Shown here one piece after another: positions 1 to 43,415 of a DNA stretch of 43,415 bases. Where the stretch lies: contig JANLXT010000247.1 in the NCBI GenBank assembly GCA_031365225.1, positions 1-43,415 on the forward strand, given 5' to 3'. Source of the DNA: a candidate division FCPU426 bacterium. Lineage in GTDB: Bacteria > Oederibacteriota > JAJYGY01 > DAIDJD01. The first letter of the stretch is position 1. The number at the start of each line of letters is the position of its first letter. Both the position numbers and the translations under genes were made by a program. The notes below the pieces were generated by a model. It was given only the letters and a program-made list of their open reading frames with translations. It had not been told where the DNA came from and did not search any database.

Positions 1-1841
1 CCCAGATCGGCAATGCGCTAGACCGCCCCAGCCAGTTAGAGCTCAAAGGTTTGCCCAGTTCTGGCGGTCTCTATGCGCCGACCCTGCGCCATTGGCAAGG
101 CCTCTTTTATCTGACCTGCAACAACGTCGGTGGCAAAGGCAATTTTATCGTGATGGCCAAAGATCCCGCGGGGCCCTGGAGCGAACCATTGTGGATGGAT
201 GATTTTGGCATCGACGGGGACATGTTCTTTGACGATGACGGCAAGGCCTATTACACCCGCCAAGATGGTGGCGAAAAGGGCGGCATCGCCCAGGCTCAAT
301 TTGACCCAAAGACCGGCAAGCTGCTGACGCCCTTTAAAAAGATATGGAACGACCTGAGCGAAGTTTGGAACGAAGGACCCCACCTTTATAAAATTAAAGG
401 CTGGTACTACCTGATGCTGGCCGAAGGTGGCACGGGGTCCAATCACATGGAAGTGATCGGCCGCTCAAAGTCACCCTCGGGCCCCTTTGATCCCAGCCCA
501 CACAATCCTGTGCTTACCAACCGCGATGAGCCCCAGAGTCCCATTCAATGCTCGGGTCACGCTGACCTGGTCGAGACACCTGCGGGCGACTGGTTTTTGG
601 TGCATCTTGCCACCCGGCCTGTCGCGGGCACGTCGGTGCTGGGTCGCGAGACTTTTATGGCGCCCGTCACGTGGACCGCAGACGGCTGGCCCATCGCCGG
701 GGACAAACATCACGCTCGAATGGAATTTGGATCGCCCACCAAAGTCACAGCTAGCGCACAGCGCAGAACTTTTGAAAAAGCCGCGCTCGACCCAGCGTGG
801 ATTTTTATCCGCAATCCTCCCGCCAAGGGCATTTTGTTGGGCGCACGCAAAGGACAACTGCGTCTGGTCGGCAACGCCACCGGATTAGATGACCAGGCCT
901 CGCCGGCGTTCGCGGGCTTGCGCCAAAAAGATTTTATTATGACTGCTCAAACGCAGACCGATTTTAGACCGACCAAAGCAGGTGAAGAAGCCGGCTTGTG
1001 CGTGCGTGCTAACGAAGACAATCACTACGCTATTGTGCTGACGCTTGAGAACGACAAGCCCGTGGTCCAGGCGCGTAGCAGGGTCAAAGGCGACAGCATC
1101 GTGCTTGCCAGCCAGTCCTTGGCCGAAGGTCCAGTCACCCTGCGGATCAGCGCCAGCCGCGCCCAATATCAAATGGCCTTTTCGCAAGACAGCAAGACCT
1201 GGGTCACTCTTGGCGCGACCGAAGCCGCGGCGCTCTCGCCCGAACGAGCGGGCGGATTCACTGGCGCGGTGCTAGGCCTCTTTGCCGTCAACGCCACCGC
1301 GGATTTTGCTTGGTTTGAGACGCACGCCGGTGTCACCCATACAGACATCGCCCTCAGCCCTCGACCGACACCGGTGCCACCGCCCCCCTCCACCACGTGG
1401 CGCATTCATTGTGGTGGTGGAGACTACACCGATAGCGCAGGCCAACTTTGGAAAAAAGACATCGGGTATGTCGGCGGCCAGGTCACGGGCGCGTCCCACC
1501 CCATCAGCGGCACCAAGGATCCCGCGCTCTATCAAAGCGAGCGCTACGACAAAGATTTTGGCTACGCCCTGCCCGTGCCGCCCGGAAAATATCAAGTGAC
1601 CCTGAAGTTTGCCGAGATCTACTGGGGCAAGCCCGGCGACCGCTTGTTTAGCGTGATGATCAACGACAAAAGAGTCTTGAGCCACTTTGACTTGTTTGTT
1701 GAGGCCAACGGTAAAGACAAAGCCGTGGATCGAGTCTTTAAGAACATAGAACCCTCCATCGACGGCCTGCTCCATCTTCGTTTTGTGGCAGATTTTGAGA
1801 ACGCCAAGGTATCGGCCATCGAGGTCGTGCCGCAGCCTTAA
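1..1841 (+). CDS. Glycoside hydrolase family 43 (beta-xylosidase/alpha-L-arabinofuranosidase-like) fused to a C-terminal malectin-like carbohydrate-binding domain; 5' end truncated at window edge
   Basis: ORF 51..1841, but the same frame is open back to nt 3 with no stop, and the N-terminus lacks the start of a GH43 propeller. GH43-like motifs are GPHLYKIKGWYYLMLAEGGTG and DWFLVHLATRP. The last ~150 aa (WRIHCGGGDYTDS...YQSERYD...GKYQVTLKFAEIYW...RLFSVMIND) match the malectin domain pattern. Confidence 0.75.
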   Translation, partial: QIGNALDRPSQLELKGLPSSGGLYAPTLRHWQGLFYLTCNNVGGKGNFIVMAKDPAGPWSEPLWMDDFGIDGDMFFDDDGKAYYTRQDGGEKGGIAQAQFDPKTGKLLTPFKKIWNDLSEVWNEGPHLYKIKGWYYLMLAEGGTGSNHMEVIGRSKSPSGPFDPSPHNPVLTNRDEPQSPIQCSGHADLVETPAGDWFLVHLATRPVAGTSVLGRETFMAPVTWTADGWPIAGDKHHARMEFGSPTKVTASAQRRTFEKAALDPAWIFIRNPPAKGILLGARKGQLRLVGNATGLDDQASPAFAGLRQKDFIMTAQTQTDFRPTKAGEEAGLCVRANEDNHYAIVLTLENDKPVVQARSRVKGDSIVLASQSLAEGPVTLRISASRAQYQMAFSQDSKTWVTLGATEAAALSPERAGGFTGAVLGLFAVNATADFAWFETHAGVTHTDIALSPRPTPVPPPPSTTWRIHCGGGDYTDSAGQLWKKDIGYVGGQVTGASHPISGTKDPALYQSERYDKDFGYALPVPPGKYQVTLKFAEIYWGKPGDRLFSVMINDKRVLSHFDLFVEANGKDKAVDRVFKNIEPSIDGLLHLRFVADFENAKVSAIEVVPQP

Positions 1842-1865
1842 CACCCATGCCATTGACCGCTTAAA

Positions 1866-1896
1866 TAAAAAAGCCCCTGAAGGAGGGGCTTTTTTA
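1866..1896. terminator. Bidirectional rho-independent terminator between convergent genes
   Basis: aaaaAGCCCCTgaaggAGGGGCTttttt: a 7-bp GC stem with a 5-nt loop, flanked by an A-tract and a T-tract. It therefore works on both strands. Confidence 0.8.
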
Positions 1897-2550
1897 TGCG
1901 CAAACACCAGAGGGCGGGCGGCTTTCCCAATCCGGCAGATCAAAACCTAGCTCTAACAAGCGTTGCTTCAGTTCTAAGTCATTAAAAGTGTAGTGAAAGC
2001 CTCGCAGGCCTTGGGCTCGCGCCGCCTCGACATACGCCCCTATATCATCTAAAAAAAGAATACGGTCGGCGGGTACGCCACACGCCTTGATGGCGATATC
2101 AAAGATGGCGGGCTCGGGTTTACGCGCGTGAACTTCGTTGGACGCCACTACTTTTTCTACGCTATCAAAAAGGCGGTACATCTGCTTGAGGTGCGCTAGG
2201 TGCTCGGCGTTGGTGTTGCTAAGGGCCAAAAATCGGGCCTGCCCTTGTAGTTTGGCCAACAAGGTTTCCATGGGTCGATTGACCTCAAAATAATCATTCC
2301 AAATCTCGAGCCACTGACTGTATGTCCACGTCAGGCCATAGCGAACCTGCAAGCTGCTATAGAACTGGGGTCCATCGCAGTCCCCTCGCTCGTAGGCGTG
2401 ATGCGGCGAATCAGGCGAGCGCAGCTCCGCAAGATAGATCTCTTTGGTAAAACGAGGGTTGTTCTCGACCAAACGCGCCAAGAGCTGGTCCGTCTTTAAG
2501 CGCACCAGCACATTGCCGATGTCAAAAAGGATCACATCCACCACGGGCAC
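1894..2550 (-). CDS. HAD-superfamily hydrolase, subfamily IA (YihX-like FDxGNV motif I)
   Basis: N-terminal VILFDIGNVLV resembles E. coli YihX MLYIFDLGNVIV. C-terminal LFLDDIGAYVEAARAQGLRGFHY is a typical HAD motif III/IV. Only a 3-nt gap to the upstream gene. Confidence 0.75.
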   Translation of the reverse strand: MPVVDVILFDIGNVLVRLKTDQLLARLVENNPRFTKEIYLAELRSPDSPHHAYERGDCDGPQFYSSLQVRYGLTWTYSQWLEIWNDYFEVNRPMETLLAKLQGQARFLALSNTNAEHLAHLKQMYRLFDSVEKVVASNEVHARKPEPAIFDIAIKACGVPADRILFLDDIGAYVEAARAQGLRGFHYTFNDLELKQRLLELGFDLPDWESRPPSGVCA

Positions 2551-2553
2551 GGA

Positions 2554-3096
2554 TCAGGATCCTCGTTTGGATTTCAATTCATCGATCAATTCACGCTCCG
2601 CGCCCAGCCATTTTTTAACATATTCAGGTAGCGCTTGATTAGGCGGGGTGACCTTCAACAGATCAAAGACCGCCTGCGTGGGCACCGGCCCCTCTTTACC
2701 CGCCATCAATCCTTTGACCACGGCCAAGCAATAGAGCTCGCCCGCGCGCTCAAAGCGCTGCTCAAAATAGATCCATTTCTCGTCAAAACCCAGCACCCGC
2801 GTGCGCAAAGTAAAGAGCTGCCAAACCTTCAGCGCCTTAAAATGCCTGCACATCGACACCGCGATCAGGGGCTGCCAGCCCCGACCAAACCACAGACGCA
2901 TGGCTCCCGCCCGCAACATCAGATCCATGCGACCTAGATCCATCAAGGTCAGGTAGCGTCCGTTGTTCATGTGCACGTTCAGGTCAAGGTCGTTGGGCCA
3001 GACGCGCAACGTTAAAGCGCTGGGTTCATGCATGGGACGATGGCGTCCAAAGGTGCCCCGCGCCATGATATATAAAAGACGCAGCAGAAAGCTCAT
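2554..3096 (-). CDS. Acyl-CoA thioesterase, hotdog fold (4HBT/YbgC-like)
   Basis: LRVWPNDLDLNVHMNNGRYLTLMDLGR matches the 4HBT DxNxHVNNxxY signature. 180 aa. 4-bp overlap with nadB. Confidence 0.6.
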   Translation of the reverse strand: MSFLLRLLYIMARGTFGRHRPMHEPSALTLRVWPNDLDLNVHMNNGRYLTLMDLGRMDLMLRAGAMRLWFGRGWQPLIAVSMCRHFKALKVWQLFTLRTRVLGFDEKWIYFEQRFERAGELYCLAVVKGLMAGKEGPVPTQAVFDLLKVTPPNQALPEYVKKWLGAERELIDELKSKRGS

Positions 3097-4718
3097 CGCG
3101 GATTTTTCTCCTTGCTTGGATCCAGCACCGTGTTCTTAAGCCAGCGCTTGTCATCCGTCTTGGGGCAATCAAGATTAAAGTGTAGGCCCCGGCTCTCGCG
3201 GCGCGCCATGGCACAGCGAATGCTGAGCTCGGCCACGGTGGCAAGATTGCGCAGCTCTAGCAGATCAGGCGTGACCAAAAAATCCCAATAGTATTGATCG
3301 ATCTCTTCGCGCAACAAGCGCACTCGGCGCAGAGCGCGTTCGAGACGCTTGTCGGTGCGCACGATGCCCACATAATTCCACATGGTGCGGCGTATCTCGT
3401 CCCAGTTTTGGGTCACGACCACCGCTTCGCTTGAATCCGTGGCGCCAAAAGTTCTCCACTTGGGCGCCTGACTTGACGCGGGACGTCTAACCTTGCTCTT
3501 AAGCACGTCTTGAGCGGCGCGATGACCAAAAACCAAGCCCTCTAACAAGCTGTTGCTGGCCAGTCGATTGGCTCCATGCAGGCCCGTGCAAGCGACTTCT
3601 CCAGCGGCGTAGAGCCGTTTGACGCTGCTACGTCCACTCAGGTCTGTGAGCACCCCGCCACATTGATAATGCGCCGCGGGCACCACAGGGATCCACTGTT
3701 TGCTTATGTCCACGCCGTAGCTCAAGCAGGTGGCGTAAATATGCGGAAAACGGCGCTTGATCCAGGCCGCCGGTTTGGCTGTGATATCCAGATAAACGCA
3801 ATCGTCGCCTGATTCTTTCATGCTGGCGTCGATGGCGCGCGCCACAATATCACGGGGCGCCAGATCTTTTAGTTGGTGGGCCCGACTCATAAAGGCCCGC
3901 CCGCGCTTGTCACGCAAGACGCCGCCCTCACCCCGCACAGCTTCGCTTATCAAAAAGCTCTTGGCTTGGGGGTGAAAGAGACAGGTCGGATGAAATTGAA
4001 AGAATTCTAGATTGGCGACCTTGGCGCCCGCGCGCCACGCCAGTGCCACGCCATCCCCCGTGGCCACATCGGGGTTGGTGGTGTAGAGATAGACCTTGCC
4101 CGCGCCACCCGTGGCGAGCAGGGTCGCGCCAGCCAAGAACGTATCCACCTGCCCGCGTTGGGCGTCGAGGGCATAGGCCCCCAGCACTTCTCCCCTTCGC
4201 GTGATCAGGTCCACGGCGTGATGCCACTCAAAGAAACGTATGCCCTTTTGCCGGCGCGCGCGCTTGAGCAAGGCTCGTTGAATCTCGGCTCCCGTCAGAT
4301 CCGAAGCATGCAAAATGCGGCGAGCGCTGTGCCCGCCCTCGCGCGTCAGATCAAACTCGGCTGCGCCACGCGGCGTGGCCTTGGATCCCTTGGCGCCAAA
4401 CTCGCGGCTAAACCTCACACCCCAACGCATCAGGTCGGCGATGCGTAAAGGACCGTCCCGCACGACCGCCTCAACCACGGCAGGGTCGCACAGACCCGCG
4501 CCCGCCTGAATGGTGTCTTGGGCATGGGATAAAAAGCTATCGTCGGGGCGCAACACGCTGGCGATGCCACCCTGCGCGTATGCGGTGTTTGTCTCAAAAG
4601 CTTGGCGCTTAGACAACACGGCGACGCTGTGCCCCTCTTCGGCCACGCGCAAAGCAAAGCTGAGCCCCGCGATACCGGACCCCAGCACTAAAAAATCATC
4701 CCGCCTGACTTTGGTCAC
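3093..4718 (-). CDS. nadB: L-aspartate oxidase
   Basis: 541 aa. N-terminal FAD fold DFLVLGSGIAGLSFA. Succinate dehydrogenase/fumarate reductase flavoprotein-like core (RGEGG) and capping domain. Length and motifs match NadB. Confidence 0.9.
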   Translation of the reverse strand: MTKVRRDDFLVLGSGIAGLSFALRVAEEGHSVAVLSKRQAFETNTAYAQGGIASVLRPDDSFLSHAQDTIQAGAGLCDPAVVEAVVRDGPLRIADLMRWGVRFSREFGAKGSKATPRGAAEFDLTREGGHSARRILHASDLTGAEIQRALLKRARRQKGIRFFEWHHAVDLITRRGEVLGAYALDAQRGQVDTFLAGATLLATGGAGKVYLYTTNPDVATGDGVALAWRAGAKVANLEFFQFHPTCLFHPQAKSFLISEAVRGEGGVLRDKRGRAFMSRAHQLKDLAPRDIVARAIDASMKESGDDCVYLDITAKPAAWIKRRFPHIYATCLSYGVDISKQWIPVVPAAHYQCGGVLTDLSGRSSVKRLYAAGEVACTGLHGANRLASNSLLEGLVFGHRAAQDVLKSKVRRPASSQAPKWRTFGATDSSEAVVVTQNWDEIRRTMWNYVGIVRTDKRLERALRRVRLLREEIDQYYWDFLVTPDLLELRNLATVAELSIRCAMARRESRGLHFNLDCPKTDDKRWLKNTVLDPSKEKNPR

Positions 4719-6487
4719 GCTTGATCCTTGAATTGCAGCTCTACCAGGCCCCGATAAAGGCCATCGCGCGCCATCAACTGGGCATGCGTTCCTTCTTCGG
4801 CCAGCTTGCCATCTTTAAGGACTAAGATCTTGTCCGCGCTCACCACCGTGCTTAGGCGATGGGCGATGGTAATCGACGTGCGCCCTTTGAGCAGGACTTC
4901 GAGCGCGGCTTGCACGTCAGCTTCGGTGGCGGTATCCACACTGGCGGTGGCTTCGTCCAGGACTAGCACCTTGGGGTCAAAGACGAGCGCGCGCGCAAAC
5001 GAAAGCAGTTGCTTTTGACCCGTGGAAAGATTATTGCCACCTTCGGCCAAGACAGCGTCGTAAGCCCCTGGCAGAGCGCGTATAAAAGCGTCCGCCTGGG
5101 TCTGCTGGCAAGCCCACACCACCCGATCCCTTGGAATGCTCGGATCCGAGAGCCTTAGGTTCTCAAGGAGCGAGCCAGAAAACAAAAAGGGTTCTTGAGG
5201 CACCAAGGCAAAAGCTCGCCTGAATTCTTGCCTTTTAAGCGTGGCTAGATCCACTCCATCGAGCAAAACGCGGCCCTCTTGCAAGGGATAAAAGCGAAAC
5301 AGCACGTTGGTCAGGCTGGTCTTGCCCGCGCCAGTGGGACCGACCACCGCCACCCGTTGACCCGCCTTGGCCTCAAAACTAATGCCGTCCAAGACCCACG
5401 ATCGTTCGTCATAAGCAAACCTGACATTCTCAAAAACCAGATCTCCGCGCACCGTGCCCAAGGATCCCGCGTTGGCTGGGTCTTTCACCTCTTCGTCGCG
5501 GTCCAACAAAGCAAAGAGCCGCTCGCTGGATGCCATGCTACTCTGCAAAATATTGTATTTTTCTGTTAGATCGCGTAACGGCTCAAAAAATCTTTGCACA
5601 TACATCACCACCGCGACCACCGTGCCGATGGGCAGACTCCCCGCCAGATGCCGCAGGCCGCCATACCAAAAGACCAGCGTGATCGCCAAGGCTGAGAGAA
5701 ATTCAGCCAAGGGCAAGAAAAAGGCGTTGATGCGGATCTGCTTGAGCAAAATGCGCAAATTTTCACTATTGAGGTTATCAAATTTTTGAGCATTGCGAGC
5801 CTGCCGATTAAAGAGCTGCACCGTGGTCATGCCCTGCAAATTTTCTGTTAAAAAAGCGTTGAGCCGAGAAGTGTTGGCCCGCACCGCCCTGAAGTTCTCG
5901 CGCGCGCGACGACGAAAGAGAAAGGTTCCCCAACCCAAAAATGGCAGGGTCGCCAGCGCTACTAAGGCAAGGCGCCAATCAAGCATGAACAAGGTGACCG
6001 TGATGACGACGAGCGTAAAAAAATCTTGAAAGATCGCCGCGACGCCCGCCGTAAAGAACTGATTGATCGTCTCAACATCATAGATAACCCGCGTCATCAA
6101 CGCACCCACGGGATTTTTGTCAAAGTAGCGCAAAGGCTGGCCGTGAATCTTAGCGAACGCCGCCATGCGCAGATCAAGCATCAAGGCGTGTCCCATGCGC
6201 TTGGTCTGCAAGGTCTGCCAGCATTGCAAGCCAAAGACGCTGATCACCGAGATCAAAAAATATCCTGCCCAGGGCAAGATGCCTTGGGCGTCACCTTTTA
6301 GGACGTGCTCATCGATGATGATCTTGACAAGCAAAGGCCGCGCCTGCTCGGCCAAGGTGATCAAGAGCAAAAGGATCGCGGCAACCCCGAGATCCTTCCA
6401 GTAGGGACGCGCAGCGCTGATCAAGCGCTTGGTCAGCACCCAATCATAGGCTTTCTCGTCTAACGACAGACCATGCGCATCTTGCAC
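4715..6487 (-). CDS. ABC exporter, fused permease/ATPase half-transporter with canonical NBD
   Basis: N-terminal 6-TM domain. Walker A GPTGAGKTS, signature LSTGQKQLLSFARAL, Walker B VLVLDEATASVD, H-loop IAHRLST. Confidence 0.85.
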   Translation of the reverse strand: MQDAHGLSLDEKAYDWVLTKRLISAARPYWKDLGVAAILLLLITLAEQARPLLVKIIIDEHVLKGDAQGILPWAGYFLISVISVFGLQCWQTLQTKRMGHALMLDLRMAAFAKIHGQPLRYFDKNPVGALMTRVIYDVETINQFFTAGVAAIFQDFFTLVVITVTLFMLDWRLALVALATLPFLGWGTFLFRRRARENFRAVRANTSRLNAFLTENLQGMTTVQLFNRQARNAQKFDNLNSENLRILLKQIRINAFFLPLAEFLSALAITLVFWYGGLRHLAGSLPIGTVVAVVMYVQRFFEPLRDLTEKYNILQSSMASSERLFALLDRDEEVKDPANAGSLGTVRGDLVFENVRFAYDERSWVLDGISFEAKAGQRVAVVGPTGAGKTSLTNVLFRFYPLQEGRVLLDGVDLATLKRQEFRRAFALVPQEPFLFSGSLLENLRLSDPSIPRDRVVWACQQTQADAFIRALPGAYDAVLAEGGNNLSTGQKQLLSFARALVFDPKVLVLDEATASVDTATEADVQAALEVLLKGRTSITIAHRLSTVVSADKILVLKDGKLAEEGTHAQLMARDGLYRGLVELQFKDQA

Positions 6488-6497
6488 CGTGTGCTCC

Positions 6498-8252
6498 TCA
6501 GCCCAATCCCGCTTGGGCCGCTAAACGTTCGCGACGCGTCATCTCGGCATAGTAGCCTTCTTGCGTCACGAGACTGGCATGGTCACCCGACTGGACAACG
6601 TGCCCGTCCGCCAATACCAGCACACGATCACAAAGCCTTAACGTTGAACTGCGATGCGAGACCAGCACAACCGCCGTGTCAGGCAGGGCAGCACGCAAGC
6701 GCGTGACAATGCGTTCTTCGGTGGCGGTATCCACGGCACTGAAAGCATCATCAAGGAGCAACAGGCTCGGCTTCTTGAAAAAAGCTCTCGCCAGGGCCAA
6801 CCGTTGCCGTTGACCCCCTGATAGATTGACGCCCCTTTCGCCCAGCATGGTTTCGTAACCCTGTGGAAAACCAAGCACCGTGTCATGCAGATCGGCGGCC
6901 TTGGCGGCGGCAAGGATCTCTTCAAGGCGAGCGGCCGGATCGCCCTGCTCAGCAAATCCTACGTTTTCTAGCAACGTCTCAGAGAAGACAAACGGCTCTT
7001 GTGCCACCACGCCGATGCTGGCGCGCAAACTGGTCAAGGACCAATCCCGAATATCCCGCCCCTTGAAAAAGACTTGGCCCTCGTCGGGATCCGCCAAACG
7101 CGGGATCAAGCGCAACAAGCTTGTCTTGCCAGCGCCCGTGCGCCCGGCCAGCCCCACCCACTCTCCCGCCTTGATCTCAAGGGAGAGGCCCTTCAAAACC
7201 CAAGGGCCGTCCGCGGTATAACGTGCGCCAACATTCTCAAAATGCACAACACTCGCATCCGCCGAGAAGGTATCCGTCGCTTGCTGCTTGTCGTCAATGC
7301 TAGGCAAACTATCATAGACATCATTCAAGCGCTCAAGACTGACCCGTCCACGCATATAGATGTTGGTGCTAAAACCCAGCGCCATCAAAGGCCAGACCGC
7401 CGCCAATAGATAGTCGTTCATCGCGGCAAAACTGCCCAAGCTAAGCGTGCCAGCAGCCACGCGTTGGCCCCCTCGGTAAAAAAGCACCAACTCGGCGATG
7501 CCTGACAGCACCGCCAAAAGTGGCCAATAGTAGGCTTCGATCCGTACCAAGCGCATAGCCACGGCGCGATAGTTTTCGGCCAAAGCCTTAAAACGACCCA
7601 GCTCTTCTTTTTGGCGGGCAAAGGCGTGTAGCACCTTGACCCCGCTAAAACTCTCGGTGGCGGCCTGTGATAATTGGTCCAAACATGCTTGGGTCTCGAT
7701 AGAACCTTGGCGCACACGGCGCCCAAGCGTGATGACCAAAAAGGGGATGAGGGTCAATGGCAACAACGACCAAAGCGTCAAGTCGCTATCAAGGCGTAGC
7801 ATAAAAAAAATGGTGAAGCTGATCATCGTCACGCCATCCAAAAGCGCCAACCATCCAAAACCTAGGCTCTCGCGGACCGTGACCAGGTCACTCATGGCCC
7901 GTGACAAAAGATCGCCCACGCGCAGACGTTGAAAAAAATCTGGCGAAAGGCTGAGTAGCTTCTCAAAAAACTGACGGCGCATGCCGTACTCGACTTGCCT
8001 TCCCATACCAAAAAATCCCATGCGCCAGCCATAGCGCAACCCGCCTTGAGCCGCAATCGCCCCTAGCCGCAAGAGCGCCCAGCCCACCACCGCGGCAATG
8101 GCGGCCCCGCCTCGCAAGTTGTCGATGGCGTGCAATAGCAAAAGGGGCAGGGCCTGCTGTAACAGATTGGTTGTTAAAAGGGCCACCACGCCCAAAGTGA
8201 ATAGAGGAGCCTGACGGCGAAAATGAGGCCAAAGGTGTCGGAAGGCGGACAT
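6498..8252 (-). CDS. ABC exporter, fused permease/ATPase half-transporter with degenerate Walker B (partner of 4715..6487)
   Basis: Walker A GRTGAGKTS, signature LSGGQRQRLALARAF, Walker B LLLDDAFSAVD with Asp in place of the catalytic Glu. This is the typical asymmetric heterodimeric exporter arrangement. Confidence 0.85.
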   Translation of the reverse strand: MSAFRHLWPHFRRQAPLFTLGVVALLTTNLLQQALPLLLLHAIDNLRGGAAIAAVVGWALLRLGAIAAQGGLRYGWRMGFFGMGRQVEYGMRRQFFEKLLSLSPDFFQRLRVGDLLSRAMSDLVTVRESLGFGWLALLDGVTMISFTIFFMLRLDSDLTLWSLLPLTLIPFLVITLGRRVRQGSIETQACLDQLSQAATESFSGVKVLHAFARQKEELGRFKALAENYRAVAMRLVRIEAYYWPLLAVLSGIAELVLFYRGGQRVAAGTLSLGSFAAMNDYLLAAVWPLMALGFSTNIYMRGRVSLERLNDVYDSLPSIDDKQQATDTFSADASVVHFENVGARYTADGPWVLKGLSLEIKAGEWVGLAGRTGAGKTSLLRLIPRLADPDEGQVFFKGRDIRDWSLTSLRASIGVVAQEPFVFSETLLENVGFAEQGDPAARLEEILAAAKAADLHDTVLGFPQGYETMLGERGVNLSGGQRQRLALARAFFKKPSLLLLDDAFSAVDTATEERIVTRLRAALPDTAVVLVSHRSSTLRLCDRVLVLADGHVVQSGDHASLVTQEGYYAEMTRRERLAAQAGLG

Positions 8253-8262
8253 GGGTGTAGAC

Positions 8263-9456
8263 CTAATGGGACGAAAGAGTGTCTTGCAGATCTTGAGCCA
8301 GCGTGACGTCCACGGCGCGCAGGCGCTCTATCTGGGCATGGGCCGAATCTTTATCCCCAAGCTCTTCGAGCACCAGCGCCAGGTTGTAATAGGCCTGACC
8401 CAAGCTCGGGTCCAAACGGATCGCTTCTTGATAGGACTGACTGGCTTCTTGTTTTTGCCCTTGCTGATCAAAGATCACGCCCAAGTTATAGCGAGCCTTG
8501 GCGCTATGCGGATCTTTTTGCAAAGCTTGGTCAAATTCGCGTTGCGCGTTCTTGGTCAAGCCCTGCCGCAAGAACAGCGTGCCCAGCTGGTAGTGCGCGC
8601 GAGCGTATTCTGGATGCAGCTCAACGGCGCGCATCAACGTCTCGGCCGCGGCTTCTTGCAAGCCGCTTTCCATTTGCAGGGTGCCGAGACTGACCAGCAT
8701 CTCGGAATTGTCTGGGCGCAATCGCAACGATGCCTCGGCGGCGTCGATTGCCAAGGGCAGTTGACCAGTGGCCGTGTAGAGCGCCACCATATTTTGGTGC
8801 GCCCATTCATGATCGGGGTTCACCGACAGGCAGGCCAGATACGCTTCCATGGCCTCGTCTCGCCGACCCAGGTCCTCAAGTAAAACACCCAGATTAAAAT
8901 AAGCGTCGGCGTACTTGGGGTCCAGGCTCACCGCTTTCGAAAAATACTCGATCGCCTGGGACGCGTCCCCTTCTGCGGACGCCAAGGTCCCCAGATAGTA
9001 GAAGACCACGGGTTGATCAGCTTTGAGGGCTAAAGAGCGCTCAAGTTGAGCGCGAGCCGAGGCTAGATCCTGCGCCTCGTAATCAAGCACCCCAAGATTG
9101 AAGTGCGCTTCGGGCAAAGCGTCGTTGTGAGCGATCGCTTGGACGTAGTGCGCCCGGGCCTCGTCATTGCGGCCTTGCGCGTGCAGATCCGCCCCCAAAT
9201 TGCAGCGCGCTTCACTGTGGTCCGACTGCAGCTCGAGGCAACGCTCGTAAAACTTTATCGCCTGTTCCAGATCACCTTTACCGTCGAGCGCGACGCCCAA
9301 GAAAAAATAGACATCAGCGTCGTCTGGAAAGAGTTGCAGGCCTTTCATCAGCTCACGCACCGCCAAATCAAGATAGCCCCGGTCGAGGCAATCCTGGCAA
9401 AACTTAAGGCGTCCGTCCTTGCTGCTAAGATTTAGGTCGTTTTCGTCCATCGTCAA
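8263..9456 (-). CDS. Tetratricopeptide (TPR) repeat protein, cytoplasmic
   Basis: Around 10 consecutive 34-aa repeats with the W/LG/Y..A..Y/F..A TPR pattern (e.g. AYFNLGVLLEDLGRRDEAMEAY). No signal peptide. Confidence 0.8.
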   Translation of the reverse strand: MTMDENDLNLSSKDGRLKFCQDCLDRGYLDLAVRELMKGLQLFPDDADVYFFLGVALDGKGDLEQAIKFYERCLELQSDHSEARCNLGADLHAQGRNDEARAHYVQAIAHNDALPEAHFNLGVLDYEAQDLASARAQLERSLALKADQPVVFYYLGTLASAEGDASQAIEYFSKAVSLDPKYADAYFNLGVLLEDLGRRDEAMEAYLACLSVNPDHEWAHQNMVALYTATGQLPLAIDAAEASLRLRPDNSEMLVSLGTLQMESGLQEAAAETLMRAVELHPEYARAHYQLGTLFLRQGLTKNAQREFDQALQKDPHSAKARYNLGVIFDQQGQKQEASQSYQEAIRLDPSLGQAYYNLALVLEELGDKDSAHAQIERLRAVDVTLAQDLQDTLSSH

Positions 9457-9463
9457 CGCTCAA

Positions 9464-10609
9464 TCAATTAAGGCGACCTACCACACAGGGCAACGCGCGC
9501 CCTTCAGGAAAAACAGGCGTCTCGGGCAAGTCCCAACCCGGCGAGAGCAGGGCTTGCACTTCGAGCGTGCGACCGGCGGATCTTGCGGCGGCCACCGCCA
9601 ATTCGGTCCAGGCTCCACCTTCCCAGGCCGAGGGCGCCGCCCACATCAACGCGGCGCCAGGGCGCGCTACTTTGGCCAAAGCTTCAAAAAGGCGAGAGGA
9701 ATGTTTACCAACTTCAAAACGCCCAAACGAGGCCTTGCACGCCAAGGGCGGGCGCAGCAAAACCACATCGTAGGCTTGCCCCGCTTTGCCAAGATCCGCC
9801 AACCCAGCGAACACATCCCCAGGCTGACCCTGCGCAGGCTGATCCCGCCGGGCATCCCACGCTTGGCGCGCCTGAATATTGAGTGGGGCATCTGATTCGA
9901 GCACGCGCAACGCTGCCGCACCACCTGCGGCGGCCGCGGCGCTCAGTCCGGCGTTTGGCGCAAAGACGCTCAGGACCGCCGCGTCTTTGGCGTGCGCGCG
10001 CAACCAAGCGCGCCAAGCTCTCTCGGCGATCGGAAAATCCATCGTCGTCCCATCCAAGGGCACGCGATAGCGCAGGCCGTCTTCCTGACATTCCAAAGTC
10101 CAACCCGCGCCTTTTAAATCGACCCACAGTCCCGGGCCCTCGCTCATCGCTAAGCGCATCCACATGGCTTTCGGGCGGATCTGCTCACGCAACGCGGTCG
10201 CCACGTGTCCGGCCAAGATCGCCATGCCAGGATGAACGACCTCGATGGTCAAGCTATCATCATTCCAAGCGTCCACATAAATGCCCGGCAAGCCGTCGGC
10301 TTCGCCATGCACCAAGCGCTGCGGCCAGACCTTTAGGCGCCTGCGCCCACCCAGGGCAAGCTCAACCCGCGCCGCCACCCAACCGGGATCCAAGATCGCG
10401 TGCCGCTCGCGGCTGAGCGCCACGAACATCGGCTCGGTGGCGGGGCCATTGCTGATGACATGCGCCAAAAAATCACCCTTGGCATCTTGCGCGCGCAGCA
10501 CCGTTCCGGCAGGCGCGGGCGGACGCCAAGAGAGCTGGTCCTTACCGCGCACCCAAGGATGTCCCGTGGCAAGACGTTTAGAGCCGTGAAGTTTTAGGCG
10601 AAGGTTCAT
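9464..10609 (-). CDS. Class I SAM-dependent rRNA methyltransferase, RlmI/RlmK-like (PUA-like N-terminus plus MTase)
   Basis: N-terminal GHPWVRGKD resembles RlmI RRHPWVF. LVHGEADGLPGIYVDAW resembles RlmI ESDGLPGLIVDRY. A Gly/Ala-rich SAM pocket lies further downstream. Confidence 0.65.
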   Translation of the reverse strand: MNLRLKLHGSKRLATGHPWVRGKDQLSWRPPAPAGTVLRAQDAKGDFLAHVISNGPATEPMFVALSRERHAILDPGWVAARVELALGGRRRLKVWPQRLVHGEADGLPGIYVDAWNDDSLTIEVVHPGMAILAGHVATALREQIRPKAMWMRLAMSEGPGLWVDLKGAGWTLECQEDGLRYRVPLDGTTMDFPIAERAWRAWLRAHAKDAAVLSVFAPNAGLSAAAAAGGAAALRVLESDAPLNIQARQAWDARRDQPAQGQPGDVFAGLADLGKAGQAYDVVLLRPPLACKASFGRFEVGKHSSRLFEALAKVARPGAALMWAAPSAWEGGAWTELAVAAARSAGRTLEVQALLSPGWDLPETPVFPEGRALPCVVGRLN

Positions 10610-10619
10610 TGCGCGACAC

Positions 10620-11579
10620 TCAACATTTACAACCGATGAAGGATTCCTGATATGGCAGGTTTAAGTCCAGCATGCGCTGGATGGGAGCCCACGCGCGAGC
10701 GCGGATGTTTTCGGGGACTTTGACCTGAGGCTTCAGGTCGCGTAAAGACAGATACACTTTTTCTAAATCGTTCATCTTCATGTGCGGACAGATGGCCAAG
10801 TCGTTGGCGGCATAAAATTGCTTGGCGGGGTTTTCGCGGCGCAATTTATGCAAGATGCCTGTTTCGGTGGCGATGATAAATTCGGACGCGCTCGATTCAG
10901 CGCAATAGCGGACCATCTGCTCGGTGCTGCAAACCGCGTCGGCCTGCACACTGACTTCCAGGGGCGCTTCGGGATGCGCCACGACGAGCGCGTGGGGATG
11001 TTGTCGCTTGAGCGATTCGATACCATGTTGGCGCAATTCCATATGGATCGGGCACCAGCCGTCGTAAAGGTGCATGGTCCTGCCTGTCTGCTTGGCCACA
11101 TAACCGCCTAGGTATTTATCCGGCACAAAGATGATCTCGGCGTCTTTGGGAAGGCTGTTGACCACATGCACCGCGTTGCTGCTGGTGCAGCAAATGTCAC
11201 TCTCTGCCTTGATGGCGGCCGTGGTGTTGACGTAGCTCACGACCAGGGCCTTGGGATGCTTTTCTTTAAGGTCCAGCAAGGTATCCACGTCGATCATGTC
11301 GGCCATCGAACAGCCCGCCAGCGCGTCGGGCAACAGCACGGTTTTGGATGGATTGAGAATGGAGGCGGTCTCGGCCATAAAATGCACGCCGCAAAACACA
11401 ATGACATCTGCCTCGGCAGCCTGCGCCTTGCGCGACAACCCAAGTGAATCCCCTACAAAGTCCGCGATCTCTTGAACAGCGGGCATTTGATAGTTATGCG
11501 CCAGAATGACGGCATTGCGCTTGGCTTTGAGCTCGGCAATGCGTCCAATCAAGTCGGTGTCTTGGGCCAACACGCTCAT
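10620..11579 (-). CDS. nadA: Quinolinate synthase
   Basis: 319 aa. AVILAHNYQ...VIVFCGVHFMAETASILNP and the overall three-repeat architecture match NadA. Confidence 0.9.
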   Translation of the reverse strand: MSVLAQDTDLIGRIAELKAKRNAVILAHNYQMPAVQEIADFVGDSLGLSRKAQAAEADVIVFCGVHFMAETASILNPSKTVLLPDALAGCSMADMIDVDTLLDLKEKHPKALVVSYVNTTAAIKAESDICCTSSNAVHVVNSLPKDAEIIFVPDKYLGGYVAKQTGRTMHLYDGWCPIHMELRQHGIESLKRQHPHALVVAHPEAPLEVSVQADAVCSTEQMVRYCAESSASEFIIATETGILHKLRRENPAKQFYAANDLAICPHMKMNDLEKVYLSLRDLKPQVKVPENIRARAWAPIQRMLDLNLPYQESFIGCKC

Positions 11580-12631
11580 GCCTGCGCTTGGCTCGGTTCG
11601 GCCATGATCTGGTCTGCGGTCTCAATAAAATAGCGCACGCGCTCTTTTTTGTACTCGCGCGTCGAATAAAGCATTTTAAATTCGGTCAGTCCCGTGTCCT
11701 TTTGGATAGCCTGCACGATCATCTCGCAGTCTTCTTTGTTGCGGCCATGGATCATCGTAAAAACGTTGTAGGGCCAACCAGGAAAAACCGGGCGCTTGTA
11801 GCAATGCGTCACCGCCTTGTACGCGGCCATCAGGGGGCCGAGCTCTTCGGTCTTTTCTTCGGGGACGATCCAAACTGCCATGGCATTGTCCGAAAAGCCC
11901 GCGTTGCGGTGGCGCAAGATGCTGGCAAAACGTCGGTAGAGCTTGCGTTCTTTCATGCTCTCAAGCCAATCAAAAAATTGTTGCTCGGTCCAGCCGATCT
12001 TGGCGGCCCAATCCTTAAAGGGCTCTTCGGTCAAGGGCAGGTCTTCTTGCGCCACCCGTATGCCCTGCTTATCAAGCTCGGTCAAAAGTCTAAAATTGCC
12101 AATGGTGTCGACGATCCGCAGATCGCCGCCCTTTTCTGTATTGACTTGGTTCTTCATGTCAAAATTAACGCCGATCTTAAACAAACGCAGCGTCGGCAGG
12201 ATGATGGTGTCGAGGGCGCCAGAATCCGCGGCCAACTTATCGATCACGCGCTTGAGATTGCCCTCACGCGGCACCGCCAGCGTGAACCAAAGATTGTAGA
12301 GATGCTCACGTTTGTAGTTATGCGAGACCCCCGGATGCTGGTTGATGACCTCGGCGCCCGCGTCGAGCGTGGCAGGATCAAACTTCATCGCCACCAAGGT
12401 CGACTTGTAGCCAAGCCCACGCGTATCAAAGATCGCGGCGGTCTGGCGTATCACCGCTTTGCGCTTGAGCTCGGCAAAGCGCGCCACGACCTCGGCCGGG
12501 GTCAGCCCTAGATCTTGCGCCAGCTTTTCATAAGGCCGGCTGATCAACGGAAACTGCGTTTGCACAATGTTGAGCAGTTCGCGATCTTTATCGTCAAGTG
12601 TGTCAGCGACAGCAGGGTTTTCTTGGGTCAT
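11576..12631 (-). CDS. Tandem Lrp/AsnC-fold protein resembling siroheme decarboxylase (NirDL / AhbA-AhbB fusion type); possibly regulatory
   Basis: Two repeated ~170-aa halves. Each begins with an HTH-like segment (LDDKDRELLNIVQTQFPLISRPYEKLAQDLGLTPAEVVARF.. and LTELDKQGIRVAQEDLPLTEEPFKDWAAKIGWTEQQFF..) followed by an RAM-like domain. The motif HPGVSHNY..E is as remembered for the NirD/L/G/H-AhbA/B family. Confidence 0.55.
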   Translation of the reverse strand: MTQENPAVADTLDDKDRELLNIVQTQFPLISRPYEKLAQDLGLTPAEVVARFAELKRKAVIRQTAAIFDTRGLGYKSTLVAMKFDPATLDAGAEVINQHPGVSHNYKREHLYNLWFTLAVPREGNLKRVIDKLAADSGALDTIILPTLRLFKIGVNFDMKNQVNTEKGGDLRIVDTIGNFRLLTELDKQGIRVAQEDLPLTEEPFKDWAAKIGWTEQQFFDWLESMKERKLYRRFASILRHRNAGFSDNAMAVWIVPEEKTEELGPLMAAYKAVTHCYKRPVFPGWPYNVFTMIHGRNKEDCEMIVQAIQKDTGLTEFKMLYSTREYKKERVRYFIETADQIMAEPSQAQA

Positions 12632-13413
12632 GGTTTCCTCGTTGGCGCGGATGCGCGTCGGCCTAAGGGTGTCGGCACCCAGGTGGGTGCGGGTTGTCCA
12701 TCCACCGTCAAGGCACCCGCAGAGCGAGGGTCTTGCGGGGCGATCTCAGCTGGTAAGGGTTCGTCGTTGGGCGCACTGGCGGGCGCGGCGCGGCGCGGCG
12801 GCCCCTTGGGTTGCGGTGGTGGCGCGGGTTCTTGCGGCGCAGGCTTGGCAAAATAGGCTTTGATCCACGGCGTGACGAACCAGCCAACGAGCACGAGTAA
12901 GGTCACTGCGAGCAGCGCCTTGATAAGGCCCCAAGGAATCTTAATCGGGCGTCGCGTAACCACGGGTGCTGACTTAACTTGTGTCGGGACCGCGCTGATG
13001 GGCGCCATGTCCTCGATGCCATCGCCACTTGTCGAGGACGATACGTCTTCGACCGGGGCGGCCGCGCCGCGCCAACGGCGCTTGGGTTCGGCTTCGGCGC
13101 CAGCCGTGGTCGCGGGCTTAGGCGCGCTCTTAAAAAGTCCAAGCAACCAAGCGATGGGATTGAAAAAATGACGGCGCACCCGTGTCGCGTAAAGCGCGCT
13201 GACGCGCTGATCCACAATTTTCCATTGTTCGCGCGTGAAGCCATACGGCGGTACATCGTCGAGCGCGCTCTGCATCTGCGCCAATAACTCTAACGGAAAC
13301 TGAGGATCCTCTTCGACGACTTCTTGCGCTTGCTGCAATTGTTCTTCTCTGCCGCGCCCAGTCAAAAAGACGCGAGCCAGCGCGTTGATCTCGTCTACAT
13401 TCAGTTCGATCAT
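12628..13413 (-). CDS. Putative anti-sigma factor (single-pass membrane protein with Pro-rich C-terminal region)
   Basis: Immediately downstream of the ECF sigma gene with a 10-nt gap. Cytoplasmic N-domain, one TM segment (LIKALLAVTLLVLVGWFVTPWI), Pro/Ala-rich extracytoplasmic tail. Overlaps the next gene by ATGA. Confidence 0.45.
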   Translation of the reverse strand: MIELNVDEINALARVFLTGRGREEQLQQAQEVVEEDPQFPLELLAQMQSALDDVPPYGFTREQWKIVDQRVSALYATRVRRHFFNPIAWLLGLFKSAPKPATTAGAEAEPKRRWRGAAAPVEDVSSSTSGDGIEDMAPISAVPTQVKSAPVVTRRPIKIPWGLIKALLAVTLLVLVGWFVTPWIKAYFAKPAPQEPAPPPQPKGPPRRAAPASAPNDEPLPAEIAPQDPRSAGALTVDGQPAPTWVPTPLGRRASAPTRKP

Positions 13414-13423
13414 CGGCTGGTCC

Positions 13424-13975
13424 TCATAGCCCGAACTGCTCTTTGACGCGCTTGACCAAAACCTGGCGCGCCATCATCAACTTGGACACCGCGCCACACC
13501 AAGAACAATTGATGCGCTTGGATAGCTCTAAAAGTGAAAGGCCCTCGATCTCGTACATCATCATGATGGCGCGATGGGGCTCGGGCATGTCATCGATGTC
13601 GCCACGCACCATGTAGGCCACGCGCTCTTTGGGGTCCTGGGTGATCTCTTGCAACATGGGGACCTGCCCAGCGACGGCTTCCATCGCTTTGGTCTGGCTG
13701 TCGTAAGAGATCCGCATGTCCTTGAGCACATGAAAGGCTTCTTGCACGGTCAAAATCGACAACCAGCTACGCAAAGGAATATCAGGTTTTTTGCCGAGGG
13801 CTAATTGGTCAAAAGCACGCTTGTACCCACCGACCACCACCGCTGGCATCGAATCTTCGTCACCAACAAAAAAAGACGCCACGCGTTCCACGTGAGCTTT
13901 GGTGGACGTGTAGAATTCATCAAAAGCGCTAGCGTTGCCTTCGATTACCCCTTGGATCATCTCATCGTCTGTCAT
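13424..13975 (-). CDS. ECF-type RNA polymerase sigma factor (sigma-70 family, group 4)
   Basis: Region 2: FDEFY...VERVASFFVGDEDS...AVVVGGYKRAF...LRSWLSIL. Region 4: MPEPHRAIMMMYEIEGLSLLELSKRINCSWCGAVSKLMMARQVL. Confidence 0.8.
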   Translation of the reverse strand: MTDDEMIQGVIEGNASAFDEFYTSTKAHVERVASFFVGDEDSMPAVVVGGYKRAFDQLALGKKPDIPLRSWLSILTVQEAFHVLKDMRISYDSQTKAMEAVAGQVPMLQEITQDPKERVAYMVRGDIDDMPEPHRAIMMMYEIEGLSLLELSKRINCSWCGAVSKLMMARQVLVKRVKEQFGL

Positions 13976-14014
13976 GGCACTCCTGCATATCCCGACATTA
14001 TTCCAGAAAAAGGC

Positions 14015-14051
14015 TGTAAAATGAATGCCTTAGCCACAATCAGGGAGCCCC
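14015..14051 (+). promoter_or_regulatory. Candidate -10 element (TAAAAT preceded by TG) and AGGGAG Shine-Dalgarno for the methyltransferase gene, in a 76-bp divergent intergenic region
   Basis: ctgTAAAAT at 14015-14022. AGGGAGcccc lies 4 nt before the ATG at 14052. No convincing -35 was seen. Confidence 0.3.
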
Positions 14052-14879
14052 ATGTCACGGATCCAAGCTCAGCAAGCCCTTTGGGATAAGCATGGCCAAA
14101 GCGACCCACTTTGGGCCATCTTGACCGACCCCCGCTACGCGGGAAGACTCTGGAACGAAAAGGCCTTTTTTGAGACGGGCCAAAAAGAGGTCGCCTTGGT
14201 CCTGGCCCGCGCCCAGCGCCTGGGTCTCAAGCCCAGGCGAGGCCGCGCCTTGGATTTTGGCTGTGGTGTGGGCCGACTGACTCAGGCCCTGGGGCGTCAT
14301 TTTGGGGCGGTCGAGGGCATCGATATATCCAACGCCATGATCCTCGCCGCAAAGCGCTACAACGCTTTAGGCCGCCGCTGCGCCTACCACATCAACGCCT
14401 CCCCCGACCTAGGCCTTTATGCCTCCAAGCGCTTCGACTTTATTTATGCCAGCATCGTGCTACAACATATCCCCCCGGCCTTGATGGTGGGCTATCTGAA
14501 AGAGTTCGGTCGCGTGCTCAAGCCAGGAGGCGTGCTGATCTTCAACCTGCCTTGTGCCGATCACGTCCCGTGGTTCAATCGAGTTCGCTATCAGCTAAGG
14601 TTGCGTACCCGGCTCAGGGCGCTGGCACAGCGCTTGGGCTTTGACCAAGGGGCTGGCTTTGACCCTCACCCGATCCCCATGCATGCCAGCCCAGAATCCA
14701 AGCTGCGCTCGACGCTCGCGGCGGTTGGCGTAAAGGTCCTCCAAGCCGTGCCCACCAACACCGCCCACGCCAGTTTTTACCGTGGATTGCGGTTCTTTAA
14801 GGCCCACCCCCAAGATGTTTGGTACCCCACACTGATGTATTTTTGCCAAAAGCCACTTCGCCTTGACCATTCAAAGTGA
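14052..14879 (+). CDS. Class I SAM-dependent methyltransferase
   Basis: Motif I LDFGCGVGRLT. Motif post-II/III LKPGGVLIFNLP. 275 aa. Confidence 0.75.
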   Translation: MSRIQAQQALWDKHGQSDPLWAILTDPRYAGRLWNEKAFFETGQKEVALVLARAQRLGLKPRRGRALDFGCGVGRLTQALGRHFGAVEGIDISNAMILAAKRYNALGRRCAYHINASPDLGLYASKRFDFIYASIVLQHIPPALMVGYLKEFGRVLKPGGVLIFNLPCADHVPWFNRVRYQLRLRTRLRALAQRLGFDQGAGFDPHPIPMHASPESKLRSTLAAVGVKVLQAVPTNTAHASFYRGLRFFKAHPQDVWYPTLMYFCQKPLRLDHSK

Positions 14880-16155
14880 CGGCCCTAGCATAGTGCCTGT
14901 GAAATTCTTTATCACTAGCTTGCTCATGTCATTGCTGACACCGTTGGGCCTCGCCGCCGCTGGCTTTGGGTCCACGGGCGCGTTGCTCATGGCCGAAACC
15001 TGGTCACCTCGCCCCTTGGCCATGCACGGCGCCATGACCGCCTTGGTCGATGACAGCAGCGCTATTTATATTAATCCCGCCGGTCTAGCCGCCAGCCAAG
15101 GACTGCGGCTCGATGGTGGATTGGCCTTAGGTCTCTTAGATACGCGTGTGACTTGGGGAACTCTTGGTTGGAACTTAGGTGTCCAAGGTGCGCTGGGCCT
15201 GCAAGCCGCGGTGCTCAGTGACACAGACACGCGTCGCGACGCCTTTGGCAATGAGCTGGGCGAATTTAATAACAGCGTCATCTCAACGGGCCTCGCCTGG
15301 GCGCGTAATCTAAGCGCCGACTGGCGTGTGGGTCTTGGGGCCAAAGGACTGTCTGAAGACTACGCTGGGTCGCAGAGCCTATCGGTGGCGGGCGATCTTG
15401 GTCTGCAGGGTCGTTTGTCGCACGGTGTGCGCGTAGGCTTGAGCGCACAAAATATGGGCGCTCAATTAAGCTCAAACAATGGCGGTGCCGGCAAAGACCC
15501 TACGCCCTGGCGCGTGCAGGCTGGTGTGGCCGTGCCGCTCTTCTTTGAATCTTGGCAGCTAGAAGTGGATGCCCAGCATCTGCCGATCGAAGAACAGCTA
15601 CGGGTCTTGATCGGCACCGAATTGACACGTACCGTGGCTTGGGGGCCAAGTGAGGCTTCGGCGCAAAACAGCGCGCCCGCCAGGATCAGCCTGCGCCTGG
15701 GCACCGCCTTGGGGACTTTGCGCGAAGAGCTACCGCGCTTGACCGCGGGTCTAGGTTTAGCGACCGGCAAGGGGCTCGCGCTCGATTACGCGCTCTTGAG
15801 CCTGGGGCCCTTAGGGCTATTGCACCGCATGAGCATCGGTCTAGAATTTTCTGCCGCCAGACCCAGCGTGCCAAGCAGCACCGAGCTGAGCGCGCCCACC
15901 GACCTGCGCATCGAAGCCACAGGGGACCAACTGCGCCTGTCGTGGCAAGACAGCAATGGGGATGTCGCAGGCTACAATCTTTACAGCGACTTTGGCATCT
16001 TGGCTGAGCGCATGAACAGCAAACCAATGCAGGGACAAAGCCAGCTTTTGATCAACGCCGTCAAAGGTCAGCTCTACAACTTTTACGTGCGTCCCATCGG
16101 CGGCGACGGCAAAGAAGGCCCCGCAAGTCGCGTGCTGCGGTGGGTCCAGCCATGA
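14863..16155 (+). CDS. Outer-membrane beta-barrel protein of the PorV/UPF0164-like type with C-terminal fibronectin-III-like domain (start uncertain: GTG 14899 or ATG 14926 also possible)
   Basis: After a hydrophobic signal segment, GAMTALVDDSSAIYINPAGLA matches the conserved ...A.ADD.SA.Y.NPAGLA box of PorV-family and UPF0164 barrels. Alternating amphipathic strands follow. The last ~90 aa (LRIEATGDQLRLSWQDSNGDVAGYNLYSD...YNFYVRPIGGDGKEG) look like FN3. Confidence 0.5.
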   Translation: MTIQSDGPSIVPVKFFITSLLMSLLTPLGLAAAGFGSTGALLMAETWSPRPLAMHGAMTALVDDSSAIYINPAGLAASQGLRLDGGLALGLLDTRVTWGTLGWNLGVQGALGLQAAVLSDTDTRRDAFGNELGEFNNSVISTGLAWARNLSADWRVGLGAKGLSEDYAGSQSLSVAGDLGLQGRLSHGVRVGLSAQNMGAQLSSNNGGAGKDPTPWRVQAGVAVPLFFESWQLEVDAQHLPIEEQLRVLIGTELTRTVAWGPSEASAQNSAPARISLRLGTALGTLREELPRLTAGLGLATGKGLALDYALLSLGPLGLLHRMSIGLEFSAARPSVPSSTELSAPTDLRIEATGDQLRLSWQDSNGDVAGYNLYSDFGILAERMNSKPMQGQSQLLINAVKGQLYNFYVRPIGGDGKEGPASRVLRWVQP

Positions 16156-19142
16156 GAACACGTGCTCTGATCCTTGGCGTGCTGCTTAGCCTTAACGGCA
16201 TCGGACAGGCCGCCAGCGATGCTTTTGGCTACCAAAGTAGCGCGCCAAGTTTCGCGTGGGTTAACTTTACAGGCACCGCCATCTTACCCGGCGACTGGAC
16301 CAACGGGTCCGATGACGGATACTATTTGATCGACCTACCCTTCAACTTCCGTTTTTACGGCTCAAACTTTAGCAAGATCTATGTCTCGACCAATGGATAT
16401 CTACAATTTGGATCTGCCTCAAGTTACTTTGGCACCAATTGCCTCGCTGCCAATGTCGACCCTCGCAACATCGCGGCAGCCTACTGGATGGATTTGGATC
16501 CAGGACGGGGCGGGAGCGTGCAGTGGCAAGTGCAAGGTGGCGCGGGCAGTCATACCGTGCTGATTGAATTCAACAAAGTCCCGCCGCATGTGGGCGCGAG
16601 CGACGTCACCTTTGAGATAGAACTGGATGAGGCGAGCAACTCGATCGAGGTGCGTTACCTCTCTACCTCGGGCGTCGGCAGTGGCGCCAATGCGGTGGCG
16701 GGTATCCGCTCACAATTTGACTGCCCCAATCACACCGCGCTCCCTTTTAGCTGCCAGCAAGCGGTCTTGGGCGATCTAAGCGCCGTGCGTTACAGCTATC
16801 CAGCGCTCGAGCCCGCCTGCGGCACGCCCACCATCAGCCCGACCTTTAGCGTCAGTCCCAGCGCGACGCTTAGCCCCACGGTGACACAAACCGCGACGCC
16901 CAGTGCTAGCCCCAGCAACACGCCGAGCGTGACCGAAACCCTCACGGCGACCGCTAGTTTTAGCTCTAGCCCCACGGCGACCCCTAGCGCTAGCCCGAGC
17001 GTGACGCCCAGTATCACCCGCAGCGGGACCATCAGCCCAACGCACAGCGTTAGCCCGAGTGCCACCGCGAGCCCCACCATCAGCCAAACCTACAGCAGCA
17101 GCCCGACCTTTAGTTTCAGTCCAACCCATAGCCTGACGCCGACCATCACTCAAACGTTTAGCGAGAGCCCGACCTTTAGCGTCAGCCCCACCGAGACGCT
17201 CACGTTCACGGTCACGCCCAGCTTTAGCGTCAGTCCAAGCACCACGGACAGCCCAACGCTTAGCCCCAGCTGGACGAGCAGCCCAACCGAGAGTGTCACA
17301 TCGAGCATCACCCAAACGCTGAGCTCCACCCCAAGTCAGACCAAGACCGCCACGCCCAGCGTCACCTCGACACGCACGCCGTCCTTCACCCGCACTATGT
17401 CGGGCACGCCGAGCGTGACGCCGACCTTCACGCTTACGTGGACCCCCAGCGCGACACCCTACCCCCCCGCATCCGCCCCCGCCTGCATCGTGCTGGGCCA
17501 ATCAGGCTTTGGTGGCGCTGTCAGCGCGGCGCTGCCCGCGGGCCTCAACTCGCCGCAAGGCATGATCATGGATACGCGTAGCCTTCCCTATCGCGTCTAT
17601 GTGGCTGACACCCAAAACCATCGCGTGGTCTTTTGGAACGATGCCCAAGCCTTGGTCAACGGTGCCGCGCCCAATGGCGTGATCGGCCAAGCGACTTTGA
17701 ACGCTTCCAGTGCCAATCGCGGTGGCGTGGCAGCCGCCAACACGCTCAACGCACCCATGGGATTGGCCCTGGACCTGGCCACAGGTGATCTATGGATCGC
17801 GGATAGCGGCAACCATCGTGTGCTGCGTTATAGCGCCAGCATCCCTAACTTTGGCGCCAGCGCCGACCGAGTCTTAGGTCAGGGCGGTAGCCTTTCGTTG
17901 GGCAATGCCAACCAAGGTGGCCTGAGCGCGACCAGCCTCTCGGCGCCCGTGGCGTTGTCGATGGACAACGTGGGCCGCTTGGCCGTGGCCGACAGCGGCA
18001 ATCGACGAGCCTTGGTTTTTAACGATCCAAGAACCAGCGCCAGCGCGGATCTTGTGTTTGGACAAAGTAATCTTAGTAGCGCTGCCGTGCTGACGGCGAC
18101 ATCGGCCAGCCTTGGCACGCCCAGTGGTGTGCTTTTGACGGGCACCCACCTTTGGGTCGCCGATAGCGGCTTTAATCGCGTGCTGGCCTTTGGCATGGCG
18201 CCCGTGGTGCAAGCCGACGCTAGCGTCTTGTTGGGGCAGGCCGCTTACGGTGATAGTTTGGCCAACCGTGGTAGTATCAGCCCCACCGCCAAAAGCCTCT
18301 CGGCCCCCCGCGGTCTATCGATGGATCCTGCCCAGCGGGTCTACGTCAACGACAGTGCCAATCATCGTGTGCTGGCGTTTAACCCGCCCTACGACGATGT
18401 GGCCGATGTGCTCTATGGCCAAAACACCATGACGGGCGATCAACCCTGGGCCGCCAATGGCTCTCCCTATGACAACGGGCTCAACGCGCCCGCCGCCTGC
18501 GACGCCAGCGCGCTTGGCACCCTGCTGGTGGCGGACAGCGGCACCCATCGCGGTCTGCTCTTTGGCTGTGGCGCCGCAGTCGCGCCAGCCACACCCACCC
18601 CCAGTGTGACGCCGAGCGCCACGCGTAGCGCAACGGCAACGATCACGCCCACACGCACGCCCACGCCCACCATCACCCAGTCCCACACGCGCACGCCCAC
18701 CCGAACCATCACTGACACGCGCACCTTTAGCCCAACCCCTAGCCAAAGCTTTACGAACACACCCAGCTTTAGCAACACGCGCACGTTCACGCGTACATTC
18801 ACGCCCAGCATCACCACGACCCGGACCGTGACCTTGACGCCCATCCCCAGCCAAACCCCTTACCCCAAGGTGCGCGACAGGGCGATCAGCTATCCCAATC
18901 CAGCCCAGCGTGGGGCGCCCGTCTGTCTGGCCTTCCCTGCTGGCGGGACCGCGCAGATCTGGGTCTATGACTTGTTGGGCCAACCCGTGATCCAACTGCG
19001 CGACACACAGATTGACGCGGCAAAGGGATTTGCCTGTTGGGATCTTCGCCGTGGCGATGGCGCACCCATCGCGGCAGGCATATACTATTGGCGAGTCTTG
19101 GTCGAAGGAAAACAATACTTGTGCAAGATGACCGTGCAATAA
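16140..19142 (+). CDS. Large secreted multidomain protein: unknown N-terminal domain, Pro/Thr/Ser linker, NHL-repeat beta-propeller, second linker, T9SS-type / FlgD-Ig-like C-terminal sorting domain
   Basis: Signal peptide MRTRALILGVLLSLNGIGQA. At least six NHL-type repeats with the conserved (D/A)(S/T)(G/A)N(H/R)R(V/A)L..(F/Y) core (NHRVVFWN, GNHRVLRY, GNRRALVFN, GFNRVLAF, ANHRVLAFN, GTHRGLLF). The C-terminal ~90 aa (SYPNPAQRGAPVCLAF...AQIWVYDLLGQPV...AAGIYYWRVLVEG) match the T9SS CTD / FlgD-Ig pattern. 16-nt overlap with the upstream barrel gene. Confidence 0.8.
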   Translation: MGPAMRTRALILGVLLSLNGIGQAASDAFGYQSSAPSFAWVNFTGTAILPGDWTNGSDDGYYLIDLPFNFRFYGSNFSKIYVSTNGYLQFGSASSYFGTNCLAANVDPRNIAAAYWMDLDPGRGGSVQWQVQGGAGSHTVLIEFNKVPPHVGASDVTFEIELDEASNSIEVRYLSTSGVGSGANAVAGIRSQFDCPNHTALPFSCQQAVLGDLSAVRYSYPALEPACGTPTISPTFSVSPSATLSPTVTQTATPSASPSNTPSVTETLTATASFSSSPTATPSASPSVTPSITRSGTISPTHSVSPSATASPTISQTYSSSPTFSFSPTHSLTPTITQTFSESPTFSVSPTETLTFTVTPSFSVSPSTTDSPTLSPSWTSSPTESVTSSITQTLSSTPSQTKTATPSVTSTRTPSFTRTMSGTPSVTPTFTLTWTPSATPYPPASAPACIVLGQSGFGGAVSAALPAGLNSPQGMIMDTRSLPYRVYVADTQNHRVVFWNDAQALVNGAAPNGVIGQATLNASSANRGGVAAANTLNAPMGLALDLATGDLWIADSGNHRVLRYSASIPNFGASADRVLGQGGSLSLGNANQGGLSATSLSAPVALSMDNVGRLAVADSGNRRALVFNDPRTSASADLVFGQSNLSSAAVLTATSASLGTPSGVLLTGTHLWVADSGFNRVLAFGMAPVVQADASVLLGQAAYGDSLANRGSISPTAKSLSAPRGLSMDPAQRVYVNDSANHRVLAFNPPYDDVADVLYGQNTMTGDQPWAANGSPYDNGLNAPAACDASALGTLLVADSGTHRGLLFGCGAAVAPATPTPSVTPSATRSATATITPTRTPTPTITQSHTRTPTRTITDTRTFSPTPSQSFTNTPSFSNTRTFTRTFTPSITTTRTVTLTPIPSQTPYPKVRDRAISYPNPAQRGAPVCLAFPAGGTAQIWVYDLLGQPVIQLRDTQIDAAKGFACWDLRRGDGAPIAAGIYYWRVLVEGKQYLCKMTVQ
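16830..17470 (+). repeat. Imperfect tandem ~27-30-bp repeats encoding a (S/T)P(T/S)xS Pro/Thr/Ser-rich linker; a second such tract lies at 18585..18860
   Basis: Recurrent agcccgacctttagcgtcagtcccagc-type units (SPTFSVSPS...). These are low-complexity coding repeats, not CRISPR. Confidence 0.7.
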
Positions 19143-19152
19143 AGGGACCACG

Positions 19153-20055
19153 TTGGTCCGATCTTTGGGAGGCAGCATGGAACTTTTAGTCTTGATCGTG
19201 TTAGGAGCCGCGTTCTTCTTTTTTATGTCGGGGGTACGGATACTGCGCCCCACGCACCGTGGCTTGATTGAGCGCCTTGGCAAATACCAAAAGTACGCCA
19301 CTCCCGGCTTTCATTGGATCATCCCAGGCATCGAGCAAATGGTTCGGGTCAACATCACCGAAGCCATGGTTGATGCCGAGCCCCAAGAGATCATCACCAA
19401 TGACAACCTGAACGCCCGTGTGGACGCGCAGGTTTATTTTAAGGTCAAGGCAGATGAAGAAAGCGTCAAGTCCAGCCAATACCAAGTGGCCAACTACAGC
19501 TACCAGATCGTGAGCTTGTCCCGCACGACCCTGCGCAACATCATTGGCACCTTGACCCTAAAATCAGCCAACAGCGAACGAGGCAAGATCAACGACGAGC
19601 TGCATCGCATCTTGAGCGTCGAGACCGCCAAGTGGGGCCTAGAGATCGTGCGCACCGAGCTGAAAGAGATTGACCCGCCCAAAGATGTGCAAGAGACCAT
19701 GAACAAAGTTGTCAAAGCCGAGAACGAAAAGATCGCCGCCGTTGACTTTGCCACCGCCGCTGAAACCCAAGCCGACGGCCTCAAGCGCAGCAAGATCAAA
19801 GAAGCCGAGGGCGTCAAACAAGCTAAGATCTTGGAAGCGGAAGGCGAGGCCACCGCCATCGCCCTGGTCAACGAGGCGGCTGAAAAGTATTTTGTTGGTA
19901 ATGCTCAAGTGCTACGCCGCATTGAGGCGGTCGAAAAATCACTCAGTCACAACGCCAAGATCGTCTTGCCCGCGGACAAGGACCTGGTCAACGTCATCGG
20001 CGACCTCGCTGGTCTGGCACCGCTGCCCATACGGCACGAAAAAAGACAAGAATAG
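19153..20055 (+). CDS. SPFH/band-7 (stomatin/prohibitin-like) membrane protein
   Basis: N-terminal TM segment (LLVLIVLGAAFFFFM), then the SPFH core (IITNDNLNARVDAQVYFKV...) and a coiled-coil EAEG..AKILEAEGEA tail. GGGAGG SD lies 4 nt upstream. Confidence 0.85.
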   Translation: MVRSLGGSMELLVLIVLGAAFFFFMSGVRILRPTHRGLIERLGKYQKYATPGFHWIIPGIEQMVRVNITEAMVDAEPQEIITNDNLNARVDAQVYFKVKADEESVKSSQYQVANYSYQIVSLSRTTLRNIIGTLTLKSANSERGKINDELHRILSVETAKWGLEIVRTELKEIDPPKDVQETMNKVVKAENEKIAAVDFATAAETQADGLKRSKIKEAEGVKQAKILEAEGEATAIALVNEAAEKYFVGNAQVLRRIEAVEKSLSHNAKIVLPADKDLVNVIGDLAGLAPLPIRHEKRQE

Positions 20056-20072
20056 AGCAAGCAGGTACGGAC

Positions 20073-20128
20073 ACGGCATGCCGTGTCCCAACACCGTCGC
20101 CCCGTAAGGCCATGGCCTGCCATGGCCC
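20073..20128. other. Two perfect GC-rich palindromes (GGACACGGCATGCCGTGTCC and GGCCATGGCCTGCCATGGCC) preceding the convergent terminator
   Basis: A 20-bp perfect palindrome at 20073-20092 and ggccatggcc-tg-ccatggcc at 20109-20128. Both strands translate to GHGMPCP, confirming the symmetry. Confidence 0.4.
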
Positions 20129-20133
20129 AAACT

Positions 20134-20168
20134 AAAAAGACCCCCGCTTCCGCGAGGGTCTTTTTTTA
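20134..20168. terminator. Bidirectional rho-independent terminator (band-7 gene / GH18 gene convergence)
   Basis: aaaaaGACCCCCGCttccGCGAGGGTCttttttt: a 9-bp stem with one mismatch and a 4-nt loop, A-tract on one side and T-tract on the other. Confidence 0.8.
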
Positions 20169-20185
20169 TTCTCGAGTTTTACGCG

Positions 20186-22036
20186 CTAGCGCAAGAGCAC
20201 CAGCTTGCTGCGTCCACGCTGACTGGCCTTGATGCCTCCCCGTACACTATCGACCAAACAGTAATACAAACCACTGGGGGCGCTCGCCAACCAATCCGCG
20301 TTCAGCGGCAAGCTGTTCCAACCTTTATTCAAGGGTCCATAGTCCCAGCGCCCCACCACCTGCATACCCGTGGTGTAAACCCGCACGGTCACGATGTCAC
20401 TCGGTCCCCCTAAGAGCACGCTCAGCGCCAAAGGATTGGGGTTGGGCACAGCCGCCACGTCCAAGACTTGGTTGGGCCCGCTCCCAGGCACGGGTGTCGC
20501 GGTGGCGCTGGCACTTGGGCTGATCGTCGCCGTGATGAGCGGACTGGGGCTAGGACTAAAGCTATGGGTGAGTGTCGGTGTGGCTGTCGGGCTTGGTGAC
20601 AAGGTGTGGGTCGCGCTTTCACTGGGCGTCACGGTGGAAGTCTTGGTGCCCACAGGGCATTGCGCCGCGCTCCAGGCCGCGTCGAGCAAGTCGTGCGAGG
20701 ACCCGATCCTATCGCCATTCAGATCCCAAAAGAAGACCCCCGCCAGGCCCCGGGTGCCCACCGCATACTGCGTTTTTATCCATATGGATTGTGGGTCGTC
20801 GTAACTGATAACACCCGCGCCCGCGTCTTCACGCAAGTAAGGGCTGGCGGCTTCTTCGTCCCAATAACGGGTCCACCCCGGCGTCGCGCCAGTCACAAAC
20901 GGGACAATGTTTCTGTAGTCCCGGCTCGAGGCCAGGGCGGGAGTGAAGGACTGATAGAGATTCTCTCCGTCGCCATATTTGTAGCCATAGGCTGGCATGC
21001 CAAAAAGTATCTTGGCTGGATTCAGCCCCTTCGCTAAAAAATAGTTCACATTGATGTTGGAGTTGTAATTGGTGTACGGCAATCCGCCTGGTAAAAGAGA
21101 TTTGTAAAGTCCCGCGTTGTGACCGCTCTTGCTCTCCCAAGCGCCATGCCGGTCATAAAACATCAGATTGATGTAGTCGAGGTAATACTGCAGATAAGCT
21201 ACATCCACCCATTGGCCATAATAGTTGCCCCAGCTGACATCGATGGTGATCAAAAAATTCTGCGTTGTCGGTGAACTATTAAACTTGGCGCGCAACTCCG
21301 TCGCAAACTGGTTTAACGCGAGCTTGTCGCCTGCACTGTCAGCAAATTCCCAATCAATATCCATGCCGTCATAGTCGTTGGCGACCAAAAAAGCTGTAAG
21401 GTTGTCGATAAACGTCGTCCGCGCGGCAGGGCTCAAGATCATCTCGTCAAAAAATTCACTGCCACCCCCGGGTTGATCGTCCGCCCCGCCCACACTGACC
21501 AGGACTTTCACTCCATTGGCGTGGGCCAAGGTATTCATGGCAGGATCAAGATAGCTGCCCGGTACATCCAAGCTGCCATCTGCTAAAGGCCGAATGAAGG
21601 CATGCGCGATATGGGTGAGCTTGGTGTAGGGCAGGGCGCTGGCAGGCATCGCCGCGCGCGTCCAATAAGGATAAAAGCTCATCACCACCTTTGGACAGGC
21701 AACGGGTGTAGGAACGGCCATCGTGATGCTGGGCGTGGGTGTCGGGGAGGCAGTGCGGGTATAAGTGCGGGTGCGAGTGGCGCTCGCCGCATTGGTAAGG
21801 GTCTCGGTGATTGTCGGCGATTCAGTCTCGGTGATTGATGGAGTCGCAGTTTCAGTAATCGTCGGGGTCTCAGTCTCAGTAACTACATCCGTCTCAGTAG
21901 GGCTGGGACTGTCCGTCAAAGTCTCTGTATACGTCTCCGTCGCTCTCAGTAAAACCGAGAGCGAGACCAAAGCAAGTATGCTGATAAAACGTCTAAACAC
22001 TGGGGCCCCATTCATAAACACAAGCCATCGAAACAA
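20186..22036 (-). CDS. Glycoside hydrolase family 18 (chitinase-like), with N-terminal acidic TExT repeat linker and C-terminal T9SS-type/FlgD-Ig-like sorting domain
   Basis: GH18 catalytic DxxDxDxE motif in YDGMDIDWEF. SxGG (LVSVGGA). N-terminal TETYTETLTDSPSPTETDVVTETETPTITETATPSITETESPTITETLT low-complexity tract. C-terminal VPNPNPLALSV...VRVYTTGMQVVG...GLYYCLV resembles a T9SS CTD. Confidence 0.8.
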   Translation of the reverse strand: MFRWLVFMNGAPVFRRFISILALVSLSVLLRATETYTETLTDSPSPTETDVVTETETPTITETATPSITETESPTITETLTNAASATRTRTYTRTASPTPTPSITMAVPTPVACPKVVMSFYPYWTRAAMPASALPYTKLTHIAHAFIRPLADGSLDVPGSYLDPAMNTLAHANGVKVLVSVGGADDQPGGGSEFFDEMILSPAARTTFIDNLTAFLVANDYDGMDIDWEFADSAGDKLALNQFATELRAKFNSSPTTQNFLITIDVSWGNYYGQWVDVAYLQYYLDYINLMFYDRHGAWESKSGHNAGLYKSLLPGGLPYTNYNSNINVNYFLAKGLNPAKILFGMPAYGYKYGDGENLYQSFTPALASSRDYRNIVPFVTGATPGWTRYWDEEAASPYLREDAGAGVISYDDPQSIWIKTQYAVGTRGLAGVFFWDLNGDRIGSSHDLLDAAWSAAQCPVGTKTSTVTPSESATHTLSPSPTATPTLTHSFSPSPSPLITATISPSASATATPVPGSGPNQVLDVAAVPNPNPLALSVLLGGPSDIVTVRVYTTGMQVVGRWDYGPLNKGWNSLPLNADWLASAPSGLYYCLVDSVRGGIKASQRGRSKLVLLR

Positions 22037-22154
22037 TGTCTCGGTGACTAAATCAGGCTCAAGCCTATCATCTACGGCCTCTTATTTCAGCTACTAGTAC
22101 TCTTGAAAAAACCAGGTAACAAAAGGTCTTTAAGGGTTTGTCGGGGTGCGGCTA

Positions 22155-22892
22155 TTATTTTGAAAAACCCAGATCATCAAGATAAGTATTGGCCACTTGC
22201 CCCAGCGCGCCGGCCGCGTACTGAATGTCGACTGTGTTGATCACGGGATCAAGCGCGTTGTTGTCGGCGGGATTGCCTAGAGTCACGTGAAAGTAGTTAT
22301 TTAAAGTGAATGCCACCAACGGCACCTGTACAAGCTGCCACGTTGACCCAGCGGTGACAGCGACCAGTGGGCTGGTCCATTTTTCTTGATTGCCACCCAG
22401 GGTGGCATTATCCTCGACCAACGTGACATAAAGCCCTAAGTCTTTATCGGTCTTGATCCACATAAAAAACTTAGTCGGAGCGATGGATCGAGCGTCGACC
22501 AACGCGACCGCGCAACTCATGGGCGAGAACCCAAAACCTGCTCCCCAACTAGTGGCGAAGTTATAACTGTGATAGTACGCCCCCGACCCGCTGTGCGCCT
22601 GGGCGCTATCTTGGGTCAACGTGGGGATAGCGGGACTGCTTGTGCCATCATCGTAGGTGTAGAAGCCACAAGGCAGGCTTTCCATCTGATCAAAGTAGAT
22701 CTCGGTCAGCGCAGGCGGGGGCGGGGGCGGAAGAGGCGCTGGCGCTGGCAAGGACGCCAGATCATGTTGATCGAAAGGATTGGGGCGCTGTTGCGGAGGC
22801 GCCTCGAGCCAGAAGCCAAGCGCGCAGGCCAAACTAGGCAATGAAAGCGTGACGGCCAAAATAAGACGAATCAATTTCGAGAGCTTTTTCAT
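22155..22892 (-). CDS. Secreted protein, paralog A: signal peptide, conserved GFWLEAPPQQRPNPFD N-motif, poly-Pro linker, one CBM11/CIA30-like beta-sandwich module
   Basis: Signal peptide ending SLACA. Motif LGFWLEAPPQQRPNPFDQH. PPPPPP linker. Module alignable with the first module of 23016..24515 (MESLPCGFYTYDDGTS...WIKTD...FHVTLGNP). GGGAGG SD lies 5 nt upstream. Confidence 0.7.
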   Translation of the reverse strand: MKKLSKLIRLILAVTLSLPSLACALGFWLEAPPQQRPNPFDQHDLASLPAPAPLPPPPPPALTEIYFDQMESLPCGFYTYDDGTSSPAIPTLTQDSAQAHSGSGAYYHSYNFATSWGAGFGFSPMSCAVALVDARSIAPTKFFMWIKTDKDLGLYVTLVEDNATLGGNQEKWTSPLVAVTAGSTWQLVQVPLVAFTLNNYFHVTLGNPADNNALDPVINTVDIQYAAGALGQVANTYLDDLGFSK

Positions 22893-22957
22893 GGCGTCCT
22901 CCCAGCGTTGTCATCTGTCTATTTAGACACCTTTCCTCAGCGCTAAGTTCCCCGCAA

Positions 22958-22990
22958 GCAAAAAGCCCCCCGCGTCACCGCGGAGGGCTC
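22958..22990 (-). terminator. Rho-independent terminator of paralog B (minus strand)
   Basis: Minus-strand GCCCTCCGCGgtgaCGCGGGGGGCttttt: a 10-bp stem with one mismatch, followed by a U-tract. Confidence 0.7.
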
Positions 22991-23015
22991 TTGGCTTGCC
23001 TTTGTCAATCAAACT

Positions 23016-24515
23016 TTAGGGAACAAAGTACATGTCATCGATATACACGTTTGCCAAAGTACGTGGACCCACCGTGTCTGTCGCGAATTGAATCTGAATA
23101 TCAAAGACTTTGCTGATATTGAAGATGTCGTCCCCAGCAGGCGCCAGCGCGATCGAGGCGGCAGTCTCGATGGTAAAGTTTGACAACGGGATCGAGATCA
23201 GCTGCCAGGCGCCACCCGCCACGGGAATGTTGATATTGGGGTTCTGCCAGTACTCTCCCGCGACACCAGGGCGATTGGGATCCACCCCGACGCCCTCACG
23301 AAGGATGAATGACATATTCACGGCGTAGTCGGTCTTGACCCAGAACTCAAACTTGGTGGCGATAGCCATGCTTATCTCGCCACCGCAACCGACGGGATAA
23401 CCCCAGTAGAAGCCTCCGCCATATCCAGAAGTATCTAGGACAGAATCAACGGTCGCCTGCAACAGCAGGCTTTGCGCGCCATTGTGCGGGACGCCCACGT
23501 AGCTTTGAGCGATATCCGTCCCCGCTCCGTTCGCGCAGTCTCCATCGTCACAATAAGTGCCGTCATAGCAAAGACTACCTTCAAAATCATCGACCTTGAT
23601 GGGCGCCGCGGGTAATTGTCCGCGGTCCGCAAAACCGTAGTCATCCATGTAGATATTCACGAGCGCGCCTGATCCAGCGCCATATTGAATGTCGGCTTCG
23701 TTGACGACATATTGAAAAACACTGTCATCCATTGGATTGCCTAAGGTTGTGTGGAAATAGTCATTCGGTATAAAGTCGCTAAGCTTTGCCTCAATCAACT
23801 GCCAACTAGGCGATGCAGTCACGGCGACTGGAAGGCTAGTCCAATGCTCGCTGTTAACCGCACCTGAGATCGAAGCCGTATCTTCGACAAAAGTAAAGTA
23901 GATGCTGAGGTCCCCATCGGTCTTGATCCATAGATAGACGTGTGTCGGACTGATGGGACGCGCATCGATGACCGTGCAAGATCCCATCGCCGAGAAGCCC
24001 CAGCCACAGCCCCAGCTGGTCCCTGTGGTGAAGCTTTGGTACCACGAACCCAAGCCCGAAAAGACGGTGCCCGTCTCCGCGACAGGATCACCAAAGCCAG
24101 AAGTGGTGCCATCCTCATAACCGCCATAACCACCGCACATGGGGTTTTCCATGTCGTCATACATCACGACAGCGACGGTGGGTGACGGGGTCGGTGACGC
24201 CGCAGAACCAGGGGTGTTGGTCAGGGTGATGGTTGGGGTCGGTGTTATTGTGGGCGAATTGGTCAAGGTGACTGGCGGCGAATTGGTGAATGTCGGCGTC
24301 ACAGTACGTGTCGATGTTACCGTAAGCGTCCACGTAGGCGTCCCTACCACAACAATCGGCGCCACCGTTGCTACAAAAAGCGGGCTTTGGCGATCAAAGG
24401 CATTGGGCCGCGTTGAAGGTGGCGCCTCAAGCCAAAACGGAAAAGCCATCGCTTGTGCCGCAATCAGGCCACTGATGATAAAAACCAAAGTTTGGGAAAG
24501 TTTTCTTGAAATCAT
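23016..24515 (-). CDS. Secreted protein, paralog B: signal peptide, FPFWLEAPPSTRPNAFD N-motif, Thr/Pro linker, two CBM11/CIA30-like modules
   Basis: Signal peptide ...AAQAMA then FPFWLEAPPSTRPNAFDRQSP. Module 1 VVMYDDMENPMCGGYGGYEDGTTSGFGDP...LWIKTDGDL...NIYMDDYGFA. Module 2 VDDFEGSLCYDG...FEFWVKTDYAV...VYIDDMYFVP. GAGGGG SD. Confidence 0.7.
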   Translation of the reverse strand: MISRKLSQTLVFIISGLIAAQAMAFPFWLEAPPSTRPNAFDRQSPLFVATVAPIVVVGTPTWTLTVTSTRTVTPTFTNSPPVTLTNSPTITPTPTITLTNTPGSAASPTPSPTVAVVMYDDMENPMCGGYGGYEDGTTSGFGDPVAETGTVFSGLGSWYQSFTTGTSWGCGWGFSAMGSCTVIDARPISPTHVYLWIKTDGDLSIYFTFVEDTASISGAVNSEHWTSLPVAVTASPSWQLIEAKLSDFIPNDYFHTTLGNPMDDSVFQYVVNEADIQYGAGSGALVNIYMDDYGFADRGQLPAAPIKVDDFEGSLCYDGTYCDDGDCANGAGTDIAQSYVGVPHNGAQSLLLQATVDSVLDTSGYGGGFYWGYPVGCGGEISMAIATKFEFWVKTDYAVNMSFILREGVGVDPNRPGVAGEYWQNPNINIPVAGGAWQLISIPLSNFTIETAASIALAPAGDDIFNISKVFDIQIQFATDTVGPRTLANVYIDDMYFVP

Positions 24516-24641
24516 AAAAACCCCTCGACGTGGGCCAAAAGAATTGGGCCCTGAATAGTAGTTTAGACCCGTTCTTTCAAAAGATGTTCCTCTAAATGGA
24601 TCTATAAAATCTATGTAGAATAAGGGCTTTAATTTGTCTTT

Positions 24642-24690
24642 AAGTCAAAAAGAGCCCCGCAGATCAGTCACGGGGCTCTTTTTGACTTAG
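24642..24690. terminator. Bidirectional terminator formed by a 19-bp perfect inverted repeat (stem includes the A/T tracts)
   Basis: TAAGTCAAAAAGAGCCCCG-cagatcagtca-CGGGGCTCTTTTTGACTTA. A 19-bp stem with an 11-nt loop, 24 nt downstream of the stop of 24714..26270. Confidence 0.7.
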
Positions 24691-24713
24691 TTAGGATCTA
24701 GAATAAATACATC

Positions 24714-26270
24714 CTAGGGTTGCAAAGTAATGTCGTCAATATACACGTTGGCAACGGTCTCGGGTCCAACGGCATCGGTACCGATCTGCCATTCAAACCA
24801 GATCAAGTTGCTTGTGTTGACCACGCCATCACCGATGTTAGAACCACCTGTCCGTGCCCAGCCAGAGGCCAATGGCAAGATGATGTGCTGCCAAGCCCCG
24901 CCCGCCACGCCTATGGTCTGGTCATAAGCCCAGCTCTCGCCAGTTCCCGCGCCCAAGACTGGGTCGCTGCCAGCTCCTTCGCCCATCGTAGGTATCAAGC
25001 GTACGGGATAGTCTGTCTTGACCCAAAAATCAAAGTTATTAACGCCGTTGGCCGCCAAGGTCGCTACGGCGCACCCTTGAAAACCAAAGCCAACCCCACC
25101 GCCCCACGAAACTGTCGTGGCCTTCGCCTGTATATATAAGCTATTGGCACCGCTATGCACAGTCCCTGTGTCGACTGCCGCGGTAATGTCGGTGGCATTG
25201 CCATCCGTGCAATTTAAGTCATCGCAATAAGCGTAAGAGCCACAAAGCCCGTTCTCAAAATCATCCACGACCGCCGGTCCAGGAAGCGGCGTGGGCATCG
25301 GCGTTGAGATCGCTTGATTCGAGAACCCAAAGTCATCCAGATAGACATTCACAAGCGCGCCAGTGCCCACGCCATACGCGATGTCAGCTTCTGAGATCGC
25401 TAAGTCAAAAATACTGTTGTCCACCGGGTTGCCCAAAGTGACATGGAAATAGTTAGCTAAGACCATGTCGCTTATTTTTACTTCGGCAACCTGCCAACTG
25501 GACGATCCTGGTAGCGAGACTACCGGTGATGACCAATGCTCTGAGTTAACAGCGCCTGCGATAGAAGCTACATCTTCGATAAAAGTAAATTGCAGAGAAA
25601 TTGGGCCATCTGTCTTGACCCATATATAGATATAAGTTGGGAGCGGGCTATTAGCTTGCCAATCGACAAGCGCGCAAGAGCCCATCGATGAAAAGCCCCA
25701 GCCACATCCCCAACTGGTCCCCGTGGTAAAGCTTTGAAACCATGAACCCGCGCCAGAATGGACGACGACCGTCTCGGCGACAGGATCCCCAAATCCAGAA
25801 GTGGTACCATCCTCATAGCCGCCATAACCACCACACATGGGGTTTTCCATATCGTCATACATCACCACCACGGCCGTTGCTGTAGAAGTAGGTGTATTGA
25901 CGATGGCAGGGCTATTGGTGAACGTCGGCGTCACCGTGCGTGTCGCCGTTTGCGTGTTGGTTGGCGTCGACGACACAAAAGCGCTCTGGGTAAACGTGGG
26001 CGTCACCGTCGAAGTGGGCGTCGCTGTCACAGCGGGGGTGTCTGTCAAAGTTAATGTGATCGTTCGGGTCGCCGTATTTTGTGGCGTATTGGTAATCGTG
26101 CTCACGGGCGCTGTGCCCAGGGTCGGTACAAAATTGGGGTTTTGACGATCAAAAGGATTGGGCCGTGTTGAAGGCGGCGCCTCTAACCAAAATGGGAATG
26201 CAACCGCGTAGGTGGCGCTGAACGCCACCACGCTAAATAACGCTAGTGTAGCAAGGTTTTTAAATCTCAC
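24714..26270 (-). CDS. Secreted protein, paralog C: signal peptide, FPFWLEAPPSTRPNPFD N-motif, Thr-rich linker, two CBM11/CIA30-like modules (GTG start at 26270 preferred over TTG at 26276)
   Basis: ...SATYAVA then FPFWLEAPPSTRPNPFDRQNP. About 90% nucleotide identity to paralog B across the VVMYDDMENPMCGGYGGYEDGTTSGFGDP region. Second module VVDDFENGLCGS...FDFWVKTDYPV...VYIDDITLQP. GGGAG SD lies 6 nt before the GTG. Confidence 0.7.
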   Translation of the reverse strand: MRFKNLATLALFSVVAFSATYAVAFPFWLEAPPSTRPNPFDRQNPNFVPTLGTAPVSTITNTPQNTATRTITLTLTDTPAVTATPTSTVTPTFTQSAFVSSTPTNTQTATRTVTPTFTNSPAIVNTPTSTATAVVVMYDDMENPMCGGYGGYEDGTTSGFGDPVAETVVVHSGAGSWFQSFTTGTSWGCGWGFSSMGSCALVDWQANSPLPTYIYIWVKTDGPISLQFTFIEDVASIAGAVNSEHWSSPVVSLPGSSSWQVAEVKISDMVLANYFHVTLGNPVDNSIFDLAISEADIAYGVGTGALVNVYLDDFGFSNQAISTPMPTPLPGPAVVDDFENGLCGSYAYCDDLNCTDGNATDITAAVDTGTVHSGANSLYIQAKATTVSWGGGVGFGFQGCAVATLAANGVNNFDFWVKTDYPVRLIPTMGEGAGSDPVLGAGTGESWAYDQTIGVAGGAWQHIILPLASGWARTGGSNIGDGVVNTSNLIWFEWQIGTDAVGPETVANVYIDDITLQP

Positions 26271-26379
26271 TCGCAACTCCCATTGTCAACATACCCATTC
26301 GAAGCGTTTCGATTTTAAATTAGACTCGCTTCGCGCACTAAGGTTCCATAAACATATTCAGCTTGCTAGGTACGTGCGC

Positions 26380-27444
26380 TTAAAACGCCAACAAACGATA
26401 CTTCATGCCCATGCCACCTTGTTCGGTGATATGCGCCTGCAAGTCAGGTGGCTCGGACATAGAATAGGTCGAGCTGCCCTTAGGCTTGGCAAAGATGACG
26501 GCGTCAACCAAGGTAATGCCGTACATGACCGTCATGCCTAAGAAGAAGATATGGTTCAGCTCGGCCATGCTCTTCCAACTCTCGAAAGACGAGTCAAACT
26601 CAGACTGTGGGTCCGTGGCTCCAAGCTTGAGGTACTTGTCCTTGGCCGCGCTACCGATCATATACGTACCGATCTCAGCGCCCCACATGCCTAGAGTCAA
26701 GCCACCCAACAAGAGACCCTTGGTGGACTGGCCATTATAGAACTGGCCCCAACCAGGCAAAACGGCGCTACGCCACAACGGTTGCACCCAATCTTTAGGA
26801 CCATCGGCCACCACGGCTTGCCCGCCAACCTGCAAGGCTTCGGGCGCATAGGCCGTGAGGAAATTGCGTAACGAGGCATTGCTGGGATCAAGCGCCAAAG
26901 CACGCTTGTAGTTGTCAACCGCGTTGCTCTTATCTCCCTTAGCATAGTAAGCATTGCCCATACCTTGGAAGGTCTTGGCATTACGGGGGTTGAGAGTCGC
27001 GGACTGCTTGTAGTAGTAGATGGCGAAATCATATTTTTTAGCGGCGTAATAGCGATTGCCGTAGTCCAATTCTTTAGCGCCTTGCGCGCCCTGCGCGGCG
27101 GCGGCAGAAGCCCCTGCGGCATAAGGAGCGAGCTTGGCGACAAATTGCCCGAGGGCGGCATCTTGCGGATTCAATGAATAAGAATATTTGTAATATTTTA
27201 GAGCGTTGTTGTAATCTTTTTTGGCGTAATAAACGTTGCCCAAGCCTTTCCAGGCGGCGGCGTTGCGAGGGTCAGCTTTCGCGGCGCTAGAAAAAGCGCT
27301 GATGGCCTTATCGTACTGTTGTAAAGCAAACTGCTGTTGTCCGTAGGCGACCCATTGTTTGCCGACCGTGGCGGGATCCGCGGCCCTGCCCAACGAAGCC
27401 AAAGCGAGCCCTACGACCAATCCTAAAACAGTGTTTCTAAGCAT
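26380..27444 (-). CDS. Secreted/membrane-anchored TPR repeat protein (start at ATG 27444 giving signal peptide MLRNTVLGLVVGLALASLGRA)
   Basis: Repeated ...A...A...G..YY.K.DY..A..YYK... TPR-like units. Hydrophobic segment GLLLGGLTLGMWGAEIGTYMIG near the C-terminus. The longer upstream ORF start would merely translate the leader. Confidence 0.7.
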   Translation of the reverse strand: MLRNTVLGLVVGLALASLGRAADPATVGKQWVAYGQQQFALQQYDKAISAFSSAAKADPRNAAAWKGLGNVYYAKKDYNNALKYYKYSYSLNPQDAALGQFVAKLAPYAAGASAAAAQGAQGAKELDYGNRYYAAKKYDFAIYYYKQSATLNPRNAKTFQGMGNAYYAKGDKSNAVDNYKRALALDPSNASLRNFLTAYAPEALQVGGQAVVADGPKDWVQPLWRSAVLPGWGQFYNGQSTKGLLLGGLTLGMWGAEIGTYMIGSAAKDKYLKLGATDPQSEFDSSFESWKSMAELNHIFFLGMTVMYGITLVDAVIFAKPKGSSTYSMSEPPDLQAHITEQGGMGMKYRLLAF

Positions 27445-27508
27445 AAAAAACCCCGCAAAAAACCAAGTTTTGTGTCTCTGCCAAAAAAAGTCTATCAAAG
27501 CGCTCCAA

Positions 27509-27541
27509 CCCTGTCAAACCCCTTTTCGGACAGGGTTTTTT
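27509..27541. terminator. Terminator-like hairpin between pyrD stop and the TPR gene promoter (T-tract only on the plus strand)
   Basis: CCCTGTCaaaccccttttcgGACAGGGtttttt. On the minus strand (pyrD sense) the stem is preceded by A6 and not followed by U, so its function and orientation are ambiguous. Confidence 0.35.
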
Positions 27542-27573
27542 CGGCCTACTTTACGATATAGAAACAAAGGATT

Positions 27574-28615
27574 TTACTTATCCACCTGCTGTTTCGGCGG
27601 CATCCACTCGACCAAATTATTGGACAAATACGCTGGAAAAGATGGGCCCTGATAGATGAATCCCGTGTAGACCTGCAAAAGCCAGGCGCCCAAGTCCAGT
27701 TTGCGCCTGGCATCGGCTGCAGTGAGGATTCCACCAACTCCAATCAAAGGGACCCGACCACGGGTGAGCTTGGCGACTCTTTCTAACGCCAAATCAGCCA
27801 TGGGCCCCACTGGCCCACCCGACAGGCCTCCATCTGGATAAGCCGCGCTCGGCAGACCCTGGCGCGATAGGGTCGTGTTGCACAAGATCAACCCATCCGC
27901 GCCGGCGCTCAAGGCCGCCTCGACCGAAGCGTTGATCTCGCGCAGGGTCAGATCTGGCGCAAATTTGACTAAAAGCGGCAAGCGCGCGCCGTCGGCACCA
28001 ACACATTCCTTTCGCAACGCACGAACAAGCCGCTTGATGGCCAAGGACCCTTGCAAGCTGCGGAGACCGGGAGTGTTGGGCGAGCTGACATTGATCGCGA
28101 TGTAGTCGGCGTAACGCCTGAGCAGACCCAAACTAAAAAGATAATCATCCGCGGCGCCATCCAAGGGTGTCAACTTGCTCTTGCCAAGATTGATGCCCAC
28201 GGGATGCGCAGGCCAGGCGCCGCTCTGCCGCAGGGCGTCTAAACGGCTGGCGGTCAATTCGGCGCCATCGTTATTAAAACCAAAACGATTGATCAAAGCC
28301 TGCTGACCGGGATAGCGCCAAATTCGCGGCGGTGTATTGCCTAGCTGTCGGCGCGCGGTGATGGTGCCGATCTCGGCAAAGCCAAAGCCAAGTTGGGGCC
28401 AATCTCGCAGATGCAGCGCGTATTTATCAAAACCAGCCGCCAAACCGATTGGGTTCTTGAAACAAAGGCCCAACATACGCCGTTCTAAACGCGGGTCCTC
28501 TCTTTGCAACCACGGCGCGCCTAGTTTTAGAAATGGGCGCGCCAAACGCAAAGCGCCCGAAGCCACAGCATGCGCGGTTTCGGGCGGTAACGCGAACAAC
28601 AACGGGCGCAGTAGG

Positions 28616-28623
<8 letters not shown>
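27574..28623 (-). CDS. pyrD: Dihydroorotate dehydrogenase (quinone), class 2
   Basis: 349 aa. N-terminal membrane-association helix [42 protein letters not shown]. Typical PyrD length. Confidence 0.9.
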
Positions 28624-31879
<3,256 letters not shown>

Positions 31880-31881
31880 GG

Positions 31882-33066
31882 TCAGACCTTGGGTGGCCGC
31901 TTGTCGCGCATCATGCGCGTAAAACGGTCAAAGAGATGATTGGCGTCGTGGGGGCCCGGGCTGGCTTCGGGATGGTATTGCACACTAAAGATGGGCAAGC
32001 GCCGGTGGCAGAGCCCTTCGATGACTTGATCGTTAAGTCCCATGTGGCTGATCGCCGCCACATCTTTAGAAAGGCTGCCGCGCACAGTAGCAAAGCCGTG
32101 GTTCTGGCTGGTGATCTCAACTTTGCCGCTGCGCTTATCGCCGACCGGCTGGTTGCCACCGCGATGGCCAAACTTAAGCTTGGCCATCTTGCCACCCAGT
32201 GCCAGCGTCAACATCTGGTGACCCAGGCAAATTCCAAACAGCGGAATGCCCGCCAAAATCAGATCCTTCACTGTTGCGGCCACATACGGGACCGCATTGG
32301 GATCGCCAGGGCCATTTGACAAGAAGATGCCGTCGGGGCGCAACGCCAAGATCTCTGCCACGCGGGTTCGCGCAGGCACCACGGTCACGTCACAGCCGTG
32401 CGACACCAGATTGCGCAGTATGTTGAACTTGATGCCACAGTCAATGGCGACCACTTTGAAGCGCTTGCCTTTGGCGGTTTTGCCACCCGGCAAGAGATCC
32501 AGCTCGGGCGGCCCAATGTTAGGGATGCCCGACTCGAGTCCTTGGGTCCAGTGATAAGTTTTAGGCGTACTGACTTTCGATACCCAATCCACGCCGTCAT
32601 ACGCCGGCGAAGCCTTGGCCTTGGCAATGGCCTCGGCCTTGCTGACTCTGCCCCGCAACAGCACAGCCCGCTTGGCGCCCTTGTCGCGCAAATGCTTAGT
32701 CAGCTTGCGCGTATCAATGCCAGCGATGCCAGGTACTTTTTGTTCTTTCAAAAAAGCATCCAAGCTTCCCTTCGCTCGAAAGTTGCTTGGCGCATCCGTC
32801 AGGTCACGCACGATAAACCCGCCCGCCCAAACTTTGCGGCTTTCCATGTCCAGCAGATTCACACCCACGTTGCCGATATGCGGCGCGGTCATGCAGATCA
32901 GTTGTCCCGCGTAACTAGGGTCGGTCAAGATCTCTTGATAGCCGCTCATGCTTGTATTAAAGCAAGCCTCGCCATAGCCATCCACCGGCGCGCCAAAAGC
33001 CTTGCCATAAAAGACCTCGCCGTCTTCGAGGGCAAGAGTTGCTTCGCTTTGTTTTGTTACGCCCAT
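31882..33066 (-). CDS. carA: Carbamoyl-phosphate synthase small subunit (glutamine amidotransferase)
   Basis: 394 aa. N-terminal CPSase small-chain domain ([16 protein letters not shown]). GATase triad region ...[14 protein letters not shown]... Confidence 0.9.
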
Positions 33067-33968
33067 GTCTTCCCCGTTAGTTTTTCATAAGCTTCGACAT
33101 ACTTGGCCCGCGTCTTTTGGATGATGTCGTCGGGTAGCTTGGGCGGGGGCGGGGTCTTGTCCCAGGCTTGGGTCTCGAGCCAGTCGCGCACAAACTGCTT
33201 GTCAAAGCTGGGCGGATTGCTGCCTTCGGCATACTCATTCGCCGGCCAAAAGCGCGAGCTGTCGGGCGTAAGAACCTCATCGATCAGAATCACTTCGCCT
33301 TTTTCGTCCAAGCCGAACTCGAACTTGGTGTCGGCAAGAATAATGCCCCGCGTGGCGGCGTAGTCAGCGCCAGCGTTGTAGAGCTTGAGGCTCAGCGCGG
33401 TGACTTTGGCGGCGACGTCTTTGCCCAGGATCTCGGCGGCCTTTTCGGGCGAGATGTTCTCGTCGTGGGCACCCAGATCGGCCTTGGTGCTGGGGGTGAA
33501 GAGGGCCTGGGGTAGCTTGCCAGCCTGCTTGAGCCCTGAGGGCAGCTTGATCTCGCAGACTGTCCCCTGCTTCTGGTATTCTTTCCAGCCAGAACCGACC
33601 AGATAGCCGCGCACGATAGCCTCTACCGGCAGCGGCTTGACGCGCTTACAGATGAGGGCACGGCCCTGCAATTGGGCTAGATCGGCGGGGTCGCTCAGGT
33701 AGCCTTCGGCCGTGGTCGAAACTACGTGGTTGGGAACTAAATCTTTAAACTTTTCAAACCAGAAGTTGCTGATCTGGGTCAGCACTTTGCCTTTATCGGG
33801 GATCGGCTCGCTCATGACGACATCAAAAGCGCTCAACCTATCCGTGGCCACAAGCATAAAGAATGGACCTTTGCCGTCTTTGGCCGGGATCTCATAGATG
33901 TCCCGGACTTTTCCACGATTTAAAAGCTTGGCGCCTTTTAGCTCGGTCTGAAAAACTGCGTTTGACAT
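33057..33968 (-). CDS. purC: Phosphoribosylaminoimidazole-succinocarboxamide (SAICAR) synthase, long form
   Basis: 303 aa. RGKVRDIY, ATDRLSAFD, ILADTKFEFG, PDSSRFW are PurC hallmarks. Confidence 0.85.
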   Translation of the reverse strand: MSNAVFQTELKGAKLLNRGKVRDIYEIPAKDGKGPFFMLVATDRLSAFDVVMSEPIPDKGKVLTQISNFWFEKFKDLVPNHVVSTTAEGYLSDPADLAQLQGRALICKRVKPLPVEAIVRGYLVGSGWKEYQKQGTVCEIKLPSGLKQAGKLPQALFTPSTKADLGAHDENISPEKAAEILGKDVAAKVTALSLKLYNAGADYAATRGIILADTKFEFGLDEKGEVILIDEVLTPDSSRFWPANEYAEGSNPPSFDKQFVRDWLETQAWDKTPPPPKLPDDIIQKTRAKYVEAYEKLTGKTWA

Positions 33969-33983
33969 TTTGTGTGCTCCTTT

Positions 33984-35311
33984 TTATAAGATCCCGCGGG
34001 CGTCGTCATAGACCCAGCGTCCTGCCACCATGGTGCGTTTTACTTTGCCTTTGAGCTTTTGACCGTGGAAGGGCGTGTTGCGGCTCTTGCTCTGAAACTT
34101 TTCCGCATCCACCACCCACGTTTCATCGGGGGCAACCAAACACAGATCGGCATCCGCGCCCACCGCCAGAGTTCCCTTGTGCCCGCTGAGACCCAACAAC
34201 TTGGCGGGATTGGCGCTCAAGAGCTCGACCGCGCGGCTGGGGCTGATGTGGCCAGCGTGCACCAATTGATCAAGCGTCAATGCCAAGCTGGTCTCTAGAC
34301 CAACAATGCCAAAAGCCGCCTTGTCGAACTCAACGTTCTTGTCCAACGACGAGTGCGGCGCGTGGTCCGTGGCGATGGCGTCCAGCGTCCCATCTTTAAG
34401 CGCCGCGATAACCGCCTGGCGGTCAGCCTCGTCACCCAGGGGCGGATTCATTTTGCCGTTGGTGTCGTAGGCGTGCTCGGCTAACCATTGATCGGACAGC
34501 GAAAAGAAATGCGGGGCGGTCTCGGCGCTGACCTTGACGCCACGCGCCTTAGCCTCGCGCACCAATTGCAGGCTTTGAGCTCCGGACAGGTGACCAAAGT
34601 GCACCCGGGTGCCCGTCGCCTCGGCCAAAACAAGGTCTCTCGCCGCCATGCTGGCCTCGGCCGCCTTGGGCCAGCCGCGCAGGCCTAGTTGCAGGCTGAC
34701 GACCCCTTCGTTCATCACGCCGCCCTCGGCCAGCGCTTTGTCCTCGCAATGCTGCATCAAGAGCAGGTTGAACATGCCAGCGTACTCAAGCGCCCGACGC
34801 ATCAGCTCGGAATTGGCCACCCCGTCGCCATCGTCGGTCAGCAGCACGACCCCGGCTTTCGCCAGCTCACCGATCTCGGTCAGCTCAGCGCCCAGGCGGC
34901 CCTTGCTGATAGCACCCGAGGGCAAGACGTTCACCACGCCCTCGGCCTTGGCCTTGGCCTTCACCAGCTCGACGATGGCCACGTTGTCCATGGCCGGCAA
35001 GGTGTTAGGCATAGCGATCACGGTGGTCACGCCACCTGCGGCCGCGGCTCGCGTGCCACTGGCGATGGTCTCTTTACCCTCTTGGCCGGGCTCGCGCAGA
35101 TGCACATGCATGTCGATGAGGCCCGGCAGAATCCATAGCCCTTTAGCGTCAAATCTTTCTGCCGGCCCTGAGCCTGTCGAAGGGGCGCGATTGCCCTTGG
35201 CCTCGGCGTCCTTGCCCAGGGCCGCGACCTTGCCGTCCTCGATCAAGACGCTCGTCACGGCGTCCACCTTAGCGGCTGGGTCGATCAAGCGCGCGTTGCT
35301 GATCAAGATGC

Positions 35312-35315
<4 letters not shown>
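33984..35315 (-). CDS. pyrC: Dihydroorotase (long/class I type)
   Basis: 443 aa. Metal-binding DMHVHLREPG. Amidohydrolase fold with GTRAAAAGGVTTVIAMPNT. Confidence 0.85.
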
Positions 35316-36894
<1,579 letters not shown>

Positions 36895-36979
36895 TTAAGT
36901 TGCGTACTCATTTCCACTCCTTGTCCGTCTCGCAGAACGGCCCTTAAAGGGTGGTACTATTCACTGTCGATGGGATGAA

Positions 36980-37007
36980 TATAACAGGGGGTGGGTGGGG
37001 GAGTCAA
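36980..37007 (-). promoter_or_regulatory. Sigma70-like promoter of the pyr operon (TTGACT-N17-TTATAT)
   Basis: Minus-strand cTTGACTcccccacccaccccctgTTATATtcatcc, about 145 nt upstream of pyrR. Confidence 0.5.
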
Positions 37008-37034
37008 GGGGGATGCTTTGCGCTGCCTAATCCA

Positions 37035-37466
37035 CTACTTTTCAGGCGTCAGAGCCTGGCTAAACCATTGTCGATTCGAGAGGATGCTGCCTGGCGGAGC
37101 CTGTCGAGTTACATAAATAAAACCTGCACCGAGTAGCAAATAGTTAACCAAGAAGACCAGGCCCGCTAGCAACAACCAATATCTAAAACCGGCTTTATAG
37201 AGGCCTTTAAGGTACCTGTCCAGAATCTCCGAAATACAAAATACGGTCAAAAAGTTTCCTGCAACCATCAATAAAATCTTTACCCAGTTTTGAATCTCTC
37301 CTTCGAAATTCCTCGGCAAGATTACGCTGGCAATAGCAAGAGTACCAATTCCTGATCCACCAGCAAGCCAAAATAATGCGTTCAGGATTTCTCCGGGCCA
37401 AATCAATACGACACCTAGCGCCGTTATCACAGAATACAGAATGGCATAGGTGATCCTCTTTTTCAT
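37035..37466 (-). CDS. Small integral membrane protein (4 predicted TM helices), in low-GC island; start at MKKRITYAIL
   Basis: Hydrophobic stretches YAILYSVITALGVVLIW, FWLAGGSGIGTLAIASVIL, ILLMVAGNFLTVFCI, WLLLAGLVFLVNYLLLGAGFIY. GGAGA SD. Local GC is clearly lower than the flanks. Confidence 0.5.
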   Translation of the reverse strand: MKKRITYAILYSVITALGVVLIWPGEILNALFWLAGGSGIGTLAIASVILPRNFEGEIQNWVKILLMVAGNFLTVFCISEILDRYLKGLYKAGFRYWLLLAGLVFLVNYLLLGAGFIYVTRQAPPGSILSNRQWFSQALTPEK

Positions 37467-37494
37467 ATATTCTCCAATTGGGGCGAATTCAACT

Positions 37495-37581
37495 CGCCTG
37501 CGCCTGCCCTTCGTGGCCCGGGCTTCCTGAGATTTCCATCCGCCGGGCACCTCAGGGCAGGCTTTCCATCCACTGGGGAGT
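37495..37581. repeat. Left copy (IR-A) of ~85-bp GC-rich imperfect inverted repeat flanking the GIY-YIG gene; internally self-complementary (GCCTGCCCT...AGGGCAGGC)
   Basis: gcctgcccttcgtggcccgggct...ccgggcacctcagggcaggctttcc is about 85% identical to the reverse complement of 37895..37985. Confidence 0.75.
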
Positions 37582-37860
37582 TCAAGTTTTATTGGGCCTG
37601 CCTGCACGCCGGGTGGCTAGCTGCTTTAGATGGCTGATGTTGCCGGCGATGAGAGCATCTTTCTTGGCGCGGCTCCAGCCCTTCCAGCGCTTCTCGGTGG
37701 CCAGGGCTTCCTGGCGCGTCTCAAAAGCCTGCTTGAAGACCACTTTGGCGTCACTGCCCTTGAGCTTTTGATGGGCCCTGGTACGCCTATCCAGTTTCCC
37801 TGTAGACCCAATATACAGGCGCTCATCAGCATACTGAAGTATGTAGGTGAAGTACTTCAA
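37582..37860 (-). CDS. GIY-YIG nuclease family protein (small stand-alone type, UPF0213/YhbQ-like)
   Basis: MKYFTYILQYADERLYIGSTGKLDRRTRAHQ contains GIY(...)YIG plus the conserved Arg and His. 92 aa. Confidence 0.8.
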   Translation of the reverse strand: MKYFTYILQYADERLYIGSTGKLDRRTRAHQKLKGSDAKVVFKQAFETRQEALATEKRWKGWSRAKKDALIAGNISHLKQLATRRAGRPNKT

Positions 37861-37894
37861 AGCTCCCTCACACCAGATTCAACAAATCCCCAGC

Positions 37895-37985
37895 TCTCAG
37901 GGAGCGCCGAAAGCCTGCCCTGAGGTGCCCGGTGCGTGGATGGATCGGGGAGCCCGGGCCACGAAGGGCAGGCGTGAACGAGGAA
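37895..37985. repeat. Right copy (IR-B) of the inverted repeat flanking the GIY-YIG gene
   Basis: Reverse complement reads acgcctgcccttcgtggcccgggctccccgatccatccacgcaccgggcacctcagggcaggctttcg. Confidence 0.75.
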
Positions 37986-38119
37986 CCAGATGTGTTCACT
38001 CAATCAACATAATCGCAGGCCCGAAAAAACCGCGCTTTCCTCGAGCCGTTTTAACCAAAGAATCACCGGAAGTCACGACCACATATTTAGTTGGCATACG
38101 AAATCTTGAAAGTTTGATT

Positions 38120-38178
38120 AGAAAAAACTCTTTTGGCAGCTCCGCTGCAATCCCCTTCAAAAGAGCTGCCAATTTTTG
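38120..38178. terminator. Bidirectional terminator-like hairpin in the low-GC island
   Basis: aaaaaactcTTTTGGCAGCTC-(20 nt)-GAGCTGCCAAtttttg: a 10-bp stem flanked by A- and T-tracts, directly after the stop of 38180..38386. Confidence 0.55.
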
Positions 38179-38179
38179 T

Positions 38180-38386
38180 TCACTCCATAATAATAAGGCT
38201 CAGCATGATGGCCCAACCAACTAAAAACTGAGCCCCTGCTCCCCTCACCCAAAAACAAGAAATCAGTACAGCTGTGATCATTGAGCCGAAAATATAGGCG
38301 TAATCCAATAGCGACATGTTATTTGCGTTTTCAATTCGCACCCAAAGATCATCTGAAAATTGATCTGGTTTTTTAATAACTATCAT
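38180..38386 (-). CDS. Small hypothetical membrane protein (68 aa, 2 TM), low GC
   Basis: Perfect AGGAGG SD 4 nt before the ATG at 38386 (MIVIKKPDQF...). Two hydrophobic helices (YIFGSMITAVLISCFWV, FLVGWAIMLSLIIM). Confidence 0.4.
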   Translation of the reverse strand: MIVIKKPDQFSDDLWVRIENANNMSLLDYAYIFGSMITAVLISCFWVRGAGAQFLVGWAIMLSLIIME

Positions 38387-38443
38387 CGTGCCTCCTGCTT
38401 TAATTTCATAAAACACCACCACGCCTATTGAGATTTGTTAATT

Positions 38444-39448
38444 CTACTTGATCGGCCTCACGCTCAATTCCACCTCTTGCGCAGCCAAAGAGAAAGCCCA
38501 AATTTCTTCTGTAGGTAAAGTCAGCTCGCCCTTCACTTCCCCACCCAGATCTAAGATCAAAGCCCCCTGGCAGCGCTCTAGCCTCAGCCTGGTCCATTTG
38601 CCGGGTCGCCAGCCGAGGGGAGTGTTGGGTTTACCGAGCTTGGCTTTGTCAGGGCTGATCAAGAGCAGGCCAGATCCATCTGGCTGGGGGACCAATGAAA
38701 GCATCAGGGGGATGGCACCGGTTGAGCCGGGTTTTAGCTCGGCTTCCCAGGCTTGGCCGTCTTTAAGCGCGCCCAGCATTTGGGTGCGCGCGAGCTTCTT
38801 GCCCATGACCGATAGCAGGATGGCGCGCTGACGCGCTGACGCGGGCCAAGATTTGACGCGGGTTTTGGCGCAGGTCAGAGGACTTGGCGCAGAGCTGGCA
38901 TCGGTGCTTTGCGCCTGCCCAACTTTCACCACAGGTGTCTTTTGAGGTGGAGAATTTGACGCGGGCGCCGAATTTGGGTCGATCGTGTAGACACGTATGC
39001 CGCTCACCACAAAATCATCAGCGATGCCGACACCTGCGTCGATCTCTAGTCGGTGGGCGCCAGGACCGAGCGTGATGGGTGCCACCCAGGCCCAGCCTTT
39101 GGCATTGTGCTCGTGGCGCAGCGGACCGAGGGAACGGTTATCCAAACTGACCAGAGGCTCAGCCAGGTGCTCGCGATCCAGACCGAAGACTTTTTTGATC
39201 TCAATCCGCACGAACGCCGCACTCGTGAGCGTGAAGGGCCAGCTATGGGTACGCCCCGCCCACGGCTCCCGTAAGACTTGGACCGACGACGCGGTGTCAG
39301 GCGCTTCACTGCCATCCCCCAATCGCCAGCGCGCGTCATCTGACACAAAGTTCTTGGCGTGAAGCGTCACGCCAAGTCCAAGCATTAAACCAAGCAGGCT
39401 AGCGCGAACCACGGCCTGCCTTGGATTGCTTCTGAAGTTCCCGCTCAA
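38444..39448 (-). CDS. Secreted hypothetical protein (signal peptide; no recognizable family)
   Basis: N-terminal LLGLMLGLGVTLHA signal. 334 aa. High GC consistent with host genes. The track start overlaps the upstream gene by 50 nt, so the true start may be internal. Confidence 0.55.
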   Translation of the reverse strand: MSGNFRSNPRQAVVRASLLGLMLGLGVTLHAKNFVSDDARWRLGDGSEAPDTASSVQVLREPWAGRTHSWPFTLTSAAFVRIEIKKVFGLDREHLAEPLVSLDNRSLGPLRHEHNAKGWAWVAPITLGPGAHRLEIDAGVGIADDFVVSGIRVYTIDPNSAPASNSPPQKTPVVKVGQAQSTDASSAPSPLTCAKTRVKSWPASARQRAILLSVMGKKLARTQMLGALKDGQAWEAELKPGSTGAIPLMLSLVPQPDGSGLLLISPDKAKLGKPNTPLGWRPGKWTRLRLERCQGALILDLGGEVKGELTLPTEEIWAFSLAAQEVELSVRPIK

Positions 39449-41168
39449 GCAATTTTAAATTTTGCTGTCCTAACGCCCAATCAGGCTTAAGCGCCAGAGC
39501 GCTCAACAACGCCTGCTTGGCGTTGCTCAGGTCACCCGCGCCTGCCAGGGCCGTGGCCAAATTTCCCCAGGCTTCGTGACTGTTTGGGTTCAACGATAGC
39601 GAGTGACGCAACGCCGCATCGGCCGCGCGCAGGTCGCCTAGTTTGCCCAGGCTCAGCCCCAAGATATTCCACGCCTCAGCCGAGGATGCTTGCGCACGCA
39701 AGGCCGCTTGGGCCGCCGCCAGGGCCGCGGCGCTATCGCCCAACTTGTCCCATTGAACCGCCAAGGCCAAGGGCGCGCGAACATCTTCAGGCCAGAGGCG
39801 ATTGGCGCTGCCGAGCACAGGCCGAGCCAGATCGGGGCGGCCTGCCAACGCCAACTCTTGTCCTCGTCGCAAGAGCGCGCTGGCCTGAGCGTGCCGGCCA
39901 AAAAGAAGCAGACTGACGATGCTTAACGCGACCAGCCCGACGCCCACGGCTTGGGACCCACGACGACTGAGCGCTGTCTGGCGTTGCTCGCAAAGGCACC
40001 CGAGCAAAGCCCAAAAGAGCATGGCGCTTGGCACGATCGCCAACGGAAAATGGGCGGCGGCGTGCACGCTAAAAGCAAGCAGCGCGCCTACCGTGCCCCA
40101 GGCCTTGGTCACCCACGCCTGGCGTAGCCCAAAGAACCATAGCGCTAACAAAAAGAACAAGCCCGGCAAACCAGATTCCGCGGCTGTTTGAAGCCAGTCG
40201 TTGTGGGCGTGCGGCGTGTTGCGATAGACACCCCCCTCGCGATTAAGGCGCTCGCCTTGCGCTTGCGCGTACGCGTCCGCAAAGCGTCCCGCACCCACGC
40301 CCGTCAAAGGCCGCGACCACGCCAGATCGAGCGCGATCGTGCTCATCGCCAGACGCCCCTGCCAGCCATCGTCGTTGATGTTGGTCAAACTGGCTAAACG
40401 ACGCAGCGAATCGAGACCGCGCGGATTGAGCGCATGCGTGCCGGACAAGAGTATCAGCAAGAGCAAAGGCAAAATAAACAAGCCTGCCAATCGCCGCCCC
40501 CGCAACTGGCCCGCGCGCCACGCCTGAACGCAGACCCACGCCGCGCCCAGCGCGCCCGCCAACCACGCGGCTCGTGCTTGAGTCAAAGCGAGTGCGGTGC
40601 TGATCAGAAACACGGCCCAAACACGCCCGCGTTGGCGCAACCATGCGTCCAAGACCAAGGGCAAAGCCAACGCCAAGTAACCCCCCAAAAAGTCAGGGTT
40701 GCCTAAGGTGGCGTAAGCTCGACGCGAGAATCCCAATTCGACCGCGTCTTTGGCCAAGGGATCCCAGCCCAAGCCCTGCGCACAAGCGTAGGCCGCCACC
40801 GCCACCGCACCCCAAAGGCCGGCGCGTAACGCTAACGCGCGCGATGCTTGATTGCCACAGGCCAAAACGCCAAAGAGCGACCCAGTCAGCGCCCATTCAC
40901 ACAACCAGGCTAGCTCCAGCGGACCGCTCAAAGCGTGGCTTACCCCCCGCCACGCAAAATAAAAAAGCCCCGCCAGCGCCAAAGCGCCCCGGGGCTTTAC
41001 GAGTTCTGATCCAAACAAGATTCCAACACCTAGCAACAGTGTCGCCATCGCTAAGGCAAGCCATTGCGGCAAGCGATAAGCGTCTTCTAGTATTGGCGCG
41101 CAAGCGAGTGGTCCCAGCGCCAGCGCCAGCAGCAGTCCTAAACCTAAGGCCCGCTGCCCTCGGCTCAC
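39399..41168 (-). CDS. O-antigen ligase-like (Wzy_C family) polytopic membrane protein fused to C-terminal TPR repeats
   Basis: About 10 TM helices. Wzy_C-type loop ...YRNTPHAHNDWLQTAAESGLPGLFFLLALW. C-terminal TPR units (AEAWNILGLSLGKLGDLRAADAAL, HEAWGNLATALAGAGDLSNAKQAL). Confidence 0.75.
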   Translation of the reverse strand: MSRGQRALGLGLLLALALGPLACAPILEDAYRLPQWLALAMATLLLGVGILFGSELVKPRGALALAGLFYFAWRGVSHALSGPLELAWLCEWALTGSLFGVLACGNQASRALALRAGLWGAVAVAAYACAQGLGWDPLAKDAVELGFSRRAYATLGNPDFLGGYLALALPLVLDAWLRQRGRVWAVFLISTALALTQARAAWLAGALGAAWVCVQAWRAGQLRGRRLAGLFILPLLLLILLSGTHALNPRGLDSLRRLASLTNINDDGWQGRLAMSTIALDLAWSRPLTGVGAGRFADAYAQAQGERLNREGGVYRNTPHAHNDWLQTAAESGLPGLFFLLALWFFGLRQAWVTKAWGTVGALLAFSVHAAAHFPLAIVPSAMLFWALLGCLCEQRQTALSRRGSQAVGVGLVALSIVSLLLFGRHAQASALLRRGQELALAGRPDLARPVLGSANRLWPEDVRAPLALAVQWDKLGDSAAALAAAQAALRAQASSAEAWNILGLSLGKLGDLRAADAALRHSLSLNPNSHEAWGNLATALAGAGDLSNAKQALLSALALKPDWALGQQNLKLLERELQKQSKAGRGSR

Positions 41169-42310
41169 CGAGGGGGCGCCACCTTGCGCAACAAAGCCCG
41201 GGCAGCGATGTAGTCGGACGGCAAGGGAGCCATCACGGCCATGGGCTTGCCACTGCAGGGATGGGCAAAGCTCAATTTCCAGGCGTGCAGCGCTTGCCTC
41301 TTTAAGAGCAAAGGCAGGCCCTCAGTCAAGGCTTCGGGGCACTGCGGTGGCAGACGGCCGTAATCAGGATCGCATAAAACAGCGTGTCCAATAGATAGTA
41401 GATGAGCGCGAATCTGATGGGTACGGCCCGTCTCAAGCTTAAGCTCAAGCTCGGTCGCCAAACCATAGCGTGCCTCAACCTTAAAATGAGTGGTCGCTTC
41501 TTTGCCCCCCGCAAAGACCACGGCCATGCGCTTGCGCGACTTGTTATCCCGGGCCAACGCGCCTTCGATCGTACCAGATTCTTCAGCGATATCGCCCCAG
41601 ACTAGCGCGCGATAGATCCGCGTCACTTCGCGCGCGGCAATCATCCTTTGTAGCTCAACGAAGGCTTTTTCGCTCTTGGCCACGACCAAGCACCCTGTGG
41701 TGTCTTTATCTAGGCGATGCACGATACCGGGCCGCAGCTGGCCTTGGATCGGCTTGAGCTTGCCCTTGCAATGATAGAGCAGGGCGTTGACCAAGGTGCC
41801 ATCGGGGTGCCCAGCACCTGGATGGGTCAGCATGCCCGCAACCTTGTTCACCACGATGATGTCCGCGTCTTCAAAAAGTACGTTTAGTTTAAGGTCTTGC
41901 GGGATCAAGCGCGCTTCGGCCACCACTGGCAGCGCCATGGTCACCACGTCACCGACATGCAAGGACACCCGGTCCGTCGCGACCACTCCGTTGACCGTGA
42001 CACAGTTGTCTGCCATCAGACGTTGCACCCGCGAGCGCGAGATGACCTGCGCCTTGAGCTGCTGCGTCAAATAAAGATCCATGCGCAAGCCCTTGAATTC
42101 AGGGGCGACCGTCCACTGCAAAGGTGGGATGACCTTTGCCTCGACAAGCGCCGCCGGGACAATCTTCAGCTTGCCCTTCGGCTTTGGTTTGGATTTAGGC
42201 TTTGCTCTCGACTTTGATTTTGCCTTTAGCTTTGGCTTTGGCTTTGGCTTTAGCTTGGCTTTAGATTTTGCCTTCGGCTTTAATTTTTTCTTAGCTTTAT
42301 TTGCGGGCAT
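41165..42310 (-). CDS. RluA-family 23S rRNA pseudouridine synthase (RluD-like) with 45-aa Lys/Pro-rich N-terminal extension
   Basis: S4-like domain, then catalytic HRLDKDTTGCLVVAKS. N-terminus MPANKAKKKLKPKAKSKAKLKPKPKPKLKAKSKSRAKPKSKPKPKGKLK. Confidence 0.85.
   Translation of the reverse strand: MPANKAKKKLKPKAKSKAKLKPKPKPKLKAKSKSRAKPKSKPKPKGKLKIVPAALVEAKVIPPLQWTVAPEFKGLRMDLYLTQQLKAQVISRSRVQRLMADNCVTVNGVVATDRVSLHVGDVVTMALPVVAEARLIPQDLKLNVLFEDADIIVVNKVAGMLTHPGAGHPDGTLVNALLYHCKGKLKPIQGQLRPGIVHRLDKDTTGCLVVAKSEKAFVELQRMIAAREVTRIYRALVWGDIAEESGTIEGALARDNKSRKRMAVVFAGGKEATTHFKVEARYGLATELELKLETGRTHQIRAHLLSIGHAVLCDPDYGRLPPQCPEALTEGLPLLLKRQALHAWKLSFAHPCSGKPMAVMAPLPSDYIAARALLRKVAPPR
42165..42300. repeat. 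Degenerate hexanucleotide tandem repeats (CTTTGG/CTTTAG-type) encoding the KPK-rich extension of the pseudouridine synthase
   Basis: ggctttggtttggatttaggctttgc...tttggctttggctttggctttagcttggctttagattttgcc. Confidence 0.6.
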
Positions 42311-43046
42311 GGGAGAGCTTTCTCAAAAAGATGGCCGCAAGCAACAAGCCTACTAGGCTGATCCATTGGCCGGGCGTCAAGAGTGCCGATACCAAGGTGC
42401 CGCGTTCACTGTCATCACGTAACATTTCAATAAAAAATCGCCAGATCGCGTAAAGACCGATCCAAGACCAAAAGATCTGACCAGCAAAACTTCGGCGTGG
42501 TTTGGCCCAAGCCAGGCCACCCGCCAACAAGATCGCAAAGGCGCTCTCGTAAAGTTGGGTAGGCAGACGGGGCAACCCGTCCATCAAATTAGGAAAAACG
42601 ACCCCGTGCGCGTGGTTGACGGCGCCATAGCAACAGCCATTCAAAAAACACCCGACACGTCCCAGCGCTAGACCCACCGCCAAGCCTGGCGCGACACAAT
42701 CCCCAATAGCCCAGATGGGTAGCCCTTGCTTGCGCATCCAAAAATACGCCGTCACGCTGGCACCGATCAAGCCACCGTAAAAAACTAGCCCGCCTTCCCA
42801 GATCTTGACAATCGCCAGCGGATGCTCGTAAAAGTACTCCGGCTGCACCGCCACATACATCAAGCGCGCCCCGACCACCGACGCGATCATGATCCAGACG
42901 ATCAAATCCAAGACGGGCTCGTCCAAACGGCCCTCTTTGCGATTGAAGGCCACGGTCACCATGCTGCCAAATAAAAATCCAAGCGCAACCATCAGCCCGT
43001 AGGAGCGCAAGGTCAAGGGGCCAAGCTCAAAAAGTATGGGGTGCAT
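42297..43046 (-). CDS. lgt: Prolipoprotein diacylglyceryl transferase
   Basis: 249 aa. LGRVGCFLNGCCYG signature. Multi-TM. Confidence 0.9.
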   Translation of the reverse strand: MHPILFELGPLTLRSYGLMVALGFLFGSMVTVAFNRKEGRLDEPVLDLIVWIMIASVVGARLMYVAVQPEYFYEHPLAIVKIWEGGLVFYGGLIGASVTAYFWMRKQGLPIWAIGDCVAPGLAVGLALGRVGCFLNGCCYGAVNHAHGVVFPNLMDGLPRLPTQLYESAFAILLAGGLAWAKPRRSFAGQIFWSWIGLYAIWRFFIEMLRDDSERGTLVSALLTPGQWISLVGLLLAAIFLRKLSHARK

Positions 43047-43055
43047 GCGGACGCC

Positions 43056-43415
43056 TTACTTTAAAGGGGCAGGCAGTGGCCGAAAAGCACGCCACAGCAA
43101 AAGCGTGACGCCGACCGTGACCGCCGCGTCAGCCACATTGAAGACGGGCCAAGTATAGACGCTACGCACGCCCAACTCGATAAAATCAACGACCTCACCA
43201 TAGCGCGCGCGATCGACCGCGTTGCCAAGCGCCCCGCTGGTGATCAAGCCCAAGCTCAGTCGGCTGAGCTTATCGTGGGACTCTAGCTCGCGCAGGCTCC
43301 AGGCCACCGCCAGCAAGGCTATCAACGTCACCCCAAAAAAGAAGGGCAAGCGCCACGCGGCGTCCGCGTCCGCAAGCATCGAAAAGGCCGCCCCGGGATT
43401 GCGCACGTAGGTCAA
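43056..43415 (-). CDS. lspA: Lipoprotein signal peptidase II, N-terminus beyond window edge
   Basis: NPGAAFSML and FNVADAAVTVG motifs. The ORF runs to the end of the window. Confidence 0.8.
   Translation of the reverse strand: MTYVRNPGAAFSMLADADAAWRLPFFFGVTLIALLAVAWSLRELESHDKLSRLSLGLITSGALGNAVDRARYGEVVDFIELGVRSVYTWPVFNVADAAVTVGVTLLLWRAFRPLPAPLK

Follow-up and report, generated by a model that had tools for sequence, protein, structure and literature searches.

A conserved motif at the mature N-terminus of secreted, predicted sugar-binding proteins: a putative sorting or anchoring tag in uncultured bacteria

Background

The LPXTG and PEP-CTERM signals, the C-terminal domain (CTD) of T9SS clients, and the LES have each revealed a dedicated envelope machine and allowed whole surface proteomes to be predicted from sequence. 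Among non-lipoproteins, a conserved N-terminal label that acts only after signal-peptidase cleavage is, to our knowledge, very unusual, the closest precedent known to us being N22 of curli. This unstructured peptide at the N-terminus of mature CsgA binds CsgG and is enough to bring heterologous proteins to the surface (PMC7217966). The LES of Bacteroidota is likewise a motif of the mature N-terminus; it decides the surface exposure of glycan-binding and glycan-degrading proteins and is often followed by a linker (PMC5080379).

The motif described here was found in a stretch of 43,415 nucleotides from a candidate division FCPU426 bacterium (contig JANLXT010000247.1; hereafter the window). We infer its function and machinery, and read it as a modular N-terminal sorting or anchoring tag, with a probability of about 55%.

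As in curli N22 (type VIII secretion), the tag is a short unstructured peptide at the extreme N-terminus of a mature Sec-exported protein; however, N22 is Gly/Asn-rich, whereas the tag is aromatic and rich in Pro, Asn and Asp, and the two have no sequence similarity. In place of an amyloid subunit, its passengers are large folded carbohydrate-binding modules (CBMs) and glycoside hydrolases carried on long stalks, and no csgG- or csgE-like gene is linked to it at the tagged loci examined. With the LES, the tag shares the position in the mature protein, the glycan-active clients and the linker, but the LES is a short acidic patch after a lipidated Cys at +1, whereas the tag comprises about 25 residues behind a signal peptidase I AxA site, with no Cys at +1.

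LPXTG/sortase and PEP-CTERM/exosortase signals also place a short motif next to a membrane-spanning hydrophobic stretch and a basic patch, often with a Pro/Thr-rich region that spans the wall. The arrangement of the tag (basic n-region, hydrophobic helix, motif, Pro/Thr linker) is the mirror image of these C-terminal tripartite signals; it lies at the opposite terminus, and its hydrophobic segment is an ordinary Sec signal peptide with AxA. No sortase or exosortase gene is linked to the tagged loci, and NCBIfam models of such signals gave no match. The T9SS CTD (Por_Secre_tail/FlgD_ig-like) resembles the tag in being a modular label that secreted binding proteins and glycoside hydrolases bear in the same genomes. 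Both are joined to the passenger via Thr/Pro linkers, and they are mutually exclusive, as expected for alternative labels; the CTD, however, is a folded C-terminal beta-sandwich of about 80 residues, whereas the tag is a linear N-terminal peptide of about 25, without homology to it.

Organization of the three genes

Three open reading frames lie in tandem on the minus strand. Gene A (22155-22892) encodes 245 aa and gene B (23016-24515) 499 aa, as originally predicted, whereas the 520 aa given for gene C have to be corrected to 518 (24714-26270). Its start is most likely GTG 26270, judged from the Shine-Dalgarno (SD) sequence, which lies 7 nt upstream of this codon whereas TTG 26276 abuts it; the public gene call P0001 begins at the same GTG. 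An SD sequence precedes each of the genes (GGGAGG, GAGGGG, GGGAG). A terminator of its own had also been assigned to each, and this holds for C and B, which are followed on the minus strand by intrinsic hairpins with a U-run (24641-24689, -41.2 kcal/mol, z -10.0, and 22954-22999, -39.4 kcal/mol, z -6.2, respectively), but not for A, after which no strong hairpin is found (folding energy z +0.8).

The signal peptide occupies aa 1-24 in all three proteins (26199-26270 in C). It is followed by the tag, at aa 25-44 in A (22761-22820) and aa 25-48 in B (24372-24443) and C (26127-26198), and by a linker, which is poly-Pro in A (aa 45-62) and Thr/Pro in B (aa 49-114) and C (aa 49-132). A ends with a single CBM11-like module (aa 63-245, 22158-22706), B with two (aa 115-299, 23619-24173; aa 306-499, 23019-23600), and C also with two (aa 133-320, 25311-25874; aa 333-518, 24717-25274). 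The nucleotide identity of about 90% reported between B and C over the first module is confined to some 60 codons (78-93%), the remainder of the module reaching 57-67%. On the same strand lies a gene for a GH18 chitinase-like protein (20186-22036) with Thr/Pro/Glu linkers and a CTD-like C-terminal beta-sandwich. A Wzy_C/PglL-type protein is also encoded in the window.

Concerning the modules, the proposed CBM11/CIA30-like fold is supported by Pfam CBM_11 (PF03425) on module 2 of B (E 1.5e-6, 28.8 bits against a cutoff of 27) and by the AlphaFold model of A; the other modules (the single one of A, both of C and the first of B) remain under the Pfam thresholds. The model (pLDDT 88) finds its best match in CBM11 of C. 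thermocellum (1v0a, E 4e-8, TM 0.63), followed by 6r31 and 2lro (CtCBM11), and then by CBM30 and NDUFAF1/CIA30, at a sequence identity of only 13-17%. A, B and C are secreted, predicted sugar-binding proteins. Within the model of A, pLDDT exceeds 90 in the module and is about 60 in the motif region, which suggests that the latter is an unfolded peptide.

The motif in the window

In all three proteins (L/F)(G/P)FWLEAPPxxRPNxFD stands directly behind the AxA signal-peptidase site, and reading frames and mature N-termini agree with those first described: LGFWLEAPPQQRPNPFDQHD after ACA in A, FPFWLEAPPSTRPNAFDRQS after AMA in B, and FPFWLEAPPSTRPNPFDRQN after AVA in C. The full tag of B, FPFWLEAPPSTRPNAFDRQSPLFV, scores 48.1 bits against the tag HMM, and that of C, FPFWLEAPPSTRPNPFDRQNPNFV, which begins at mature residue +1 after AVA, 47.8 bits. 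The tag of A is 90% identical to that of its orthologue P0006, whereas the whole proteins share only 62%. Elsewhere in the 43 kb window a six-frame regex scan found no FWLE.PP, and an identity of seven residues at the same position of three reading frames cannot be chance.

Non-synonymous divergence (dN) among A, B and C amounts to about 0.07 in the motif, 0.24-0.30 in the modules, 0.19-0.53 in the linkers and 0.8-1.0 in the signal peptides, whereas the synonymous sites of the motif are near saturation (pS 0.5-0.84). This combination argues for purifying selection instead of recent duplication and bears out the earlier statement that selection on the motif is stronger than on linkers and modules and not a matter of recency. 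The motif might otherwise be only the inherited N-terminus of a small paralogous family, functionless and preserved by recent duplication or gene conversion; the genes are indeed tandem paralogues, and the short tract of high identity between B and C resembles gene conversion. This tract, however, is situated in module 1, outside the motif, and, besides the values of dN and pS, the motif heads unrelated passengers on contigs of 50-70% GC (see below). On these sequence grounds we regard a functionless inherited N-terminus as refuted.

Spread of the tag beyond the window

An exhaustive HMMER search among 1.84 billion representatives yielded 73 matches; since the search profile also included the CBM11-like module, the census of passengers drawn from it is biased. 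Among the 76 proteins made up of these matches, the window proteins and close relatives, 53 carry the tag at the same place, and at least 50 other clusters of secreted carbohydrate-binding or carbohydrate-degrading proteins are headed by it. The motif is thus not confined to the three recent duplicates. The other carriers stem from uncultured bacteria of soil (forest), peat and tree bark, one of them being the MAG that names the GTDB candidate phylum JAJYGY01.

The consensus covers about 25 residues, A↓FP[FL]WL[DE]xP-x(1-3)-RxNPxDP[KRQ][SN]P[LN][FY] (the arrow denotes the cleavage site), the broad form ending with DPKSP[LF][YF]; a tag-only HMM of about 30 columns was built. Leu is conserved in 52, Arg in 51, Pro in 50 and Phe in 45 of the 53 tagged proteins, whereas the presence of Trp, Asn and Asp in all 53 was demanded by the regex with which these had been selected. 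The Trp lies at residue 22-47 in 51 of them, the outliers being residue 13 in a 5'-truncated call and residue 64 in one with an over-extended start; counted from the heuristic cleavage site, it is found at mature +4 to +7 throughout the 53. By its sequence, the window version EAPPxxRPNxFDRQ is a divergent variant of the far more widespread D/E-S-P-x-R-S-N-P-x-D-P-K-S-P, a point absent from the original prediction. Narrow patterns of the window type (A[FL][PG]FWLE[AS]P and P[SQ][TQ]RPN[PA]FD) had no relatives in the genome and metagenome collections scanned, so this variant must be very rare, whereas the broader AFP[LF]WL[DE]SP matched the loci L003 and L005-L012. Pattern matches in L004, L013 and L014 were discarded as internal chance hits (near residue 290-320, half of the motif covered). 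In a word-indexed protein search, full-length C retrieved four proteins, dominated by words of the Thr/Pro linker, and A only itself and its orthologue.

A Thr/Pro/Ser-rich linker always follows the tag, and the next 60 residues consist to 57% (median) of Thr, Pro and Ser. The passengers behind it are mutually unrelated (CBM_11, CatAgl alpha-1,3-glucanase, malectin with DUF1349, CBM9, CBM6, SGBP_B_XBD), and in untagged paralogues of the same module tag and linker are both missing. The tag is a real, modular and apparently undescribed element.

The place of the motif behind the signal peptide is also that of many zymogen propeptides, such that a propeptide or latency peptide, removed on maturation and acting as an intramolecular chaperone or inhibitor, has to be considered. 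With about 25 residues and neither a predicted fold nor module contact it would be too short; 20-90 residues of flexible linker separate it from the passenger, no conserved processing site follows it, and non-catalytic CBMs and unrelated enzymes carry it alike. Docking on the module was likewise rejected from the AlphaFold model of A, in which motif and module have no predicted contact. We consider a propeptide very improbable.

Signal peptide class and described signals

All 53 tagged proteins correspond to the Sec/signal peptidase I type. In a heuristic scan, position -1 is occupied by Ala in 51 and by Gly in two, position -3 by A, L, G, I, S, V or T, and the n-region contains mostly 2-4 K/R. 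A lipoprotein signal (SPase II) or an LES of Bacteroidota was dismissed, B, C, P0003 and P0006 having no Cys near the cleavage site; in A, the only Cys is at -2 (SLACA↓LG) and is lost in the orthologue (SLASA↓LG). A type IV pilin-like (class III) signal does not fit either: the hydrophobic segment precedes the motif, behind which come Pro/Asn/Asp-rich sequence and then the Thr/Pro linker, and the junction is mostly A↓FP, not G↓F. PEP-CTERM, LPXTG, GlyGly-CTERM and other curated signals were set aside, as a TM helix with a basic tail is missing from the C-termini; A, B and C end with the ...DD[LMI]xFxx of the CBM module.

In 13 tagged proteins, neither terminus was covered by any NCBIfam or Pfam model (E up to 1), and a literature search for the motif strings found nothing relevant. 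The view that the motif matches no described signal was thus upheld in Pfam, NCBIfam, PDB sequences and the literature searched. The NPxDPxSP part bears what we take to be a resemblance to the thrombospondin-type Ca-binding repeat, a candidate that was rejected, no Pfam match being obtained.

The motif always keeps exactly the same distance from the signal-peptidase site, which points to a requirement for a free N-terminus, and its Asp, Asn, Lys and Ser positions show little or no variation. Both would also suit a recognition site for covalent modification at or near the new N-terminus, be it that the free alpha-amine is joined to peptidoglycan, that a lipid is added, or that an O-glycosyltransferase docks there to decorate the adjacent linker; the Wzy_C/PglL-type protein of the window would be in line with the latter, and N-termini of Brucella outer-membrane proteins are reportedly attached to peptidoglycan. 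The first mature residue, however, varies (F, L, D, A, G) and thus offers no fixed acceptor, Thr/Pro linkers also occur in untagged CTD proteins of this genome, so that the tag would not be needed for linker handling, and neither a transpeptidase nor an acyltransferase is linked to any locus examined. Covalent modification therefore seems to us quite unlikely.

Tag and CTD-like domain

The three proteins were said to lack the C-terminal domain of the neighbouring GH18 enzyme and NHL protein, and tagged proteins in general were indeed without the CTD-like domain that other secreted proteins of their genomes have: with an HMM made from five local CTDs, the domain was detected in 0 of 53 tagged and 7 of 23 untagged proteins (Fisher p = 1.1e-4), a contrast confounded by lineage, as some CTD-bearing matches may come from phyla without the tag. 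The confident label "T9SS-type" for the C-terminal domains of the neighbours could not be maintained, FlgD_ig and Por_Secre_tail matching only below threshold (E 0.016 and 0.006). Tag and CTD-like domain are both present in the genome of the window, where the GH18 neighbour (20186-22036) represents the alternative C-terminal label; this split fits a different localisation route.

In the sorting or anchoring reading, Sec would export the precursor and signal peptidase I would cut after AxA, exposing an unfolded linear peptide with an aromatic head (FPFWL) and a turn-forming tail rich in proline (RxNPxDPKSP). A partner in the envelope would bind this peptide and either hand the protein to the cell surface or hold its N-terminus at the envelope, with the long linker, probably glycosylated, as a stalk presenting CBM or enzyme outward. 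A, B and C would be three clients with CBM11-like modules; as they adjoin the CTD-bearing GH18, two different labels would serve the cell for displaying its glycan binders and hydrolases.

A candidate partner and the surface proteome

Directly upstream of gene C, the minus strand encodes a protein with TPR repeats and DUF5683 (26380-27498, probable start ATG 27444), a conserved neighbour that the original prediction did not mention. It possesses a signal peptide, about 190 aa of TPR repeats, two hydrophobic segments, a C-terminal Phe and the invariant segment PKDWxQPLWRSAxLPGWGQxYN. DUF5683 (PF18935) covers residues 241-340 (28.5 bits against a cutoff of 26.7, E 1.8e-6) and is also given in the precomputed annotation of the orthologue in L018; a literature search on DUF5683 found nothing relevant. 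In five lineages, tagged CBM11-type genes are preceded at a distance of 24-157 nt by orthologues with 36-83% identity, the pair being found in the window, L001, L015/L016, L018, L019 and L022. TPR grooves typically bind extended peptides, and this predicted exported, membrane-anchored protein is the best candidate for a partner of the tag.

In the window, L001, L018 and L022 the adjacency accompanies pyr-operon synteny (the CarB proteins of the window and L022 share 81% identity) and may be due in part to common descent; in L015 the pair is preserved without conservation of the pyr genes that flank it. No such neighbour accompanies most of the tagged genes (alpha-1,3-glucanases and others: L003, L005-L012, L017, L020), and in an all-against-all comparison of neighbours no gene was common to every tagged locus. 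An aldo-keto reductase upstream in L003, L005 and L008 was rejected as a partner, these loci being merely orthologous. Tag and TPR protein together might constitute a previously unknown protein-sorting or surface-anchoring system of the candidate phylum (JAJYGY01 and relatives). Such a system would be the equivalent of CTD/T9SS or sortase-type systems, but would act at the N-terminus and without lipid, the newly uncovered N-terminal peptides of dozens of glycan-active proteins per genome being caught in the TPR groove; we put this forward tentatively and hold it to be rather doubtful.

OEP/TolC-like and OmpA-family genes on the carrier contigs point to a diderm context. Such a context, the low pLDDT of the motif region and the likeness to CsgA N22 in position and nature (an unstructured mature N-terminal peptide) would also suit a peptide for targeting only, which docks a periplasmic intermediate on an outer-membrane secretion channel without later anchoring and is kept or trimmed after release. 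The tag, however, lacks sequence similarity to N22, a CsgG-like or other channel gene is linked to no locus examined, and the obligatory long Thr/Pro stalk right behind the tag is more easily explained by a fixed N-terminus. Targeting alone appears unlikely.

As a sorting or anchoring label, the tag would mark glycan-binding proteins and glycoside hydrolases (alpha-1,3-glucanases and CBM-rich proteins) of uncultured bacteria. Its recognition would allow annotators to call the displayed polysaccharide-degrading proteins of the carrier organisms and would give a handle on the cognate machinery; the tag itself could serve for compact surface display. The N-terminal peptides expected from cleavage at AxA are FPFWLEAPPSTR (plain tryptic), FPFWLESPSR, FPLWLDSPTR and LGFWLEAPPQQR.

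Distribution and sequence of the tag

The segment of about 25 residues with which the mature products of the three tandem genes A, B, and C begin is a real, widespread N-terminal tag of an uncultured lineage, and a larger finding than the original prediction had supposed. A profile comprising signal peptide, motif, and module 1, scored against 1.84 billion cluster representatives, yielded 73 matches at E up to 1e-3; when the window proteins and close relatives are included, the element is present in 53 of 76 proteins, such that it is not confined to these three duplicates. Its tryptophan is situated at residue 22-47 in 51 of the 53 tagged proteins, the outliers being a 5'-truncated call (residue 13) and an over-extended start (residue 64). 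According to a heuristic cleavage-site rule, the -1 residue is Ala in 51/53, and 32 proteins have their Trp as mature residue +4, the remaining 21 between +5 and +7. Alignment gives the consensus A|FP[FL]WL[DE]xP-x-RxNPxDP[KRQ][SN]P[LN][FY], with strongly conserved columns (L 52/53, R 51/53, P 50/53, F 45/53); the 53/53 presence of W, N, and D was imposed by the selecting regular expression. Two sub-variants read ADIPFFWLDKPxGRxNPNDPNSPLF and AALPFLFWLPxxxRxNxxDPKSxLF. The form of the window, EAPPxxRPNxFDRQ, is a divergent variant, of which no other copy turned up when 185,579 species genomes and 241 million metagenome records were scanned with narrow patterns. The 60 residues after the motif consist of Thr, Pro, and Ser to a median of 57%.

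Concerning the passenger domains, these are mutually unrelated: CBM11-like modules (1-4 copies), alpha-1,3-glucanase catalytic domains, malectin with DUF1349, CBM9 and CBM6, an SGBP_B-like domain, and several without Pfam match. In the untagged CBM11-like paralogue P0011, the signal peptide passes straight into the module, without tag or linker, and a further untagged, linkerless CBM11-like paralogue (L017, 3828-4637), in which signal peptide and module likewise adjoin, directly follows the tagged four-module protein P0008. Since such paralogues lack both parts, tag and linker act as one transferable unit. At the window edge (51-1841, plus strand), a GH43 + GH43_C2 + malectin protein is encoded. 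Since the tagged protein P0044 carries malectin as its passenger, too, such domains are shuffled among proteins with different labels.

The common tag pattern in the right context is found in only one species-representative genome, JAJYGY010000172.1 ('MAG: bacterium isolate DBS1-3.bin31'), after whose assembly the GTDB placeholder JAJYGY01 appears to be named. A bioRxiv study of the bark of wetland trees (10.1101/2024.07.02.601631) refers to JAJYGY01 as a novel or candidate phylum. All further carriers are metagenomic contigs with GC contents of 50-70% that stem from JGI, ENA, and Logan assemblies. Because OEP/TolC-like and OmpA-family proteins are encoded on carrier contigs, the carrier cells likely possess a diderm envelope. 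The JGI samples are, judging from the project identifiers, presumably soil, peat, and rhizosphere. The CarB protein of the window exhibits 92.5% identity to that of comparison locus L001 and 81% to that of L022.

Organization of genes A, B, and C

The three co-oriented minus-strand genes are flanked by a pyrimidine operon and a GH18 gene, in the order purC-like, carA, carB, pyrD, TPR gene, C, B, A, GH18. Gene A (22155-22892) encodes 245 aa and gene B (23016-24515) 499 aa, whereas gene C (24714-26270) most likely encodes 518 aa from a GTG instead of the 520 aa originally predicted: a Shine-Dalgarno sequence (GGGAG) lies 7 nt upstream of this GTG but directly adjoins the alternative TTG at 26276, and the public gene call P0001 agrees with the GTG start. 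The basic-hydrophobic signal peptides end with ACA (A), AMA (B), and AVA (C), and as predicted the motif follows directly in all three translations (LGFWLEAPPQQRPNPFDQHD in A, FPFWLEAPPSTRPNAFDRQS in B, FPFWLEAPPSTRPNPFDRQN in C); a six-frame scan of the window revealed no fourth copy. Thereafter, a linker, which is poly-Pro in A and of the Thr/Pro type in B and C, leads to one or two beta-sandwich modules. Separate terminators, assumed for each gene, are confirmed as strong hairpins after B (z -6.2) and C (z -10.0), whereas for A no recognisable intrinsic terminator exists in 22085-22157 of the minus strand (fold z +0.8); A and the GH18 gene, which follows 119 nt downstream, may share a transcript, or transcription of A may run on in the direction of the latter. 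Long Val/Gly-rich plus-strand ORFs on the strand opposite the repeats coding for the Thr/Pro linkers (24139-24558, 25837-26145, 21765-22097) almost certainly arise as artefacts of repeat composition and are not genes.

The suspected CBM11/CIA30-like fold finds support: module 2 of B matches Pfam CBM_11 above threshold, and an AlphaFold model of A (24-sequence alignment, pLDDT 88) has as its best PDB match the CBM11 of C. thermocellum (1v0a, E 4e-8, TM 0.63), followed by CBM30 and the CIA30 protein NDUFAF1.

Selection on the motif

The identity of about 90% ascribed to the first module of B and C is restricted to some 60 codons at its start (23973-24152 in B, 25674-25853 in C), where 78-93% of nucleotides and 65-80% of third positions are identical, whereas elsewhere these values amount to 57-67% and 35-50%. 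This stretch looks like a short gene-conversion tract, with the N-terminal motif outside it. As the syntenic contig L001 of another assembly contains just one two-module gene (P0003), besides a one-module gene (P0006), B and C constitute a lineage-specific duplication. Between A and its orthologue, codon-level dN is 0.074 in the motif, compared to 0.30 in the module, 0.19 in the linker, and 1.0 in the signal peptide; between B and C, it is 0.068 in the motif, 0.235 in module 1, and 0.59 in module 2. Since the motif approaches saturation at its synonymous sites (pS 0.5-0.84), its low dN reflects purifying selection stronger than that on the folded domains, and not recency, as had been proposed. 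Simple paralogue inheritance of the motif is refuted.

Relation to the C-terminal domain and to known signals

Other secreted proteins of carrier genomes, namely the GH18 (20186-22036) and NHL (16140-19142) proteins of the window and the products of upstream genes in L002 and L012, end with a beta-sandwich of about 90 residues (about 95 in the window). The T9SS-type label given to it in the window was too confident: it resembles T9SS sorting domains, but the window copies match FlgD_ig (E 0.016) and Por_Secre_tail (E 0.006) only below threshold; the L002 and L012 copies reach the cut-off of FlgD_ig, and none of the copies in the window, L002, and L012 that of Por_Secre_tail. The window domains belong to a divergent CTD-like family common to L001, L002, and L012. 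An HMM of these domains matches 0/53 tagged proteins, A, B, and C being without it as noted before, versus 7/23 untagged ones (Fisher p = 1.1e-4). Lineage may partly underlie this mutual exclusivity; even so, both labels are clearly in use in the window genome, on separate proteins.

In agreement with the original prediction, the tag matches no described sorting signal in the databases and papers searched: no model in Pfam-A (2025) or NCBIfam (June 2026) covers it in 13 proteins at E up to 1, PDB sequences searched by profile gave no match, and the motif strings are absent from full-text search results. It is thus apparently undescribed so far. Tests of membership placed it outside lipoprotein signals, prepilin-type signals, T9SS CTDs, and C-terminal tripartite signals.

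A possible mode of action and a candidate partner

Sec export and SPase I cleavage would expose the tag as a linear peptide; an envelope partner might bind it and either pass the protein to the surface or hold its N-terminus, with the CBM or enzyme displayed outward on the Thr/Pro stalk. Functionally, the nearest precedents for the tag are found in curli N22 (PMC7217966) and in the LES of Bacteroidota (PMC5080379), neither of which is homologous to it. Alternatively, the tag might act as a targeting signal only, be a site of covalent modification, or constitute a propeptide. A protein that combines TPR repeats with a Wzy_C domain of the O-antigen ligase / PglL type (39399-41168, minus strand) could be an O-oligosaccharyltransferase for the abundant Thr/Pro linkers.

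For binding by an envelope partner, the best candidate is the gene directly upstream of C (26380-27498, minus strand), such that the window combines it with three divergent tag copies. Its product has a signal peptide and TPR repeats that span about 190 residues, and it matches DUF5683, a domain for which no functional literature was found, above the Pfam threshold. Tagged CBM11-type genes are preceded by orthologues, at a distance of 24-157 nt, in L001 (83% identity), L022 (47%), L018 (49%), L019 (50%, truncated), and L015/L016 (36%), loci covering three tag sub-variants. Because the window, L001, L018, and L022 also share pyr genes ahead of the TPR gene, this linkage is partly inherited synteny; in L015, the pair is still kept in a different upstream context. 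Other types of tagged gene (L003, L005-L012, L017, L020) lack this neighbour, and the protein, if a partner, would hypothetically be a single-copy factor serving dispersed clients. In the alignment, the segment P[KR]DWxQxLWRSAxLPGWGQxYN is invariant, two hydrophobic segments are present, and all orthologues end with an invariant Phe preceded by K-x-x-[LV]-x-x. This terminus is reminiscent of an outer-membrane beta-signal, despite the two helix-like hydrophobic segments in the region. On the contig of P0044 (JGI 3300050046), a 341-aa TPR gene is situated some 4 kb downstream from the gene of the tagged malectin protein and is followed after 33 nt by a 641-aa gene without Pfam match; these may represent another such pair.

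Follow-up and report, generated by a model that had tools for sequence, protein, structure and literature searches.

What accounts for a bare GIY-YIG nuclease gene lying between two inverted repeats that are themselves self-complementary? The arrangement occurs in the window analyzed here (the whole stretch of DNA under study, 43,415 nt), where a small gene next to pyrR has a repeat on either side. A sequence-only reading had proposed three kinds of explanation for it: a mobile or MITE-like cassette nested within low-GC DNA, a homing-type element, or a member of a REP-like repeat family flanking a UPF0213-type gene.

A small nuclease gene between two copies of one hairpin

The cassette consists of three features:

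37582..37860, minus strand: GIY-YIG nuclease gene, 92 aa, with a TTG start and a GGGAG run just 5' of it
37501..37566, minus strand: hairpin repeat copy A, 15 nt 3' of the GIY-YIG stop codon
37909..37974, plus strand: hairpin repeat copy B, 48 nt 5' of the GIY-YIG start codon

A repeat search placed the inverted arms at 37501-37566 and 37909-37974, each 66 nt long, 86% complementary and separated by 342 nt, confirming that the ORF lies between inverted repeats. The arms proved shorter than the ~85 bp first suggested, as similarity beyond 66 nt on the inner flanks was not above chance (227/2000 shuffles) and similarity of the outer flanks was no higher than in shuffles. Nor does the ORF fill the space between them almost exactly, given the gaps of 15 nt after its stop codon and 48 nt before its start codon. 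Each arm contains its own 20-nt internal inverted repeat. In a gapped alignment, the terminal 23 nt and 24 nt of the arms were the same in copies A and B, the stems were identical, and all differences were confined to the apical loops. Read in the "forward" sense (the minus strand for copy A and the plus strand for copy B, which is inverted relative to copy A), both arms share the frame GAAA-GCCTGCCCT-GAGGT-GCCCGG...CCGGGC-CACGA-AGGGCAGGC, with a 21-nt loop between the inner stem strands of copy A, and both forward copies are directed away from the gene.

DNA folding of all four strands gave a single two-tier hairpin, in agreement with the stem-loop first proposed for each repeat, with an outer stem of 9 bp (GCCTGCCCT/AGGGCAGGC), an inner stem of 6 bp (GCCCGG/CCGGGC) and an asymmetric internal loop between the tiers. 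Fold energies ranged from -16.6 to -19.3 kcal/mol (z approximately -2.4 to -2.6), and only 2-4 of 200 shuffles were equally stable; RNA folding over the longer, ~85-bp coordinates yielded z scores of only -1.0 to -2.2. The peptide seen in spurious ORFs on opposite strands is indeed duplicated. As for base composition, the low GC of the flanks is real (0.444 and 0.412, the outliers here), while the cassette itself, at 0.599 (ORF, 0.552), is close to the window as a whole (0.574) and does not stand out as GC-rich. Rfam searches returned nothing relevant, either at the gathering threshold in the window and eight related loci or at E <= 1 in the cassette. Six-frame translations of the hairpin had no match in the protein database at E <= 10, an uninformative result for intergenic copies, which are rarely translated.

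The window shows two copies only, as might be seen if two GC-rich palindromes had come to lie beside an unrelated small gene by coincidence or local duplication. Against this, a degenerate half-arm pattern matched exactly 4 half-arms in the 43,415 nt, where 0.29 were expected, and 4 were reached in 0/100 shuffles. No further copies or fragments of the repeat were found in the 43-kb window, contig ends included.

The 92-aa protein matches the Pfam GIY-YIG family (PF01541) over residues 2-66 with an E value of 8.6e-11. In an alignment of 44 sequences, the catalytic-type residues Y6, Y16, G18, R26, H30 and E56 occupy columns that are invariant or nearly so; the predicted catalytic residues of the window nuclease are intact. 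An AF2 model (pLDDT 90.3) comprises one compact domain with the beta-beta-alpha-beta-alpha GIY-YIG fold, and the nearest solved relatives are the UPF0213 proteins 1zg2 and 1ywl, followed by Slx1. An exhaustive HMMER search returned 1,207 relatives at E <= 0.001, the best of which, besides the protein itself, is 48% identical. Exact look-up of the protein sequence returned only the same DNA (L001, identical to the window), and the nuclease had no match in NCBIfam, PADLOC or PHROGs. A tblastn search against plasmids gave four weak matches, and an 80-aa neighboring ORF had an NCBIfam match far below threshold.

Homologous genes are accompanied by a class of oriented hairpins

Repeats surrounded the homologous gene in each of the first three loci that we read (3/3). 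We extended this set with 80 loci from named genomes chosen via the alignment, giving 83 homologue loci. For the flanking test, we compared the 300 nt on either side of the gene and required the best inverted match between them to score at least 14; the controls were pseudo-genes displaced by 1.4-3 kb inside the same loci. Inverted repeats flanked the gene in 54/83 loci, compared to 2/396 shifted controls. The repeats belong to one class, in which a 5-10 bp stem closes a loop that has GAG at its start and CGA at its end. Such a stem-GAG...CGA-stem hairpin lies within 300 nt of the gene in 67/83 loci, 31 of which have it on both sides. Near the gene, the hairpin reaches a density of 3.05/kb, compared to 0.14/kb farther off and 0.06/kb in shuffled sequence. 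An association in 54-67 of 83 independent loci, as opposed to ~0.5% of controls, effectively refutes coincidence or local duplication, which the conservation of the stems in a relative (below) also contradicts; we regard that reading as exceedingly improbable.

The commonest form of the hairpin has the 11-nt loop GAGCYTGTCGA (104 copies). A CCGTTC flank 5' of the hairpin is conserved and unpaired, and some copies carry a second hairpin, inserted between GAGG and (C)TCGA. As a guard against circularity, we picked copies by the loop GAGCYTGTCGA alone and then examined their stems. At the four closing positions, 91-96% of 120 distinct copies had a Watson-Crick pair, and several types of pair were represented at every one of these positions. 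In the corresponding alignment (A2), 80% of cells were paired, compared to 58% in shuffles and 34-44% in slid controls, and the covariation score was 0.559, compared to 0.187 in shuffles (0/500). Covariation of this kind would look the same for a DNA hairpin and an RNA hairpin. Together, these data show that the stem covaries, that the loop and flank are conserved in sequence, and that this nuclease clade is associated with a conserved, oriented hairpin. The GAG...CGA frame could, from its sequence, form tandem G.A pairs followed by a G-C pair, extending the helix.

The class extends beyond the gene itself. Away from the gene in relatives, the loop motif occurs at 0.056/kb, compared to ~0.001/kb by chance, often as inverted doublets resembling REPINs. 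Across the wider clade, upstream copies were forward in 49 cases and reversed in 29, downstream copies were reversed in 53 and forward in 21, and many loci carry doublets on each side of the gene. The hairpin class is spread over Alpha-, Beta-, Gamma- and Deltaproteobacteria, Chloroflexota, Bacteroidota, Patescibacteria and others. Of the explanations first offered, a REP-like repeat family flanking a UPF0213-type gene thus turned out to be essentially right, with hairpins of the same class at homologues in many phyla.

The window arms as long-stem members of the class

By sequence, we place the window arms as a long-stem version of the GAG...CGA class that is common to the closest homologues. 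Their stem of 9 bp and loop of 43 nt fit the class design. L005, the locus that encodes the closest homologue (48% identity), shares GAGGTGCCCGG...CCGGGCC[AT]CGA with the window arms, and it carries GAGGTGCCCGG...CCGGGCCTCGA within a wholly different outer stem, AGACC/GGTCT. Two further loci, L093 and L091, encode P0011 and P0005, among the nearest relatives at the protein level, in which a middle segment is shortened as in the window protein. Their hairpins are 55-60 nt long and have the GAAA flank and GAGG...CGA frame of the window arms. In L093, the outer stems carry compensatory changes (GCCTGGCCT/AGGCCAGGC and GCCAGCCCT/AGGGCTGGC), while in L091 the frame is kept and the outer stem is weakly paired. 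In an alignment of these long hairpins, scored on a structure derived from the window sequence, 90.6% of cells pair, compared to 77% in shuffles, and double changes occur in 8/16 pairs (0/500 shuffles, on the same window-derived structure). L093 and L091 also match the window in arrangement, with the upstream copy reversed and the downstream copy forward; hairpins in the wider clade are most often placed the opposite way round relative to the gene, as a mirror image of the window.

We scanned representative genome contigs with a strict two-stem hairpin pattern and obtained 0 matches. The sole match to this pattern among metagenome contigs (L002) is a perfect palindrome at a contig end and inside a CDS, and we set it aside as an artifact or chance match. 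Two inner-stem matches on viral contigs were likewise rejected: they lack the outer stem and a GIY-YIG gene, and both fall within a single helicase-like coding region.

The hairpin is conserved beside pyrR in a relative

The cassette adjoins pyrR, in a chromosomal context by the pyr operon. The closest PyrR in the database (98% amino-acid identity) is encoded on a 1,282-nt contig, L086, whose pyrR-pyrB DNA is 85% identical to the window. This contig starts in a hairpin that is 95% identical to copy A and lies in the same orientation on the same side of pyrR. The three differences from copy A all fall in the apical loop; the 40 stem and internal-loop positions are unchanged. The pyrR promoter (TTGACT/TATATT at 37007-36978) is conserved in L086, where the hairpin lies ~55 nt from it. 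Missing between the two in L086 is a low-GC, 143-aa ORF that occupies 37035-37466 in the window. As the hairpin is present there without this ORF, the low-GC DNA is the variable part of the region, not the cassette, contrary to the nested insertion first suggested. In more distant relatives, whose PyrR is 68-69% identical, a glycoside hydrolase gene lies between a Wzy_C/TPR gene and pyrR, and neither a GIY-YIG gene nor the hairpin is present.

These comparisons bear on whether the cassette is an active mobile element, of an IS-like, IS200/IS605-like or homing kind, in which the GIY-YIG protein moves the hairpin-bounded segment and a recent insertion placed it in a low-GC island. Several features are of the kind that such an element would leave: an IS-like architecture, remarked upon by the authors of the Ssn study for NTS-ssnA-NTS units (PMC11893778; see below), an interval between the Wzy_C/TPR gene and pyrR that varies among relatives, a contig, L086, whose end lies right within the hairpin, as is seen at repeats, and a hairpin class that is dispersed in related genomes. 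We found, however, no direct repeat marking a target-site duplication at the outer borders of the cassette, and the outer flanks are dissimilar. There is no further hairpin copy in the 43 kb and no close paralogue in protein searches, the best non-self matches being 40% and 48% identical. A relative with 15% divergence in its genes has the orthologous hairpin on the corresponding side of pyrR, and what it lacks is the low-GC ORF, not the cassette. Finally, the protein comprises a catalytic domain and nothing more, and the genes nearby include no HUH, DDE or serine recombinase partner. We consider an active mobile element improbable, and the suggestion of a mobile or MITE-like cassette is not supported.

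Because a relative that is 85% identical carries the same hairpin, with stems unchanged, beside pyrR, the cassette is by this sequence evidence probably inherited and not recently inserted. We would argue that it was already in place before the L086 organism split off and has been kept there since, with its stems under constraint. It is apparently a small, stable feature of the genome, and not an active transposon.

Comparison with SsnA/NTS

Clearly the nearest known system to the window cassette is SsnA/NTS. SsnA of Neisseria meningitidis, which has 94 aa and consists of a single GIY-YIG domain (Chenal et al., Nat Commun 2025, PMC11893778), binds to the NTS hairpin solely as single-stranded DNA, on one strand, and cleaves a few nucleotides upstream of it (PMC11893778). 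Its catalytic set comprises Y6, Y17 and the metal-binding E64, and ssnA homologues typically lie between such repeats in the arrangement "NTS-ssnA-NTS," which the authors liken to IS elements and REP/RAYT (PMC11893778). The window cassette and SsnA/NTS have in common a single-domain GIY-YIG protein of ~92-94 aa (below 150 aa) with a Tyr/Tyr/Glu set, a gene placed between oriented hairpin repeats that are inverted relative to each other, and a hairpin made directional by a conserved, asymmetric flank. Genomes that carry SsnA/NTS or the GAG...CGA systems have further, dispersed repeats of the class concerned; the window itself has the two flanking copies.

The published definition also includes sequence criteria: Ssn homologues match N. 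meningitidis SsnA in blastp with an E value below 1e-10 and a coverage of 75% or more, the top CDD match of the family is cd10448 (GIY-YIG_unchar_3), and the gene flanks carry the SRM motif, HGTCWYN(0-2)YYVSBRHN(0-5)WNVSBRGN(0-2)RNCYNB (PMC11893778). As a positive control, we scanned viral contigs for the NTS core and obtained four loci with a small GIY-YIG ORF beside NTS copies. The SRM pattern finds NTS copies beside 4/4 of these NTS-type genes, in a repeat-gene-repeat geometry. It has no match at the window cassette (the single match in the window, at 743, is attributable to chance), and it occurs within 500 nt of the gene in 0/83 homologue loci.

The four NTS-flanked proteins have the Tyr-Tyr-Glu spacing of SsnA (11 and 58 residues) and the signature RNGTLY...KKW.RAWKL.LIE..NP.WRDL, and they match each other at 104-152 bits. 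We judged homology to SsnA by proxy, with these four exact-NTS-flanked proteins standing in for CAX49033.1. The window protein matched 3/4 of them at 31-33 bits (E values of 0.3-3.5 at 1e9 residues) and had no match to the fourth at E <= 10; by this proxy, it falls outside the blastp E < 1e-10 threshold. Against BH0048, a UPF0213 protein, its score is 41.6 bits, and against members of its own clade 60-77 bits. The two groups also differ in detail. The window protein has the signature ...ER.IKGWSRAKKEALI.G., compared to ...REK.IKKW.RAWKL.LIE..NP.WRDL in the NTS-flanked proteins, and a Tyr-Tyr spacing of 10, as in UPF0213, compared to 11 in SsnA and the NTS-flanked proteins. The window hairpin is 61 nt long, with two stems and a GAGG...CGA internal loop, compared to ~28 nt for NTS, and its orientation to the gene is mirrored relative to the NTS locus L148. 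The window cassette thus matches Ssn by every architectural criterion, and it departs from it by two sequence-level criteria, the SRM motif and, by proxy, close SsnA homology. We do not regard it as a strict member of SsnA/NTS; its protein and hairpin would instead belong to a different branch.

Comparison with UPF0213 and other hairpin-associated systems

Among solved proteins, the closest relatives of the window protein in both structure and sequence are the UPF0213 proteins (BH0048, 1zg2; EF2693, 1ywl; YhbQ group; cd10456), which have the same size and fold. A profile of the clade matches 1zg2 with an E value of 1.7e-22 and 1ywl with an E value of 6.7e-18, and Foldseek matched the window model to UPF0213 with an E value of 1.3e-4. 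A WSRAKK motif sets the window clade apart from UPF0213, and the clade appears to lie between UPF0213 and NTS-type Ssn. UPF0213-like proteins have carried the label "function unknown" since structures were solved in 2005, and we know of no reported hairpin association for them.

REP/REPIN-RAYT systems resemble the window cassette in having a single-copy nuclease-type gene between inverted copies of a short hairpin repeat and in their apparently vertical inheritance, and they resemble the relatives of the window in that dispersed copies often form inverted doublets. The enzymes differ: RAYT is an HUH/Y1 tyrosine transposase, whereas the window enzyme is a GIY-YIG nuclease. The likeness to IS200/IS605 elements, whose subterminal hairpins are recognized on single-stranded DNA, lies in the hairpins and, by analogy, in how they might be recognized. 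Both are without target-site duplication, but IS200/IS605 elements encode TnpA (HUH) or TnpB, genes that the window cassette lacks, and they have distinct left and right ends, whereas the ends of the cassette are inverted copies of one hairpin. Classical IS and MITE elements were rejected as a match on the lack of a target-site duplication and of extra copies in the window. GIY-YIG homing endonucleases of the I-TevI type combine a catalytic domain with a DNA-binding domain and reside in an intron or between conserved phage genes. The window gene encodes 92 aa in a single catalytic domain without a DNA-binding domain, has no PHROG match and sits in a chromosomal context by the pyr operon, making the homing-type element first suggested unlikely.

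Discussion

In our view, the window holds a resident, vertically inherited cassette in which a single-domain GIY-YIG nuclease gene is accompanied by two copies of its cognate hairpin-forming DNA repeat, as part of a widespread nuclease-hairpin partnership that would, by analogy with SsnA/NTS, involve cleavage. We assign this reading a probability of roughly 0.65. The partners would be a single clade of GIY-YIG proteins (~90-130 aa) and a single class of oriented hairpins, in which a covarying stem closes the conserved GAG...CGA loop and the 5' flank is conserved and unpaired. In this model, the repeat would fold once the DNA becomes single-stranded, as in replication, uptake, conjugation or transcription bubbles. 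Recognition by the nuclease would take in the hairpin and its asymmetric loop or flank and would be limited to one strand, and the cut would fall near the folded repeat. The copies flanking the gene may represent the ancestral unit, like the REP sequences around a RAYT gene, and the dispersed copies in other genomes may serve as further substrates. Binding, single-stranded-DNA specificity, cleavage and biological role are all elements that we infer from SsnA/NTS. Before the Ssn enzymes, no site-specific nuclease was known to act on single-stranded DNA alone.

A different possibility is that the hairpins act on RNA or transcription, as terminators, insulators or mRNA-stabilizing stem-loops, with no direct interaction with the nuclease. 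Both copies lie within would-be untranslated regions, the reverse-sense hairpins are followed by TTT (in L093, by TTTTT or a T-rich run), and small terminator-like hairpins occur just inside each arm. An intrinsic terminator, however, has a GC-rich stem and a short loop followed by a run of T, and we rejected this identity for the main hairpins, which missed the criteria of a terminator scan and have only TTT after them. The count of terminator-like sites (5, compared to 2.1 +/- 1.4 in shuffles) is not clearly above expectation, and the hairpin matches no Rfam family. Moreover, the loop is conserved at homologues from very distant phyla, where it occurs in either orientation and on either side of the gene, and inverted doublets occur far from any GIY-YIG gene, which would be unexpected of gene-specific terminators. 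An RNA-level role is therefore a minor contender, hardly better placed than an active mobile element, and no rival accounts for the cross-phylum association of gene and hairpin as well as a nuclease-hairpin partnership does.

More specifically, the cassette may belong to a second partnership that stands beside SsnA/NTS: a small GIY-YIG clade, at least as close to UPF0213 as to SsnA, that has co-evolved with its own hairpin family (including REPIN-like doublets), with the window representing a long-stem, mirrored sub-type. We put this forward tentatively, at somewhat less than even odds. Systems of this kind have been known since 2025 (PMC11893778), and the protein clade and hairpin class of the window lie outside the published SRM motif. 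Literature searches on the loop sequence returned unrelated primers only, and searches on GIY-YIG with RAYT/REPIN and on cd10448/UPF0213 returned no description besides the Ssn paper (PMC11893778).

The cassette and the 83 related loci point to a further set of enzymes and hairpins that the published search pattern missed, and each such pair could become a tool with a specificity of its own. The arrangement also explains a very common source of spurious repeat-encoded peptides beside such genes. For the small GIY-YIG/UPF0213-like proteins, these data suggest a testable function; if the proposed second partnership is correct, hairpin-directed cleavage of single-stranded DNA may be a general function of the small GIY-YIG (COG2827/UPF0213-like) group.

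The region from Wzy_C/TPR to pyrR

The interval separating the Wzy_C/TPR gene from pyrR is variable, spanning 37035-39448 in the window versus 5053-6459 and 4495-6830 in two more distant relatives (L087 and L088, respectively). In both relatives a glycoside hydrolase family 1 gene is located there; the window instead has a 334-aa ORF (no family match), low-GC ORFs, and the GIY-YIG cassette. The features of the window considered here are as follows:

36851-37007 (-), upstream region of pyrR with a promoter-like site (TTGACT, 18 nt, TATATT) and a pair of terminator-like hairpins
37035-37466 (-), hydrophobic ORF of 143 aa, low-GC flank
37560-37582 (+), small terminator-like hairpin with T-rich tail, just inside an arm
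37887-37903 (-), small terminator-like hairpin with T-rich tail, just inside an arm
37996-38172 (-), hydrophobic ORF of 58 aa, low-GC flank
38180-38422 (-), hydrophobic ORF of 68/80 aa, low-GC flank

On the pyrR side, the promoter-like site and both terminator-like hairpins are conserved in L086, a relative with 85% identical pyrR-pyrB DNA, and the segment has the appearance of a typical PyrR-controlled attenuator leader for the pyr operon.

The stretch on either side of the cassette has a GC content of 0.41-0.44 and contains small hydrophobic ORFs. None of the three flanking ORFs had a match in Pfam, PADLOC, or PHROGs, and a far sub-threshold match to the 80-aa ORF was the only NCBIfam match among them. 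As the 143-aa ORF is missing from the orthologous position in L086, the low-GC DNA beside the hairpins looks like a later acquisition.

Between the start codon of the GIY-YIG gene and arm copy B lies the minus-strand small hairpin. Both small hairpins contain CTGGGGA; their mutual similarity was not above chance.

Repeats at homologue loci

The C-termini of several database homologues in our GIY-YIG alignment (P0013, P0015, P0021, P0029, and P0031) carry tails, for example VRPELVEG, LRQAQPER, and FDRLRTGG. These tails look like the flanking hairpin repeat in translation, the product of gene-caller read-through, and would thus be annotation artefacts. Among matches to the hairpin pattern, we rejected a perfect 61-nt palindrome (L002 1148-1208), located within apparent coding sequence right where a metagenome contig terminates; it is probably an assembly fold-back artefact, and its match to the pattern is a chance one.

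Genuine NTS-type Ssn cassettes, in which a small GIY-YIG ORF lies beside exact NTS repeats, were found on four contigs classed as viral (IMG/VR):

L148 7785-8165
L173 2948-3378
L095 2723-3130
L171 3660-4040

NTS copies occur on at least 120 viral contigs (IMG/VR), with arrays of up to 13 copies on some.

The closest homologue, P0004, is encoded at a locus where arrays of a ~30-nt tandem repeat resembling GGTCTCCGAGGGGCCACATCCAAAACCA (L005 460-700 and 1195-1290) lie on both sides of the gene, besides the hairpins.

Sphingomonadales genomes, among others, carry inverted doublets of the GAGCYTGTCGA hairpin at a distance of 1-3.5 kb from the GIY-YIG gene:

L011 2577-2650
L015 443-512
L068 5290-5360
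L072 1542-1622
L074 4511-4560

This doublet organisation is REPIN-like.
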